DNA of 64,000 nucleotides from a candidate division FCPU426 bacterium. Lineage in GTDB: Bacteria > Oederibacteriota > Muellerivitia > Muellerivitales > Muellerivitaceae. The translations under genes were made by a program, and so were the position numbers. The DNA lies in contig CAVTWJ010000001.1 of the NCBI GenBank assembly GCA_963738405.1, forward strand, positions 160,001-224,000, read 5' to 3'. The notes below the pieces were generated by a model. That model had not been told where the DNA came from. It did not search any database and worked only from the letters and a program-made list of their open reading frames with translations. Within the stretch, counting starts at the first letter, position 1. Each line of letters begins with the position of its first letter. Of this stretch, positions 1 to 64,000 are shown piece by piece.

Positions 1-2
1 AA

Positions 3-1163
3 TTGCTAGGTGTGTTGGTTCTGGATCACACGGCACCCAATTTTTTTAATGAGGATCGTCTTCGTTCGATAGAACTTTTGAGTCGGTTATTGGCTGATAT
101 GGTTCAAAACTTACGGGTTCTTCATTTTTCTAAGACTAAAACGAGCAATCTTCATGCTCTTTATGAGGTTTCTCGTATTTTTTCAACTTCAGTTGATTTG
201 GAACCTACTTTGGAAGCCACTGTGAAAATGGCGGCTGAAATCGTTCATTGCGATATGGTTTACATTGCACTTCGCGATGGCGAATCTGAAAAGTTTAACA
301 TTGCTAGTTATTTGGCGCCTAGCCGAGGTGGTTTAAAGCCGTTAGGTCTTGAGGAAGAATTAGCAACATGGATCTGTCGAAATAAAAAACCCATTCGTTA
401 TACCAGAGGTCAAAGAGAAAAATGGTTTCCTTCGTTTGAAAGACAAGAAGGAATTCTTGGATCAGTTCAATCTTTCCTAATTCTCCCACTCATGGTGGAA
501 GGAAGATTATTAGGTGTATTAAGACTAAATAGCCATAAAACACGAGCTTATGGGGAATACGAACAAGATGTCCTGGAAACGCTTGCTAACCAAACTGCCC
601 TGGCATTAGACAAAGTAAACAAAGTACAACAAATCAAAGAACTCGCTGTCCGCGATGGATTGACGAGTCTTTATAATCATCGGTATTTTCAGGAAAGACT
701 TTCTGAAGAACTAGTGAAAGCCGAACGTTACAACAAAGACATCAGTTTGATTCTGACCGATGTCGATCACTTCAAAAAATTTAATGATACCTATGGACAT
801 CAGGAGGGGGATAAGGTTTTGCGGGGGGTCAGTCAAATTTTATTGGAAACGGTAAGGGCAAAAGTTGACACCGTTGCCCGTTATGGGGGAGAGGAGTTCG
901 CGGTTATTCTTCCTGAAACGGATGGTAATGCCGCATATGATTTGGGAGAAAGAATACGCAAAAACATTGAAAGCCATCTCTTCGAATGCGATAGCAAAAA
1001 AATATACAGGGTGACCCTTTCCTTGGGAATATCCTGTTATCCTTTTGATGCCAGTGAAAAAAAATTGTTAATTCAATGCTCTGATTTGGCGTTGTACGAA
1101 GCAAAGAAAAATGGTCGCAACTGTGTAAAAAGGTTTAAGCCTGGTATTTCTAAAATGTCTTAA
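3..1163 (+). CDS. GAF-domain diguanylate cyclase (5' truncated by window edge)
   Basis: GAF-like segments (LILPLMVEGRLLGVL), then DGLTSLYNHR, DVDHFKKFNDTYGHQEGD, RYGGEEF and ALYEAKKNGRN. Confidence 0.93.
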   Translation: MLGVLVLDHTAPNFFNEDRLRSIELLSRLLADMVQNLRVLHFSKTKTSNLHALYEVSRIFSTSVDLEPTLEATVKMAAEIVHCDMVYIALRDGESEKFNIASYLAPSRGGLKPLGLEEELATWICRNKKPIRYTRGQREKWFPSFERQEGILGSVQSFLILPLMVEGRLLGVLRLNSHKTRAYGEYEQDVLETLANQTALALDKVNKVQQIKELAVRDGLTSLYNHRYFQERLSEELVKAERYNKDISLILTDVDHFKKFNDTYGHQEGDKVLRGVSQILLETVRAKVDTVARYGGEEFAVILPETDGNAAYDLGERIRKNIESHLFECDSKKIYRVTLSLGISCYPFDASEKKLLIQCSDLALYEAKKNGRNCVKRFKPGISKMS

Positions 1164-1339
1164 TGAACCCTATATGTTGTAGTTGGGAGAAGCGTCCCAC
1201 TAAAATAGGTGGTTTTAAGATGAAAAAAATAATATTTTTCTTTAAAACGCGCTTTTCGCTTGGTTGCCTATAAAGACGGCCTAAAGTGTTGATATCAGCA
1301 GGCTGAGTCGATAGTTATCAACCTTTGTTAAGGTTTGAA

Positions 1340-1624
1340 ATGTTCTTATCCATCCGTGAAATCGCCAACAAAATTAGAGTCCATGAGCAAACCCTGCGGC
1401 ATTGGGAGAAATTGGGCTTGTTGAAGGTTTCACGTTTAGGGACCAATAGAACAAGGGTTTATAGTGAAGAGGACCTAGACCTTTGTCGAAAAATTTCAGA
1501 TTTTTCAGAACAAGGAATCAATTTGCGAGGGATAAAGGCACTATTGACATTAGAGAAAAACGAGGAAAGGCTCCGGGTAAAGTCTGTGGTTTCAATTCGA
1601 CGTTCAAGGAAAAAGTTTAAATAA
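1340..1624 (+). CDS. Small MerR-family HTH transcriptional regulator (HspR-like, no effector domain)
   Basis: SIREIA...VHEQTLRHWEKLGLL...RVYSEEDL...GINLRGIK MerR HTH pattern; ATG at 1340 chosen over TTG 1325. Confidence 0.85.
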   Translation: MFLSIREIANKIRVHEQTLRHWEKLGLLKVSRLGTNRTRVYSEEDLDLCRKISDFSEQGINLRGIKALLTLEKNEERLRVKSVVSIRRSRKKFK

Positions 1625-1689
1625 TAATCGGTGCAAATTTTCGGGAAAGGAAAAACGTGGTAATTGAAGGCTTTTAAACTGATTCGTTC

Positions 1690-1717
1690 TTGACAGTGAA
1701 AAAACCTTTGTCATAAT
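1690..1717 (+). promoter_or_regulatory. Putative sigma70-type promoter of the flgB operon
   Basis: TTGACA (1690-1695), 16-nt spacer, CATAAT (1712-1717) with extended -10 TG at 1709-1710. Confidence 0.65.
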
Positions 1718-1721
1718 GACA
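1709..1721. promoter_or_regulatory. Inverted repeat overlapping the -10 box, candidate operator
   Basis: TGTCAT-A-ATGACA; TGACA at 1691-1695 also pairs with TGTCA at 1709-1713. Confidence 0.45.
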
Positions 1722-1837
1722 TTAATTTTTCGCCAATGATGAAATTTAGACTACTTTTTCTGTAAACGTTGCTGATAGGTTTCGGCTAAGTAACTAACCT
1801 TTTGACTTAGATCTTTTTGAAAAGGCGAGGCACAAGC

Positions 1838-2260
1838 GTGATTAATCCAGTCAGTTTTCCCGATCCGCTCATGATTCTTCAGAAAAGCCTTGATTCTCTT
1901 TCAACACAACACCAAGTCATCGCCAATAATCTTGCAAATATTGATACTCCGAACTTTAAACGCTCCGTAGTTTCCTTTCAGGATAAATTGCGCTTAGCTC
2001 TTGATCAGAACCAAGGTTCGCCTCTGTGGCGGACAAATCCGTTGCATTTTCCTCTTCCGCAATCAGGTTCCCTTAATGATTTTCAACCAGACGTAAAAAA
2101 TATTTCGGATACCATCGGACGCAATGATGGAAATAATGTTGATCTGGAAATGGAATCGGGTCTTTTGGCGGAAAACAATCTTTTGTACAACAGTTTGACG
2201 GATGTCACCGGTCGATATATTGCTAACCTACGGCATGCTATCAGTGAAGGGAGGCAATAA
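1838..2260 (+). CDS. flgB: Flagellar basal-body rod protein FlgB
   Basis: IANNLANIDTPNFK and RNDGNNVDLE motifs; GTG start after GAGG. Confidence 0.95.
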   Translation: MINPVSFPDPLMILQKSLDSLSTQHQVIANNLANIDTPNFKRSVVSFQDKLRLALDQNQGSPLWRTNPLHFPLPQSGSLNDFQPDVKNISDTIGRNDGNNVDLEMESGLLAENNLLYNSLTDVTGRYIANLRHAISEGRQ

Positions 2261-2262
2261 TC

Positions 2263-2721
2263 ATGGGCGCTCTTTCTGGAGTGTTTGCCCCTTTTGCGAT
2301 TAGTGCCTCCGCATTAACAGCAGAACGCCTGCGCATGGATGTTATTTCAAACAACATCGCAAATGCTAATACCACTCGTACTATTTCGGGAGGACCCTAT
2401 ATTCGTGAAAGGGTTGTTTTTTCGCCCCGGTTTGATCCTGCTCCCGGCTTTGCGCCTCTTTTGGCAACAATGACCAGTGAGGGTTTGCCAGTAGGTGTGC
2501 GGGTAACGGGAATACAAAAAGATCCTTCTCCCCCGAAAATGGTTTACGATCCTGGCCATCCCGATGCAAATGCTGAGGGTTATGTGGCTTATCCAAACGT
2601 TAATGTGGTTAATGAAATGGTAGATATGATTTCGGCTACAAGGGCCTATGAAGCTAATATTACGGCGTTCAATGCGACTAAATCGATGGCGCTTTCGGCT
2701 TTAAGTATTGGAAAATCTTAA
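2263..2721 (+). CDS. flgC: Flagellar basal-body rod protein FlgC
   Basis: SALTAERLRMDVISNNIANANTTR; YDPGHPDANAEGYVAYPNVN; RAYEAN. Confidence 0.97.
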   Translation: MGALSGVFAPFAISASALTAERLRMDVISNNIANANTTRTISGGPYIRERVVFSPRFDPAPGFAPLLATMTSEGLPVGVRVTGIQKDPSPPKMVYDPGHPDANAEGYVAYPNVNVVNEMVDMISATRAYEANITAFNATKSMALSALSIGKS

Positions 2722-2777
2722 GGTTTAAGCAGTGATAAGACCGAAAATCGTTTTTTTAAGGGAGCCTTTCAAATTTT

Positions 2778-3104
2778 ATGGAAATCCAACCTATTCAAAT
2801 GCCGATTTCTTTGACCCAGGGTTCGATTCAACCTATTGCAACTTTTACAATGGATATGGTTCAAAATTCAACAGAAGTTTCCCCATCCAATTTTAAAGAT
2901 CTATTGAAAAAGGCCTTAAATGATTTAAATGCTAGTCAGGTAGGAGCTAATGAGTCCATAAAAAGTTTAGCGACCGGGGGAGAGGACAATCTTCACGATG
3001 TGATTATTTCTATGGAAAAAGCTAGCATGACGTTGCAGTACGCGATTCAAATCCGAAATAAAGTTTTAGAAGCTTATCAATCAGTTATTCAAATGCAGAT
3101 ATAG
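2778..3104 (+). CDS. fliE: Flagellar hook-basal body protein FliE
   Basis: LHDVIISMEKA...IRNKVLEAYQSVIQMQI; position after flgC. Confidence 0.95.
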   Translation: MEIQPIQMPISLTQGSIQPIATFTMDMVQNSTEVSPSNFKDLLKKALNDLNASQVGANESIKSLATGGEDNLHDVIISMEKASMTLQYAIQIRNKVLEAYQSVIQMQI

Positions 3105-3167
3105 AGTTTAAGTTTGGTAGTTGAAAGGGTGCTTAATTGATTAAGGCCCATAAAAAACGAGGGAAAA

Positions 3168-4820
3168 TTGAACAATTTCATTCAACAACTCGTTCAGCAA
3201 TTTAGGGAAGTTTGGGGCCGTCTTAATTCCTGGCAAAAGGGTTTATTGATTGGGATTCCGACCCTTTTGTTTGCGGGATTATTACTGTTTATCCTGCTTT
3301 CTTCAAGAGCGCGGTACGAAGTCCTTTACTCTCATTTGGAAGAAAAGGATGCCGCTGAAGTTGCGGCTGAACTTAAGAAAGAAAATATTCCCTACAAAAT
3401 TTCTTCAAAAGATAATTTTGTTATGGTTTTGGTGCCGACCGAAAAAGTATATGACACTCGTTTAAGTCTGGCTGGACAAGGCCTTCCACACGGAAGTGGT
3501 GTTGGATACGAGATTTTTGACCAGCCAAAATGGGGAACAACCGATTTCACCCAGAAAGTTAATTACAAAAGGGCATTGGAAGGGGAACTTCAGCGAACGA
3601 TTGGCAATTTGCAACAGATTCAAACCGCTCGGGTAAGCATCGTCATCCCTGAGCCTGAACTATTTACAGAACAAGAAAAACCTACAACGGCTTCGGTTGT
3701 ATTGGATATGAAGGCTGACGAAGTTCTTAAAAAGGAACAGGTTCGAGGAATTGTACACTTAGTTGCCGCTAGCGTGGAAGGTTTAAAGCCGGAAAATGTA
3801 GAGGTCATTGATAGCAAAGGAAATATCCTTTCTGGCTTTATTGAAGAAGAGGCCGAAGACAATAATCAAGAGAGCTTGAACGGAGGAAGTAATCTTACTC
3901 AACAGGCGAAATTAACTCTTCATGAAATGGAAATTCAACAAAATTTCGAGAAGGATGTTGAGCGTAAAGTTACAGCTATGCTGACGAAGGTTATGGGCGG
4001 AAATAATCGAATCGCTGTTTCGGTTTCCGCAGAATTGAATTTTGATAAAACAGAAGCTGATTCAGAAGTTTTTGAACCAGTAGTTGATGGGCAGGGAATA
4101 GCTCGATCCACGCAATCAAAGAAGGAACAATATGTGGGGGATGGAGGATTCCCGTCAAATGTGGTTGGCGGAGTTCCGGGGACTGACACAAACATTCCTG
4201 GTTATCAAGCGATCTCTGGTTCGAACGCCCAGTATTCTAAAGAAGAAAATACTACGAATTATGAAATTAATCGCACGGTTAAACATAACGTTATCGCACC
4301 AGGTTCTCCTAAGAGAATTTCAATCGGTGTTTTTGTGGACAATCTACAGCCCCAACAAGTTGTGGCCATAAAGTCTGCGGTCGTAGCTGCTGCAGGGTTG
4401 GATTTGAATCGCGGTGATCAAGTTGATGTAGAAAACATGCCGTTTGACAACTCCCAGGAAGTGGCCAGCTTGAAGGAGACGCAGATGGAAACACAGCAAA
4501 ATTTTGTTATGACGCTTTTGAAAATTGGTCTGTTGGTTTTGATGGCTTTTGGCGTATTGCTTTTCCTTCGGTCGTTATTGAAACCGCGCAGGGAAAAGAA
4601 ATACGTGGAAGCTATGGATGATATTGGCGATGAACCGGTGGTGGTGCCGCAGGTTGAAGATATTATCACGACGGATGTAACGGCAGAAGATTTGGCAAGG
4701 GCTGAATCGGCTCGTGAGGCTAAAAAACGCGAAGCTGTCCGAAAAGAAGTTTTTGAAATGGCGAATCGCAATCCCGAGAATGTCGCCCAAATTATTAAGA
4801 AATGGCTTTCTGAGGAGTAG
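3168..4820 (+). CDS. fliF: Flagellar MS-ring protein FliF
   Basis: N- and C-terminal TM helices; GYEIFD, RALEGELQRTI, ASVEGL, GVPGTDTN, NYEIN. Confidence 0.97.
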   Translation: MNNFIQQLVQQFREVWGRLNSWQKGLLIGIPTLLFAGLLLFILLSSRARYEVLYSHLEEKDAAEVAAELKKENIPYKISSKDNFVMVLVPTEKVYDTRLSLAGQGLPHGSGVGYEIFDQPKWGTTDFTQKVNYKRALEGELQRTIGNLQQIQTARVSIVIPEPELFTEQEKPTTASVVLDMKADEVLKKEQVRGIVHLVAASVEGLKPENVEVIDSKGNILSGFIEEEAEDNNQESLNGGSNLTQQAKLTLHEMEIQQNFEKDVERKVTAMLTKVMGGNNRIAVSVSAELNFDKTEADSEVFEPVVDGQGIARSTQSKKEQYVGDGGFPSNVVGGVPGTDTNIPGYQAISGSNAQYSKEENTTNYEINRTVKHNVIAPGSPKRISIGVFVDNLQPQQVVAIKSAVVAAAGLDLNRGDQVDVENMPFDNSQEVASLKETQMETQQNFVMTLLKIGLLVLMAFGVLLFLRSLLKPRREKKYVEAMDDIGDEPVVVPQVEDIITTDVTAEDLARAESAREAKKREAVRKEVFEMANRNPENVAQIIKKWLSEE

Positions 4821-4825
4821 GGTTC

Positions 4826-5845
4826 ATGCCAGAGACCAAGAAAAAAATGATCTTATCAGGCGAGCAAAAAGCTGCAGCCCTTCTTATCTCGTTGGGGCCG
4901 GAATTAGCCGCCAAGATCTATCAACATTTAAAAGAAGAAACGGTTGAGCAGGTAACACTGCAAATCGCCAATCTGCGTAAAATCACCCCTGAAGAAAAAG
5001 ATTCGGTAATGCAGGAGGTGCTAAATATTGCTGCTGCCCAGGAATATATTTCCCAGGGTGGCGTAGAATACGCCCACGAAATTCTCGAAAAGGCCTTGGG
5101 GGCAAACAAGGCCATGGAGATTATCAATCGTTTGCAAGGTTCGCTGCAAATGACCCCTTTTGATTACATCAAAAGAACTGATCCCCAGCAATTGCTGAAC
5201 TTTATTCAATCGGAACATCCGCAAACAATAGCGTTGATATTGGCGCATCTGACTCCGGAACATTCCGCGACCATTTTGGGCGCATTGCCAGCGGACGTTC
5301 AGGTGGATGTTGCGACCCGTATTGCTGTTTTGGACCGTGCCGCTCCCGACGTGGTGATGGAAATTGAGCGTGTTTTGGAAAGGCGGATTTCATCCATCTT
5401 TACCCAGGAATTTACTGCGGCGGGTGGTGTTCGCGCACTGGCGGAGGTTCTAAACCGTGCGGACCGTTCTACGGAAAAGGCAATTATGGAAAAGTTGGAA
5501 GAATCTAACCCCGAGTTAGCTGAAGAAGTCAAACGTCTCATGTTTGTGTTCGATGACTTGATTAACCTCGACAATCGCACAATCCAACAGGTGCTGCGGG
5601 AAGTTGATGCTAAAGATTTGGCTTTGGCGTTAAAGGGTGCAAAAGAAGAAGTGAAAGAACATTTGCTGAAAAACATGTCTAGCCGTGCCAAAGCAATGAT
5701 CCTCGAGGATATGGAGGTAATGGGACCTGTTCGGTTAAAGCATGCGGAAGAAGCCCAGCAAAAAATTGTCAACGTGGTCAGACAATTGGAGGAAATGGGC
5801 GAAATTGTGGTTGCTCGTGGCGGTGAAGAAGAAGTGATGATCTAA
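4826..5845 (+). CDS. fliG: Flagellar motor switch protein FliG
   Basis: KAAALLISLG, EHPQTIALIL, MFVFDDL, GPVRL...EEAQ. Confidence 0.98.
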   Translation: MPETKKKMILSGEQKAAALLISLGPELAAKIYQHLKEETVEQVTLQIANLRKITPEEKDSVMQEVLNIAAAQEYISQGGVEYAHEILEKALGANKAMEIINRLQGSLQMTPFDYIKRTDPQQLLNFIQSEHPQTIALILAHLTPEHSATILGALPADVQVDVATRIAVLDRAAPDVVMEIERVLERRISSIFTQEFTAAGGVRALAEVLNRADRSTEKAIMEKLEESNPELAEEVKRLMFVFDDLINLDNRTIQQVLREVDAKDLALALKGAKEEVKEHLLKNMSSRAKAMILEDMEVMGPVRLKHAEEAQQKIVNVVRQLEEMGEIVVARGGEEEVMI

Positions 5846-5872
5846 ATTGTCTGAAAGAAATCGGAGTCAACT

Positions 5873-6787
5873 TTGAGTAGAGAAGTATTGACGCAGGGGG
5901 ATTACGATTTGGTTCAGAGTGGATATTTACTTGATAATTCGCTTTGGCAAGCAGAAATTCATCGTCGGTTAGAAGTTGAGAGGAAAACCAGTCCAGTTCA
6001 ATCTTGGCTTTTGGGTGCGGGGACGGTTCAACTTCAATCATTTGAGTTGGGAAGCTTTGAGGAAGTTCCGATTGCTTCGAATTCAAATGACTCGACTGTG
6101 GAACCAACTGAGGATGAAATTAAGGCTCGGATGCTGGAAATAGCTGAGGCCGAGGCGCGGAAGATCAAGGAAGCGGCTCGAAAAACAGGACTTGAAATTA
6201 CTGAACAAGCTCATTGGGAAGCTCAAGAAATATTGTCAAAAGCAAAAGAGGAAGCGCGTCAAGAATCGTTGAAGATATGGGATGAAACTAAAAGCAAAGC
6301 CAGGCTTGAAGGTATAGCGGAAGGCAATCGAGAAGGATTACTGAAAGGTCAAGAAGAGGGGTCGAAATCGTTTGAAGCTTCAGTGCGAAAATGGGACGGA
6401 ATGGCACAACAGTTATTAGTCGAACGGAATGAAGTTTTGTCTGACATGAAGCCGCTCTTGGCCGAATTGTTAGAGGAGGCTTTGAAGCGATGTCTTCAAA
6501 GTGAAGCAGTTGTAAATAAACAAATGGTGATTGGTTTTGCAGAAGAAGCGATTCAAAAAGCTCATGATCGTCTTCTTTTGAAATTACATGTGAATCCTTT
6601 GGATTTAACAGAGTTTGAGGCAAACCGGCAAAAACTACAATTGATAGTGGGATCTGCTCCTTTGGAATTGGTGGCGGATGCTAGAATCGAACGCGGTGGT
6701 TGCCTTCTTGAGACGGAGGCGGGCTCAATTGATGCCCGGATTAATTCAATCGTTGCCCAGGTTAAGAAATCCTTGGAATTGGTTTAG
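5873..6787 (+). CDS. fliH: Flagellar export protein FliH
   Basis: GxxxG repeats (EGIAEGNREGLLKGQEEG), HVNPLD, GGCLLETEAGSIDA; between fliG and fliI. Confidence 0.92.
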   Translation: MSREVLTQGDYDLVQSGYLLDNSLWQAEIHRRLEVERKTSPVQSWLLGAGTVQLQSFELGSFEEVPIASNSNDSTVEPTEDEIKARMLEIAEAEARKIKEAARKTGLEITEQAHWEAQEILSKAKEEARQESLKIWDETKSKARLEGIAEGNREGLLKGQEEGSKSFEASVRKWDGMAQQLLVERNEVLSDMKPLLAELLEEALKRCLQSEAVVNKQMVIGFAEEAIQKAHDRLLLKLHVNPLDLTEFEANRQKLQLIVGSAPLELVADARIERGGCLLETEAGSIDARINSIVAQVKKSLELV

Positions 6788-6815
6788 TTGATAATTGTGA
6801 AAGAGGGAGATTATT

Positions 6816-8156
6816 TTGAACCCGGTTTTGAACGATATATTACCGTCTCTTGAACAACTAAAGGATCGGCTTCAAAATTCGGATATCCTTCGAGTCAATG
6901 GTCGTGTGGAACAGATAGTTGGCCTTGTTATTGAGTCATCTGGTCCGATGGTAAGCGTTGGGGAAGCTTGTTGGATTACTCCGGTTGAGGGGCAAGGTCC
7001 ACCAGTTTTGGCTGAGGCGGTGGGTTTTCGACAAAACAGGGTGCTTTTGATGCCGCTGGGAGAAATGAGGGGCTTGGGCCCGGGTAGTGAGGTGGTGCGA
7101 ACGGGTGCCCCATTTCGCATTCCTGTAGGACTAGGACTTTTGGGACGAGTCGTTGATGCAATGGGTGAGCCGATAGATGGAAAAGGTCCATTAAGGGGAC
7201 TGAATGATCTTTATCCGATTCATCGTGAGCCGCCACCAGCTATGGAACGGCGTAGGATTCAAGAGCCTGTATCGACTGGTGTGAGGGCTTTGGATGCGCT
7301 TTTGACCTTGGGGGAAGGACAAAGACTTGGAATCTTTTCAGGCTCAGGGGTTGGGAAAAGCACACTCTTGGGAATGATAGCAAGAGATACGAACGCCGAT
7401 ATAAATGTAATTGCTTTGGTTGGAGAGCGTGGGAGAGAGGTTAGAGATTTTCTGGAAAGAGATTTGGGGGATAAAGGTTTGACACGCAGTGTGGTGGTTG
7501 TGGCCACATCGGATCAACCCTCTTTGCTGAGGATTCAAGCGGCGCTGGTGGCAACGGCGGTGGCAGAATATTTCAGGGATCAGGGCAAAAGAGTTATGCT
7601 AATGATGGATTCAATTACCCGCTTTGCGATGGCCCAAAGAGAAGTCGGGTTGGCAATAGGCGAGCCCCCTACGACAAAGGGATATACACCTTCAGTATTT
7701 GCCTTGTTGCCCAAACTACTTGAACGTGCTGGCACGACGGCGCATCAAGGAAGTATTACCGGCCTCTATACCATACTTGTAGAGGCGGACGATATGAATG
7801 AACCCGTTGCGGATTCCTGTCGAGCGATTTTGGATGGACATGTGGTGCTTTCTCGAGAATTGGCTTCTCAGAATCACTATCCTGCCATCGATGTTCTAAA
7901 CAGCGTTTCTCGTGTTATGGGAGATATAGTGTCTCCAAGTCATTTAGAGGCGGCCAGTAAAATTCGGTCTGTGCTTTCGACCTATAAAAGTGTTGAAGAT
8001 TTAATTGCTATTGGAGCTTATGTGAAGGGGAGTAATTCCAAAGTCGATCAAGCTTTGGCAAGGTTGGAAGGGGTTCAGACTTTTTTGAAACAGGGTCGAA
8101 ATGAAGACTCTCGTTGGGAAGAAACCTTGGATAAGTTAAAAGCATTTTTAAATTAG
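6816..8156 (+). CDS. fliI: Flagellar export ATPase FliI
   Basis: Walker A GSGVGKS, GERGREV, MDSITRFA, DGHVVLSR. Confidence 0.98.
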   Translation: MNPVLNDILPSLEQLKDRLQNSDILRVNGRVEQIVGLVIESSGPMVSVGEACWITPVEGQGPPVLAEAVGFRQNRVLLMPLGEMRGLGPGSEVVRTGAPFRIPVGLGLLGRVVDAMGEPIDGKGPLRGLNDLYPIHREPPPAMERRRIQEPVSTGVRALDALLTLGEGQRLGIFSGSGVGKSTLLGMIARDTNADINVIALVGERGREVRDFLERDLGDKGLTRSVVVVATSDQPSLLRIQAALVATAVAEYFRDQGKRVMLMMDSITRFAMAQREVGLAIGEPPTTKGYTPSVFALLPKLLERAGTTAHQGSITGLYTILVEADDMNEPVADSCRAILDGHVVLSRELASQNHYPAIDVLNSVSRVMGDIVSPSHLEAASKIRSVLSTYKSVEDLIAIGAYVKGSNSKVDQALARLEGVQTFLKQGRNEDSRWEETLDKLKAFLN

Positions 8157-8162
8157 GAACCT

Positions 8163-8651
8163 ATGGCACACCGATTTCGCTTTAGATTAGAACAGGTGTT
8201 GGACCTTCGAAAGCAGATTGAAGATTCAAAAGCTAGAGAATTGTCTATAGCTAAAGGCGAGTTAATAAAATTGGAGGAATTGATCCAGTCTCATGGCACA
8301 GAAGAAGAGTCATTTCTTTTGGCTTTTAGCAATATGGAAAAAACAGGGTCTTTTGATGTGGAACAGGGAATGGCATTCAGTGATTATAAGAATCACCTGA
8401 TCTTTCGGGAAAAAACTCTTAAAAAACGAGAGATTGAGTGGCGGAATGAAGTGGAGCGTCGAAGAGTTATTGCTGTAAAGGCTTCTCGTGAACGGAAACT
8501 TTTGGATAATCTTAAAGAAAAACAGCAAAAGATGCATGAGTCGGCGGTGGCGACTGAAGAACAAAAATTCCTAGATGAAATTTCCTCGATATCTTTTGTC
8601 CGTCGGGAACGAGCATTAAAGCTCAGGCTGGCGGTGCCGCATGGGGTTTAA
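8163..8651 (+). CDS. fliJ: Flagellar export protein FliJ
   Basis: FRFRLEQVLDLR N-terminus, coiled coil, EQKFLDE; directly after fliI. Confidence 0.9.
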   Translation: MAHRFRFRLEQVLDLRKQIEDSKARELSIAKGELIKLEELIQSHGTEEESFLLAFSNMEKTGSFDVEQGMAFSDYKNHLIFREKTLKKREIEWRNEVERRRVIAVKASRERKLLDNLKEKQQKMHESAVATEEQKFLDEISSISFVRRERALKLRLAVPHGV

Positions 8652-8679
8652 AACGACTTTATCTTGAGGAGGTGAAATT

Positions 8680-9492
8680 GTGGATATTGCAACTTGGTTA
8701 GGGTTGGGCTTGGGTATTTTGGGCGTTTTTGGTGGAGCTCTCCTTGATGGGACTCCTCTCGGAGCTCTTTTTCAATTTGCCGCCTTCGTCATCATATTTT
8801 TTGGCACATTAGGTGCCACGATGATGAGTTTTCCGTACGACACAATGAAAGAAATCATTCCGGTTCTAAAGAAAGCATTTCAACGTCAGGAATTAGATCC
8901 TTCTGCCATTGTTACGCAGTTGGTCGGGTTTGCCACTAAAGCTCGGCGTGAAGGTCTGCTTGGCTTGGAAGAAGAAGCGGAAGCAGTAGCCGATCCTTTT
9001 CTAAAAAAAGGCCTTCAGTTGGTTGTGGATGGTACTGATATTGAAATGATACGCAATATTATGGAAACCGACATCGCGTTCTTAGAGTCTAGACATAAAG
9101 TGGGTGAAAGCATTTTTGGAACCTTTGGCGGTTTTTGTCCTACTCTGGGAATTATCGGAACAGTTATTGGACTAGTACACGCCTTATCCGCATTCGGTTC
9201 TGGTGAAGCGGATCCCGTTGCTCTAGTAGCAGCTATTGCTACGGCGTTTATTGCAACATTGTATGGTATTGGATTTGCAAACCTCTTTTTTCTTCCAATA
9301 TCATTTAAATTGAAGCAAAACAGTCAACAAGAAGTACTTCTTCGCGAGGTAATGCTTGAGGGTATTCTTGCCATATCTGCGGGAGATAACCCCCGCATCG
9401 TAGAAGAAAAACTTAAAGCTTTCTTGCCGCCTAAGTTGAAATTAAATATGGACGCCCAAAAGGCTGAGGGTGAAGGAAAGCCAGAAGAATGA
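8680..9492 (+). CDS. motA: Flagellar stator MotA
   Basis: Four TM helices; ARREGLLGLE, PTLGIIGTVIGL, ATLYG, GDNPR. Confidence 0.96.
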   Translation: MDIATWLGLGLGILGVFGGALLDGTPLGALFQFAAFVIIFFGTLGATMMSFPYDTMKEIIPVLKKAFQRQELDPSAIVTQLVGFATKARREGLLGLEEEAEAVADPFLKKGLQLVVDGTDIEMIRNIMETDIAFLESRHKVGESIFGTFGGFCPTLGIIGTVIGLVHALSAFGSGEADPVALVAAIATAFIATLYGIGFANLFFLPISFKLKQNSQQEVLLREVMLEGILAISAGDNPRIVEEKLKAFLPPKLKLNMDAQKAEGEGKPEE

Positions 9493-9552
9493 AAAAAAAA
9501 ATATATATCGAATATTTTATAAGTTTGTGCAGTTTAGTTAAGGGAGCATCAA

Positions 9553-10332
9553 ATGCCTAAACGTCGTAAGGGTGGCCACGAGGCGGGATTGGAGATGGAA
9601 TCCGGCGGGATGATGCGTTGGCTATTAACCTATGCCGACTTGATCACCTTGCTTTTGGCTACTTTTATTATTCTTTTCGCGACTGCAACACAGAGTAAGG
9701 CGATCGTTCAGGAAATAAAGGCTCAAATTCGCGCTGTCTTTGGACCGATAGTTGGAAATACATCGATTCTCCAGAGTTCTGCCGCCAATTCTGGTGAACA
9801 CTACAAAGTATTACCGGGGGAACCGGAAGAAGGTGGCCCTGGGGGAATACAAAAACCAACCCGCGCAGAGGGGACTGGTGGTGAAATTAATGCCAAGGAA
9901 CTTTCTAAAATCCTTCAAAAACAATTGGGCGCAAACAAAGTTCAAATTCGAAAGGAAGCCAGAGGATTGGTAGTTAGTTTGTTGACGGACAAAGTTCTCT
10001 TTGATTTGGGAGATATTCATATTAAAAAAGAAATGATCCCTGTGTTGGATCAAATTGGGGACTTTTTACAACGCAATCCCCAGAATAGGATAGCGGTTGA
10101 AGGGCATACGGATGATTTAACCATTCATTCTGCTAAGTTCCCGGGTAATTGGGAACTTTCAGCTCTTCGTGCAACGTCAGTAGTTAAGTTTTTTGTAACG
10201 CAGCGCGGATTGGATCCAAGCCGTTTTTCGGCGGCGGGTTATGCCGAATACCAACCCTTGGTGCCAAACATCAGCGAAGCGAACCGTCGAATGAATCGTC
10301 GGGTTGATATAGTTATTTTGAAGTTGAACTAA
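9553..10332 (+). CDS. motB: Flagellar stator MotB
   Basis: WLLTYADLITLL TM with conserved Asp; OmpA-like domain EGHTD, NWELSALRA, NRRVDI. Confidence 0.96.
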   Translation: MPKRRKGGHEAGLEMESGGMMRWLLTYADLITLLLATFIILFATATQSKAIVQEIKAQIRAVFGPIVGNTSILQSSAANSGEHYKVLPGEPEEGGPGGIQKPTRAEGTGGEINAKELSKILQKQLGANKVQIRKEARGLVVSLLTDKVLFDLGDIHIKKEMIPVLDQIGDFLQRNPQNRIAVEGHTDDLTIHSAKFPGNWELSALRATSVVKFFVTQRGLDPSRFSAAGYAEYQPLVPNISEANRRMNRRVDIVILKLN

Positions 10333-10348
10333 ACTAGGAGGATCGAAC

Positions 10349-10822
10349 ATGGCAGATCAAGGAGAGAGAGGCTCTCGCGGGGTATTAACCATCATTCTGG
10401 CTATCACCGGAGCATCGCTTCTCTTGCTTATTTTGATGGGAGGCGGAATGTTCATGCTTTGGTCTTCTAAGACGGAATCAAAAGAAGCCAAAATAATTGA
10501 ACAGAAACCCGAACCGGGCAAAATATTCAACTTGGGAAGTTTTATCGTCAATTTGGCTGATGAGGAAGCTTCGAGATATGTAAATGCTGAAGTCCAACTT
10601 GAATATAGCAAGGTCAATAAAGAATTGGATGTGGAAATTAAGGAGAGGGCGCCACAATTTCAAGATTTGGTGAACACCCTTTTAAACGATCGTAAGGCCG
10701 CAGAATTATCTACAGCGGAAGGTAAGGAACGCTTTAGAAGAGATCTTCAATTAAAGATCAATGAAACCCTTAAGTTTGGGACTGTCACCAACGTGTTCCT
10801 CACAAAATTCGCCATTCAGTAA
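10349..10822 (+). CDS. fliL: Flagellar basal body protein FliL
   Basis: Single N-terminal TM, FIVNLAD, C-terminal VFLTKFAIQ. Confidence 0.93.
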   Translation: MADQGERGSRGVLTIILAITGASLLLLILMGGGMFMLWSSKTESKEAKIIEQKPEPGKIFNLGSFIVNLADEEASRYVNAEVQLEYSKVNKELDVEIKERAPQFQDLVNTLLNDRKAAELSTAEGKERFRRDLQLKINETLKFGTVTNVFLTKFAIQ

Positions 10823-10854
10823 TTTAATGGCGCTGGGGAAAGAAGGATTCAAAC

Positions 10855-11889
10855 ATGGATGACCTTTTAAGCGACGGTGAGGTAAGCGCTCTTCTTTCGG
10901 AACTTGATGTCGACATGTCCGGAAGCAGTTCTCCGGCCGCTTCGGAGATGGCTTCCGTGTCCGCACCTGAAAGTGGCGTAACGGTCGATGAGCAAGGCCG
11001 TAAAATCAAAACGTACGATTTTAATCGCCCCAACCGTTTTTCCAAGGATCATATGAGAACCTTGGAAATGCTTCATGAGATATTTTCTAGAGGGTTCACG
11101 GCTTCTGTAGCAGCTTATTTACGAACTGTTGCGGAAATTAAGGTTGTTTCGGTGGTTCAACTCCCTTTTCGTGAATACACGATGTCCCTTCCGCGACCCG
11201 ATTGTATTTTCGTTGTTAAAATGGAACCACTCGATGGATCGTTTTTGTTGGAAATTAATCCTGAGTTGGTTTTGCTTTTAATTGACAGAATTCTTGGTGG
11301 CCCTGGCAAGGCCCCTACTGCTGCGAGGGAGTTAACATTAATTGAACAATCGGTCATTGAAAAAATAATCAACCGAGGAATGGAAAATCTTCAAGAAGCC
11401 TGGCTCAAAGTGGGCCATTTTCAACCGAAATTAAGTGGTTATGAAACAACCGCGCAATTTGTCCAAATCGTTGCGCCCAGTGAAATTTCAGCGGTTATAG
11501 AGTTTGAAGTAAGGGTAAATGATGTGGCCGGAAAGATGTCCATGTGTATTCCTTACGTGGTTTTGGAACCGATCATTGGTGATTTGTCCGCTCAAAAGTG
11601 GTTTACAGTTGGAAAAAAGGAGTCCACTTCGGAGACTGTTGAGAGCCTGACGAAGGTTATGAAAGAAACGAAGGTGCCGTTTGTTGTTGAAGTGGGAGCA
11701 GCCCAAATTACGGTTCAAGATCTTTTACGGCTTAAAGCGGGGGACGTCGTTCGTTTAAACACAAGTCCGAACAATGAAATTGACGTTCATATCGAAAGCT
11801 TGGTTAAATTCAAAGGTCGGCCTGGAGTTTCGTCCAAGAAAAAGGCTATTCAAGTAACAAGAATAATTTCACGAGATGAAAAAAGTTAG
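10855..11889 (+). CDS. fliM: Flagellar motor switch protein FliM
   Basis: LSDGEVSALL N-peptide, YDFNRPNRFSKD, LGGPG, RELTLIE, C-terminal SpoA domain. Confidence 0.96.
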   Translation: MDDLLSDGEVSALLSELDVDMSGSSSPAASEMASVSAPESGVTVDEQGRKIKTYDFNRPNRFSKDHMRTLEMLHEIFSRGFTASVAAYLRTVAEIKVVSVVQLPFREYTMSLPRPDCIFVVKMEPLDGSFLLEINPELVLLLIDRILGGPGKAPTAARELTLIEQSVIEKIINRGMENLQEAWLKVGHFQPKLSGYETTAQFVQIVAPSEISAVIEFEVRVNDVAGKMSMCIPYVVLEPIIGDLSAQKWFTVGKKESTSETVESLTKVMKETKVPFVVEVGAAQITVQDLLRLKAGDVVRLNTSPNNEIDVHIESLVKFKGRPGVSSKKKAIQVTRIISRDEKS

Positions 11890-11904
11890 GATCAAGGTGA
11901 AGTA

Positions 11905-12861
11905 ATGTCAGATATTTCTGCTCTTGAAGCCTTGGCAAATGATATTGCCGGGAAATGGACCCAAACATTAACGTCTTTGTTGGGCCGTGATGTCGTTGTT
12001 AATGCGCCTGTCGTAAAACCTGAGGATGCGAATGCATTCTTATCAGGGTTAACAGGTTCATGGCTTGTCACGACACTTAAAGGTATGGGCGGTTTTCCGG
12101 GTTCAGCCTTATTATTAACCGGCGAAAAGAATTCGGCAATAATTGCAGACTTATTGATTGGGCAAGATGGTACTAGCGCCCCTGAGAGAGTTACTGAGTT
12201 GCATCTATCAGCGTTTGGAGAAGTCGTTCAACAATTAATTGATGCAATTAATGGTGGAATTCAACAATCAGTAGGTTCAAATGCAGGTTATACGGTTTTG
12301 TCAACAGAGTCAAAGACTGCGGGTGATTTAGCGATTCTGATTAAGCCATTGGGTTCCCCTCTTGTGTTTGTTTCTTTTGCATTAGCTGTTCCGGGCCTTA
12401 TTGCCGGTGAGTTTTGGATTTGCTTACCCGATTCAGCAGTCGCAAGACTGTCTAATCCAACGGGAAAACCTTTGGCAACTCAGTTGCCGAAGGAGACCCC
12501 CGTTCAACCAAGAGGTGTTAGTAATAACGCCCAAATGAACGCAGGAGGTGCTTTAATGCAACAATTTGAACAGGATTTTTCAGGTTCGGCTCGTCAGGGC
12601 GGTAACATCGGCCTACTTTTAGACGTTCCTTTGAAACTAACCGTAGAACTAGGCAGGACAACGAAACTTGTCAAAGAAATCTTGGCACTTGCGCCTGGTT
12701 CGGTTGTGGAACTGGATAAATTGGCGGGAGAAGCTGTAGATATATTAGTGAATGAAAAGCCCATTGCAAAAGGTGAAGTCGTTGTAATTGACGAGAATTT
12801 CGGTGTTCGGATAACGGAAATATTGAATCCGGAGGAACGGCTTACAGCTGTCCAAGCCTGA
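11905..12861 (+). CDS. fliY: FliY/FliN switch protein (degenerate CheC-like domain + FliN domain)
   Basis: C-terminal LLDVPLKLTVELGRT...GEVVVIDENFGVRITEI; N-terminal CheC-like region (IIADLLIGQDG...ELHLSAFGE). Confidence 0.88.
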   Translation: MSDISALEALANDIAGKWTQTLTSLLGRDVVVNAPVVKPEDANAFLSGLTGSWLVTTLKGMGGFPGSALLLTGEKNSAIIADLLIGQDGTSAPERVTELHLSAFGEVVQQLIDAINGGIQQSVGSNAGYTVLSTESKTAGDLAILIKPLGSPLVFVSFALAVPGLIAGEFWICLPDSAVARLSNPTGKPLATQLPKETPVQPRGVSNNAQMNAGGALMQQFEQDFSGSARQGGNIGLLLDVPLKLTVELGRTTKLVKEILALAPGSVVELDKLAGEAVDILVNEKPIAKGEVVVIDENFGVRITEILNPEERLTAVQA

Positions 12862-12883
12862 CACGGCTTTAGCAAAGTTTTTT

Positions 12884-13576
12884 ATGCGCCACCACCCCAT
12901 TAATGATAATGGTTTTTTTCGATATTTTATTTATCTAGCCTTTTTGGTATGGGCTAGCGGGTTTATTTTGCCAAATCGGTCGATGGGAATCGAACCTGAT
13001 TCTCCACTTTTTGAAACCAATTCAATTACGACAACAGGTAATGGATCTCAAAATCTTCCTTTGCCTTTGTCGCAAGAATTGCCAAGCGCAACCCCCAGTC
13101 TTTTAGATACTTTAGGCCGTGTTCTCGCGGCATTAACTTTGATAATCGTTTTAATAGTCGCAACTGTATGGGGCCTCAAACTAATTTGGGAAAAGAGGGG
13201 TTTGACCCTGAAGGGAGAAGATGGAAAATCGCTTCGAATACTTTCCTCCATATTCATTGCTCCGAGAAAAACGATACATTTAGTTGAGGTGGGAAAAAGA
13301 ATACTGGTGGTAGGGGTGGGAAATGAGGAGATTCACCCTTTAGATGTTATTGCTGATCCGGTTGAAGTAGAGGCACTCAAAAGAAATTCTACTCAGGGTT
13401 TCCCTGTTCTGTTGGAAAAAATACTTCATAAATCCGATGGGCCTGCCGTTGTCGCTGACACTGAAAAAATAGTCGCGGAAAGTAAAAAAACTTTGGACGG
13501 GTATATCGAACGCCTTAAAAAAGCATCGCCAAAAAAGAAAAAGGACTCCGGCGAAAGTGACGGATTGGATTTATGA
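12884..13576 (+). CDS. fliO: Flagellar biosynthesis protein FliO
   Basis: TM segment followed by IAPRKTIHLVEVGKRILVVGVG; between fliY and fliP. Confidence 0.88.
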   Translation: MRHHPINDNGFFRYFIYLAFLVWASGFILPNRSMGIEPDSPLFETNSITTTGNGSQNLPLPLSQELPSATPSLLDTLGRVLAALTLIIVLIVATVWGLKLIWEKRGLTLKGEDGKSLRILSSIFIAPRKTIHLVEVGKRILVVGVGNEEIHPLDVIADPVEVEALKRNSTQGFPVLLEKILHKSDGPAVVADTEKIVAESKKTLDGYIERLKKASPKKKKDSGESDGLDL

Positions 13577-14325
13577 AAAAGGCATTGCTGAGGGTTTATT
13601 TAAGTCTGATCTTTTTATTGCTTACGACGGAATTTATTGGAGCCGCGGATTTTCCGTTTCCGGCGCTTAAATTTGGCGTGGAACAGGCAAAAACCCCGCA
13701 AGATGTTGCTTTAAGTCTACAAATTATTTTAGTTTTAACTGTTCTTTCGCTTGCGCCCGCCATTTTGATTTTGATGACTTCGTTTACTAGAATCGTAATA
13801 GTGTTGGCGTTCTTGAGGCAGGCTTTGGGGACACAGCAAGTCCCCCCCAATCAAGTTCTTGTAGGATTGGCATTGTTTCTTACTTTTTTTACCATGCAGC
13901 CAACTTTCAATCTGATCGACAAAGAATCCCTTACGCCTTACTTAGCTGGAAAACTAAGCACATCGGAGGCGTTTAAAAAAGGGGAAGGCCCATTACGGCA
14001 ATTTATGTTCAAACAAACTCGCGAAAAAGATTTGGCTTTATTTGTGGCGCTTTCAAAATCGAGTCGGCCCCGAACACCTGCGGACATATCCACCTGGGTT
14101 CTAATTCCTGCGTTTGTAATTAGCGAACTCAAAAAGGCTTTTGAGATGGGGTTCATTATTTTTATCCCATTTTTGGTTATCGATATGGTGGTTTCTTCTG
14201 TCTTAATGTCGATGGGAATGTTGATGCTCCCGCCCGTATTGATATCGTTGCCGTTTAAAATACTTCTTTTCATCATGGTCGATGGATGGAATTTAATTGT
14301 CCGATCCATTGCACTCAGCTTTTAA
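13573..14325 (+). CDS. fliP: Flagellar export gate FliP
   Basis: MTSFTRIVIVL, PPNQVL, LIPAFVISELK, PFKILLFIMVDGW. Confidence 0.98.
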   Translation: MKKALLRVYLSLIFLLLTTEFIGAADFPFPALKFGVEQAKTPQDVALSLQIILVLTVLSLAPAILILMTSFTRIVIVLAFLRQALGTQQVPPNQVLVGLALFLTFFTMQPTFNLIDKESLTPYLAGKLSTSEAFKKGEGPLRQFMFKQTREKDLALFVALSKSSRPRTPADISTWVLIPAFVISELKKAFEMGFIIFIPFLVIDMVVSSVLMSMGMLMLPPVLISLPFKILLFIMVDGWNLIVRSIALSF

Positions 14326-14339
14326 GGGAAGGAAATAAC

Positions 14340-14609
14340 TTGAGTGTCGAGTTTATATCTGATCTTGCGACAAGAGCTCTGTGGGTTACTCTTCTTGTTT
14401 CCGCGCCCATTCTTGGACTTGGGTTAGCGGTTGGCGTCGCTGTTTCAATTTTTCAAGCAGTTACCCAAATTCAAGAAATGACTCTTACCTTTATTCCTAA
14501 GGTAATCGCAATATTTTTGGCAATTCTTATATTTGGGAAATGGATGATTTTGATTCTCCTGAATTTTACTTCCAATCTTTGGAGCAATTTACCTCAATAC
14601 GTCAAGTGA
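14340..14609 (+). CDS. fliQ: Flagellar export gate FliQ
   Basis: FQAVTQIQEMTLTFIPK; TTG start at 14340 after AGGA. Confidence 0.96.
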   Translation: MSVEFISDLATRALWVTLLVSAPILGLGLAVGVAVSIFQAVTQIQEMTLTFIPKVIAIFLAILIFGKWMILILLNFTSNLWSNLPQYVK

Positions 14610-14615
14610 GCAACC

Positions 14616-15410
14616 TTGCCAACAAATCCATTTGATTTTAATTCCAAAGATGTGGTTGCTTTCGTTCTGATCTTGGTAAGATTGGCGGGCCTTTTTATTA
14701 CGGCACCCGTTTTTTCCAGCCGAAATATTCCTCCTCAATTGAAAGCCGCTTGGGTTTTGCTTATGACCCTTCTCGTTTTCCCTGTCGTTTCCTATCAACC
14801 CATTGCGATTCCAACCCCGGGGTTGGCTTTGGGTTTGGCGGTTGTTAAGGAGGCAGCAATAGGTATGTGTTTGGGGTTTGGGGCTTTGCTTTTATTTACT
14901 GGCATCCAAATGGCGGGCCAAATAATTGACATTCAGATGGGACTTGGAATGGTGAATATTATAGACCCCGTTACAAATGCTCAAATTTCAGTAATGGGAC
15001 AGTTTTACTTTATGATTGCCACCTTAGTATTTTTGGCAGTGGATGGCCACCATATTCTTATCAGAGCTGTGGTTGATAGTTTCTCTGTAATCCCTTTAGG
15101 GGAGGCTCATTTCACGGCAGCGCTGGGAACAGAAATGATGCATTTATTTTCTAGGGTGTTTTTTATTGCTTTTCGTGTTGGGGCTCCCGTTATAGGCGCA
15201 TTGTTTATTACAAACCTTGCTTTGGGAGTGGTGGCGAGAACTGTGCCTCAAATGAATGTTTTTATTGTTGGAATGCCTTTAAATATGGGAGTGGGTCTTT
15301 TAATCGTTGCTGTTTCAATGAGTTTCTTTGTTTATATATTGCAAGATATGTTTCAGGGGAAACATGGACTGGGGTGGGATTTAGCTATTTTGATTAAATC
15401 TTTAAAATAA
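14616..15410 (+). CDS. fliR: Flagellar export gate FliR
   Basis: Multi-TM; AGQIIDIQMGL, DGHH, RTVPQMNVF. Confidence 0.96.
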   Translation: MPTNPFDFNSKDVVAFVLILVRLAGLFITAPVFSSRNIPPQLKAAWVLLMTLLVFPVVSYQPIAIPTPGLALGLAVVKEAAIGMCLGFGALLLFTGIQMAGQIIDIQMGLGMVNIIDPVTNAQISVMGQFYFMIATLVFLAVDGHHILIRAVVDSFSVIPLGEAHFTAALGTEMMHLFSRVFFIAFRVGAPVIGALFITNLALGVVARTVPQMNVFIVGMPLNMGVGLLIVAVSMSFFVYILQDMFQGKHGLGWDLAILIKSLK

Positions 15411-15430
15411 ATACAAAAGGAATCTAGGCA

Positions 15431-16483
15431 TTGCCTGACCCATCAAAAACAGAAAAACCTACCCCACATCGAATAAAAGAGGCTAGGGAAAGGGGCCAGG
15501 TCGCTCGTTCGGTCGAAATAAATTCTGTAGTTGTTTTATTGGCTGGGTTATTGACTCTGCGATATGCCGGACCTTACATGGTGGATTCCCTCCGAGACGT
15601 AACGGTTTTTTTCTACCAAAACATGAATACGACCCTTGGGACAGAAAATATTTACACGTATGGAATTTTTTTGATGGGGAAAACTTTTCTTATTTTAGCC
15701 CCGGTTTTGGGAGTCATTTTGATGGTGGGCCTTTTGGCTAACTATCTTCAAGTAGGTGTTCTTTTTTCTTTAAAGCCAATGACCCCTAAATTCAACAACA
15801 TAAATCCAATAAATGGTTTTCAGCGATTGTTTTCGCGCAGATCCTTGGTGGAATTTATTAAATCAATATTAAAGCTTTTGATTATAGGTTGGATAGCGTT
15901 TGGTGGGGTCAAGGCGGCATTGCCGCAATTGGTACCAGCGATGGATATGGAGGGAACAGAAGCTTTGGGGTTGATTGGAACCTTGGCTATAAACATTATC
16001 AATCGAATCATTTTGGTCCTGGTAGTCTTGGCTATTTTAGATTACCTCTATCAAAAATGGGATTACGAGGATAATTTACGCATGTCAAAACAAGAAATAA
16101 GGGACGAGTTTAGGCAAGCAGAAGGCGACCCGATGATTAAGGCGAGAATCCGCCAAATTCAGAGGGAAATGACAAGAAGGCGCATGTTTGATGCGATCCC
16201 TCGAGCGGATGTGGTGATTACCAATCCCACTCACGTGGCAGTAGCTTTGGAATATAAAGAAGGAATGCAGGCACCCGTCGTTTTAGCAAAAGGCGAAAGA
16301 GTTGTTGCAGAGAGAATCAGGGATATGGCTGTTAAAAACAGGGTACCCATTGTTCAAAATCCACCTCTTGCTCGAGCTCTTTTGAAGTCCTGCCCGGTTG
16401 GAGCTCCTATATCACCTGATTTATTTGAAGCGGTTGCGGAGGTATTGGCCTTTGTTTACCGATTGAACAAACAGCACAGATAA
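15431..16483 (+). CDS. flhB: Flagellar export protein FlhB
   Basis: KTEKPTP, EGDPMIK, autocleavage motif NPTH. Confidence 0.98.
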   Translation: MPDPSKTEKPTPHRIKEARERGQVARSVEINSVVVLLAGLLTLRYAGPYMVDSLRDVTVFFYQNMNTTLGTENIYTYGIFLMGKTFLILAPVLGVILMVGLLANYLQVGVLFSLKPMTPKFNNINPINGFQRLFSRRSLVEFIKSILKLLIIGWIAFGGVKAALPQLVPAMDMEGTEALGLIGTLAINIINRIILVLVVLAILDYLYQKWDYEDNLRMSKQEIRDEFRQAEGDPMIKARIRQIQREMTRRRMFDAIPRADVVITNPTHVAVALEYKEGMQAPVVLAKGERVVAERIRDMAVKNRVPIVQNPPLARALLKSCPVGAPISPDLFEAVAEVLAFVYRLNKQHR

Positions 16484-16573
16484 AACCGGCAATTGGGGAA
16501 AAAGGAAGCATGACCGCAAAGCTTTTTGCGGTTAAAATATCGGTTCCTGATCACATGTGAAGTAGAGGAAAAA

Positions 16574-18649
16574 ATGGCTGAAACAACTACAATCACCAAT
16601 ATCCAAAAGAATAGCGATTTATTTATCGCCTTCGCCCTGGTTATGGTGATCTTAATGTTGTTTATTCCGCTCCCGCCTATTGTTTTGGATCTTTTGATCT
16701 CTGTCAATATCACCATGGCTTTGGTAGTTGTACTCATAACCATGTATACCCTAGAACCGCTCCAGTTTTCGATATTTCCAACCTTACTTCTCATTACTAC
16801 ATTGTTTAGGTTGGCCCTTAATGTTTCGGCAACTCGCTTGATACTGTTGCATGGAAGCGAAAGCACCAGTGCGGCTGGAAAGGTTATTGAGGCAATTGGC
16901 GCCATTGTCGTTGGTGGGAACACTTGGGTTGGGCTGGTAGTTTTCTTGATTTTAGTCATTATCCAGTTTGTTGTTATTACCAACGGTGCTCAGAGGGTGG
17001 CAGAAGTGGCGGCTCGATTTACCTTGGATGCGATGCCTGGAAAACAAATGGCCATAGATGCGGATTTAAACTCCGGTTTAATTACCGATGACCAAGCTCG
17101 AAAGCGTCGAAAAGAAGTTGAAAGGGAGGCGGATTTTTACGGTGCGATGGATGGAGCGAGTAAATTTGTACGCGGCGATGCGATAGCTGCGATTATCATC
17201 GTTATCATTAATATTCTTGGCGGATTTGCCGTTGGAGTTTTGACGGGGGGGTTGGGAATTTTGGAAGTTTTTCAACGATATACCCTACTAACCGTTGGAG
17301 ATGGTTTGGCCACACAAATTCCAGCTCTAATGTTATCGACAGCCACTGGTATTGTAGTTACGCGTGCCGCATCAGACAGTAATCTTGGAACAGATTTAGT
17401 CAAACAAATTATAGCTCAACCTCGCGCTCTTTGGATTGCATCGGGTGTCATTGCGATGATTGGAATCTACATGTTCAATATTCCATTGCTTTTTATTTCT
17501 TTTGTGACGGGGGGGGTGGCCTATTTCATTCAGCGTGGAATAACAATGGAAGACTTGGAGACGGAGAAAGCCAAGAGTCAGGCCCCTGAAAAGAAAAAAG
17601 AACCAGAAAATGTAACTTCACTTCTATCGGTTGATCCTTTAGAGGTAGAAATCGGATACAGCTTGATTCCGCTGGTGGATGAAGCCCAAGGTGGGGATTT
17701 ATTGGAAAGAATTACGGGTATTCGGAGACAAATGGCGGGAGATTTAGGATTGGTTATTCCACCCATTCGGATACGCGATAATATGCAACTTCAACCCTCA
17801 GAATATATGATCAAATTAAAGGGTGTGGAAGTGGCCCGATGGAAGATCATGCCTGGACATTTATTAGCCATGTCCACCGGTCCTGATATGGTGAAGATCC
17901 CCGGCATACCTACTAAAGAACCTACCTTTAATTTGGCAGCATTTTGGATTACCGATGAAGAGAAAGCCCAAGCCGAACAAGCTGGGTACTCGGTTGTGGA
18001 CGCTTCCACAGTGATTGCAACTCATCTTACTGAAGTGATAAGAAATCAGGCTCACGAATTCTTGACGCGCCAGAGTGTTTCGAAGCTTTTGGATCAAGTC
18101 AAAAAGGAATCTCCGGCAGTCGTGGATGAGATGATACCCAGTCAATTGTCTATAGGGGACATGCAAAAAATACTCCAAAACCTGTTAAAAGAGCATCTCC
18201 CAATTCGAGATATGGAAAGTATTCTTGAGGCGGTTGCCGATCATGTGAAGGAAACAAAAGATACTCAAATATTAACTGAATACGCCAGACGATCATTGGC
18301 AAGATCTATTACGAAGCAGCATATTTCTGCGGAAGGGAAGGTTTATGCTTTGACATTAGAACCGAAGTTTGAAAAAACCATTATGGATTCCGTTCAGGCT
18401 GCTGAATCTGGAGCTTCGGCGGCTCTTGATCCCCGTATTCTTCAAACGATGTTTAGGAGTCTTTCAACTGGAATAGAAAAAATGGCCCAACAAAATCGAC
18501 AACCTTTAGTTCTTTGTTCGGCAAATGTTCGCCCTTATTTTAAAAGAATGATTGAAAGGTTTATTCCACATTTAACCGTACTGTCCTTTAACGAATTACT
18601 TCCGCGTACCGAAATCCAATCGGTAGGACTTATCGAGGCAAATGGATGA
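16574..18649 (+). CDS. flhA: Flagellar export protein FlhA
   Basis: RVAEVAARFTLDAMPGKQMAIDADL, FYGAMDGASKFVRGDA; ATG at 16574 after GAGG. Confidence 0.98.
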   Translation: MAETTTITNIQKNSDLFIAFALVMVILMLFIPLPPIVLDLLISVNITMALVVVLITMYTLEPLQFSIFPTLLLITTLFRLALNVSATRLILLHGSESTSAAGKVIEAIGAIVVGGNTWVGLVVFLILVIIQFVVITNGAQRVAEVAARFTLDAMPGKQMAIDADLNSGLITDDQARKRRKEVEREADFYGAMDGASKFVRGDAIAAIIIVIINILGGFAVGVLTGGLGILEVFQRYTLLTVGDGLATQIPALMLSTATGIVVTRAASDSNLGTDLVKQIIAQPRALWIASGVIAMIGIYMFNIPLLFISFVTGGVAYFIQRGITMEDLETEKAKSQAPEKKKEPENVTSLLSVDPLEVEIGYSLIPLVDEAQGGDLLERITGIRRQMAGDLGLVIPPIRIRDNMQLQPSEYMIKLKGVEVARWKIMPGHLLAMSTGPDMVKIPGIPTKEPTFNLAAFWITDEEKAQAEQAGYSVVDASTVIATHLTEVIRNQAHEFLTRQSVSKLLDQVKKESPAVVDEMIPSQLSIGDMQKILQNLLKEHLPIRDMESILEAVADHVKETKDTQILTEYARRSLARSITKQHISAEGKVYALTLEPKFEKTIMDSVQAAESGASAALDPRILQTMFRSLSTGIEKMAQQNRQPLVLCSANVRPYFKRMIERFIPHLTVLSFNELLPRTEIQSVGLIEANG

Positions 18650-19839
18650 GAATCAAACGGTATGAAGCTCCCACGATTCAAGAGGCTCTTATGAAAGTTA
18701 AGAAAGATTTGGGCCCTGAAGCGGTAATTCTTTACACGAAAACGTTCCGTAAGGGAGGGGTTTTGGGACTGTTTGGGAAACCGGTGGCGGAGATTACTGC
18801 GGGAGTAGAGCTGAATCTTATGGACGATATGGCTCGCCGCAAAGGATCTTCCTCGAATATTCCACCAATTTTGGAGCGGAGCGAGGTTACTTTACCACAG
18901 AATATTTTATCGCCCGCTGGACGTACGGTTGGAACGCTTGATCCTGCAAGAACAAAGGTTAAGGCTCTCCAAAGAGAATTAAACGAAATGAAAACTTCAA
19001 GCGTCGCAAGTTTAATCAAGGAAATGCAACGCCCCGAAAATGGTGCGATTTTGTCTGAAGGATTTAATAAATTAAAAAAGAAACTCGCCAAACAGGAAGT
19101 CGAAGAATTTTTGGTACAAAAAATTATTAAAGGGATGATTAATGAAAAAATAGATCCTGATCGTCCTGATGAGGTTCAATTGTGGATCAACAAACAAGTT
19201 GCGGCCTCTCTGAAAACGGCTCCTCCTATTTCCTTGGGTGGTTTTCAAAAAGTTATCGCTTTTGTTGGGCCAACCGGAGTTGGGAAAACTACCACCCTTG
19301 CAAAATTGGCAGCACGATTTAGTTTGATGGAAGGTAAAAAGGTTGCGATGGTTACGGCAGATACATACAGAATTGCCGCAACGGAACAATTAAGGACTTA
19401 TGGGCGAATCATGGGAATCCCAGTAGAGGTGGCAAATGGTTCGGACGAGATTATTTCTGTGCTTAATCGGCACAAGGGGGCAGATTTGATTTTGGTGGAT
19501 ACCGCAGGCCGTAGCCCTTCGAACGAAGAGCAATTGGAAGAGTTGAAAGAGTTTATCGCAAAAAGTCACGCAGATGAAATTCATTTAGTCTTGTCTGCCA
19601 CAACGAAATACTTAGATATGATTCGTATTATTGAACGATTTGGTATGGCTGCACCCATAAACAGGATGATATTTACTAAGTTGGATGAAACGCGTTTCTA
19701 CGGTGCGTTTTTAAATCTGATGAATAATTTCCAAATTCCACTGGCATATTATTCTACGGGTCAAAATGTTCCAGATGACTTGGAAGTGGCTGATGTCCCG
19801 TTGCTTGCGGAAAGAATCACAAAGGCTCTTTTAGGTTGA
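18646..19839 (+). CDS. flhF: SRP-family GTPase FlhF
   Basis: VKKDLGPEAVIL N-terminus, GPTGVGKTTT, DTAGRS, TKLDE, GQNVPDD. Confidence 0.97.
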   Translation: MRIKRYEAPTIQEALMKVKKDLGPEAVILYTKTFRKGGVLGLFGKPVAEITAGVELNLMDDMARRKGSSSNIPPILERSEVTLPQNILSPAGRTVGTLDPARTKVKALQRELNEMKTSSVASLIKEMQRPENGAILSEGFNKLKKKLAKQEVEEFLVQKIIKGMINEKIDPDRPDEVQLWINKQVAASLKTAPPISLGGFQKVIAFVGPTGVGKTTTLAKLAARFSLMEGKKVAMVTADTYRIAATEQLRTYGRIMGIPVEVANGSDEIISVLNRHKGADLILVDTAGRSPSNEEQLEELKEFIAKSHADEIHLVLSATTKYLDMIRIIERFGMAAPINRMIFTKLDETRFYGAFLNLMNNFQIPLAYYSTGQNVPDDLEVADVPLLAERITKALLG

Positions 19840-19852
19840 GGAAAGGCTTTTA

Positions 19853-20758
19853 ATGCAGGATCAAGCGGAAAAGCTACGGCAATTAGTTGGAAAAATTAAT
19901 TCTCAGGAACTAACTGATTCTGTTTCTGATGTTAAGAAAGCGTGTCGAGTTGTTGCCGTTACAAGCGGAAAAGGTGGTGTCGGTAAAACTAATATTTCCG
20001 TAAACTTTGGACTGGCTTTGGCAAAAAAAGGGCGAAAAGTGTTGCTAATGGATGCTGATATGGGATTGGCAAATGTGGATGTCATGATGGGAATCATTCC
20101 CGCCAATACACTTATGAATGTTTTGAATGGCGATAAACGGCTTTCGGAAATCATAATTGAAGGGCCGCTCGGATTGAGATTGGTCGCATCAGGATCTGGT
20201 GGTGTACAAGAACTGGCAGAGTTGAACGAGGTGCAAAGAAATCGATTTCTACAGGATTTGTTTGATCTTCAAAATCAAGAAGAAGTCATACTGATTGATA
20301 CTGGCGCGGGTTTGCATCGTAATGTTTTGGCATTTGTTTTAGCGTCGGAAGAAGTGATTGTAGTTACAACCCCTGAGCCCACCGCTTTAATGGACGCTTA
20401 TGGAATGATCAAAACAATATTTCGCGAAAAAAAAGATCCAATTATCTCAATTGTTGTGAACATGGCCTCTACTCCAGCCGAGGGGGATGAGGCTGGGCGG
20501 AAATTAGTAATTCTTTCTAAAAGGTTTTTGTCGTTAGAAATTAATTATTTAGGTTCTATTCCACGGGATATGGGAATGGTAAGAGCAGTCAAAGAACAAC
20601 ATCCTATTCTTTTATCTTCTCCAATGAGTCCGGCCGCCCTTAGTTTAAGCCGAATCGCCGAGGCTTATTTTTCTGGAAAAGTTCAATCAAACGCGGGAAA
20701 TCTTAGTCAGTTTTTTAAAAAGGTTACTTTGCTTTTTGGGAGACGCGTGCAGGACTGA
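19853..20758 (+). CDS. flhG: MinD-like ATPase FlhG/FleN
   Basis: MQDQAEKLR N-terminus, SGKGGVGKT, DADMGLAN, DTGAG, TPEPT. Confidence 0.96.
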   Translation: MQDQAEKLRQLVGKINSQELTDSVSDVKKACRVVAVTSGKGGVGKTNISVNFGLALAKKGRKVLLMDADMGLANVDVMMGIIPANTLMNVLNGDKRLSEIIIEGPLGLRLVASGSGGVQELAELNEVQRNRFLQDLFDLQNQEEVILIDTGAGLHRNVLAFVLASEEVIVVTTPEPTALMDAYGMIKTIFREKKDPIISIVVNMASTPAEGDEAGRKLVILSKRFLSLEINYLGSIPRDMGMVRAVKEQHPILLSSPMSPAALSLSRIAEAYFSGKVQSNAGNLSQFFKKVTLLFGRRVQD

Positions 20759-20898
20759 CCGTAAAAAAATACGAAGTTGGAGTTTTTAAAATTTTAAATT
20801 GTTATTTTTTAAGAACTTTAAGACTTTTTTTGCCTGTTTAAATGCTTTGATTTGTGAAAAGAGAAGATTTTAATAAAACGACTTATTAGGAGAAGCCG

Positions 20899-21309
20899 AT
20901 GGTAGATAACGCAAAGGGGAAAAAATATTATGAATTAACCCGAGAAAAGCCATACGGTCTTTTTCACATGATTCTTGTGGGAGGCACCGCATGCTCTGTA
21001 TTGGCATTTTTAATTGTATCTCTTGTTGGTGCTTACGAAGGCATGCCGATGGATTCTATTATATTGGCTTTTTTGACAGCTGTTTTACTCGGATTCTTAT
21101 TTGGAGGTTCCATAACATGGTTGGCTGTTCACTATCTGGGCCCCGTGATTGATAAAAATGAACCAAATAATGGAACAAATTCCGCTCAAGTATCTGTTAG
21201 TGAGGTTGAATCTTCAGAAGTCTCGCCTGAAATAACGGAACCTGTAGAGGAAAAGGGACAAACGATTGATTTTGTTTTTCCGGAGATTTCTCCCGACCAA
21301 CAAGGTTAA
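20899..21309 (+). CDS. Hypothetical two-TM protein with acidic tail
   Basis: AGGAG RBS; two hydrophobic helices then an E/S/P-rich tail; between flhG and fliA. Confidence 0.75.
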   Translation: MVDNAKGKKYYELTREKPYGLFHMILVGGTACSVLAFLIVSLVGAYEGMPMDSIILAFLTAVLLGFLFGGSITWLAVHYLGPVIDKNEPNNGTNSAQVSVSEVESSEVSPEITEPVEEKGQTIDFVFPEISPDQQG

Positions 21310-21320
21310 CGTGATTTCCG

Positions 21321-22160
21321 ATGACTAAAGAAGATGATTTAAGGAGGCGTTGGGAAAAATTTCTGAAAAATAAAAAGGACATAGTCAATAGAGATTTTTT
21401 AGCCCTACACTATCTTTTTCTTGTTGATGCTGAAAATAGACGACTTCTTGCCCGTTTGCCCGCTAGGATTTATTGGGAGAAGAAAGACGATTTAGCGTCT
21501 GCGGGGGCAATTGGACTTTTGAAAGCTTTAGATCTTTTTGTTCCTCCCGTGGACAAACAAGCTTCGCCGGGAAGGGCCTTTGAGGCATATGCAAGGTATA
21601 GAATTCGCGGTCAAATGGTGGATGAATTACGGGGAATGGATTTTGCGCGGCGAAATCTACGAAAACAAGCTCGAATGATTCAGGAGGCTGAACGTAAAAT
21701 TGAATCAAAGCTTCAAAGGATTCCTAGAGCGGAGGAGACGGCAAAAGCTTTGGGGGTGAGTTTAGAAGAATTTTATGATTGGGTAGCTGAAATAAATATG
21801 TTGAATCTTTTATCCCTAGATGCGGAGAGGATCAAACCGGGGGATGGAAGTACCTGGGCAGAATCCTTAGTTGATGACAAGGCGGAGAATCCGCTTGATA
21901 AAGTCGAGATTAAGGAGAAAATTGAACAGATCAAAGAAGCCTTAAAAGATTTGGGTGATTCCGAGCGAAATGTTCTACAGCTTTATTATATGGAAACATT
22001 AACTTTTAAGGAAATAGGGAGAGTTCTCCACATCAGCGAATCTAGGGTTTGTCAAATACATCACATGGCGATTTTTCGTTTGCAAGAATTTGTCGAAGGA
22101 GGGACATATGGTCGGCTCAAAGGATCAGAACGGCTACACGACTATCACTACCGAAAATGA
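21321..22160 (+). CDS. fliA: Sigma-28 family RNA polymerase sigma factor FliA/WhiG
   Basis: DDLASAGAIGL, YARYRIRGQMVDELR, LTFKEIGRVLHISESRVCQIH. Confidence 0.93.
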   Translation: MTKEDDLRRRWEKFLKNKKDIVNRDFLALHYLFLVDAENRRLLARLPARIYWEKKDDLASAGAIGLLKALDLFVPPVDKQASPGRAFEAYARYRIRGQMVDELRGMDFARRNLRKQARMIQEAERKIESKLQRIPRAEETAKALGVSLEEFYDWVAEINMLNLLSLDAERIKPGDGSTWAESLVDDKAENPLDKVEIKEKIEQIKEALKDLGDSERNVLQLYYMETLTFKEIGRVLHISESRVCQIHHMAIFRLQEFVEGGTYGRLKGSERLHDYHYRK

Positions 22161-23802
22161 TGGAGTTTATTTGACTGTTTTCCCTCCCTCGGGAAAAGGC
22201 ATAAAAGTCACGCTAGAAGATGTGAAAAAGGAGCTTTTTAAATATAAAGCTAATCCTGATAATCCGGTCATTTTGACACAGATCGTTGCACAGTCTACCG
22301 GGACTCCCCAAAAAATAATAAGTAAAAAGGCACCTTCCACACCGGGTCAGGATCAGGTTTTTGTAGAAATAAGTGACGATGAAATGTCGGCCAAATTGAC
22401 AATCGTCCCACCACAATCAGATACGGGACATTTCTCAACCATTGACGATGTTCGAGAATCTCTCAAGAGAAGAACTGTAGTTTATGGTATCGACGAAAAT
22501 CGAATGGCTGAAATTTCGGAAAAATTATCCCAAATGGCTTTGTCTAAAAACATATCCGAACCGATTGAAATGGAAGTGGCCTTTGGAACGGCTGTAACAA
22601 ATGGAGAAGACGCACGGGTTGAATATCTATATAAAGCGAAGACGGAAGAGACGGATCAACCCATTGCGGTTCCGGAAGAGACTGAAGATGGAAGAGTGGA
22701 TTATCGGGCGGTCCATAAGATCGACAACATTCTTAAGGGTACTTTACTAGCTAGAAAAATCCCTCCTTCAAAAGGTGTTCCTGGGATGACCGTTACTGGC
22801 AAAGCTATCGAGGCCAAAGACGGTCAAGATATCGAAGTGTTGGCGGGAAAGGGAGTGGTGGTTTCTCCCAATAATAAAGATGAGTGGATTGCAGATAGTG
22901 ACGGTCAGGTTATTATAAAAGACAACAAGATATCGATCATGGCATTATATGAAATTCCTGGAGATGTGAATTTATCAACCGGAAATCTTGATTTTATTGG
23001 AACAATCATTGTTCGTGGGGATGTTAAGGATGGGTTTAAGGTTTTTGCAGGTGAAGACCTGATAGTGAACGGCGTGGTTGAAGGAGCCGAATTGAAATGC
23101 GGGGGAAAGTTGACCATCGCTGGTGGAGTAAGTGGAAACGATAAAGCGAAAATTGTTTGCCAAAGTGATGGGAATATAAAATATATCCGCAACGCAATTG
23201 TGGAAATTGGCGGAAATTTGTCCACGTCACAAGCGATCATGCACAGTAAGGTTACCGTTGGTGGGAAGGTGACTGTGGCGGGCAAAAAGGGTGTAATTGT
23301 CGGGGGGCAAGTTATTGCGGGCCTTGAGGTAAACGCCGCATCCATGGGATCGAATTTTGCGACTCCGACCGAGATCATAGTTGGTGAAGCTATCGGACTC
23401 CGGGACGAGATCCAAAAGACAGATACCGAACTAAAGGCTTCCGTTGAAAATCTTGATAAAACTAAAAAGGGGATTCAGTTTCTTAAGGAACTCCAAATAA
23501 AAATGGGGGGTAATCTCCCGCCTGATAAAAAAGAATTGTTGACCAAGCTCACTCGAGCTCAATTTAAACTTATGGCTGATACAAAGACTCTCGTTGAGAA
23601 AAAACAAGAACTTGAGAAAATCGACCAGGAAGGCGCTGTTGAAAGACATCGGATGGCAAAGGTGACTTGTATGGGAATCATTCATACTGGTGTTAAGATA
23701 ACAATTAATAAGGCTTCCAGGCAGGTTTCTGAAGAATTGAAGTACTGCACGCTAACCGAGTCGGATGGCGAAGTGAAGGTAGGCCCTTTCAGGGGTAATT
23801 AA
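22108..23802 (+). CDS. fapA: FapA (DUF342) flagellar assembly protein
   Basis: DGRVDYR, GDVNLSTGNLDFIG, Gly-rich beta-helix repeats, C-terminal coiled coil; AGGAGG before ATG 22108. Confidence 0.88.
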   Translation: MVGSKDQNGYTTITTENDGVYLTVFPPSGKGIKVTLEDVKKELFKYKANPDNPVILTQIVAQSTGTPQKIISKKAPSTPGQDQVFVEISDDEMSAKLTIVPPQSDTGHFSTIDDVRESLKRRTVVYGIDENRMAEISEKLSQMALSKNISEPIEMEVAFGTAVTNGEDARVEYLYKAKTEETDQPIAVPEETEDGRVDYRAVHKIDNILKGTLLARKIPPSKGVPGMTVTGKAIEAKDGQDIEVLAGKGVVVSPNNKDEWIADSDGQVIIKDNKISIMALYEIPGDVNLSTGNLDFIGTIIVRGDVKDGFKVFAGEDLIVNGVVEGAELKCGGKLTIAGGVSGNDKAKIVCQSDGNIKYIRNAIVEIGGNLSTSQAIMHSKVTVGGKVTVAGKKGVIVGGQVIAGLEVNAASMGSNFATPTEIIVGEAIGLRDEIQKTDTELKASVENLDKTKKGIQFLKELQIKMGGNLPPDKKELLTKLTRAQFKLMADTKTLVEKKQELEKIDQEGAVERHRMAKVTCMGIIHTGVKITINKASRQVSEELKYCTLTESDGEVKVGPFRGN

Positions 23803-23834
23803 TAGTCAATTTGAGAATTACTTAATGGTGAACT

Positions 23835-24455
23835 GTGAACGTTTTAAATGTACTTCAAATTCTTTTTGATGCGGTTTTCCTTTTTGGAATTTTATTTTTA
23901 TTTAACTTTTCAATCAGTCAAACTCGAAAAAGGAATGACGATTTGGATTTGTTAAAAACGGCTCACAATCAAGAAACTAAAGAGCAATTACAAGAATTAC
24001 TCCTTACCTTAAAACAGCTTGGAAATGAAGTGTCTGAAAACGTTCAGAAGGAAGTCCGCATAGCAGAAGAAAAAACTGATGAGATGCAGCGATTGATGCG
24101 GAAAGTACAACGTGAAATAGAAAGAACATCCCAATCGAGCCATATCCTTAAGGCTGAGAAAAACAGATTAGGCGAAAGAACTTATGCCGAAGTCCCGAAA
24201 TTAAACAAAAGCTCAACGTTTAAAAATAAAAGTCTGAAAAATAAAAAAGAAAACCTCGGCTCTCCGGGAGGGGAGCCCTCGAAAATTAATAAAACCAGTA
24301 TGCTTGGCCTTTCATCCAAAATAGTTCAGGAAGTTTATCGTTTAGCGGATGCAGAGAATGATTCGAAAATGATATGTGAGAAAACTCAGTTGAGTCTTGC
24401 TGAGATTCAACTGATTTTGAATTTAAGAGGGAATCGATTCACTACGCCGAATTAA
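23835..24455 (+). CDS. Membrane-anchored coiled-coil protein with C-terminal HTH-like segment (DUF2802/DUF6115-like)
   Basis: N-terminal TM, coiled coil, C-terminal EVYRLA...ICEKTQLSLAEIQLILNL. Confidence 0.65.
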   Translation: MNVLNVLQILFDAVFLFGILFLFNFSISQTRKRNDDLDLLKTAHNQETKEQLQELLLTLKQLGNEVSENVQKEVRIAEEKTDEMQRLMRKVQREIERTSQSSHILKAEKNRLGERTYAEVPKLNKSSTFKNKSLKNKKENLGSPGGEPSKINKTSMLGLSSKIVQEVYRLADAENDSKMICEKTQLSLAEIQLILNLRGNRFTTPN

Positions 24456-24480
24456 ACGGTTGATTTCTGGGATTTGAAAA

Positions 24481-25125
24481 ATGGATAAAATTATTCCCTC
24501 AAATCCTAAATTAGTGCCTCCTGTTTCGGGTTTAATGAACAATAGGTCTAAAGGGTTTGACGAGGGAGAAACGGCCTTAATTGAGAAAGTGTTATCAAAA
24601 GGAGTTTATTTGGCAACGTTTCAAGGCGGAAACAGTGTCAAGGTGAAGGGGCCTGTAGGGTTAGACGTTGGGGTTCCTGTAAGGGTTTTTTGTTCGAATA
24701 AAGTGAATTCAGACTATGTGATTGGAAATGCTTTAGAAAATGCCTGGTTGTTAGAAAACGAAGCCGTATTAGCTCTAACAGCAGTTTTGCCTTTGGGGTT
24801 TGGAGGCAAAGGGGCGAAAGCAAAATTAGAAGTTTATACCCCTAAAGAAAAAAGGGGGATAAACAAAAATAAACTAATTTACTTTATTATTACACTCTCC
24901 ACGGAAGGTTTTGGGGATTTACAATGGATCATACATTTATGGAGAAGAATTGCGGAGGTCCAACTTTACGGAGGGGTGGTTAAAAAAGAAGGTGAAATCC
25001 AGAAAATTATTGAAGATGTTGAGAAGTGTATTTTGAGAGCAGGTTTTACTTTGTCGGGTCCTATCATCAGAATTAAAGAACCTTTTCAGATTCCGCAAGG
25101 TTTGCGGCTTGATTGGAGGGGTTAA
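24481..25125 (+). CDS. Hypothetical protein, possibly with a FliK C-terminal-like domain (YlqG-like)
   Basis: ITLSTEGFGDLQW beta segment; overlaps the following FlhB-C-like gene. Confidence 0.5.
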   Translation: MDKIIPSNPKLVPPVSGLMNNRSKGFDEGETALIEKVLSKGVYLATFQGGNSVKVKGPVGLDVGVPVRVFCSNKVNSDYVIGNALENAWLLENEAVLALTAVLPLGFGGKGAKAKLEVYTPKEKRGINKNKLIYFIITLSTEGFGDLQWIIHLWRRIAEVQLYGGVVKKEGEIQKIIEDVEKCILRAGFTLSGPIIRIKEPFQIPQGLRLDWRG

Positions 25126-25427
25126 TTTTGAGCCCGGCATCTAGGAAACGAAATACTCGCAAAGCCGCTGTGGCTCTGAAATATGACCGCGAATCAATGC
25201 CCGCCCCGAGGGTTGTGGCCAAAGGAAGAGGGCTCGTTGCTGACCGCTTAATCGATTTGGCAAGGAAAAATGGTATTCCGATTGTTGAAGACAAATTGTT
25301 AGTTGATGTGTTGGATTCTTTAAACGTAAATCAGGATATTCCTGGGGAACTTTATCAGGTTATTGCTGAGATTTTGGTGGCTGTTTACCGCGCTGAATCC
25401 GCCAAAAAAGACAAGCCGAAAGTATGA
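25113..25427 (+). CDS. Stand-alone FlhB C-terminal domain protein (FlhX/YlqH-like)
   Basis: AVALKYD...APRVVAKGRGLVADRLI...IPIVED...IPGELYQVIAEIL; start uncertain. Confidence 0.9.
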   Translation: MEGLILSPASRKRNTRKAAVALKYDRESMPAPRVVAKGRGLVADRLIDLARKNGIPIVEDKLLVDVLDSLNVNQDIPGELYQVIAEILVAVYRAESAKKDKPKV

Positions 25428-25535
25428 ATATAATGCTTTTAAGAGAATGTTGCTTTCGGGTAAATTATTTTGGTTTGAGTTTTATTCGCGCCTGTTAAAT
25501 TAGTGGTGGCGGGAAGGGCAAAGAAAGTGGAGCCA

Positions 25536-27662
25536 ATGACAAAGGAAAATACCAAGTGGCGTAGCAAGTTTCTTACGTCTTATTTACTTAGGGTTGGTTT
25601 CGCTTTCGCGCTTTACATTTTATTTATCAGCGTGGTTTCTGCGCAAAACAACGAATTGATTTTTGCCCGCCCTGATAGTTTAGGGGTTGGCCCTCGAGCC
25701 ATGGGGATGGGAGGCGCTTTTGCGGCTATCGCTGATGATGCCTCCGCTGCTTATTGGAATGTTGCGGGATTATCCCAGCTATCTTCATATGAGCTCTCTC
25801 TCTCGAGCGCTCCGGTTTATTTTACTGAAAATTTAAATGGGAATCTGGCTTTTGGGTTTCCTTATTACGCTTCAATACAGTTCATTTTGCCCATTGCAAA
25901 AGAAAATACTCTAGGCATTTCTCTTTTTCGTCCCTTTCATCCTCAAATAGATTTTTTTGCGGGAAATACGACTTTAAGCTCTATTCAAAGGGGCGAGGCG
26001 AGTTATCTTTTAAATCCGAGTTTTCAGGAAAGTGAAATAGTTTTGTCTTATGCGGCCCGATTTTCTGCGATTCAGAACTTTTCTGTTGGAATCAATGTTA
26101 AGCGCGTGACTAACGACCAGTATTACATCCGTTATTTTGGAGGGGACGCTCCAACATCAATTGCTTTGGCCGATCCGACGCAGGTAGTTGGTTATGGTGT
26201 TGATATTGGGTTGCTTTTTAGAATCCCTGTATCAAAATACACGGAAGAATTCCGTTTGGGGGTTGCGTTAAATAACCTTGTGGGTCGGGTTCAATACACG
26301 AACGGCCTACAGTTTTCTGATGGAGCGGCACATGTTTCGTTTAGCGTTGGCCCCGGGTATGAAACTTCTCTTCCTCCGGAAATCATTCTTGGCGTAGCCT
26401 ATAAAAATAATTATCTCTTCAAAATCCGTAATATAACTGATTTGGATTTTGATCAGATTTCCGATCCTCGGTTCGATGATTCTTCGCTTGCTTTGGCAAA
26501 CAAATTCTTGCGTTTTGGGACGGAATTTTGGTTTTTCAAAGATGTTTTGGGCTTGCGGGCCGGTTATTCTACTCCTTTTATTAGTCCAGGTACGATCTCA
26601 TTGGGCCTGAGCGTTCGCGTTCTTAATGGGGATTTTCAATCTGATTTAGCTTATTTAATGCCAGTTGGCCCCGAGGCCGATATTCAAGCCGGGTCATCAC
26701 TCCAAACGATCGATCAAGGTGGAATAAATTATGAGCCGTTCCATATAGCCTTAGCATATAGGTTTGGGGGAGGTGAAGAATTACCGCCGCCCAAGGTTGA
26801 CGCTTATGTTCAACCGCCTTCATTTACTCCGTCGCAAGGGGAATCAACAACTTTCTATTTAGATACCACGGAAGATGTTCCGGTCCAACGCTGGAGTGTA
26901 TTGATTTATGATCAAAATAATCATCTGGTGAGAAGGTTGCAAGGACAGGGAACCCCTCCAACGAAAATAGTCTGGGGTGGCGAAGATGATTTATATCGCC
27001 CTTTGCCTGGGGGCGTTTATTCTTGGGCTTTTCAAGTGGAAGACCAACTTGACCACATTGGGTCAACGCCCGTTATGACAGTTGAATTAATTACCCCTCC
27101 GGCGCCTTTGGCGAAGGATGCATCAAAACTAATGGCCATTCGACAGCAAGAAGCGGCCCTTTTGACTCAGGAAAGGGCAAATCTCACTTCTTTGGCGCAG
27201 CAAACATTAAAGGCGCTTTTGGGCGAGAGTAATTCAAACACTTCATTGGCGGCATCCATGCCCACGCCGGTAGATAGTGCGGGTAATACCCAGTACCCGG
27301 AAACAGGGGGCGTCCCATCAATCGGATTCCCAACTCTCACTCCTGATCAGCCCTTAAACGCACATTTTGACAAGAATCCAAATGGAGATGAGATTATTGC
27401 AGTAAGTTATAAATCGCAACAAAGTTATGTCCCCTATTTATACCAAGAAGCGGCGGACGTTATTAAAACAACCGTCAATTCAGTAGGAACGGGTTTAAAA
27501 GAGATTTCGACTCGTGTATATTATGGAAAAAATGAATTGGATCTGGTGACGGCTACCCAAGCTGCCGCCAATTATGCTTCTGGTAAGATTAGTCAATTGC
27601 AACTTATGCAATTGTCAGACATCCATATCAATGGTGTGAAGGTGGGGCCGAATGGTTATTAG
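25536..27662 (+). CDS. PorV/FadL-like outer-membrane beta-barrel fused to a FlgD-Ig-like domain and a further C-terminal region
   Basis: Signal peptide; GVGPRAMGMGGAFAAIADDASAAYWNVAGL; amphipathic strands ending AYRFG; then IYDQNNHLVRRL...WGGED...LPGGVY. Confidence 0.8.
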   Translation: MTKENTKWRSKFLTSYLLRVGFAFALYILFISVVSAQNNELIFARPDSLGVGPRAMGMGGAFAAIADDASAAYWNVAGLSQLSSYELSLSSAPVYFTENLNGNLAFGFPYYASIQFILPIAKENTLGISLFRPFHPQIDFFAGNTTLSSIQRGEASYLLNPSFQESEIVLSYAARFSAIQNFSVGINVKRVTNDQYYIRYFGGDAPTSIALADPTQVVGYGVDIGLLFRIPVSKYTEEFRLGVALNNLVGRVQYTNGLQFSDGAAHVSFSVGPGYETSLPPEIILGVAYKNNYLFKIRNITDLDFDQISDPRFDDSSLALANKFLRFGTEFWFFKDVLGLRAGYSTPFISPGTISLGLSVRVLNGDFQSDLAYLMPVGPEADIQAGSSLQTIDQGGINYEPFHIALAYRFGGGEELPPPKVDAYVQPPSFTPSQGESTTFYLDTTEDVPVQRWSVLIYDQNNHLVRRLQGQGTPPTKIVWGGEDDLYRPLPGGVYSWAFQVEDQLDHIGSTPVMTVELITPPAPLAKDASKLMAIRQQEAALLTQERANLTSLAQQTLKALLGESNSNTSLAASMPTPVDSAGNTQYPETGGVPSIGFPTLTPDQPLNAHFDKNPNGDEIIAVSYKSQQSYVPYLYQEAADVIKTTVNSVGTGLKEISTRVYYGKNELDLVTATQAAANYASGKISQLQLMQLSDIHINGVKVGPNGY

Positions 27663-29220
27663 GTTTGCAACCTTATCGATTCTTATTGGGATATCCATTT
27701 TAGGGCGACCTGTCCAAGCGGCGTTTGATAAGGGGGGGGTGACAGGAGATGGGGCTCGACCGCTAGGTATGGGTGGTGCTTTTGCTAGTGTTGCGGATTC
27801 TTCCGATGCGGTTTTTTACAACCCTGCTGGTTTAGTCCAAGTATTGCGGCCAGAGATTACCGGAATGGGAGCTGTTCTTTTGAACGGTAAGGAAGATCTT
27901 TTTGATCTGACTTATGTTCAACCTTTTGCGGATCAAATGGCTTGGGCCTTATCCACTCAACAGCTTTTGTTTTCGGATGGCACAGAAAATGATCGAATTT
28001 ATATTGGATCTTTTGCGGCTCCTCTTGCAGTAGATAAATCGATTTCATTTGGTATCAGCGCCAAACTTTATGGGGTGGATTCGCCCACGCAACCGGGGTT
28101 TCAAGCCAGTGGATTTGGTTTGGATATGGGTTTTCTATATCATCTTCCCATTTATGACCCCCGATACGGAAAACAAATTAACATAGGGCTTTGCGCTCAA
28201 GATTTGGACACCTCCATCCAATGGCAAGCTGGAAACACTGATCCGGTGGCCTTGGCTGTTAAGGGGGGAGTCAGCTATGAATTTACAGATGATTTGGTTA
28301 CGGCCTGGGAATTCGAAACTATCAATGATCCCAATGTTGGCCAGCATACCCTTCTTCATGCCGGAATCGAAGGTTGGTTTTTTTCTGATCAATTAGGTTT
28401 GCGGACCGGTTATTCCGATTTCATGACATTGCCGGGCCAATTTACGGCTGGCATCAGTTACCGTTCTCATACATGGGGAATCGATTATGCTTACATTGGT
28501 CATGCGCAATATTTAGGTTCTTCCCACCGTATTTCAGCTAGTTGGCGATTTGGGGATTCGTTTTTGGGAAAGGTGAAAAGTTTTATACCCGAGGGAGTTA
28601 CTTCTTATGTCGATGGTGACATTATCACCCTTCGTTGGATCAATTCACCTTCCATTTCTCTAGCGGGTTACAATGTTTATTTTTCCAAAACCACCGGTAG
28701 TGGGTATATAAAGATAAATCAAAAGCCAATAAAAGCAAATTACTATTCCTTGCGAGGATTGGAAAAAAATACCCATTACTACTTTGTTGTAACTTCTATG
28801 ACAAATACCGTTCCCCCTGTTGAAAGCCAATACTCCCGAGAGGTTATTGCCGGAACAACATCTGCTCCTGGAGCTCCCATAGTGGTTCAAAGCGAGTTGC
28901 AAAATGAAGGGGTTATTGATATTGCACGACAAGCCGGAATGGCAGGGTTCCCAGATCCTAGTAAAAATGGTTTAAAAGGTTATAATATCTACGTTTCAGA
29001 GGTGTCTGGTGGACGTTTTGATAAGGTGAATGCCCAGCCGATAGCGAATGTGCCTACATATCTTGTCCGGAAATTGAAAGTTGGACAACGATATTTCTTT
29101 TCTTTCACATCTGTTGGGTCAGATGGAACAGAAAGTGCTAGATCTCGAGAGGTTTCTGTTGTTGCGTTGCCTTATAGTACCGTTATTCAACCAACTTCAA
29201 CGACCTCGACGTCTCATTAA
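27652..29220 (+). CDS. PorV/FadL-like outer-membrane beta-barrel with two C-terminal fibronectin type III domains
   Basis: Signal peptide; GARPLGMGGAFASVADSSDAVFYNPAGL; barrel ends HRISASWRFG; two GYN(V/I)Y...L...Y(Y/F)F.(V/F)TS...ES..S repeats. Confidence 0.82.
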   Translation: MVIRFATLSILIGISILGRPVQAAFDKGGVTGDGARPLGMGGAFASVADSSDAVFYNPAGLVQVLRPEITGMGAVLLNGKEDLFDLTYVQPFADQMAWALSTQQLLFSDGTENDRIYIGSFAAPLAVDKSISFGISAKLYGVDSPTQPGFQASGFGLDMGFLYHLPIYDPRYGKQINIGLCAQDLDTSIQWQAGNTDPVALAVKGGVSYEFTDDLVTAWEFETINDPNVGQHTLLHAGIEGWFFSDQLGLRTGYSDFMTLPGQFTAGISYRSHTWGIDYAYIGHAQYLGSSHRISASWRFGDSFLGKVKSFIPEGVTSYVDGDIITLRWINSPSISLAGYNVYFSKTTGSGYIKINQKPIKANYYSLRGLEKNTHYYFVVTSMTNTVPPVESQYSREVIAGTTSAPGAPIVVQSELQNEGVIDIARQAGMAGFPDPSKNGLKGYNIYVSEVSGGRFDKVNAQPIANVPTYLVRKLKVGQRYFFSFTSVGSDGTESARSREVSVVALPYSTVIQPTSTTSTSH

Positions 29221-29240
29221 ACTGATATTGGAGTAATTCA

Positions 29241-30026
29241 TTGCCTAGCGGTTTATACATTGCGGCATCGGGAATGAATGCGACTTTGGCCCGTCAAGAT
29301 GTCATTTCTAATAATTTGGCCAATGCGAACACGGTCGGCTTTAAACAAAATCGATCAGTTGATATCGCATTTCCAACATATCTTATTGCCCGGCTTCATG
29401 ATCAACGTCTAAAGGTTATGGATGGAACGGCTGAATTGCGACCCTCCATTGGCGTAATGGGTGGCGGAGTGATTCCTCAAACGGTTGCGACTGACTATTC
29501 ACAAGGGGCCCATCTTGAAACTCAAAGCCCGCTGGATTTTGCGCTAAATGGTCCGGGTTTTTTTTCCGTGCTGGGGACGAATGGGAAAACATTTCTAACT
29601 CGAGATGGAAATTTTAGCTTGGATTCAAATGGTCGTCTTGTGACGAAAGATGGGTTGCCCGTGTTGGGCCACAATGGCGAAATATATATCGATGGAACCC
29701 AGGTAACAGCTGACCAAGAAGGTAATTTGACAGTCGACGGAAAAGCTTTGGATCAACTTCTGATTGTTAAAGTGAAAAACGAGAATCAACTAACTAAGGT
29801 GGGGCATTCGTTGTTTCAGGTTGAAGCCAAAAATCAAGTTGAGTTAATGCCTGAAGATGTTCAAGTTCAACAGGGCTTTTTAGAACAATCGAATGTGAAT
29901 TCAATGTCGGAAATGGTTAATATGATTGATACCTACAGATCCTATGAACTGAATTCTCGAATCATTGCTTCATATGATCATTTAATGGGAGAGGCAGCTT
30001 CGCAAATTGGGTCGCTGAAAGTTTGA
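29241..30026 (+). CDS. flgF: Flagellar rod protein FlgF (FlgF/FlgG family)
   Basis: DVISNNLANANTVGFK, TRDGNF, GFLEQSNVN; immediately upstream of flgG. Confidence 0.9.
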   Translation: MPSGLYIAASGMNATLARQDVISNNLANANTVGFKQNRSVDIAFPTYLIARLHDQRLKVMDGTAELRPSIGVMGGGVIPQTVATDYSQGAHLETQSPLDFALNGPGFFSVLGTNGKTFLTRDGNFSLDSNGRLVTKDGLPVLGHNGEIYIDGTQVTADQEGNLTVDGKALDQLLIVKVKNENQLTKVGHSLFQVEAKNQVELMPEDVQVQQGFLEQSNVNSMSEMVNMIDTYRSYELNSRIIASYDHLMGEAASQIGSLKV

Positions 30027-30053
30027 TAATGGGTTAGTAGACGTTTAATTTTT

Positions 30054-30133
30054 ACGGCCGGACTGCTTTTGCGGAGGCCGTTTTACCGCTGAACGATTGA
30101 GGCGGTATTGTTCAAGCTGATAGAGGGCTTGAA
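30054..30133 (+). ncRNA. Candidate cis-regulatory structured RNA in the flgG leader (three hairpins)
   Basis: ACGGCC-GGA-CTGC-TTTT-GCGG-A-GGCCGT; TACCGCT-GAACGATTGA-GGCGGTA; TTCAAGCT-GATAGAG-GGCTTGAA; ends just before RBS AAGGAGG. Confidence 0.6.
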
Positions 30134-30148
30134 ACCAAGGAGGCTTCC

Positions 30149-30949
30149 ATGATGCAGTCGCTTTACACGGCCGCGACAGGTATGGCCGCACAGCAGTTGA
30201 ATATCGATACGATTTCGAACAACCTCGCTAACGTCAGCACAACAGGCTTTAAAAAACAACGTGTTGATTTCCAAGATCTACTTTACATCAATCTGAAACC
30301 TTCCGGGACTCCAACTTCACCTGATACCAATACTCCGGTTGGACTGCAAATCGGCGAGGGAGTTAAGCCGGTTTCTACACAGCGCATATTCACTGAGGGC
30401 GCGATACAAAATACCAATAACCCATTGGATATTCTTATCGAAGGAAACGATAGTTTCTTTCAAGTGACCTTACCAAACGGTGAAACGGCCTATACCCGGG
30501 ACGGATCGTTCACTCAAGATGCGAACGGAAATATCGTTACCGCCGATGGATATTTTTTAAATCCGCCAACACAGCTTCCTGCAGACACATCCTCTATTCA
30601 AATTACCACCAATGGCCAGATCATGGTGCAAACAGCAAGCAGTGCCGGCCAATCAGTTCAAGTTGGGCAGTTGGAACTTACTCGGTTTGTAAATCCCGCA
30701 GGTTTGATGGCCACGGGGAACAATTTATTCCTTGCAACGGCGGCTTCGGGAGATCCAATTCAGGGTACGCCTGGATCGACGGGATTTCCTAACGTTCAGC
30801 AGGGTTCTTTGGAAGAATCAAACGTTGATGTTGTCGATGAAATGGTTAACCTCATCGTGGCTCAAAGGGCTTATGAACTTAATTCAAAAGCGGTCTCGAC
30901 CTCCGATTCCATGCTCTATGATATTACAACGATGAAGCAGTTCCCCTGA
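30149..30949 (+). CDS. flgG: Distal rod protein FlgG
   Basis: AATGMAAQQ..IDTISNNLANVSTTGFKK..FQDLLY, YTRDGSF, LEESNVDVVDEMVNLIVAQRAYELNSK. Confidence 0.97.
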   Translation: MMQSLYTAATGMAAQQLNIDTISNNLANVSTTGFKKQRVDFQDLLYINLKPSGTPTSPDTNTPVGLQIGEGVKPVSTQRIFTEGAIQNTNNPLDILIEGNDSFFQVTLPNGETAYTRDGSFTQDANGNIVTADGYFLNPPTQLPADTSSIQITTNGQIMVQTASSAGQSVQVGQLELTRFVNPAGLMATGNNLFLATAASGDPIQGTPGSTGFPNVQQGSLEESNVDVVDEMVNLIVAQRAYELNSKAVSTSDSMLYDITTMKQFP

Positions 30950-30961
30950 TGATTTAGCCGC

Positions 30962-31939
30962 ATGAGGATTTTGGTTTTAATGGGCCTGTTTGGGTGCGGA
31001 GTTTGCCATATGCCCCTGTTATGTGCTGAAAAAACAGTAACCATTCGTCTGGTTGATCAAGCTACCGTTGCGGGACCGAATATCGTTTTGGGTGACATAG
31101 CTGTGTTGGACGGTGAGGATAAAGTTGAGGTTGATCGCTTGGACCGAATGGTAGTGGAAAGGGCCGCGCCAATGGGGCAGAAGGTATCCGTTGCCCAAAC
31201 CGCTATAAAAATAGCTCTTAGTCGAGAAGGTTATTCCCCGAATGAGGTTCAACTTGTGGGCGCTGAATCATCCCTGGTTTTGACACAGACCCAGGAAGTG
31301 ACTCCCGGCCAATTGTTAGTGGCTGCTCAATCTTTTATTCTTTCCCAGACCGGGGAAGATCCGAGAAATTTGAAAATTAAGCTTTTGGGGCCGCTAAAAA
31401 ATCTGGTGATCCCAACTGGGAATTTGGGGATTCATTATCGTCCGGCCCTTGTTGGGCAATACGAAGGCGTGCAAATATTAACTGCTGAATTGACCGTTGA
31501 TGGTCGCAGTATTCGATTGGTTCCTGTTAGGTTGGATGCTCAGATTCTTCATGCCGTTGTTCAAACCACCAGGGCCATAAGCAAAGGGGATAAATTTACG
31601 GTTGATAATGTTTCGCTAGGGACGCTTCCCACCTCGCAAATTTTAAAGGGAACCCTTCAACACCTAGATGACGTCTTAGGCCGGAGCGCGGCCTTTGATC
31701 TAAAATCTGGGACTCCGGTTCGTTTTAGCGAAATAAATGACCCTCCGGTTATACGCCACGGTAGCATTGTTCAGGCATTTGTTGAAACCGGAAATATAGA
31801 AATCGTTGTTCATGCGCGGGCCGTCGCCGATGGAAAAGCCGGTGAAGAGATCCTTGTTGAAAACACTGATTCACATAAAATCTTGAAAGCCAAGGTTTTG
31901 GATGAAAACAGTGTTTTAATTGACCCGATGAAGCCGTGA
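30962..31939 (+). CDS. flgA: P-ring formation chaperone FlgA
   Basis: Signal peptide, SAF-like domain, ARAVADGKAGEEILVENTDSHK. Confidence 0.9.
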   Translation: MRILVLMGLFGCGVCHMPLLCAEKTVTIRLVDQATVAGPNIVLGDIAVLDGEDKVEVDRLDRMVVERAAPMGQKVSVAQTAIKIALSREGYSPNEVQLVGAESSLVLTQTQEVTPGQLLVAAQSFILSQTGEDPRNLKIKLLGPLKNLVIPTGNLGIHYRPALVGQYEGVQILTAELTVDGRSIRLVPVRLDAQILHAVVQTTRAISKGDKFTVDNVSLGTLPTSQILKGTLQHLDDVLGRSAAFDLKSGTPVRFSEINDPPVIRHGSIVQAFVETGNIEIVVHARAVADGKAGEEILVENTDSHKILKAKVLDENSVLIDPMKP

Positions 31940-31954
31940 GTTGCGGGAGGAAAT

Positions 31955-32578
31955 ATGTGTTATAAAATGTTAAGAATTTTGTGGTTCGGGATGATATGGC
32001 TGGTTTTGCCACCCCAAATTGTAAGGGCGGATTCTATCTATCCGCTTGAGGGTTCCTCCTCTATCTATACTGAGAAACGTGCCCACAGGGTTGGTGATGT
32101 CATTACAGTCATGATTCAAGAAGACACGCAGGCAAGCCAAGGCGCCAGCAGTCAAAACCAAAAAACGGCCAGTCTGGCTTTAGGAGCTGGGACCGGATAC
32201 TTGGGAGCTGGTACCTACGGTTCAAACATATTAAACAGCAATAGCCAAATCGGTGTTGGGGCCAGTTCTGGACATCAAGGTCAAGGCTCGACGAGTCGTG
32301 GAACAACCATTACGGGTCAAATGACGGCAAAGATCGTTTCGGTGCTACCCAATGGGAATTTCCAGATTGAGGGAGCAAGGTATGTTGAGGTTAATGAGGA
32401 AAAACAAACGGTCGAAGTGGTCGGAGAAATAAGGCCAGATGATATTTCAAGGGACAACACAGTGCCTTCATCGCGCGTGGCAGACGCTAAGATTAAAATT
32501 ACGGGGACGGGCCCGGCCTCCGAATCGGCTAAACCGGGAATTCTTACTCGTGTACTGGGTTGGTTGGGTCTTTTTTAA
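31955..32578 (+). CDS. flgH: Flagellar L-ring protein FlgH
   Basis: RAHRVGDVITV, VLPNGNFQIEG, GEIRPDDISRDNTVPSSRVADA. Confidence 0.95.
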   Translation: MCYKMLRILWFGMIWLVLPPQIVRADSIYPLEGSSSIYTEKRAHRVGDVITVMIQEDTQASQGASSQNQKTASLALGAGTGYLGAGTYGSNILNSNSQIGVGASSGHQGQGSTSRGTTITGQMTAKIVSVLPNGNFQIEGARYVEVNEEKQTVEVVGEIRPDDISRDNTVPSSRVADAKIKITGTGPASESAKPGILTRVLGWLGLF

Positions 32579-32588
32579 AGGAAAAAAC

Positions 32589-33707
32589 ATGAAGAATAAT
32601 TTAGGTTTTCTTGGCGGATTAATCCTTGCTTTCGTGACAATTGGATATTTACCAGTAAATGCCGCTCAGGTACGCCTCAAGACGATCGCACAAGTTAAGG
32701 GCGTTCGAGAAAATCAGTTGATAGGATATGGCTTGGTGGTAGGTCTACAACGAACCGGTGATACTCAAAGGGTCGTTTCCACCCTTCAAAGTATTACCAA
32801 CATGCTTATGCAATTCGGCATAAAAATTAATTCTGATCAAATTCGGACCCAGAATGTTGCCGCAGTCATGGTAACGGCCCAGTTACCAGCGCTTTTGCAA
32901 TCAGGAGACAAAATCGATGTCGTTGTTTCCTCGGTAGGAGACGCTCGGAGCCTTCAAGGCGGAAATTTGCTAATGACCCCGCTCCAAGGCCCGGATGGTC
33001 AAGTTTACGCTGTTGCCCAAGGACCTCTCGCTGTTGGGGGCTATTCGGACAACACCGGAGAATTTCCTCTTATCCAGGTGGATACGACTACCACGGGTCG
33101 GGTTCCTAATGGTGCCATGGTAGAAAGGGAAGTGCCGTCTTCATTCATTGACAACAACACCATTTCAATCCTTTTGGATCGTCCGGATTTCAGTCAAGCG
33201 TCGCTTGTGACGCAAGCATTGAACCAGCAATTTGGTGAACCAGTGGCACGGGCGGTTGACGGCGGACAAATTGATGTGAAATTACCTCCCAATTACCAAG
33301 ATAACATTGTGGATTTCATCGCGGCCGTGGAAGAAACACAAGTTCAAACGGATTCCCCTGCCAGCAGAGTTGTTGTAAACGAAAGAACGGGAACGGTAGT
33401 TTTGGGACAGGATGTTCGAATCGACGCCGTCGCGATCGCACATGGGAATCTTCGTTTGGTTATCAAGAAAACAACCCAAATATCTCATGACGCTGTCTTT
33501 GGCCATGATGAATTGACACACACGACAACCGTTTCCGCAGAAGATACGGGCAAACAAGGAAACTTAGTTGTCCTTCCAGAAGGCGCAACACTTCTTGACA
33601 TCGTAACCGCAGTTAACGCGGTTGGCGCGACTCCGCGGGACCTTATTTCTATTCTTCAGGCGATTAAGGAAGCGGGGGCTCTTCACGCGGATCTAACGAT
33701 TCTTTAA
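32589..33707 (+). CDS. flgI: Flagellar P-ring protein FlgI
   Basis: GVRENQLIGYGLVVGL, NVAAVMVTA, VVVNERTGTVV, ILQAIKEAGALHA; ATG 32589 begins a signal peptide. Confidence 0.97.
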   Translation: MKNNLGFLGGLILAFVTIGYLPVNAAQVRLKTIAQVKGVRENQLIGYGLVVGLQRTGDTQRVVSTLQSITNMLMQFGIKINSDQIRTQNVAAVMVTAQLPALLQSGDKIDVVVSSVGDARSLQGGNLLMTPLQGPDGQVYAVAQGPLAVGGYSDNTGEFPLIQVDTTTTGRVPNGAMVEREVPSSFIDNNTISILLDRPDFSQASLVTQALNQQFGEPVARAVDGGQIDVKLPPNYQDNIVDFIAAVEETQVQTDSPASRVVVNERTGTVVLGQDVRIDAVAIAHGNLRLVIKKTTQISHDAVFGHDELTHTTTVSAEDTGKQGNLVVLPEGATLLDIVTAVNAVGATPRDLISILQAIKEAGALHADLTIL

Positions 33708-33721
33708 TTCGGGGGACTGAT

Positions 33722-34180
33722 TTGAATCCAAGTGTTGCAGCGGTGAATAACCTTCAACCCTTTATTCATGCCGTTTCTTCTGGCAATAATTCATTTTCGA
33801 GTGACTCCCAATTGGCGGCACAAACGCTCATGGGAAACACGCTTATGTCTCATGTGCCTTCCTTATCGAATCCAAATCAATTGAATTCCTTGCGGCCTGT
33901 TTTTGATCTGAATTCAAACCATGTTCATTCGGAAGCTCAGCTTCGAAAAGTTTCGAAAGATTTTGAAACGATCTTTTTACAGATGATGTTAAAGGAGATG
34001 CGTAATTCCGTTCAAAAGTCTGGCCTTATGGGTGATTCCCAAGCGACAAGCCTATTTGAGTCAATGCAAGACGAGCAAATTTCCCGTCAACTGGCTTCCG
34101 CGGGCGGAATTGGAATTGGAAACATGATTTATGGACAATTAGAGAAAGCCGTAGCTCCCCATCAAAAATCGTTTAAATGA
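33722..34180 (+). CDS. flgJ: Rod-binding protein FlgJ (no muramidase domain)
   Basis: LRKVSKDFETIFLQMMLKEMR...GGIGIGNMIYGQL. Confidence 0.9.
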   Translation: MNPSVAAVNNLQPFIHAVSSGNNSFSSDSQLAAQTLMGNTLMSHVPSLSNPNQLNSLRPVFDLNSNHVHSEAQLRKVSKDFETIFLQMMLKEMRNSVQKSGLMGDSQATSLFESMQDEQISRQLASAGGIGIGNMIYGQLEKAVAPHQKSFK

Positions 34181-34614
34181 CTTGGGCCAACTGTTCCCGT
34201 TGTGGCAAAGCCTATACCCAAATGACGGTTGGAATGAATATTTGCCAAATTTGCGCCAAAGAAGAAGACGACAACTTCACGTTGGTTTTTAGGTATCTTT
34301 CCACCCGCCCCGCTGCTACAGCCCAAGAAATTGCCCAAGAAACCGGTGTTGATATTAAAGAGATTTATAAATATGTGCGGGAAAACCGGCTTCGACTTGT
34401 AAAAAATGATGCTGGTTTTTTTTGCGAAGGGTGTGGAGTGCCCATTTCGCAGGGAAAAAGGTGCGAAAAATGCTTTCGAAAACTGACGATTGAATTTCGA
34501 AATGATATAACCAAAACTATGGAAAATCGAAAAAATTCCTCTGAAAACCATAGTTTTTCCTCTCGTGATCCCCAAAAAGGCCCTAAATACCTTAAAAAAT
34601 ATAGAGGCGAATAA
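34177..34614 (+). CDS. YvyF-like flagellar operon zinc-ribbon protein
   Basis: ANCSRCGK...ICQIC...CEGCG...CEKC (four CxxC) around an HTH-like EIAQETGV; directly before flgM. Confidence 0.85.
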   Translation: MTWANCSRCGKAYTQMTVGMNICQICAKEEDDNFTLVFRYLSTRPAATAQEIAQETGVDIKEIYKYVRENRLRLVKNDAGFFCEGCGVPISQGKRCEKCFRKLTIEFRNDITKTMENRKNSSENHSFSSRDPQKGPKYLKKYRGE

Positions 34615-34673
34615 AACGAGCCTTTTGAACGGTTTTCCTCCCTTCTTTTCCACCATTCATCAAAGAATTTAGC

Positions 34674-34700
34674 TCAAGTTTTCCATTTAGGAGCCGTTAG
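34674..34700 (+). promoter_or_regulatory. Sigma28-type promoter of flgM-flgN-flgK-fliK
   Basis: TCAA-N15-GCCGTTAG; canonical sigma28 spacing; same motif recurs before flgD. Confidence 0.75.
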
Positions 34701-34728
34701 GTTTATCAGAAAACCTAAGGAGATCCCC

Positions 34729-35016
34729 ATGAAAATCGACGGATTTCAAAACATCCCAGCCATTCTTCAATCATTTCAAAAAACGACTCAGCCCTCTCAA
34801 AAATCTGAAATCGAAGGTTCCTTCAGTTCGGTTTCCTTGAGCTCGTTTGGGGAAGTGCTTCAGTCTTTGCAACGCCAATCAGCTCAAACTTCTCAGGCAA
34901 ATGCCAAGAAAATTGAGCAATTAACTCAACAAATCGAATCAGGCAAGTATCAAGTCGATCTTAATAAACTTGCCACAAAGTTGGTTGATTCAAATATTAT
35001 CGATTTCAAGGGTTAA
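34729..35016 (+). CDS. flgM: Anti-sigma28 factor FlgM
   Basis: SVSLSS...KIEQLTQQIESGKYQVD...LATKL; AAGGAG RBS. Confidence 0.92.
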   Translation: MKIDGFQNIPAILQSFQKTTQPSQKSEIEGSFSSVSLSSFGEVLQSLQRQSAQTSQANAKKIEQLTQQIESGKYQVDLNKLATKLVDSNIIDFKG

Positions 35017-35018
35017 TC

Positions 35019-35504
35019 ATGATTCAGCAGTATCAAAAGCTCGTAGCTGAGTTAAAAAACGAAAGGGCCTGCTATACCCGTTTGGCTTCATTAGCATCGG
35101 AGCAAAAACAATTTCTCGTTTCCGGCGAATTGGACAAAGTGGCCGATAACCTGAAACGTCAAGAAAAAGAGGTTTTTGCCTTATCACCCCTATTGGGTGA
35201 AAGAAACGACCTTTCGGACGTCTTGGGGAAGGCTCACAAAATATCCAACGCGACTTTGGCCCAAATTATTCAAAACGCGCCACTGGAAATCATTGAAGAG
35301 TTAAAAATGGCCGTGATTGATTTGGTTCGCTCGGCCAAGGAACTAGAAGACATTAACCAAGGCAACGAAAAGCTCGCGAACAACGCCTTGTCACTCGCCG
35401 ATTTGACCCTTAAGGCTTTAGTGGGGAAGGGGCGTTCCAATTCGGGCTCCCCATCCCCGAAAAAAGAAGAAGCCAAATCGTCTTTCGTCAACCGCGTGGT
35501 TTAG
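35019..35504 (+). CDS. flgN: Export chaperone FlgN
   Basis: Helical protein with ELEDINQGNEKL; located between flgM and flgK. Confidence 0.85.
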   Translation: MIQQYQKLVAELKNERACYTRLASLASEQKQFLVSGELDKVADNLKRQEKEVFALSPLLGERNDLSDVLGKAHKISNATLAQIIQNAPLEIIEELKMAVIDLVRSAKELEDINQGNEKLANNALSLADLTLKALVGKGRSNSGSPSPKKEEAKSSFVNRVV

Positions 35505-35513
35505 GAGGCTGGA

Positions 35514-37871
35514 ATGATCAGTGGGTTTCAAAGTTTAAGCACTATTAACAGCGGGTTGATTCTCCAGCAATTGGAGCAGGATGTAACTGCTTCCAACCTT
35601 GCCCAGCCTTCGCTTGATTCCCAAGGCTACCTGATGAACAGCCTAGAACGCGTTAACCCCGGTTCCGCTCCGTCTCTGTCCTTTAACGGCGCCAATGGGT
35701 TCATGTCGATTGGAAACGGCGTAACTGTTGATTCAATTACTCGCCTTCGAAATTCATTCTTGGATAACCAAATCCGCCAGGAAAGTTCACTTGTGGGTTA
35801 TGACGAAATTTTAGCCAATTCCACCGGGAGCGGTGTTCTTAACCAAATAAACTCAATCATCAATGCCTCCCCAACTACCACGCTTAATTACGCACTAACT
35901 CAATTTCAATCAGCTTGGCAGACTTTAGGGGCTAACACCAATCCGGCTCTCGATTTAGCAGATGGGGCCTCGGTAGTAAGCGCAGGAACGGCGTTTGCCC
36001 AGATGGCCAACAGCCAATACAACCAATTGCAGGGCTTGCAGATTACCTACAACAACAATATCCAAGGAACGGTTAACCAGATCAATCAGTTGTTTCAACA
36101 GTTGAATTCTATCAATGTACAGCTTAACTCGACTCAGGGATCTAACCAAAACACCTTGTTAGATGCCCGGGATTACGCTTTAGATAAACTCTCTCGGCTC
36201 ATGAATTTTCAGGTCACCTTTGGCAACAACGGTACGGCGAGCCTTTTCCTTAATGGGATTTCACTTGTGGGACCAAGTGGAGCGGCCCAACTCCAAGCAA
36301 ATATACCTGACCCAAACAATCCTGCTCTCGTGAATATTACGCTTGAACCCTTTAACAGTTCCGTTCCGATGGAAACTGGGGGAGGGATAGTACCTGTTGC
36401 AATACCTTCGATAGTCGATCTCACAACTCAGATCACGGGAGGCAACCTGGGTGGGTATTTACAAGCTCGAAATGTCATCTTGCAGTCTTATAAGCAGCAG
36501 GTAAATCAAGCTACGACAGCCGCTATGAATTTTACGAACACACTCCAATCCGCCGGTTTTGCATCAAATGGTGTAACAACGGGTACTTTGTTTTTTGAGG
36601 GCACTGGGGCCTCAAATATCGTGGTGAATGGTGTTTTAACCACAAATAGTGGGCTAGTTGCGGAGTCGAGCGTGGCCTTTGGAGCAGCTGGCGCTGTGGC
36701 CTATCCCGGAGCACCGGTTACTGGAAACCAGCAAATCGCGCAAATGCTTGGCGGGGGGAACTATGGGGCAAGTCCTATAATAAACCCAGGTCTGATGAAT
36801 CTCATGGCGCAAAATTTTTCGGCTAGTGCTAAGGCTATTGGCATTCCAAATCCCTACGCCGCTTTGGGTTTGACAGGCTCCGCTTCAATCGATGGGGTAA
36901 CTATTTCTTATGTTCCCACCGATACCATTTCAAGCATTTTGCAGCAGATTAATAACAATGTTTCGGGTGTAACTGCTGTTTACAATTCTTCCAGCCAGCA
37001 ATTTTTCATTTTTTCTCCAAATCCTGTAAACATCACCGATATCTCCGGCCTGAACCCCTTTGCAAACAGTACTGCGGCCGGGGCGGGTTGGACTAACCTG
37101 TCGAATTTTATGGTCGGAACTTCGACCCTCAATAATAGTTTTACGCCTAATCAGGCAATAGTGCAGTCTGGTGGCGCTCCCATGAATTCAATTGCCTCCA
37201 TAGTTCCTGGCAACGGCCCAAATGATTCTGCCTTTGCCGTGACACCATCCACAACTGGCTCCTTTACGGTTAATGGAGTAGCCGCTCCAATTCAATGGAA
37301 CAATACTCAGTCTTTAAATACGATCCGGCTTCAAATCAACGCTTCAACCGCTGGGATCGCATCCCAAGCATTAGCGCCTCCCAATATTTTGTTTTCGCCT
37401 TTTTTTGGCGGTAACTCAGTCCAAATATTCAAAATGCAATCAGATCAGCCGATGCAAATCACCGACATTTCGGGAAATTTTACATCGGTAGTCGGCCTTA
37501 ATAACAACACCGAAACTTTGGGACAACTTTCGAACTCCATTCTTGGGCAAGTAAATACAGAATTATCCAGCCAACAGATGGCAACCGGTCAAGCCCAAGA
37601 TTCGCTCAACCAACTCAACACCGCCCAAGCCAATATTGCCGGTATCTATACTGGGGGTTCCTCGCCCGTAACCACGGCTTCGGGGATACCGACCTCCTCC
37701 AATTCGGGGGTTCCCCTGGCTTCCATACAACAGCAAGCCACCCAGGCTGCGACGACTTACAACGCTTTATTAGAAATTATGCAGGTAATTGACAATATGT
37801 ATCAAAATTTAATCAACGTTGTAGGCGGGGGAACGACCAGTAGTAATTCAAACAATACTTTCCAGGGTTAG
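35514..37871 (+). CDS. flgK: Hook-associated protein FlgK, divergent and with internal insertions
   Basis: IGNGVTVDSITRLRNSFLDNQIR, LLDARDYALDKLS, TGGNLGGYLQAR, degenerate SGVPL C-terminus; follows flgN. Confidence 0.85.
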   Translation: MISGFQSLSTINSGLILQQLEQDVTASNLAQPSLDSQGYLMNSLERVNPGSAPSLSFNGANGFMSIGNGVTVDSITRLRNSFLDNQIRQESSLVGYDEILANSTGSGVLNQINSIINASPTTTLNYALTQFQSAWQTLGANTNPALDLADGASVVSAGTAFAQMANSQYNQLQGLQITYNNNIQGTVNQINQLFQQLNSINVQLNSTQGSNQNTLLDARDYALDKLSRLMNFQVTFGNNGTASLFLNGISLVGPSGAAQLQANIPDPNNPALVNITLEPFNSSVPMETGGGIVPVAIPSIVDLTTQITGGNLGGYLQARNVILQSYKQQVNQATTAAMNFTNTLQSAGFASNGVTTGTLFFEGTGASNIVVNGVLTTNSGLVAESSVAFGAAGAVAYPGAPVTGNQQIAQMLGGGNYGASPIINPGLMNLMAQNFSASAKAIGIPNPYAALGLTGSASIDGVTISYVPTDTISSILQQINNNVSGVTAVYNSSSQQFFIFSPNPVNITDISGLNPFANSTAAGAGWTNLSNFMVGTSTLNNSFTPNQAIVQSGGAPMNSIASIVPGNGPNDSAFAVTPSTTGSFTVNGVAAPIQWNNTQSLNTIRLQINASTAGIASQALAPPNILFSPFFGGNSVQIFKMQSDQPMQITDISGNFTSVVGLNNNTETLGQLSNSILGQVNTELSSQQMATGQAQDSLNQLNTAQANIAGIYTGGSSPVTTASGIPTSSNSGVPLASIQQQATQAATTYNALLEIMQVIDNMYQNLINVVGGGTTSSNSNNTFQG

Positions 37872-37886
37872 GAAAGGGAGAACATT

Positions 37887-40800
37887 GTGAAAAGTATAAG
37901 CGAACTTTTAGACAGCCTTTCGGCCAAACAAACCGATACCACCCTAAACCCGACGGGGGTTGTTAACCCTTCTGGAAATGGGGCTGGATCGAATAACAAT
38001 TCTTTTGGCCAGGTTATCGCCAAAATTTCAAACCAGCAACAAAACGCCAACAATAACAATCCAGTTCCGTTGACTGCGAATCATTCTGCGACAACGCCGG
38101 TTGTGTCGCCTTCTGCTGTAACTCCTGCAACCTCGACCGCCCAAACGCCTTCTCTCTTAACGGGTTCGACAGGGGCCAACCAAGCCGCCCAAGACACACT
38201 TCTTGTTATCGAAAAACTTCAAGGCGTCAAACCCCAAGATGTGGCTGCGATTGAAAAAGCTTTTTTTGCCATGGCTTCGGGTTTGGCCAATCTTCTTTCT
38301 CAGGCTCAACAGCTAACGGGTGAAAATTCTAGTCAGCTTCAAGCCCAATTGGTCGCCAATTCGGGGGGGCAAATTACTCCCGCCGAAGCATCCCAATTGG
38401 TTTCGGCGGTTCAAACTTTCGTGCAAAACCTTCCTCAGGGACAAAACCCGCTTGATTTGAATAAACAGGACCAAAACCAGCTTGTGGGCCAAATGCTTCA
38501 ACAAATGCTTCAGAATCAACAGGTTGCCTTTGCGCTTGCGCCGCAGGCCGCTACTCAGGGGGACAATCAATCTGTTAACACGACTTCATCCATATCCTCG
38601 ATTGCGCAATCAAATGTTCTTTCTAATGTCACTTTGCGGTTTATGTTTGCTGATGGACAAATCAGCCAAACCTCTGCGACGGGGAATCAGAACAGCGGGG
38701 TTCAAGTTAATTTCCAAAGCGCCGGGGTGCAGGTTCTAACTCAAACTTTTAACACACAAAACTCTTTAGGGAGTATTGGTTCGGATTCCCTCCCGCAGGC
38801 ATCGCTTCATTCAAACCAGCCTATTTTAAACAGAACGGTCAATTTTCAACCGATTTCGCAGGATACGGTGAATTCAATATTGAATACCCTGTCCCAATTA
38901 GGAGCGCAACAAACTACCAATCTTCCAGTTACCATTGTTAATCCCACTGTTTTAGGTCAAGGGCAACAAAACGCTGCCAATGGCCAGAATCTCCAGGCTC
39001 TCTTTAAGGTGTTGCTACAAGCCGGTGCTGGTCCGGTCATGCTTCAATCATCCATGGCACAGCAGGGAACCACCGCAAATAATCCTAATTCGCAGGCAAC
39101 AACCCAAACTGGAAATCTTTTCACGCAATTTTCTGAAACCATTACCGGGTCTATCCAATCCGTTTCGGTCCAGCCAATTGCGAGCGCTCAAAACACCGAA
39201 AATCCAACCATCAATCAGAATTCTTTCCCTTCGGCTCTGATTTCGCAAAACGCCGGTAATACTCCTGTCAATTTAAAACCGATACCCCAAACAAGCACAC
39301 AACCCACAGGTAACATCTCCAACAATTCCAACCTCTTACCTCAGAACGGCGCCCAAACCCCCGAAAACCTTGCGGTTAGTCCTAAGGCTGTTACTTCGAC
39401 ACAGGGAAACAATCAAACCCTCCAACCGCAAAATCAAACCGCGGCCAATGCTCCTAATGTGGGTAATGCCCAATCCTTCTGGTCGTCAGTTAATTTTCGA
39501 CGGATTAACGATCTGGTGCTTCGATTTACCAATTTCATCGGCCAATCCAATACAGCGGTTGCGGTTCAATCTGCGGCGGGTCAGGGTCCCGCTCCCGTAG
39601 CCATTGCCAATACCCCTAGCGCTATTACCGCTCAGGTTGGCTCTTCCGTCGGCCCCCAGGCATCTCCCATCGCTATAGCCCAATTGCCAAATGGGGATCA
39701 GCAAGAAATCGTCAACAATGTTTTGACGCCGAATACCATTCAAATTCAGCCAATTCCGATACCCAATGCTCCTGTTACCACAACAACTCGGATTCAAACA
39801 CAAGATCAAATCCATTTGTCCCAATCTCAACTGTCTCAACAAGACGCTTCAGTGTTGAACCAAAATCAAACCCCCATTTCTCCATTGGCCTCCAATCCCA
39901 TTCAATCTGAATCAAACCAAAACTCGCAAAATTCAACTCAAACGCAAGTGATAAGTTCTGTTTCTCCCTTAATTCCAACGAACACCACGGTTAACAGCGC
40001 AACACCCTTAAATAATAACCCGGCTGTGGTTACTTCTTTTGGAACCTCGAATTCCGTTGCGTCTTCCGCCAATATTAATCCCGCACCGCCTTCCGCTGTT
40101 TCGGGGCCTCCTGTGCTTCCTGGAACACAGGTTGTCACGCTTTCTCAGCCAGTCCCACAATCCAATTCGACCCAACCCTCGCAAGGTGGTTCGATAGCTC
40201 TGACATCAAATGCCCTAAATCAAGCACAGGATCCGGGTCTTTCGACACCGCCGGTATCCTTGGCACAAAATCTGTCCGGCTCCGTCGCAGCAGTTAACCT
40301 ATTTGCCCAAGGAATTCCGCAAAATCAGTCGAATCACACTCAAACTCCAATAACCGCTAATCCGGTTCAGCCCTCCGGAACTATTTCAACGGCTACACCT
40401 CAGGCAGTGTCGGCAGTAACAAATGTGGGTGCTTCGGAGAACCTGAAGCCTATCGGAGCACAAGAAAAGAGCCCTCTAACCGACCTTATGTCTTCCCAAA
40501 ACCAGCCAGCTTTAGCCTCTAATGGCGTGGTTTATACCCTTGGGAAAAATGGGGAACTTCAATCGATAAATCCAGCGGGTAATCAGGTGCCGGTCAACGT
40601 TCAAGACCTGATTCGTCAGATTTCAAATCAAATTTCTGGAAAAACGGGTGATTTGAAAGCTACTTCTACCATCAGTTTTCAATTGTCGCCTGAAAACTTG
40701 GGAAGAATGACGATCCAGGTTTCCATGGCCGATCAATCGGTTTCGGCGAGAATTCTCGTGACAAACTCGGATGTCCGGGACGCCCTTCAACAGCATTTAG

Positions 40801-41033
40801 TGGATCTTAAAACTTCACTGAGCCAGTCAGGGTTGCAAATTGACCAGCTTCAGGTTCAAGTGCAGGGCGGCGGGGCCAGCCTTTTGGCCCAGTATTATCA
40901 GTACCAACAGGAAGGTTATGGGGCCAGCCTACCCTTTATGGGGGATACCAGTTCTACCGAGATCGCAGGCGAAAATGAGGCCAATTTGGCCCCGCTTTCG
41001 CTTAGGAAATCCCTTGTAAATCTGCTGGCTTAA
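37887..41033 (+). CDS. fliK: Hook-length control protein FliK (1048 aa)
   Basis: Long Q/N/S/T/P-rich low-complexity region; C-terminal FQLSPENLGRMTIQV...LKTSLSQSGLQI; upstream of flgD. Confidence 0.9.
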   Translation: MKSISELLDSLSAKQTDTTLNPTGVVNPSGNGAGSNNNSFGQVIAKISNQQQNANNNNPVPLTANHSATTPVVSPSAVTPATSTAQTPSLLTGSTGANQAAQDTLLVIEKLQGVKPQDVAAIEKAFFAMASGLANLLSQAQQLTGENSSQLQAQLVANSGGQITPAEASQLVSAVQTFVQNLPQGQNPLDLNKQDQNQLVGQMLQQMLQNQQVAFALAPQAATQGDNQSVNTTSSISSIAQSNVLSNVTLRFMFADGQISQTSATGNQNSGVQVNFQSAGVQVLTQTFNTQNSLGSIGSDSLPQASLHSNQPILNRTVNFQPISQDTVNSILNTLSQLGAQQTTNLPVTIVNPTVLGQGQQNAANGQNLQALFKVLLQAGAGPVMLQSSMAQQGTTANNPNSQATTQTGNLFTQFSETITGSIQSVSVQPIASAQNTENPTINQNSFPSALISQNAGNTPVNLKPIPQTSTQPTGNISNNSNLLPQNGAQTPENLAVSPKAVTSTQGNNQTLQPQNQTAANAPNVGNAQSFWSSVNFRRINDLVLRFTNFIGQSNTAVAVQSAAGQGPAPVAIANTPSAITAQVGSSVGPQASPIAIAQLPNGDQQEIVNNVLTPNTIQIQPIPIPNAPVTTTTRIQTQDQIHLSQSQLSQQDASVLNQNQTPISPLASNPIQSESNQNSQNSTQTQVISSVSPLIPTNTTVNSATPLNNNPAVVTSFGTSNSVASSANINPAPPSAVSGPPVLPGTQVVTLSQPVPQSNSTQPSQGGSIALTSNALNQAQDPGLSTPPVSLAQNLSGSVAAVNLFAQGIPQNQSNHTQTPITANPVQPSGTISTATPQAVSAVTNVGASENLKPIGAQEKSPLTDLMSSQNQPALASNGVVYTLGKNGELQSINPAGNQVPVNVQDLIRQISNQISGKTGDLKATSTISFQLSPENLGRMTIQVSMADQSVSARILVTNSDVRDALQQHLVDLKTSLSQSGLQIDQLQVQVQGGGASLLAQYYQYQQEGYGASLPFMGDTSSTEIAGENEANLAPLSLRKSLVNLLA

Positions 41034-41055
41034 TACGTTTTTAGCGGGTAAGGGC

Positions 41056-41082
41056 TCAAGTTTTTCGGCATAATGCCGTTAG
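41056..41082 (+). promoter_or_regulatory. Sigma28-type promoter of flgD-TIGR02530-flgE
   Basis: TCAA-N15-GCCGTTAG; shares GCTCAAGTTTT and GCCGTTAG with the flgM promoter. Confidence 0.72.
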
Positions 41083-41109
41083 AAATTGTAAGAAAGAGGG
41101 GTGATTTTC

Positions 41110-41526
41110 ATGATTTCAGGAGTTAGCGGAAACTCGAACAACAACTCCATTTCGAGTGCGTTGTCAAGCGCTACCGGTAGTAATCAATTCGTGTCAGAAA
41201 ACACTTTTTTAACTCTTCTGATTACGCAGTTGAAGAATCAGGATCCGATGAATCCCCAGGACAGCAGTCAGTTCGTGGCTCAGTTGGCGTCATTTTCTTC
41301 GTTGGAACAAATGACGGCAATCAATACCTCGATGCAGAATGTTTTGGATAATTCGTCGACCAGTTTGATCGGTCAACACGTGTCGTTGCTCGATGCGTCG
41401 GGAAGTTTGGTTCAAGGTACGGTGACCGGCATTGTTTATTACGCCAATACGCCGGCGGTTCAGGTCAACGGGCAGAACTATCCCTTGTCGGATATTCAAA
41501 ACGTTGGGAATATTGTAGGTCAGTAA
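41110..41526 (+). CDS. flgD: Hook capping protein FlgD
   Basis: FLTLLITQLKNQDPMNP...FVAQLASFSSLEQM. Confidence 0.96.
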   Translation: MISGVSGNSNNNSISSALSSATGSNQFVSENTFLTLLITQLKNQDPMNPQDSSQFVAQLASFSSLEQMTAINTSMQNVLDNSSTSLIGQHVSLLDASGSLVQGTVTGIVYYANTPAVQVNGQNYPLSDIQNVGNIVGQ

Positions 41527-41585
41527 CGATTGAGTTTTTAGTTTGGCCCGGTAGCTTAGGGCTTTTGAAAGGCAGGTGAGGACAA

Positions 41586-41996
41586 GTGGTTCAGCAAGTT
41601 AACTTTAATGACTTGGTTTTTAAGCCGGTGGATGACGTCCAAAGCAAAGGCCAGTTGCAGCAGATTCAGCAACAGGCGAATAAAGCTGCGGAAGCCGTTC
41701 AGCCTTTTGACGCCGTGTTTCAATCGGCGGTTGATAAAACCCAATCGTTGAAGTTTTCGGCCCACGCCAAGGAAAGGCTGGCTTTGCGTAATATCAATCT
41801 TTCCCAGGATGACATGACCCGTATGAACGCTGCAGTGGATAAGGCGGCTTCCAAGGGGGCGCGTCAATCTCTTCTGGTGATGGAACACCAGGCTTTTATC
41901 GTGAGTGTGCCGAACCGCACCGTGATTACCGCGATGGATGGCGGAAGCATGAAAGAGAACGTCTTCACCAACATTGATAGCGCGGTGATTGTTTAG
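41586..41996 (+). CDS. TIGR02530-family flagellar operon protein
   Basis: LKFSAHAKERLALRNI...AASKGA...IVSVPNRTVITAM...NVFTNIDSAVIV; between flgD and flgE. Confidence 0.9.
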   Translation: MVQQVNFNDLVFKPVDDVQSKGQLQQIQQQANKAAEAVQPFDAVFQSAVDKTQSLKFSAHAKERLALRNINLSQDDMTRMNAAVDKAASKGARQSLLVMEHQAFIVSVPNRTVITAMDGGSMKENVFTNIDSAVIV

Positions 41997-42013
41997 TTTA
42001 AGTAGGGTAGCAA

Positions 42014-42065
42014 CGGGCTGGACCTCCTAGAGGAAGCCCGAAATTCGGCGGGCCTAATGCCTGCC
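42014..42065 (+). ncRNA. Candidate cis-regulatory structured RNA in the flgE leader (two hairpins)
   Basis: CGGGCT-GGA-CCTC-CTA-GAGG-A-AGCCCG then GGCGGGC-CTAAT-GCCTGCC; just upstream of RBS AAGGAG. Confidence 0.6.
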
Positions 42066-42084
42066 AACTTTAAGGAGATCGATC

Positions 42085-44121
42085 ATGGGTTTAAGAGATA
42101 TGTTCAGCGCCATTTCCGGGCTTCAAGCCAACAGCACTTGGCTGGATGTGATCGGAAATAACATCGCCAACACCAACACGGTGGCTTACAAATCGAGCCG
42201 GGTTGAGTTCGCGGATCAATTCAGCCAGACCCTTTACGCCGGCACCGGGGACAATACCGGCAGCGGATTGGGCGGCGTCAACCCCGAGCAGATCGGGTTG
42301 GGAACCAGGGTTGCTTCCATCCAGACCATCTGGACGGAAGGGGCTCTTCAGCAAACCGGTGTTTCCACCGACGTGGCCATCAACGGCAATGGCTTTTTGG
42401 TGACGAAAAACGACAACAGCACCTTTTACACCCGCGCCGGCAACCTGACCTTTGACAGCCAAGGCAACTTGGTTGACCAAAACGGGGGATTGATTCAGGG
42501 CTTTACGGCCACGGTTCAATATACGCAAACCGAAATCAATTCGACCAACGGAAACGCGGTAAATCCCACTCCGTTGGAAGTCACCTACGCCGATTTGAAG
42601 GTTCAGAACACGAACCTGTCGGCGGCTACGAACATTCAAATCAATCCGAATTTCGTGGAGCCCGCCAAGGCGACTTCGCAGTTGAATTTTGTTGGTAACC
42701 TAGACTCTTTCCAACAGGCCAATGTGCTCAATATCGGCGCGGATACCGCTGCGGAACCGGCTACATTGCCAATTGGAATGCTAGGCGGTGGCGGTGTTGC
42801 GGCGGATTGGAATTTAAATAAGGTGGCACTCTCGGGATACGCGCCTCTTGGGGCGGCTGGAACCGGAACCCAAACCGTTCTGAACCAAGTGAACGATTAC
42901 GCCACGGGTGTAGATCCGAACAATCCGGGACATACGACTCCCCTGATCGTTGGCGGGGCTGTATCTTTGGCTGCCATTCAAAATCCAGCAAATCCGCTGA
43001 CAGAAAGTTTCGCATGGAATCAGCAGCCTCCAGTCACCCCGGCGTTGACTTCAACCCAGACGGTTTATGATTCGACGGGGGTACCCCATACCATTACAAC
43101 CCAGTTTTACCAGGTAAATGATTTGGGAACCGCGAATCCTCCAATCAATCCCTCACCTGAGAATCAGGTGGCCTATGCCTGGTATTCTTTCGACACCACC
43201 GGTGGGGCAGCCGTCAGTACGGCGAATCTGCTTGGCGGGTCAGGCATTGTTGAAGGGCCGGACCCCGTTGCTGGAACTGCGGGTTATAACCGAGGGCAAG
43301 CGGGAACATCCTATTGGGGAGATTTGATCTATTTCAATACGGATGGATCCTTGGCTTCAATGGGTGGTGTTGAAGTAACTGCAGGCGCCAATGTGATTCA
43401 ATCCGCAGCCCATGTTTATCTACCGGCAATCCAACCGCCAGCCGTCGCTCCTGGGCCGGTCGGTCAATTAACTCCGGTTTCACCGATTCCAACCCTTGGT
43501 GCTGAAATCATGGATATCACCATGGATTTTGGAACCGCAGGTTACACACAGGGCCCGACCGAAGCTCCGGTTGCGACTGCGGCTGCTAACACGGCTGGAG
43601 CTGCTCTTCCCGCCGGCTCGCCCGCACCTGGAACGATTCTTGATGCCAAACGCGACGGCTTTTTCAGCGATGCGGAAGGCACCTATCAGATCATCAATGG
43701 CGTCAATACATACGTGGCCAACAGCCATTCTACTACCAGCCAAAATGGTTACGCTGATGGGGTACTGCAGAACCTATCATTCGATCAAACCGGCACTATT
43801 CAAGGCCAGTTTAGCAACGGGCAAACCACGGCACTCGGCCAAGTTTTGATGGCCAGCGTCGAGAACGTAAATGGATTGTCCAAGGTGGGAAGCAATTATT
43901 ATTCAGCTTCACCCAACGCCGGGGCTCAAACTTTAGGTTTGGCGGGTAAAAACGGTATGGGTACTATCCAAGGCGGTTACTTGGAAGCGTCCAACGTCGA
44001 TTTGACCACTGAACTTTCCAACATGATCATCGCGCAGAGGGGATTTGATGTGAATTCCCGCGTGATCTCGGTTGAAAACGCAAACTTGCAGGTTCTGACT
44101 CAGTTGGGTCAAGGCGGCTGA
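42085..44121 (+). CDS. flgE: Flagellar hook protein FlgE (678 aa, with insertions)
   Basis: SAISGL..DVIGNNIANTNTVAYK, YTRAGN, GNLDS, VYDSTG, LEASNVDLTTELSNMIIAQRGF. Confidence 0.96.
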   Translation: MGLRDMFSAISGLQANSTWLDVIGNNIANTNTVAYKSSRVEFADQFSQTLYAGTGDNTGSGLGGVNPEQIGLGTRVASIQTIWTEGALQQTGVSTDVAINGNGFLVTKNDNSTFYTRAGNLTFDSQGNLVDQNGGLIQGFTATVQYTQTEINSTNGNAVNPTPLEVTYADLKVQNTNLSAATNIQINPNFVEPAKATSQLNFVGNLDSFQQANVLNIGADTAAEPATLPIGMLGGGGVAADWNLNKVALSGYAPLGAAGTGTQTVLNQVNDYATGVDPNNPGHTTPLIVGGAVSLAAIQNPANPLTESFAWNQQPPVTPALTSTQTVYDSTGVPHTITTQFYQVNDLGTANPPINPSPENQVAYAWYSFDTTGGAAVSTANLLGGSGIVEGPDPVAGTAGYNRGQAGTSYWGDLIYFNTDGSLASMGGVEVTAGANVIQSAAHVYLPAIQPPAVAPGPVGQLTPVSPIPTLGAEIMDITMDFGTAGYTQGPTEAPVATAAANTAGAALPAGSPAPGTILDAKRDGFFSDAEGTYQIINGVNTYVANSHSTTSQNGYADGVLQNLSFDQTGTIQGQFSNGQTTALGQVLMASVENVNGLSKVGSNYYSASPNAGAQTLGLAGKNGMGTIQGGYLEASNVDLTTELSNMIIAQRGFDVNSRVISVENANLQVLTQLGQGG

Positions 44122-44169
44122 TGATTAGGTTGATGTAAGAACCGCTTCAATGCGGTCTATTAGGATTCC

Positions 44170-44205
44170 CGGCGCCCTTCTTAACGGGGGGCGCCGTTTA
44201 TTTTT
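44170..44205 (+). terminator. Rho-independent terminator after flgE
   Basis: CGGCGCCCTTC-TTAAC-GGGGGGCGCCG followed by TTTATTTTT. Confidence 0.85.
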
Positions 44206-44332
44206 GGGTCCTGAAAATCATGAAGAGTACTTTTGTAATGAACACGGTGGCATGATGTTTTTTACGATGGATTTTTGTGAGGTCGAGATTTTGTCTAAGA
44301 AATCGTGGGTCAAATGGGTTTGAGAGGTTTTT

Positions 44333-45406
44333 TTGAATAAAATTTTTCCTAAATACGAAATAGTCCTTGGATTGGTAGTTTTTATTATTTTAAGCCAGGG
44401 CTGTTCAAAAAAAAGTCCTACAGGACCTAATGCTAACGTTTGGTCCGAAACTACGGCACATGCGGCTTGGTCTCCACGTTATGGAATGGGCGGGGCGGTG
44501 TTTAACAATGAAATGTGGATCGTTGGTGGCGCGGAGGGCGTAGCTGGATCTGTTACGAATTATTATGGCGGTGTTTTCAATTCGAGTAATGGAAGTCAGT
44601 GGACTCAAAAAGTCGGCGATAGCAATACCGGAGGCTTTGGAGAAAGATATTCACCAGGTGTATTGTCATTCAATAATTTATTGTGGGTGATTGGTGGAAA
44701 CCAGAATGGGACTCTAAAAAACGACGTTTGGTCCTCACTCGATGGCGTTAATTGGTCCCTTGTCACGGCCAATGGGGGATTTACCCCCCGGGAAGATTTC
44801 ATTTCGATAGTCTATAACGGCGCAATGTATGTCATCGGCGGTTGGGATGGTGGACCTGATTCAGATATATGGGTTTCTAACAATGCGGGAAACGTTTGGA
44901 CAAAAGTGGTACCCGTGGTTAATACAGCGGCAATCCCAGGTTTTACCTGGGGTTTCCGGGGGCGTTGGGGTTCGGCCGCCACGGTTTTTAATGGATTGAT
45001 TTGGATATTTGAGGGAGATAATGGAAATCCGAATATAGGCTCGCTTTCCGGAACCGCCGATGACGACGAATGGACATTTGATGGTGCCAATTTAACGCTG
45101 GTCAATGATGTCAGTTTCACTGGGAATGGTTCATCTCCCATGGTTTACCACCAGTTAACCGCAAATAATGGATTGTTATGGCTAACCCCTGGAAGCGTGC
45201 CGGGGGGAAGTACTTACTATGGATATTACACTTCCTCCGACGGCGTTAATTGGGCGGCGCAGAGTTGGTACTACCAACCTCGGTGTGGCCATACGGCACT
45301 TTCATTCAATAATCAGGATTGGATCATGGGGGGATACAACAATCAGTGCTTGCAGGTCAATAATTGCGCCATAACTTACTACAATGATGTTTGGCATTCC
45401 CAATGA
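44333..45406 (+). CDS. Lipoprotein with Kelch-like/Asp-box beta-propeller
   Basis: Lipobox-like LSQGC; six repeats (WIVGG, WVIGG, YVIGG, WIFEG, WLTPG, WIMGG); SxDGxNW Asp-boxes. Confidence 0.8.
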   Translation: MNKIFPKYEIVLGLVVFIILSQGCSKKSPTGPNANVWSETTAHAAWSPRYGMGGAVFNNEMWIVGGAEGVAGSVTNYYGGVFNSSNGSQWTQKVGDSNTGGFGERYSPGVLSFNNLLWVIGGNQNGTLKNDVWSSLDGVNWSLVTANGGFTPREDFISIVYNGAMYVIGGWDGGPDSDIWVSNNAGNVWTKVVPVVNTAAIPGFTWGFRGRWGSAATVFNGLIWIFEGDNGNPNIGSLSGTADDDEWTFDGANLTLVNDVSFTGNGSSPMVYHQLTANNGLLWLTPGSVPGGSTYYGYYTSSDGVNWAAQSWYYQPRCGHTALSFNNQDWIMGGYNNQCLQVNNCAITYYNDVWHSQ

Positions 45407-45430
45407 TGGCTCTATGCCGCCGGACAACCC

Positions 45431-45625
45431 ATGATTAAAGTGACCCGTCTCAACGGACAGGAAGTTTACGTTAATTCGGACCTTATTTTGTTTGTGGAAA
45501 AATCTCCTGAAACCATTTTAACCCTGCAAAACGGGAAAAAGGTCACGATCAAAGAGACCATTCCGGATGTGATCGATAGGGTGGTTCAGTTCAAATCGAG
45601 ATGTTTTCCTAAAACTGAAAGCTAA
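45431..45625 (+). CDS. flbD: Flagellar FlbD/SwrD family protein
   Basis: MIKVTRLNG..VYVNSDLI..VE..PETILTLQNGKK..IKE. Confidence 0.92.
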   Translation: MIKVTRLNGQEVYVNSDLILFVEKSPETILTLQNGKKVTIKETIPDVIDRVVQFKSRCFPKTES

Positions 45626-45674
45626 ATCAGTTCTACGTTTACTCCAAATTTTCCAAATTTAACGTTTGAAATAG

Positions 45675-45703
45675 TTGCGTGATGCCAAAAGTAGGAAGAT
45701 AAT
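45675..45703 (+). promoter_or_regulatory. Putative sigma70-type promoter of the CTD protein-PorV-like operon
   Basis: TTGCGT-N17-GATAAT. Confidence 0.45.
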
Positions 45704-45871
45704 ATAAAAAAACGCGGGCAAAACAGCCGAAGTTGGGCTTGAAACGGTAACAGCGATTATTTAAAGAAGGTCCAAAAGCCGTAAACTTGGTGTTAAATCA
45801 GGTGAATTTTTTGTAAAACCCAAGGGCGAAGCCGCCAAAGATTTGATCTTTCACCATGGGAGTTTTGAATA

Positions 45872-47503
45872 ATGGTTTTTAAAGGGCGGGTTTTAAAAGG
45901 CTTCTTTTTTGGTTTATTCGCCCTTTTTATTCTTTTTCCAGCCATGCCGGGTTCTTACCATGCCTTTGCCTTATCAGATAGTCCTCAGCAATGGTTTGAT
46001 CAATTTACCGCTGGCAATCCCGTCACAAACGCCGCTAGTAACCCGGTTATCAATAATTGGACTCTTTCTTATACTGGTGGCCAGACCTACAACTTGTCCG
46101 TAACGCAGTTTAATAGTTCTGCGGGTGGACCGGTGACATCGGATGGTTTAATTTCCTATGCTCCTATAACCTCAACCGAACCGCCTTACGAATATGCTGA
46201 AATTAGCTCCCCTGCCTTTTCGGGCTGCAGTCCCTGCGCCGTGACCCTAACTTATAAAGATCCCAGTAATTTGGTCGCAAGTGGGCAGTACATAATGGTT
46301 GATGTTCTTACCCTCACTTCGCCAAAGCAATTTCAACTGGTTGTTACCGGTACCGACGGAACCACAATTGTTTCGTCTTCTAGTGATATTTTGAACAATT
46401 GTCTAAATCCTCCTGCGACCATTGCACAAAACACCATTAATGACCAGTGGGCGACAGTTTTTATTTCAAATACCCTGTCGGTTCCGGTTTCAACCGTTAG
46501 TTTGATTATTCCCAATGGTTCGGCAGGAGATCTGGATCAGAATGACGGTGATTTTGTTTATGTAGATGATCTTTTCGACAATGATAAATTATCTTGTCTG
46601 GTTCCACCCACCCCCACCTTCACCATGACCGCCACTCCCTCAAGCACTTTTACGGACACACCCACCGTTACGCCCACTCCTACTGTAACCCTTAGTCCCA
46701 CTCCGACCTCTTCACCCACAGTCACTCCAACTCATACGCAGACCTCTACTCCCTCAAGTACGCCGACAGTCACTAGCACCTTTACCCAAACGTCCACCCC
46801 AACCCCGACGGTATCGCCCACCCCAACCTCTTCTCCAACCGTCACTCCGACTATCACCGCGACTTCGACTTTGACTTCCACCTTAACGGCAACCGGCACC
46901 CCCACTCCCACCAATTCACCTCCACCACCCTTTACGGCAACTAATACTGGAACATCCACACCATCTCCGACACCTGCCAATACCGGGACGCCTTCTTACA
47001 CACCCACGCCTTCAAATACTCCGAGTCCGACATCATCTCCGACCCCGTCGTGGACCTTAACCCCTTCTTTCTCGCCCACACCTTCTTTGACGCCGACGGT
47101 CACCACGACTCCAACCATTACCAACACGCCGCTTCCAACGGCGACCTATACCAATACGCCCTGTCCGGTGGATGTTTACCCCAACCCTATGGATTTCCAG
47201 CACAATCCGGCCTTCAACAATAATTGCCCCTCCTCAAGCCCCTGCATCAAATTTAGTTGCATACCTCCCACCTCCACCTTGAGTATTTACACCGTTTCTC
47301 TGGCCTTGGTGAGAACTTTCGGTCCGAACTACGATTCCAATTATGTTTTCATTCCCAGCACGGGAACAGGATTGATCACCTGGGATGGCAATAATGGAGA
47401 TGGGAACCCGGTAGCTTCTGGTTTTTATCTTTACAAGATTGAAGGTCCCAACGGCAGAACCTTTGGAAAATTCGCTATTTCTCGATCCTCGAACGGGCCC
47501 TAA
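45872..47503 (+). CDS. Secreted protein with Thr/Pro stalk and C-terminal T9SS-CTD-like (FlgD-Ig) domain
   Basis: Signal peptide; about 185-aa T/P/S linker; VYPNP...[11 protein letters not shown]...[20 protein letters not shown]...GKFAISR. Confidence 0.82.
46601..47166 (+). repeat. Coding low-complexity Thr/Pro/Ser repeat region
   Basis: Degenerate TPT repeats including two copies of [13 protein letters not shown]; strongly C-rich DNA. Confidence 0.85.
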
Positions 47504-47506
47504 ACC

Positions 47507-48475
47507 ATGTCCTCTTTCAAATTTCTATTGTTGGTTATTGTCTGCGTGTTTTTCTTTTCAAATAAACCAGCAGATGCTCAGTCAACTTCTAATGGCGGCC
47601 GGGACGCTTTCGACTTCATCAATCTTTCACCTATTTCCAGGGCGGTCGGCGTAGGGGAAGCCTATTCTGCACTGGGGGATGATGTGGGTTCGGTTTATTA
47701 CAATCCGGCGGGGTTGGCGAGTGTTTTGACAAACGAAATGAACATAACTTATCTTTCCCTTTACCAACAAATGAATTACGAGTTCATCGCCTTTGCGACC
47801 CCGATTCAACCCGCCTTTCCATCTCTAGGCGGTGTGGTTGCTATTAGTGCGGGACTTCTTCAGCCTGGAAGCATGAATCGAACAAACGATCAGGGTGTTA
47901 CCACCGGGACTTTTTCCAGTGGAGATGAGGTATTCACGCTGGCCTATGCGAAGGATATCAGCCCTTCTTTTCATGTGGGAGCGTCGTTAAAGTTATTGAA
48001 CCAACAAATTGATACGGTTCAAACTTCTCTCTTTGCCGTGGACGCAGGCTTGGTCATGATTCCTCCCTTTCAGGGAATGCGGGCCGGGGTGGTATTTAAA
48101 AACATTGGAGCTCAGGATTCTGGGTTCAATCTGCCATTTACGCTCTCGGGTGGGCTTTCATACCGGCAATACGAACTTTTTGCCGATCAAGACGATGGAG
48201 CGATAACGGGTGAAGTGTCCTTTCCGATTGAACCGATCGAGAATCCCATTGGGGCCGCAATAGGCATCGAATATAACTATAAATGGGTTGGAAACAGGGC
48301 TACGGTGCGGGCTGGGTATAAATATCAGAATAATGGATTGGGCGGGGAAGGGCTAACCTTGGGTGCGGGTTATGGTTTGGACCTAGCTGGTGCGGTACTG
48401 TTTTTAGATTATGCCTATGCCCCCGCGGATTTATTTGGAGATACTAACCGTATATCCCTGACGACTAAATTTTGA
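47507..48475 (+). CDS. PorV/PorQ-like outer-membrane beta-barrel
   Basis: Signal peptide; SRAVGVGEAYSALGDDVGSVYYNPAGL; amphipathic strands; C-terminal RISLTTKF. Confidence 0.82.
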   Translation: MSSFKFLLLVIVCVFFFSNKPADAQSTSNGGRDAFDFINLSPISRAVGVGEAYSALGDDVGSVYYNPAGLASVLTNEMNITYLSLYQQMNYEFIAFATPIQPAFPSLGGVVAISAGLLQPGSMNRTNDQGVTTGTFSSGDEVFTLAYAKDISPSFHVGASLKLLNQQIDTVQTSLFAVDAGLVMIPPFQGMRAGVVFKNIGAQDSGFNLPFTLSGGLSYRQYELFADQDDGAITGEVSFPIEPIENPIGAAIGIEYNYKWVGNRATVRAGYKYQNNGLGGEGLTLGAGYGLDLAGAVLFLDYAYAPADLFGDTNRISLTTKF

Positions 48476-48486
48476 GGCGCTTTTAT

Positions 48487-49482
48487 ATGATTAAGAATTT
48501 TTCTCCTTTGCCGAGGGTTGCTGCACTTTTGATTTGTTCGATCTCGGGATTCCTTTTTTATTCCGCCCTAACCCCGGTGTTGGCTCAATCTGTGGGAACT
48601 ACGACGGCCGATATTCTCAAAATCAATTCAGGCGCAAGGCCTGCTGCCATGGCAGGGGTTTACACCGCTCTAGGGGATGATGCCTATGCGGTTCAATATA
48701 ACCCGGCGGGAATCGCCAAAATTCAGGCCAGTCAGGCCATCTTTACCCACTTGGATAGCTTGGCCGATATTTCTTACGAATATTTCATTTTCGCAACAGC
48801 CGTCGGGACCGACGGGGCCTTAGCCGCTGCCTTTACTTACCGTTACATGCCTCCCATTGACAACCAAAACGGGAATCCTCCGGCTAATTCCAATGACCTG
48901 TTAGGAGCTTTAAGTTATGGCCGAAAATTAGGAGATAACATTCGCGCGGGGTTGACCTTGAAATACCTTCAATCCACTTTGGCGCAATATTCCGCGGGCG
49001 CTGTCATGGGAGATATCGGGCTCCAACTTGACCGGTTGCCCTTTGGACTCAAAGCGGGGTTGGCAGTGCAAAATATCGGCCCTGGAATGACCTTCAATCC
49101 CGCCTCGTCCCCCGACCCGCTTCCAATGTTCATTCGATTTGGCCTTGGGATCCATCAGGTTTTTGAGGGCCAAAGGGATTTTAACGCCGCTCTTGAGGTG
49201 TTCAAACCTTCCGACCAGGATATCAAATTAGAAATAGGCGGGGAGGGGTGGCTTTTCCCAAATCTATTTGTGGTTAGGGCGGGGTACCGAATGGAAAGTT
49301 TGAGCTCAACCACGGGCAACGTTTTCAATAACTATACTTTGGGATGTTCCTTGGTTCAGCAATGGGATGAGAATGATTTCTCGCTCGACATCGCCTATGA
49401 CCCGGCTAATTTCGGATCAACTTCCCAGGATACTTTCTTTTTTGGATTGAACGTAAAGTTCAACCAATTGCGACTCTTGTAG
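48487..49482 (+). CDS. PorV/PorQ-like outer-membrane beta-barrel (paralog)
   Basis: Signal peptide; GARPAAMAGVYTALGDDAYAVQYNPAGI; GLAVQNIG...PLPMFIRFG; final strand FFFGLNVKF. Confidence 0.82.
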   Translation: MIKNFSPLPRVAALLICSISGFLFYSALTPVLAQSVGTTTADILKINSGARPAAMAGVYTALGDDAYAVQYNPAGIAKIQASQAIFTHLDSLADISYEYFIFATAVGTDGALAAAFTYRYMPPIDNQNGNPPANSNDLLGALSYGRKLGDNIRAGLTLKYLQSTLAQYSAGAVMGDIGLQLDRLPFGLKAGLAVQNIGPGMTFNPASSPDPLPMFIRFGLGIHQVFEGQRDFNAALEVFKPSDQDIKLEIGGEGWLFPNLFVVRAGYRMESLSSTTGNVFNNYTLGCSLVQQWDENDFSLDIAYDPANFGSTSQDTFFFGLNVKFNQLRLL

Positions 49483-49510
49483 ATAACCCAAACAAGAATT
49501 CTTTCTTCAA

Positions 49511-49539
49511 TTGACAAGCCCTACGCCTCCTGATAATGT
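49511..49539 (+). promoter_or_regulatory. Sigma70-type promoter of tRNA-Phe
   Basis: TTGACA-N17-TAATGT with extended -10 TG. Confidence 0.6.
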
Positions 49540-49574
49540 TCAGGGCTGTTTTTATTTTGTCCTTGGCCCTTGCC

Positions 49575-49650
<76 letters not shown>

Positions 49651-49754
49651 TTTTTGAAATTGGGTTAGGCCCTTACCCGCCCTTATTTTTAAAAGTAATG
49701 GGATCTTGATTTAGAAATAAATTTTTAAAAAACCTATTCAAAGCGAGCAAACCT

Positions 49755-51164
49755 TTGGAACGATCTGATTTGGTTCCAACGTCCATTCTTAAGCTCTGCG
49801 ATATTCGCGGCCAATATCCAAAGCCTTTAGGCAAACCCCAGGCTACTGCGGTGGGTCTTGGCATCGGGACTTTTCTTAAAGAATCTAAGAATCGAAATAT
49901 TAAGGTTGTGGTCGGCGGGGACATCCGCACCTCGACTGAAACTTTGAAAAAAAGCCTGCTTCAGGGGCTGGAGGAATCCGGCCTCAAAATTGTGGATGCG
50001 GGCCTGGTTTCCACGCCTTTGTTGTGTTTTGCCACCGGGTTTGCTTCCGCCGCAGCAGGAATCATGGTCACGGCTTCCCATAACCCTCCGGATTATAACG
50101 GGTTTAAGTTTTTCACGAATGGGGAGCCTGCCTCCGCAGCCTGGATTCATCAACTCTATCAAGTGCTTGAAAAGGGGGTTTTTCGAAAAGGAGCTGGAAT
50201 AACTGAAAAGAAAGATTTTTATCCCGATTACCGTAATCGACTTGTCCGGCAAATCGCCGCCAATTTCCAAGGAACGAAAATAGTCATTGATCCCGGAAAT
50301 GGCATGGCGGCCCTAACGGCTCCTCCGGTGTTTCAAACCCTTGGCTTTGAGGTAGAAACAGTCAATGGAACCTTGGATGGAGCTTACCCGGGAAGAGGCG
50401 CGGATAGTTCGGATCCCAAAGGGTTGGAAATTTTAGGACGTCGGGTCTTGAAATCCCGCGCTTCGCTTGGAGTGGCCTTTGACGGAGATGCGGACAGGGC
50501 CAGCTTTGTGGACGAACGGGGGAAGGAAGTCCCAAATGAAATCATTTTGGGACTTTTGGCTGGGGAATCCCTAAACCGCCAGCCGGGTTTTAAGGTGGTC
50601 TATGACGGGAAATGCTCCGATAGTTTGGACAAAATGATCCGTTCCAAAGGCGGGGTGCCTCTTTTGGAAAGATCCGGTCATACCTTTATTTACGATCGGT
50701 TTAAGCTGGAAAAGGCGATTATGGCAGGTGAGGCCAGCGGCCATTTTTTCCTTCAGGGACCTTTTCCAGGTGACGCTCTTTACGCCTGCTTGGCACTTCT
50801 AAAGACGCTTAAAAACCAAGGTAAGACACTTTCCCAGGCCATTCCCGATTTACCACACAGGCTTTCAACCCACGATGTGAAATTGCCGATGGATACTGTT
50901 CGTGCCCAGGTGGTCTTTGAAGGATTGAAATCAAAGGCCATGATGATGGGGGGAGAGGTTTCCGGGTTTGACGGCGTGCGCGCTGTTTTTAAGGAAGGGT
51001 GGGGAATTGTTCGTTTATCCGTAACGGAACCTGTTCTTTCCTGCAGGTTGGAGGCCGAAAGCAAGTCGAAATTAAAGGGTATTGCGGGAGAATGGCTGGA
51101 GAGTTTTCCGGAAATTCTTGCTCCAATGGTTGAGAGGATATCTTCTATTCACGATCAAGACTGA
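49755..51164 (+). CDS. Phosphomannomutase/phosphoglucomutase
   Basis: DIRG, TASHNP phosphoserine loop, DGDADR metal loop, GEASGH sugar loop; start uncertain. Confidence 0.93.
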   Translation: MERSDLVPTSILKLCDIRGQYPKPLGKPQATAVGLGIGTFLKESKNRNIKVVVGGDIRTSTETLKKSLLQGLEESGLKIVDAGLVSTPLLCFATGFASAAAGIMVTASHNPPDYNGFKFFTNGEPASAAWIHQLYQVLEKGVFRKGAGITEKKDFYPDYRNRLVRQIAANFQGTKIVIDPGNGMAALTAPPVFQTLGFEVETVNGTLDGAYPGRGADSSDPKGLEILGRRVLKSRASLGVAFDGDADRASFVDERGKEVPNEIILGLLAGESLNRQPGFKVVYDGKCSDSLDKMIRSKGGVPLLERSGHTFIYDRFKLEKAIMAGEASGHFFLQGPFPGDALYACLALLKTLKNQGKTLSQAIPDLPHRLSTHDVKLPMDTVRAQVVFEGLKSKAMMMGGEVSGFDGVRAVFKEGWGIVRLSVTEPVLSCRLEAESKSKLKGIAGEWLESFPEILAPMVERISSIHDQD

Positions 51165-51174
51165 AAGGTTTTCC

Positions 51175-51594
51175 GTGCTTTATTGTCTTTTTGTTGGAGG
51201 TTTTAAAGATCCTCGATTGGAAGCCCTGACCGAGGAGCTACATCAACGTCTGAACCGTCTTTGGCCCGTTACAAAGGTCGTTCTCAAGGAACAATCCAGA
51301 GATATTCAAAAATGGATTGATCAGCACAATGGAAGAGGCGTGTTTTTATCCTTGGATCCGGCCGGAAAAACCATGGATTCACTGGAATTTGCCCATTGGG
51401 TAACCCGAAGTTCTCAAGACCTGTATTTTTTTGCCTGGGGTGCTCGGGGACCCTTAGAGGGTGTAGATCTTCCAATCCATCGGAAAATAAGCCTTTCTTC
51501 GATGACTTTTTCCCACGAGCTGGCACGTGTTATTTTTTTTGAACAGCTTTACCGTTCGGGGGCAATCTTAAAGGGGCATCCCTATCCCAAGTAA
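51175..51594 (+). CDS. rlmH: 23S rRNA pseudouridine-1915 methyltransferase RlmH-like (SPOUT), divergent
   Basis: LDPAGKTMDSLEFA, ISLSSMTFSHELARVIFFEQLYR...GHPY; GTG start after GAAAGG. Confidence 0.8.
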   Translation: MLYCLFVGGFKDPRLEALTEELHQRLNRLWPVTKVVLKEQSRDIQKWIDQHNGRGVFLSLDPAGKTMDSLEFAHWVTRSSQDLYFFAWGARGPLEGVDLPIHRKISLSSMTFSHELARVIFFEQLYRSGAILKGHPYPK

Positions 51595-51634
51595 TCAGTC
51601 GTCGGAGCGTTGCTTTAAAAATACTGTATGTGAT

Positions 51635-51664
51635 GGAAACCGGCTGAAGCATCTAACCGTCTAA
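51635..51664 (+). promoter_or_regulatory. Putative ECF-sigma promoter upstream of the FecR-domain gene
   Basis: GGAAAC-N17-CGTCTAA, resembling AAC/CGT ECF promoter boxes. Confidence 0.4.
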
Positions 51665-51725
51665 CCATTAGTGCGAAGATGCTCTGTGATTAGATTCGAG
51701 CTTTAACAATGTTTTGGAGGAAATC

Positions 51726-52553
51726 ATGAGAAAGCCAAAACGGATGCGTGGATACCTTGTGGGGCTCCTAGCCATTGCTTTTGCGGGGGCTTACCCCTCG
51801 AAGGGACTTCCCCAAAGTGAGGGGGTTAACGAGCAGGCTGAATATATTATCGAAGATATTCAAGGATCCGACGTCCAAGTTTTGGAGGATGGGAGTCAGA
51901 ACTGGGAAAAGGCTCAAGAAGGCCAAGAAGTGGAATCAGGAGACCAGGTCAAAACCGGGGATAATAGTCAGGCCAACCTTATGCTGGAATCAGAAACAAC
52001 TGTTCATCTGGATTCCAATAGCACGATCAAAGTGGATCAGGTTACATCCAACGAAAACGGTGGGTTTTTAAGCCGATTAGATATGCTGGCTGGAAATCTT
52101 TTGGCGGATGTTAAGAAAAATCTTCAAGAAAGTAATTCCACATTTGAAGTGGACGCCAATGGGGTTGTTTGCGGAGTTCGAGGAACCGCCTTTGAAGTGG
52201 GTTTTAACGGGGGCGAGATACAGACCTCTACCCACGAGGGTAAAGTCGAGGTGGTGGATCGGGATCATCAATCGCATTTCGTGGAAGCGGGCAATGCCTC
52301 CACGTTTAACAACGGTCACTTTCGTCTCGAACGACGGCTGGAGCGAAAGGAAATGGACCGGTTTCAACAGTGGCGCCAATATCGTAAGCAAATCTTCGTG
52401 AAAAGGCTCCGGAGGTTGAAGGATATCGTCGAACATCGGCGCATGATGTGGAAGCGTCACACTCCTCATCCGGGCAATCGCCCAGGAGTTCGGTTCGGAC
52501 GGGAAAAAAGGCAATTAAAGAGACAACGTATGGAGCGGAGGAATCAGCCTTAA
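51726..52553 (+). CDS. Exported FecR-domain protein with Arg-rich tail
   Basis: N-terminal hydrophobic segment; GDQVKTGDNSQA, GVRGTAFEV, STHEGKVEV; GGAGG RBS. Confidence 0.8.
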   Translation: MRKPKRMRGYLVGLLAIAFAGAYPSKGLPQSEGVNEQAEYIIEDIQGSDVQVLEDGSQNWEKAQEGQEVESGDQVKTGDNSQANLMLESETTVHLDSNSTIKVDQVTSNENGGFLSRLDMLAGNLLADVKKNLQESNSTFEVDANGVVCGVRGTAFEVGFNGGEIQTSTHEGKVEVVDRDHQSHFVEAGNASTFNNGHFRLERRLERKEMDRFQQWRQYRKQIFVKRLRRLKDIVEHRRMMWKRHTPHPGNRPGVRFGREKRQLKRQRMERRNQP

Positions 52554-52591
52554 TAAATGGAAAGGCTGGTTTTATGGACAACAACTTGGGT

Positions 52592-52634
52592 AGAATCAAA
52601 AAAGAGAGGAGAGACACCTCTCTTTTTTGATTCT
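52592..52634. terminator. 18-bp perfect inverted repeat, probable (bidirectional) terminator
   Basis: AGAATCAAAAAAGAGAGG-agagaca-CCTCTCTTTTTTGATTCT. Confidence 0.6.
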
Positions 52635-52651
52635 GGGGGGTCGAAAATATA

Positions 52652-54736
52652 ATGGATATTGCCTCAAGACTTGCGGCCTCTCTCCCTCCCGGCACCATTG
52701 AAAATCGTCCCCAACAAAACCGCATGGCCCAAGCCGTGGCAGATCTTCTGCAGCAGGGCGGCAATCTGATGGTGGAAGCAGGAACCGGGGTGGGAAAAAG
52801 CTTCGCCTATCTGTTGCCGGCCCTTGAATATGCTTTAAAAGAAGGCGGGCCTGTCGTTGTGTCGACCCATACCCTTACCCTTCAAGAACAATTGTTCCAA
52901 AAAGACCTGCCTATCGTGGTGGCTGCGCTTCAGGCGGAGGGATTGGGGCCTGTCCGGGCGGTTTTGCTTAAAGGGAGAGGAAATTATCTTTCTAAACGGC
53001 GGTTGGGTTTGGCTTTGGAAGGCGGCCGGCAAACCGACATTTTGGGCGAAGCAGATACCCTTTTTAAAATCCAGGAATGGTCCGCAACTTCCTGGGAAGG
53101 AACCCTTTCGGCGGCCCCCTTTTCAATTCAAAGCGATATTTGGAACGAGATCAAAAGCGATCCCTATCATTGCCTGGGCCCCAAGTGCGCTACCTTTGAC
53201 ACCTGTTTTTACCATTCAACGCGCAAAAAAGCCTACCAAGCCCACCTGATTCTAGTGAATCATGCGTTGTTACTCGCGGATCTGGCTTTAAAGATGGAAT
53301 CAGAACAAGGGGTCCTGCCTCCCTACCAGGCCCTCATTGTGGATGAGGCACATCATTTGCCTGCCCTGGCGGCGGAGCATTTGGCGACTTCCGTGAGTCA
53401 GTCGGAATGCAACGGATTAGTCCGACGGCTTCTTTTTACGGATGAGAAGGCACCGGGTGGAAAGGGTCTTTTTGCCGCCATACCTACGGCTGGTGCCGGG
53501 GAGGCCGTGGCGGATTTCAAAATGGGGATACAAGAGTTTTTTAGCAAGTTGGGGAAGCATTTGGAAGTTGGAGGGGGGGGTGTTAAAGCGGTCCGGATGC
53601 CGAATCCTCCACCCGAAATAAGTGTACTCGCAAGACCTTTGGGACGTTTGGAATCCCTTTTAGGGGACGCCGCTGAAACCGCTCCTTCCGAAGAATTGGG
53701 GATGGAGGCCAAGGGAACTCGCGAAGAATGCCGCGAAATGGTCCGGCGCCTTTCCTATATTTTAGAAAGGGGCTGGGGGGAAGAAGCCTGCTACTTGATA
53801 GAGCCTGATACCCACGCATACAAAAAAGGGGAGATGAGGGCTTCGTCGATTAGGGCGGTCCCTTTGGATTCTTCCGAACTTCTTAAAGAACACCTGCTTT
53901 CCTCTGTCAAAGCGGCGGTCTTCACCAGTGCCACCTTATCCGTTGGCGATGATTTTTCCTATTTCCGTCATGCTCTTGGACTGGATGGAGATGAAAACAG
54001 AGTGAAGGCCCTGCGGGTTGGGTCGCCGTTTGATTTCAGGCGCCAGGTCACCATGTTCCTTCCGCGTTCCATGCCGCATCCACGTAGGGAGGAGGCGCGG
54101 TTCAATCTTGAAGTCATAGAATATGTCCGCGCATCCCTTAAACAATCTCATGGAAAAGCCTTTGTTCTTTTTACTAGTTTCAAGATGTTGCGGCAGGTGG
54201 CGGAGGCCATCCGGGCGGATTTGGACCGTTTGGGTATTACTCTTTTGGTCCAGGGTGAGGAAGGATGGGACCGCACCCGTCTCTTGAAGGTTTTTCGGGA
54301 AGATATCCATTCCGTTCTGTTGGGGGTCAACAGTTTTTGGGAGGGGGTGGATGTGCCGGGCGAATCCCTTTCCAACCTCATCATCACCAAGCTTCCATTT
54401 CAAGTTCCGGAAGGCCCCCTGGTGGAGGCTAGACATTCCCGAATGAAGGAGGAGGGTTTAGAACCCTTTCAAGTGGAAAGCCTTCCCGAAGCGGTTTTAA
54501 GACTTAAACAAGGTTTTGGGCGATTGATTCGAAGTTCTACCGATGTGGGAACGGTCACCCTATTGGATCCCAGGGTCACCACCGAAAGATGGGGAAGGAT
54601 TTTTCTCGATTCCTTGCCGGATTGTGAGAAGGTTTTTCTTTCAAAACCAGGGCAAGTTGAGAATTCACTTACGTCATCTAAAAATGCTTCGGTTAAAGTC
54701 CCCAAACGGGCTTCAAAACCTCGTTCGGGGGGGTAA
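52652..54736 (+). CDS. DinG/YoaA-family ATP-dependent DNA helicase
   Basis: Q motif RPQQ, EAGTGVGKS, DEAHH, TSATL, FWEGVDVPG, QGFGRLIRS. Confidence 0.95.
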   Translation: MDIASRLAASLPPGTIENRPQQNRMAQAVADLLQQGGNLMVEAGTGVGKSFAYLLPALEYALKEGGPVVVSTHTLTLQEQLFQKDLPIVVAALQAEGLGPVRAVLLKGRGNYLSKRRLGLALEGGRQTDILGEADTLFKIQEWSATSWEGTLSAAPFSIQSDIWNEIKSDPYHCLGPKCATFDTCFYHSTRKKAYQAHLILVNHALLLADLALKMESEQGVLPPYQALIVDEAHHLPALAAEHLATSVSQSECNGLVRRLLFTDEKAPGGKGLFAAIPTAGAGEAVADFKMGIQEFFSKLGKHLEVGGGGVKAVRMPNPPPEISVLARPLGRLESLLGDAAETAPSEELGMEAKGTREECREMVRRLSYILERGWGEEACYLIEPDTHAYKKGEMRASSIRAVPLDSSELLKEHLLSSVKAAVFTSATLSVGDDFSYFRHALGLDGDENRVKALRVGSPFDFRRQVTMFLPRSMPHPRREEARFNLEVIEYVRASLKQSHGKAFVLFTSFKMLRQVAEAIRADLDRLGITLLVQGEEGWDRTRLLKVFREDIHSVLLGVNSFWEGVDVPGESLSNLIITKLPFQVPEGPLVEARHSRMKEEGLEPFQVESLPEAVLRLKQGFGRLIRSSTDVGTVTLLDPRVTTERWGRIFLDSLPDCEKVFLSKPGQVENSLTSSKNASVKVPKRASKPRSGG

Positions 54737-54845
54737 CCTATGGGGTTTCTGAAATTGGCCGGTTACACCAACTTCTCCCTTTCCAGCCCTTTGGATCAAT
54801 CCTTTCATTGTTGAACCGACTTCGATTGAGGGTAAAATAAACTCC

Positions 54846-55904
54846 ATGTCCCGCCCCTCAGCATCTTCTAAGGAAATTACGCCCTCTCCCGATGAAATTC
54901 GTCTTCTCAATACGGACACTCAAGGTGGCGAAGAGGAACCCACGCTCAGACCCCAGCATTTGGCAGAATATGTCGGTCAAACGGTTTTAAAGGAATCCCT
55001 TCTTATTGCATTGAAAGCGGCTCAACAGCGCAAAGAAGCTCTTGAACATCTACTGCTTTCCGGGCCGCCGGGTTTGGGGAAAACGACCTTGGCTTCCATC
55101 GTAGCAAAAGAAATGGGGGTCAACCTGAAGGCCACTTCGGGACCGATTATTGAAAGATCGGGGGACTTGGCCGCCCTCTTAACTAACCTCCAGCCCTTTG
55201 ACCTACTATTTATTGATGAAATCCATCGTCTGCCGAGGGTGGTTGAGGAGGTTCTATACCCCGCCATGGAAGATTTTCAACTCGATATCATGATAGGTAA
55301 AGGGCCGACGGCAAGGGCTATTCGTTTGCAACTGCCGCCCTTTACTCTAGTGGGGGCGACCACCCGCGCTGGAAAAGTAAGCGCGCCCCTAAGGGACCGG
55401 TTTGGGCTTTCCTTTAGGTTGGAATTTTATCAACCTGAAGAATTAATGGAAATTGTCCGCCGCTCCGCCCAGGTTTTAAAGGTTGAATTGACTGAGGATG
55501 GAGCCAAGGAAGTGGCTCAAAGATCCAGGGGAACCCCGCGCCTTGCCAACCGTCTTTTGCGAAGGGTAAGGGATTTCGCCGAAGTAAAGCGAAAGGGAAA
55601 GGTGGACCGGGAAGTGGCCGATGCAGCACTTAAACTCTTGGAAGTAGACGCCTTGGGACTCGATCGAATGGACAGGAGAATCCTCTTGAGCGTGATTGAA
55701 AAATATTCAGGCGGCCCGGTTGGTGTGGAAACTCTCGCCCTGTCGGTGGGTGAAGAACCAGAAACCGTTGAAGATGTATATGAACCCTTTTTGGTCCAGA
55801 TGGGCTTCCTTCAACGCACGCCCAGCGGCCGCAAGGCCACACCCCTGGCTTATCGGCATCTATCCATAACACTGCCGCCTGAAGCACAAGGGAGTCTTCT
55901 ATGA
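54846..55904 (+). CDS. ruvB: Holliday junction branch migration helicase RuvB
   Basis: [52 protein letters not shown]. Confidence 0.98.
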
Positions 55905-57178
55905 GCGGTCTCCGTTCCCTGGTGCCCAAAAAATCGGAAATCTTCCTTTACGGAATCATTACCCTGCTGGGGGTGGCCATTGGATTGGCTTTCCCATTGC
56001 TCAACTATTTCAAAGCCGCCAGCCATTTTTGGTTTTTTGTCATTTGCGTTCTTTCAGGGGTTTTTGCCGCGGGCCTGATCCTCTGGGTGGTTCAAAAAAT
56101 TATCCTCCGGCCCCTGGAAGAATTTCTGGAAGCCATGGAGCGGGTTTCGGAGGGCAATCTTCAGGTCAAGGTGGAAGGCAAATACTCGGGGGATTTCGAG
56201 GCTTTGGCCAAGCATTTCAACCTGATGCTGGATTCTTTGCGTTCTTCTGTTGAACAATTGAAAAGCAGTTCGCAGGAAACGCTGCATTTGGCCCAGCAGC
56301 TCACGCAGACGATTCAACAAATGCATGGCGCAACTGAGGAAGTCTCTTCGACAATTCAAAACATTTCCCGCGGGGCGGAAGAACAGGCTCTGAAGGTTCA
56401 AGAAGCCTTTAACATTATCGACAAGATGGCAGGGAACATCCAAGTTTCCGCTGAACTTCTGAATAATTCGGAAAAGGTGGTCACCCGAGCCGTTAACGCA
56501 TCGGAATCTGGAAGCAGGTCTTTTCAAAAGACGGTCGAGCAGATGCGGGCCATCCACGAGGTGGTACAGGGTTCGACCCAGGAAGTTACGGAACTGGGAA
56601 ATCGGTCCAAAGCCATCGGCAAGGTGGTGGATGTCATCACCCAAATCGCGGACCAAACCAACTTGCTGGCCTTAAACGCCGCGATCGAAGCCGCACGGGC
56701 GGGTGAATACGGCCGGGGGTTTGCGGTGGTGGCCGAAGAGGTAAAGAAGCTGGCGGATGGTTCGGCGGAAGCCGCCAATAAAATTTCGGTGATTATCCGG
56801 GAAATTCAAAAAGAAATTTCGAAAGTCGTAAGCACGATGAGCGAGGGTGCTGAAAAAGTGTCAGAGGGCCTGGTGGTTGTGACCGAAGGCGGGGAAGCGC
56901 TGAAAGAAATTCAGGGAGCTTCAGACGAGGTCGTGAAGCAGGTTCAGGAAATTTCCAAATCTTTTGAGAATCAAGCGGACCAGGCCTCGAACGTGGTTGA
57001 AGCCATTACCAATATCGTCGCCGTATCCGAGGAAAACGCCTCGGCCACGGAGGAAATTTCTGCCTCCACAGAGGAACTTACTGCTTCTATGGAATCCATG
57101 GTCGCGGCAGCGCGCCAACTGGAGGGTGTTGCCCAGCGGTTGAAAGATGCCGCGGCTAATTTCAAAGATGTAGGGTAA
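55901..57178 (+). CDS. Methyl-accepting chemotaxis protein (2 TM, HAMP, no periplasmic sensor)
   Basis: [41 protein letters not shown] after TM2. Confidence 0.95.
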
Positions 57179-57302
57179 AAGCCTTCTTGAAGGCCCAAAA
57201 CCCTCTTGAAAACAGATAAAAAATGTTTATATTTTCTGTCGGTCGTTTATAGTCTCTGCCTGATAGTTATTGCCATTATCAATTTTTCTTAAGGGTCCTC
57301 CA

Positions 57303-58247
57303 ATGATCGAAGTTAAAGACCTCGTGAAAATGTACGGCACCACGACGGCTGTGGACCGGGTGACCTTCTCTGTTCCCAAAGGAACCATTTTGGGCCTATT
57401 AGGCCCGAACGGTGCAGGCAAAACCACGACCATGAGGGTCATTACGACTTCCCTCCCCCCAAACGGAGGAAAGGTTTCGGTGGGTGGGTATGACGTGACC
57501 GATGCCCCTCAAGAAGTTCGCAAGCGCATCGGATATCTGCCCGAAATTCCTCCCATTTATGGCGATATGACCATCATCAATTACCTTAAATTCGTTGCGG
57601 ATATTAAAGACGTTCCGCAAGATCAGAAGACGAACCGCATCGGAGAAGTGCTTGAAATGCTCTCCCTTGAGGATATTAGCCGACGTCTTATCTCGCATCT
57701 TTCCCTGGGTTATCGGCAAAGGGTTGGCTTAGCCCAGGCGCTGATCCATGATCCTGAAGTTTTGATCTTGGATGAACCGACACGGGGTCTCGATCCCAAA
57801 CAGATTCTTGAAATCCGAAAACTCATCAAATCCCTGAGTGGCCGCAAAACCATCATACTTTCCACCCACATCCTGCCTGAAGTTGCCTCTACATGTGACA
57901 ATGTGGTCATCATCGATCAGGGCAAGGTCGTGGCGGCTGATACGATGGAAAACCTTTCTCAAAGGCTGGAAGGGGCAAAAACGCTTGAAGTCGAGGTAAA
58001 GGGCCCTGCCACTGACATCAAAACGGCTTTAGAACGGGCAACAGGAGTTTCTTCGGTAAAAGTCATCGGAAAAGAAAGCCGGGGCGCCACCAAATTTGAA
58101 ATCGTGACCGATGGGTCCAACGAGGCGCGGGAGGCTCTCTTCAACAGCGTGGTGAAGAACAAATGGGTTCTTTATCAGTTAAGCCCTGTTGGCATGAGCC
58201 TGGAAGATGTCTTCCTTAAGTTGACGACTAAGGAATCAGCGTCATGA
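57303..58247 (+). CDS. ABC transporter ATP-binding protein (GldA-like)
   Basis: GPNGAGKTT, LSLGYRQRVGLAQAL, LDEPT, STH, SLEDVFLKLT. Confidence 0.92.
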   Translation: MIEVKDLVKMYGTTTAVDRVTFSVPKGTILGLLGPNGAGKTTTMRVITTSLPPNGGKVSVGGYDVTDAPQEVRKRIGYLPEIPPIYGDMTIINYLKFVADIKDVPQDQKTNRIGEVLEMLSLEDISRRLISHLSLGYRQRVGLAQALIHDPEVLILDEPTRGLDPKQILEIRKLIKSLSGRKTIILSTHILPEVASTCDNVVIIDQGKVVAADTMENLSQRLEGAKTLEVEVKGPATDIKTALERATGVSSVKVIGKESRGATKFEIVTDGSNEAREALFNSVVKNKWVLYQLSPVGMSLEDVFLKLTTKESAS

Positions 58248-58326
58248 TTCGGTATTCAATGAAGTTTAAAATGGTTTCGAATTCCTGTCAGACGCCTAGG
58301 TCTAAACCGTTCAAAGGAGTCGTTTC

Positions 58327-59040
58327 GTGAACGCCCGGAAAATAATGGCTCTTGTGATGAAAGATCTGACGCAATATTTCGCCTCTCCTATGGGTTATCT
58401 TGTTTTGGCTGTTTATTTTCTGGTGGGTGGTTTTTTCTTCTGGCTCATAGCGGTTCAAAGCCGTAATGCAAGCATGATTCCTGTTTTTCAGAATACCGTC
58501 ATATTGCTGCTTTTTATCACGCCCATGATCACGATGAGGCTCTGGTCCGAGGAAGAGAAATCAGGAACAGCGGAACTTCTTTGCACCTCGCCGCTAACTC
58601 TTTGGGAAATCGTTCTGGCAAAGTATTTTGCGGTGCTGGCTTTTTTTGGCGCCATGCTTGCCTCCACCTTGGTTTACCTTGTCGTCATGCTGTCGGCTGG
58701 AAATCCGGATTTGGGTCCGGTCGTGGCCAATTATCTTGGCTATATGTTGACCGCAGGCGCTTTTTTTGCCTTAGGGCTGCTGGCCTCGACCTTGAGTGAA
58801 AATCAAATTGTATCGGCGGTGATTGCCTACGGAATGCTTCTGATGTTGTGGGTGATAGGAGCTGCCGGGGGAAATGTCCAGGGTCCGCTCGGAGATTTTC
58901 TAAAGTACGTTTCGGTATTTGAACATCTGGACGATTTTTTCAAAGGAGTTGTGGATTTGACACACGTCTTCTATTTCCTCAGCATTATCTTCTTGGGGCT
59001 TTTTCTTTCTGTGAAAGTCCTTGAAAGCAAGAGGAGTTAA
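58327..59040 (+). CDS. ABC-2 permease (GldF-like)
   Basis: YFASPMGY, PMITMRLWSEEEKSGTAELL, ENQIVSA; six TM helices. Confidence 0.9.
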   Translation: MNARKIMALVMKDLTQYFASPMGYLVLAVYFLVGGFFFWLIAVQSRNASMIPVFQNTVILLLFITPMITMRLWSEEEKSGTAELLCTSPLTLWEIVLAKYFAVLAFFGAMLASTLVYLVVMLSAGNPDLGPVVANYLGYMLTAGAFFALGLLASTLSENQIVSAVIAYGMLLMLWVIGAAGGNVQGPLGDFLKYVSVFEHLDDFFKGVVDLTHVFYFLSIIFLGLFLSVKVLESKRS

Positions 59041-59042
59041 CC

Positions 59043-60659
59043 TTGGGCCAAACACCTTTTATTCTCAAAGTCAGAACCTACAACCAGCCGCTAGTGATTG
59101 TGGGTTTGGTTCTTGTTCTGGCGGGCATTCTTGCGGTCCTTATTTTTAATACCACCAACTGGTGGAACCTGACCCTGGTTGGTTTAGGGGTTGTGGCGCT
59201 CGGTCTGTTCCTGGCGGCTAATCTGGCTGAGGTGAAAGAGACGGGGAAAAAGAAGTCCACCCTGGTCCGGGCAAATCTAACCTTGGTAGCCCTCGCTATG
59301 GTCGGGATCGTTTTTGGCTTGAATTATGTTATTTCCCGCCATCCGATCCGCTTCGACCTGACGTCCAACAAACTTTATACCCTCTCGGACCAGACCACGG
59401 GGGTTTTGAAAGCGCTCAAGCAGGATGTGAATGTTTCCATGTTCGTCTCCAACAAGCGGCAGACCAACGTCCAAGCCGAAGTCCAGCGTGCCCAGCAGCT
59501 TTTGCAGGAATACACCAAAATAGGCACTAAGTTTCATTTCAAGGTTGTGGATGTCGACCAGAATCCATCGGAAGCTAAACGCCTGGGAATACATGAGTAC
59601 AACACGGTCGTTTTTGAAAGCGGAGATAACAGAAAGGATGTCCTTCAACGCGATTATGTGACCTACTCCATGCAGGGCCGCCAGCCTGTACCCAAATTCC
59701 AGGGAGAGGGAGCTTTCACCTCCGCTCTCGTTAAAATGAATGACACGTCCCATCCTGTTTTTTATTTCACGGAGGGCCATGGTGAAAAGGAGTCGGGGAA
59801 TCCACAGCCGGAAGGGTTCAACACCTTTAAAGAGATGTTGGATCAGCAGAATTATTCGGTCAAAACCGTCAATTTGTTGACCTCGGGCAAAATCCCCGAT
59901 GATGCAACTGGATTGGCCATCGTCGGCCCCACCCATCCATTTCAACCGGCGGAATCGGCGCTTATCGATGACTACCTCAAAAAAGGCGGCAAGCTGGTCC
60001 TGTGTGTGGATCCGGGCGTGAAAGTGGGCTTGGAACCTGTTCTGAAGGATTTCGGCATCAAACTTGGCAACGATCTCGTTGTAGATGAGACCAGCTACGC
60101 TTTTCCCGACGTTCGCGTGGTCATACCTCAATATTTGTCCCAGTCGATAGTGGAAAAACTAGCTGATGGCCATATTGCGACCTTGATGCCATATACCCGA
60201 AGCGTTCAAATCCAAGCCCCCGCGTTAAAAGATGTGATCCAAACCCCTTTCATGCAAACGACTGATAAGGGATGGGCCTTAAATGATTTAAAAACCAAGA
60301 CGCTTAAATTTCATGCAGGAGTGGATGCCAAAGGGCCCGTTACTATGGCAGTGGCTTGCGAATGGACTCTCCCTGCGGACGCCTCAAAGAAGGCTCGTGT
60401 GGTGGTTTTTGGGAATTCCAACCTATTTACCAACCAATTTCTCCAGGGCCCGGGGAATTTGGATGTGGGGTTGAACACTTTCAGCTGGGTGGCGTTGGAT
60501 GAAAACAAAATCTCCATCCATCCCAAAGAAGATGACATGCGGGTTATGAATCTCTCGAATGTGGGGGCGAACTTTATTTACTACCTGACGGTTTGGGTAA
60601 TGCCCCTGGCGATCTTGGCCCTGGGCGGATGGGTCTGGTACCGCCGCCGTTCCTTATGA
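59043..60659 (+). CDS. ABC transporter auxiliary protein (GldG-like)
   Basis: RFDLTSNKLYTLSDQT, YFTEGHGE, YLKKGGKL, RVVVFGNS; N- and C-terminal TMs. Confidence 0.88.
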   Translation: MGQTPFILKVRTYNQPLVIVGLVLVLAGILAVLIFNTTNWWNLTLVGLGVVALGLFLAANLAEVKETGKKKSTLVRANLTLVALAMVGIVFGLNYVISRHPIRFDLTSNKLYTLSDQTTGVLKALKQDVNVSMFVSNKRQTNVQAEVQRAQQLLQEYTKIGTKFHFKVVDVDQNPSEAKRLGIHEYNTVVFESGDNRKDVLQRDYVTYSMQGRQPVPKFQGEGAFTSALVKMNDTSHPVFYFTEGHGEKESGNPQPEGFNTFKEMLDQQNYSVKTVNLLTSGKIPDDATGLAIVGPTHPFQPAESALIDDYLKKGGKLVLCVDPGVKVGLEPVLKDFGIKLGNDLVVDETSYAFPDVRVVIPQYLSQSIVEKLADGHIATLMPYTRSVQIQAPALKDVIQTPFMQTTDKGWALNDLKTKTLKFHAGVDAKGPVTMAVACEWTLPADASKKARVVVFGNSNLFTNQFLQGPGNLDVGLNTFSWVALDENKISIHPKEDDMRVMNLSNVGANFIYYLTVWVMPLAILALGGWVWYRRRSL

Positions 60660-62038
60660 AAAGCTTCAAATCTACCCTCGTTTTATTGGTTTTGGGAATT
60701 GCCCTCGGCGCATATATCTTTTTTTTCGAGCGCGGACCCAAGAAGGATGATACCGAGAAGAAAGACAAGGTTTTCACCAGCTTCGTAGCGGATGATGTCC
60801 AAGAAATCCGAGTGGAGTATCCGGGCAATACCTTGACCGGGAAAAATATACCCCTCACCATCAAAAAAGATGATAAGGGCGCATGGCAGATAACCCAGCC
60901 GGTGAAGCTTAAGGCGGATGAAACCATTGTGCGCCAGACCCTGACCAGTGTGGGGCAAATGGCTCCCGATGACAGCCTGGCGACGCCAGGAAATCTTGCC
61001 GATTACGGTTTAGTCAATCCCTCCGCCAAATTCACCTTTATTTCCAAGGGAAAAGCGCCAGACGTTTTATTGGTGGGGGACAAGACAGTTGCCAGCACCG
61101 ATTATTATTGTTTGAACCCCGCATTGAAGACGGTGTTTTTGATCCCGCCCTACATTCCGGAAGGGTTAATGAAAAGCCCTAATGATATGCGTGAGCATTC
61201 GATTGTTAAGACTGATCTCGTTGCCGCCCAGAAGGTAGCAATGACGTTCCAAAGCAAGACCTTGGTTTTGATCAAAGACGACAAGAATGTTTGGAATATC
61301 GAAAAACCCATTAAGGAAAAGGCTGATCCCGGAAAAGTCCGCGATCTCCTGAACCAAATCAATTCTTCAAGGGTGGATGAGTTTGTGGAGGACAATCCAC
61401 GTTCCCTGGCGCCTTACGGCCTTTCAACCCCTAGGGCTTCCATTACCATTTGGCCCGCCGACCACACTCCGCCAACGACGCTTCTTTTAGGCCGCCAGAA
61501 ATTAAAAGCGACGACTTTCTTCGCCAAGGTGGAGGGCCAGAATTCAGTCTTTTTACTGCCCACTTTCATTGACACAACCCTTCACTTCAAACTTAATGAT
61601 TTTAGGGATAAAAGCGTCATGGGATTTGACCTGGCCCAGGTTAAATCCTTAACGGTCCGGCATAACCAGCAGGTTTATACTTACCAAAAGGACGCAAAAG
61701 GACAGTGGACAAGTACCAGCCGCATGCAGGCTTCCACTGAGGCATCGGCCATCATTAACGGTTTGGCCCAAACTACCATTGCCGATTTTGCGGCCCCTAA
61801 TACCCAAACGGGGGTTCAAACCCCATCTTATACGGCTGAAGTGGCCTTAAGTGACGGTACTATCCGCCGGTATCGTTTTGGCCGCAGGGAGAAGGAGCAG
61901 GTCTACCTGGCTTCGGACAAAACCAAGGATATTTACCTGGTTTCTCCTTCGACTCTTTCGCAAATGGAATCCTTTTACAATGTTATCTTGACACCCCTTC
62001 CCGCAGTTGCTGTTACGCCGGTTTCAGCCAAACCCTAG
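60656..62038 (+). CDS. DUF4340-domain periplasmic protein
   Basis: Repeated W.I..P...AD and L..YGL..P motifs; ATGA overlap with the GldG-like gene. Confidence 0.8.
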   Translation: MKSFKSTLVLLVLGIALGAYIFFFERGPKKDDTEKKDKVFTSFVADDVQEIRVEYPGNTLTGKNIPLTIKKDDKGAWQITQPVKLKADETIVRQTLTSVGQMAPDDSLATPGNLADYGLVNPSAKFTFISKGKAPDVLLVGDKTVASTDYYCLNPALKTVFLIPPYIPEGLMKSPNDMREHSIVKTDLVAAQKVAMTFQSKTLVLIKDDKNVWNIEKPIKEKADPGKVRDLLNQINSSRVDEFVEDNPRSLAPYGLSTPRASITIWPADHTPPTTLLLGRQKLKATTFFAKVEGQNSVFLLPTFIDTTLHFKLNDFRDKSVMGFDLAQVKSLTVRHNQQVYTYQKDAKGQWTSTSRMQASTEASAIINGLAQTTIADFAAPNTQTGVQTPSYTAEVALSDGTIRRYRFGRREKEQVYLASDKTKDIYLVSPSTLSQMESFYNVILTPLPAVAVTPVSAKP

Positions 62039-62095
62039 GATTTTTTTTAGCCGTCCCGGATTAATTTTTGTTAAAGGCCTTCGGTCCGTTAAAGT

Positions 62096-62866
62096 ATGTC
62101 CATGGTAAGCCCCCTCGCCGACAAGCCCCGCTATTTTTTCGATCACCTCATGGAATTGCGCCAGGTTCTGGTACAAAGTCTGATCGCGATGACCCTTGGG
62201 GTCGGAATTGCCTTTTGGAAATCGGCGCTTCTATTTGAGATTCTTGAACACCCCTACCGGCGTGCCCTAGCCCATTTTCCACAGGCCGAAACCCAGATCA
62301 GCGCCCTTAAGACGCTGGTTCCTATCGAAGCTTTCATGATCAACATGAAATTGGCCACGGCGGCAGGAATCGTGCTGGCGTCGCCCTTTCTTTTATGGAG
62401 GCTTTGGATTTTCGTTGTTCCGGCCTTGAAACCTTCCGAACGCACGGCCCTATTGGCCGTGCTTACACTGGGGCTTTTCTTTTTTGGGGGAGGATTGTGT
62501 TTCAGTTATTTTTTGGTGATTCCGCTGGCGCTGGAATTTTTACTGCGGTACAACCTGGATTTTCAGTTTATTCCCCAATGGACTCTTCAGGGTTATTTTG
62601 ATTTTACACTGAATTTTTCCTTAATTTTCGGGACGTTGTTTGAACTCCCTCTGGTATTGGCGGCCCTGGCGGCTGTTGGGATCGCGACACCTCAATTTTT
62701 GGCCCACAAGCGCAAACACGCCATTCTTGCTATTTTCGCTTTGGCCGCGATCGTGGCCCCCAGCGCCGACCCGGTAACTCAAACGATCGTGGCTGTCCCC
62801 TTGGTGTTTTTATACGAAGTTGGTATCTGGCTCTCCTGGCTGGTGGTCCGCAGAAAAAAAGCTTGA
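62096..62866 (+). CDS. tatC: Twin-arginine translocase subunit TatC
   Basis: DHLMELR, WIFVVPAL..SE, FELP, PSADPVTQ..VAVPL..LYE. Confidence 0.95.
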   Translation: MSMVSPLADKPRYFFDHLMELRQVLVQSLIAMTLGVGIAFWKSALLFEILEHPYRRALAHFPQAETQISALKTLVPIEAFMINMKLATAAGIVLASPFLLWRLWIFVVPALKPSERTALLAVLTLGLFFFGGGLCFSYFLVIPLALEFLLRYNLDFQFIPQWTLQGYFDFTLNFSLIFGTLFELPLVLAALAAVGIATPQFLAHKRKHAILAIFALAAIVAPSADPVTQTIVAVPLVFLYEVGIWLSWLVVRRKKA

Positions 62867-62927
62867 TTGGAATAACATCAGCCGAAAGGTAGGCCGCCAA
62901 AGGTTATTTGGGGTTTCTGGGCCTTCG

Positions 62928-62956
62928 TTGACTTTTCCAAAACAGCAGACCATAAT
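62928..62956 (+). promoter_or_regulatory. Sigma70-type promoter of fsa
   Basis: TTGACT-N17-CATAAT. Confidence 0.6.
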
Positions 62957-63028
62957 TCCACTCGGCTGAAATTCTTGAACCCTCATTAGGGTTTTGGACC
63001 ATTAAATGGATGGAAATCGGAGGATGGC

Positions 63029-63679
63029 ATGAAATTTTTCTTAGATACAGCGAATCTGGATGAAATTAAGCAAGGTGTTGCTTGGGGAATTGTGGATGGC
63101 GTAACCACCAACCCTTCCCTGGTTGCCAAAGAAGGGGTCAGTTTCCATACCCGGGTAAAAGAAATTTGCGCCGTGGTGAATGGTTCGGTTTCCGCGGAGG
63201 TTACCGCGACCGACTTTGAGGGAATGATCCGGGAGGGCCATATTTTGGCCAACCTGCATCCCAATGTCACGGTAAAGGTTCCCTTGATTCCGGACGGAAT
63301 CCGCGCTTGCAAGGCCTTGAGCGCCGAGGGTATCAAGGTCAACGTTACGCTTTGTTTTTCACCCGCGCAGGCTCTATTAGCGGCAAAGGCGGGGGCGACC
63401 TACATTAGTCCTTTCGTGGGACGTTTGGATGACGTGGCTTCGGATGGAATGAAACTGGTCGAAGATATTGTCCGCATTTACGACAACTATAATTATCAAA
63501 CCCAGGTGTTGGCCGCCTCCCTGAGGCATCCCGAGCATATTATTCAAGCCGCGCTCATCGGGGCGGATGTCGGCACGATGCCCTTTCCGGTTATGAAGAT
63601 GTTGTTTAACCATCCCCTGACCGATCTTGGGCTGAAAAAATTTCTGGAAGACTGGGAAAAGGTCAAGGGTAAGGTTTAA
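63029..63679 (+). CDS. fsa: Transaldolase / fructose-6-phosphate aldolase family (short type)
   Basis: [42 protein letters not shown]. Confidence 0.93.
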
Positions 63680-63699
63680 TTCGATACGAGCCCGCTGCC

Positions 63700-63930
63700 T
63701 TGGACTTTTCGCAATTAGGGAAGGGACTGGTTGTTGCGGGCCTTGGGCTGGCGCTGCTGGGCGGGCTGATTTGGTTTTCAGGCAAGATGCCTTTCTTGGG
63801 TCGGCTTCCGGGCGATATCCGAATTGAGAAACCTTCATTTTCATTTTATTTTCCCCTTGGGACATGCTTGTTTTTGTCTCTTTTTCTTACATTGGTTTTT
63901 TGGGCTATCTCTTTTTTTAAGAATCACTGA
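63700..63930 (+). CDS. DUF2905 small membrane protein
   Basis: GRLPGDIRIE...FYFPLGTC between two TM helices. Confidence 0.88.
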   Translation: MDFSQLGKGLVVAGLGLALLGGLIWFSGKMPFLGRLPGDIRIEKPSFSFYFPLGTCLFLSLFLTLVFWAISFFKNH

Positions 63931-64000
63931 TCGACCCATTGAGGTATTAATTCGTTGAGACGATATTTTTTAATATTTTTAATGCTCTCTGCCGGTTGCG

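Follow-up and report, generated by a model that had tools for sequence, protein, structure and literature searches.

A small hairpin, H1, in which an unpaired GGA faces a bulged A, occurs in the leaders of both the distal rod gene flgG and the hook gene flgE, and sequence comparison supports reading it as a sense-strand mRNA structure that is conserved and covaries. The element can be classed as a new motif within a known general type, the cis-acting mRNA leader structure, and is probably a hitherto undescribed element controlling the mRNA of two flagellar genes. Its most likely function is that of a candidate protein-recognition hairpin or mRNA stabiliser that would set FlgG and FlgE output in polycistronic mRNAs.

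The window (the whole 64,000-nt stretch of DNA that was analysed) carries a single large flagellar cluster, encoded on the + strand, whose order is fliF to fliA, two PorV-like genes, flgF, flgG, flgA, flgH and flgI, and which continues after flgI with an flgJ-like gene, yvyF, flgM, flgN, flgK, fliK, flgD, a TIGR02530 gene and flgE. The genes on which the analysis turns were assigned with NCBIfam models: flgF (29241-30026, + strand; TIGR02490, E 1e-52), the cistron 5' of the flgG leader; flgG (30149-30949, + strand; TIGR02488, E 1e-104); and flgE (42085-44121, + strand; NF004241, E 1e-77). Both leaders are intercistronic and on the + strand, that of flgG being the 122-nt gap after flgF (30027-30148) and that of flgE the 88-nt gap after the TIGR02530 gene (41997-42084). 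The Shine-Dalgarno sequence of flgG, AAGGAGG (30137-30143), and its ATG start at 30149 (together 30137-30151, + strand) are kept in the close relative L001; that of flgE, AAGGAG, with the ATG start at 42085 (together 42072-42087, + strand), was placed from the sequence and by comparison with L001.

A sigma-28-type promoter, TCAAGTTT-N11-GCCGTTAG, lies before flgD (41056-41082, + strand) and has an exact twin before flgM (34674-34700, + strand). Both copies are retained in L001, and the pattern resembles the sigma-28 consensus TAAAGTTT-N11-GCCGATAA. Given this promoter before flgD, flgE is the third cistron of a flgD-TIGR02530-flgE unit, and a FliA-dependent hook operon looks likely. Such apparent FliA dependence would be unlike the enteric flagellar hierarchy.

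Within the window, H1 (30054-30081, + strand; ACGGCC-GGA-CUGC-UUUU-GCGG-A-GGCCGU) and its twin in the flgE leader, H1e (42014-42040, + strand; CGGGCU-GGA-CCUC-CUA-GAGG-A-AGCCCG), were both recovered by minimum-energy folding and by a scan for their common build, in which an outer stem of 6 bp and an inner stem of 4 bp are set apart by an unpaired GGA on the 5' side and a bulged A on the 3' side, and a short loop closes the inner stem. In H1, the outer stem of 6 bp is G+C-rich, and the inner stem of 4 bp is closed by a UUUU loop. The scan was defined as 6 bp, GGA, 4 bp, a loop of 3-6 nt, 4 bp, A and 6 bp with stem letters left free, and on both strands of the window it returned two matches, H1 and H1e. 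On 200 dinucleotide shuffles the mean was 0.005 matches, with two matches in none of them, although the scan is not a blind test because the build was defined from the two copies themselves. Put fairly, a window that already holds one copy would be expected to hold another in about one case in several hundred. An outer stem relaxed to 4 bp produced zero extra matches in the window, and a search with the pattern GGCYGGAC..GGARGCC gave two occurrences there, at the H1 and H1e sites only.

The earlier note had described three hairpins in the flgF-flgG gap, a single architecture shared by the first of them and the flgE hairpin, and retention of GGC(C/U)GGAC...GGA(G/A)GCC in both. These descriptions are borne out: the minimum-energy fold of the 122 nt gives H1, H2 and H3, the letters are as written there, both build-scan matches (2/2) fall on the two hairpins, and the pattern is found at both sites and nowhere else in the window. 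The overall fold energies are unremarkable for the flgG leader (z -1.89; 9/200 shuffles fold equally well) and for the flgE leader (z -1.33; 19/200).

Loci of relatives were obtained by a scan of genome contigs with a FlgI alignment, which favoured near-universal peptides. The best 80 of at least 600 stretches were taken, and comprised one close relative (L001) and 79 distant loci. FlgI of L001 is 91% identical to that of the window; the FlgI family includes approximately 70 clusters at 69-95% identity from uncultured bacteria, and falls to approximately 50% in other phyla; RuvB behaves likewise. L001 and the window are collinear at roughly 69-72% nucleotide identity. H1 is 86% identical in L001, with the differences restricted to the apical loop (UUUU in the window, AAUA in L001) and the last base, and with the stems and the GGA/A internal loop otherwise identical; H1e is identical at 27/27 nt. 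The flanks are 40-61% identical, versus 69% across the whole region: 40% for the 27 nt 5' of H1, 41% for the stretch 3' of H2 and 61% for the 17 nt 5' of H1e. Because the two flgG leaders are separated by indels of 7, 8 and 9 nt, this leader is not coding.

A second lineage was reached with covariance model R1, built from the window and L001 flgG leaders only (59 positions, 17 pairs) and searched against the window and the 80 loci (1.5 Mb; 3 Mb over both strands). Besides its parents, the model matched, with 31 bits and E 1.1e-5 in 3 Mb, positions 7466-7523 of L013, which lie in sense orientation within the 95-nt flgF-flgG gap of a G+C-rich Bacillota MAG. In this locus spoIID and mreB/mbl genes precede flgF and flgG, which are followed by flgA, flgH and flgI. 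The match covers hairpins 1 and 2, which read GGGGCU-GGA-CUU-UUUU-AAG-A-GGCCCC for H1 and GGUCGCC-GACCGACUGA-GGCGGCC for H2.

Since MAFFT misaligned the 3' half of H1 where loop lengths differ, pair tables were built by coordinates from the flgG leaders of the window, L001 and L013 and the flgE leaders of the window and L001, and an alignment carrying two spurious L013 minus-strand rows was kept out of the counts. Pairing holds in 98% of the 49 cells of the three flgG leaders, with two-sided changes at 5/17 pairs, counts that lean towards structure because only three sequences enter them and the alignment was fitted to the model. Neither covariation value was reached by any of 500 shuffles, and sliding the partners gave 35-56% paired. 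The covariation comprises few events, as H1 is represented by three independent sequence types. The motif had been proposed from the window as a covarying one, and with pairing kept through those five two-sided changes it does covary; homologous leaders in L001 and L013 carry the covarying pairs, so the proposal does not fall for want of either.

The link between the flgG and flgE copies was examined with model R2, made from the three flgG leaders only (window, L001 and L013). Among its best non-parent matches R2 ranked the flgE hairpins of L001 (16.4 bits; E 1.9 in 3 Mb, 0.16 in 127 kb) and of the window (15.5 bits; E 3.1 in 3 Mb, 0.26 in 127 kb), these scores being weak because H2 is missing from the flgE leader. 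When H1 is compared between the flgG and flgE leaders, pair 2 varies as C-G/G-C, pair 6 as C-G/U-A/U-G and inner pair 3 as G-C/U-A. On the strength of the build scan, the fixed core GGCY-GGA-C..G-A-RGCC and these pairwise changes, a common origin or a common partner appears the better reading of H1 and H1e.

Folding and the pair tables place a further hairpin downstream of each of these, with compensatory changes in L001. H2 of the flgG leader (30084-30107, + strand) has a 7-bp stem and a conserved 10-nt loop, GAMCGAnnGA, which is kept in all three flgG leaders (in L001 as GAACGA..GA); its stem changes G-C>A-U and U-G>C-G in L001 and U-A>G-C and A-U>G-C in L013. H2e of the flgE leader (42047-42065, + strand; 7 bp, loop CUAAU) changes C-G>U-A, G-U>G-C and G-C>G-U in L001. 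Its loop is unlike that of H2 in the flgG leader, and H1 alone is therefore common to both leaders. The third hairpin of the flgG leader, H3 (30111-30133, + strand), is outside the conserved core in the fold. It lies directly 5' of the Shine-Dalgarno sequence, ending at 30133 where the latter begins at 30137, as had been claimed. Its inclusion in the conserved element fails, since L001 has after a 9-nt insertion a different hairpin of other sequence, size and position, and L013 has no comparable H3, only a 4-bp hairpin. In the window the H2 and H3 loops do resemble each other as GCUGA..GAG(G)GC, but H3 of L001 lacks this likeness and L013 offers no counterpart, and it is best read as chance. 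Shine-Dalgarno sequestration is absent from the predicted folds of the flgG and flgE leaders, and thus no switch is visible.

The five leaders contain seven G-U pairs, which would become A-C mismatches if read on the opposite strand, and the 3-nt versus 1-nt asymmetry of the internal loop is retained in 5/5 H1 copies; together the G-U pairs and the lopsided loop favour sense-strand RNA over a symmetric DNA operator. In the fixed core (GGCY-GGA-C...G-A-RGCC) the unpaired GGA facing the bulged A is clamped by sequence-conserved G-C pairs; outside this core both stems show covarying pairs, and the apical loop has drifted. Fixed GGA, A and adjoining G-C pairs combined with covarying stems and a drifting loop form the pattern of a protein or tertiary recognition site. 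In the mechanism proposed here H1, joined by H2 in the flgG leader, would be a structured sense-mRNA element in the intercistronic leaders of long flagellar transcripts; a trans-acting RNA-binding factor would bind the flgG and flgE leaders and tune translation and/or decay of these cistrons, whose products would be two axial parts required in far more copies than the product of the preceding cistron. Rod and hook copy numbers are from Salmonella work. That H1 is a putative binding site of such a factor is the preferred, still tentative reading, with a likelihood a little short of even.

The binding, the partner and the direction of the effect are inferred, as is the co-regulation of rod and hook put forward in the earlier note, and a CsrA-type GGA binder would be the sole candidate partner that can be named. 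In hag of B. subtilis, CsrA binding sites are found in the flagellar mRNA leader. The GGA is unpaired in the internal loop of 5/5 H1 copies, as the CsrA/RsmA core requires. In the co-immunoprecipitation data reported for C. jejuni CsrA, flgE was enriched 68x and flgG2 44x, and the C. jejuni flaA leader described in the same source likewise has an unpaired GGA in a leader hairpin of a flagellar structural mRNA (PMC4894983). The CsrA/RsmA flagellar leaders covered there have a further GGA within the Shine-Dalgarno sequence, and the GGA of the sites they contain lies in an apical ANGGA loop (PMC4894983), whereas that of H1 lies between two helices. The apical loops of H1 are UUUU, AAUA and CUA and contain no GGA. 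Also unlike CsrA/RsmA sites, H1 has a bulged A opposite the GGA and conserved neighbouring G-C pairs, and its targets are rod and hook genes where those of CsrA flagellar leaders are flagellin. The Shine-Dalgarno sequences here all contain GGA, as most do, and lie approximately 55-75 nt from the H1 GGA; a second GGA on the 3' strand of H1 is absent from L013. Neither csrA nor fliW was found in the 64-kb window (40 + 25 + 15 ORFs scanned).

The strongest alternative, although a clearly less likely one, is processing followed by stabilisation, in which an endonuclease would cut the A+U-rich single strand 5' of H1 and the G+C-rich hairpin would cap the new 5' end, leaving the flgG and flgE segments longer-lived than the cistrons 5' of them, with no need for a specific binding factor. 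Mechanisms of this kind are known from ompA, papBA and cggR-gapA, where, as with H1, a G+C-rich hairpin follows an A+U-rich stretch, and the cistrons on either side differ in how much product is called for. A U-rich unpaired run directly 5' of H1 in 3/3 flgG copies is consistent with it, the flgE copies being moderately A+U-rich, as are the position of both leaders inside operons before a higher-copy subunit and the small hairpin that Pseudomonas loci, too, keep 5' of the flgG Shine-Dalgarno sequence. A stabiliser needs stability and not sequence, yet neither the GGA nor the bulged A nor the four pairs next to them vary between the two deep lineages or between the two paralogous leaders, whereas a weak U-G pair is accepted; the 10-nt loop of H2 is conserved too. 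The ompA, papBA and cggR-gapA stabilisers are defined by position and stability, whereas the element described here also conserves particular unpaired nucleotides and has a second hairpin whose loop is conserved.

A more speculative and rather improbable version of protein recognition would make H1 the address tag of a dedicated non-CsrA RNA-binding factor, acting as a rod/hook-stage checkpoint on the mRNA. If so, the factor would make FlgG and FlgE translation, or the positioning of their mRNA at the export gate, depend on how far assembly has advanced, much as FliW-CsrA acts on flagellin one stage later, and the tag would be common to the lineage of the window and some diderm Bacillota.

Second-messenger riboswitches exist before flagellar operons, and a small-molecule riboswitch, with the H1 internal loop and the H2 loop forming a ligand pocket that controls flgG, would account for two adjacent hairpins with conserved unpaired nucleotides and covarying stems. 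It is nevertheless very unlikely: no Rfam family matched even at E up to 10, the flgE copy is without the H2 loop, and an expression platform was not seen, there being no conserved terminator and no sequestered Shine-Dalgarno sequence. By eye, no pseudoknot partner for the H2 loop is conserved in the three leaders, and the same inspection of the window, L001 and L013 found no conserved pseudoknot, anti-Shine-Dalgarno sequence or leader peptide. A kink-turn reading was also rejected. The kink-turn consensus has a 3-nt bulge followed by tandem sheared G-A/A-G pairs; in H1 the 5' strand after the outer stem is GGA-CU or GGA-CC, with no GA after the 3-nt bulge.

An intrinsic terminator or attenuator after flgF, made of H1 and a following U run, has little to commend it beyond the UUUU after H1 in the window. 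The sequence 3' of H1 is GUUU in L001 and GGGGG in L013, and 3' of the flgE copies it is AAAUUC/GAAUCA; with the U run present after the window flgG copy only, H1 is not a conserved terminator. A promoter and terminator scan of 25001-45000 gave nothing at the leaders, this site included, with totals at or below shuffle expectation, and termination here would reduce a subunit that is required in larger amounts.

To a similarly slight degree could H1 be a DNA-level site, either an operator bound by a transcription factor dimer or a piece of an internal promoter. It is an intergenic imperfect palindrome, and a weak -10-like TTTAAT lies 5 nt before it in the window. Against this, G-U pairs and the conserved 3/1 asymmetry break DNA symmetry, the stems covary and half-site sequence is not retained, and the -35/-10-like hexamers are lost in L001; no conserved promoter-like element was found before H1 in the scans or in the comparison of the window with L001. 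The sigma-70 scan and the sigma-28 pattern of the lineage give nothing there: on the + strand TCAAGTTT-N11-GCCGTTAG matches only at flgM and flgD, with none in the flgG or flgE leaders, and on the - strand it has eight weak matches with 2-4 substitutions. A sigma-54 reading of H1 was rejected by eye on a misfit of spacing to the consensus. Chance resemblance of two unrelated hairpins, to which a build defined after the fact and a weak model score between the paralogous copies (E 0.16-0.26) would lend some room, is scarcely credible when shuffles yield 0.005 per window, both copies are kept in L001 and the L013 flgG copy lies at the same gene junction.

The element could not be assigned to a named RNA family in the earlier note, and Rfam 15 agrees. 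With its 4227 models at gathering score only a tRNA (49575-49647) passed in the whole window, and a permissive search (E up to 10) of both leaders, L013 and a further locus, L038, gave no relevant match. The flg-Rhizobiales motif and c-di-GMP riboswitches are Rfam cis-regulatory RNAs near flagellar genes; they are likewise structured RNAs 5' of such genes, and Rfam 15 gives no match to them here. The full-text literature searched describes no motif in the flgF-flgG or flgE leader, although a listing in a motif catalogue may exist. The antisense RNA over flhO-flhP reported in PMC5540618 is, as presented there, a different element.

Post-transcriptional flagellar control is known mainly for flagellin (FliW-CsrA) and master regulators, and how very unequal amounts of rod and hook subunits are set from single long operons is poorly understood. 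An H1 hairpin on exactly the two high-copy axial subunits offers a concrete handle on this unequal output. It is a sequence-specific hairpin, conserved with covariation in two deep lineages and open to experimental test, and would enlarge the known set of bacterial cis-regulatory RNAs by one new family.

The distribution of the motif is narrow. Among the best 80 of at least 600 stretches, 69 loci hold flgG, and the gap upstream of it was defined via the upstream ORF in 65/69 and inspected directly in the other 4; most of these gaps are < 70 nt. The motif stands before flgG in L001 and L013 only, and at 2/69 flgG loci of the best 80 it is not general across phyla. A relaxed build scan of the 80 loci returned 16 rows, of which four were the two L001 sites, one the L013 flgG leader and one a site inside L013 flgF, with 10 further rows. 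In L025 (Selenomonadaceae), a candidate before flgG was rejected as a plain hairpin with GGCGGACUG from which the internal loop is absent.

R2 also matched L038 at 19166-19224 (E 0.004 in 3 Mb), where no flagellar gene adjoins. In the best fold of this site a long-range helix takes up the 5' arm of the supposed H1 and replaces it, and the match was excluded from all pair counts. The L038 region (19155-19345) is flanked by an EF-hand-like gene and a gene for outer-membrane efflux, and contains a 10-bp long-range helix, an H2-like loop GACCGAUUGA and then a terminator-like hairpin. It had no match in Rfam, and on this predicted fold it could be a small RNA. In the Pseudomonas loci (L041-L078) the flgF-flgG gaps are 45-68 nt and hold a small conserved hairpin of the GCGCC-N8-GGCGC type immediately 5' of the flgG Shine-Dalgarno sequence; it shares the junction with H1 but is another element.

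Several other features of the cluster were recorded. A MerR-family regulator of 99 aa (window 1325-1624) occupies the 650-nt space from a GAF-GGDEF gene (3-1163) to flgB (1817). An FlhB C-terminal-domain protein stands alone (TIGR00789, 104 aa, 25113-25427), and full-length flhB is also present (15431-16483). An adjacent pair of PorV/PorQ-family outer-membrane proteins, of 719 and 522 aa, lies within the flagellar cluster (window 25503-29220), between the FlhB-C-terminal-like gene and flgF, and is likewise placed in L001 (2895-6612); a third PorV-like gene is found at 48472-49482.

The L001 flgG leader (7419-7553) folds far better than its shuffles (z -3.66; 0/200), with a long-range helix that pairs its 5' end with the Shine-Dalgarno region and that has no equivalent in the window fold. 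The TIGR02530 gene (window 41586-41996) has 92% nucleotide identity to L001, with 61-78% in neighbouring genes, and the fliK-flgD gap (41034-41100) has 91%. At codons for identical residues, synonymous change relative to L001 is 20% in the TIGR02530 gene, 33% in flgD and 54-59% in flgF, flgG, flgH, flgI and flgM. This conservation of the TIGR02530 gene points to nucleotide-level constraint or recent exchange just 5' of the flgE leader.
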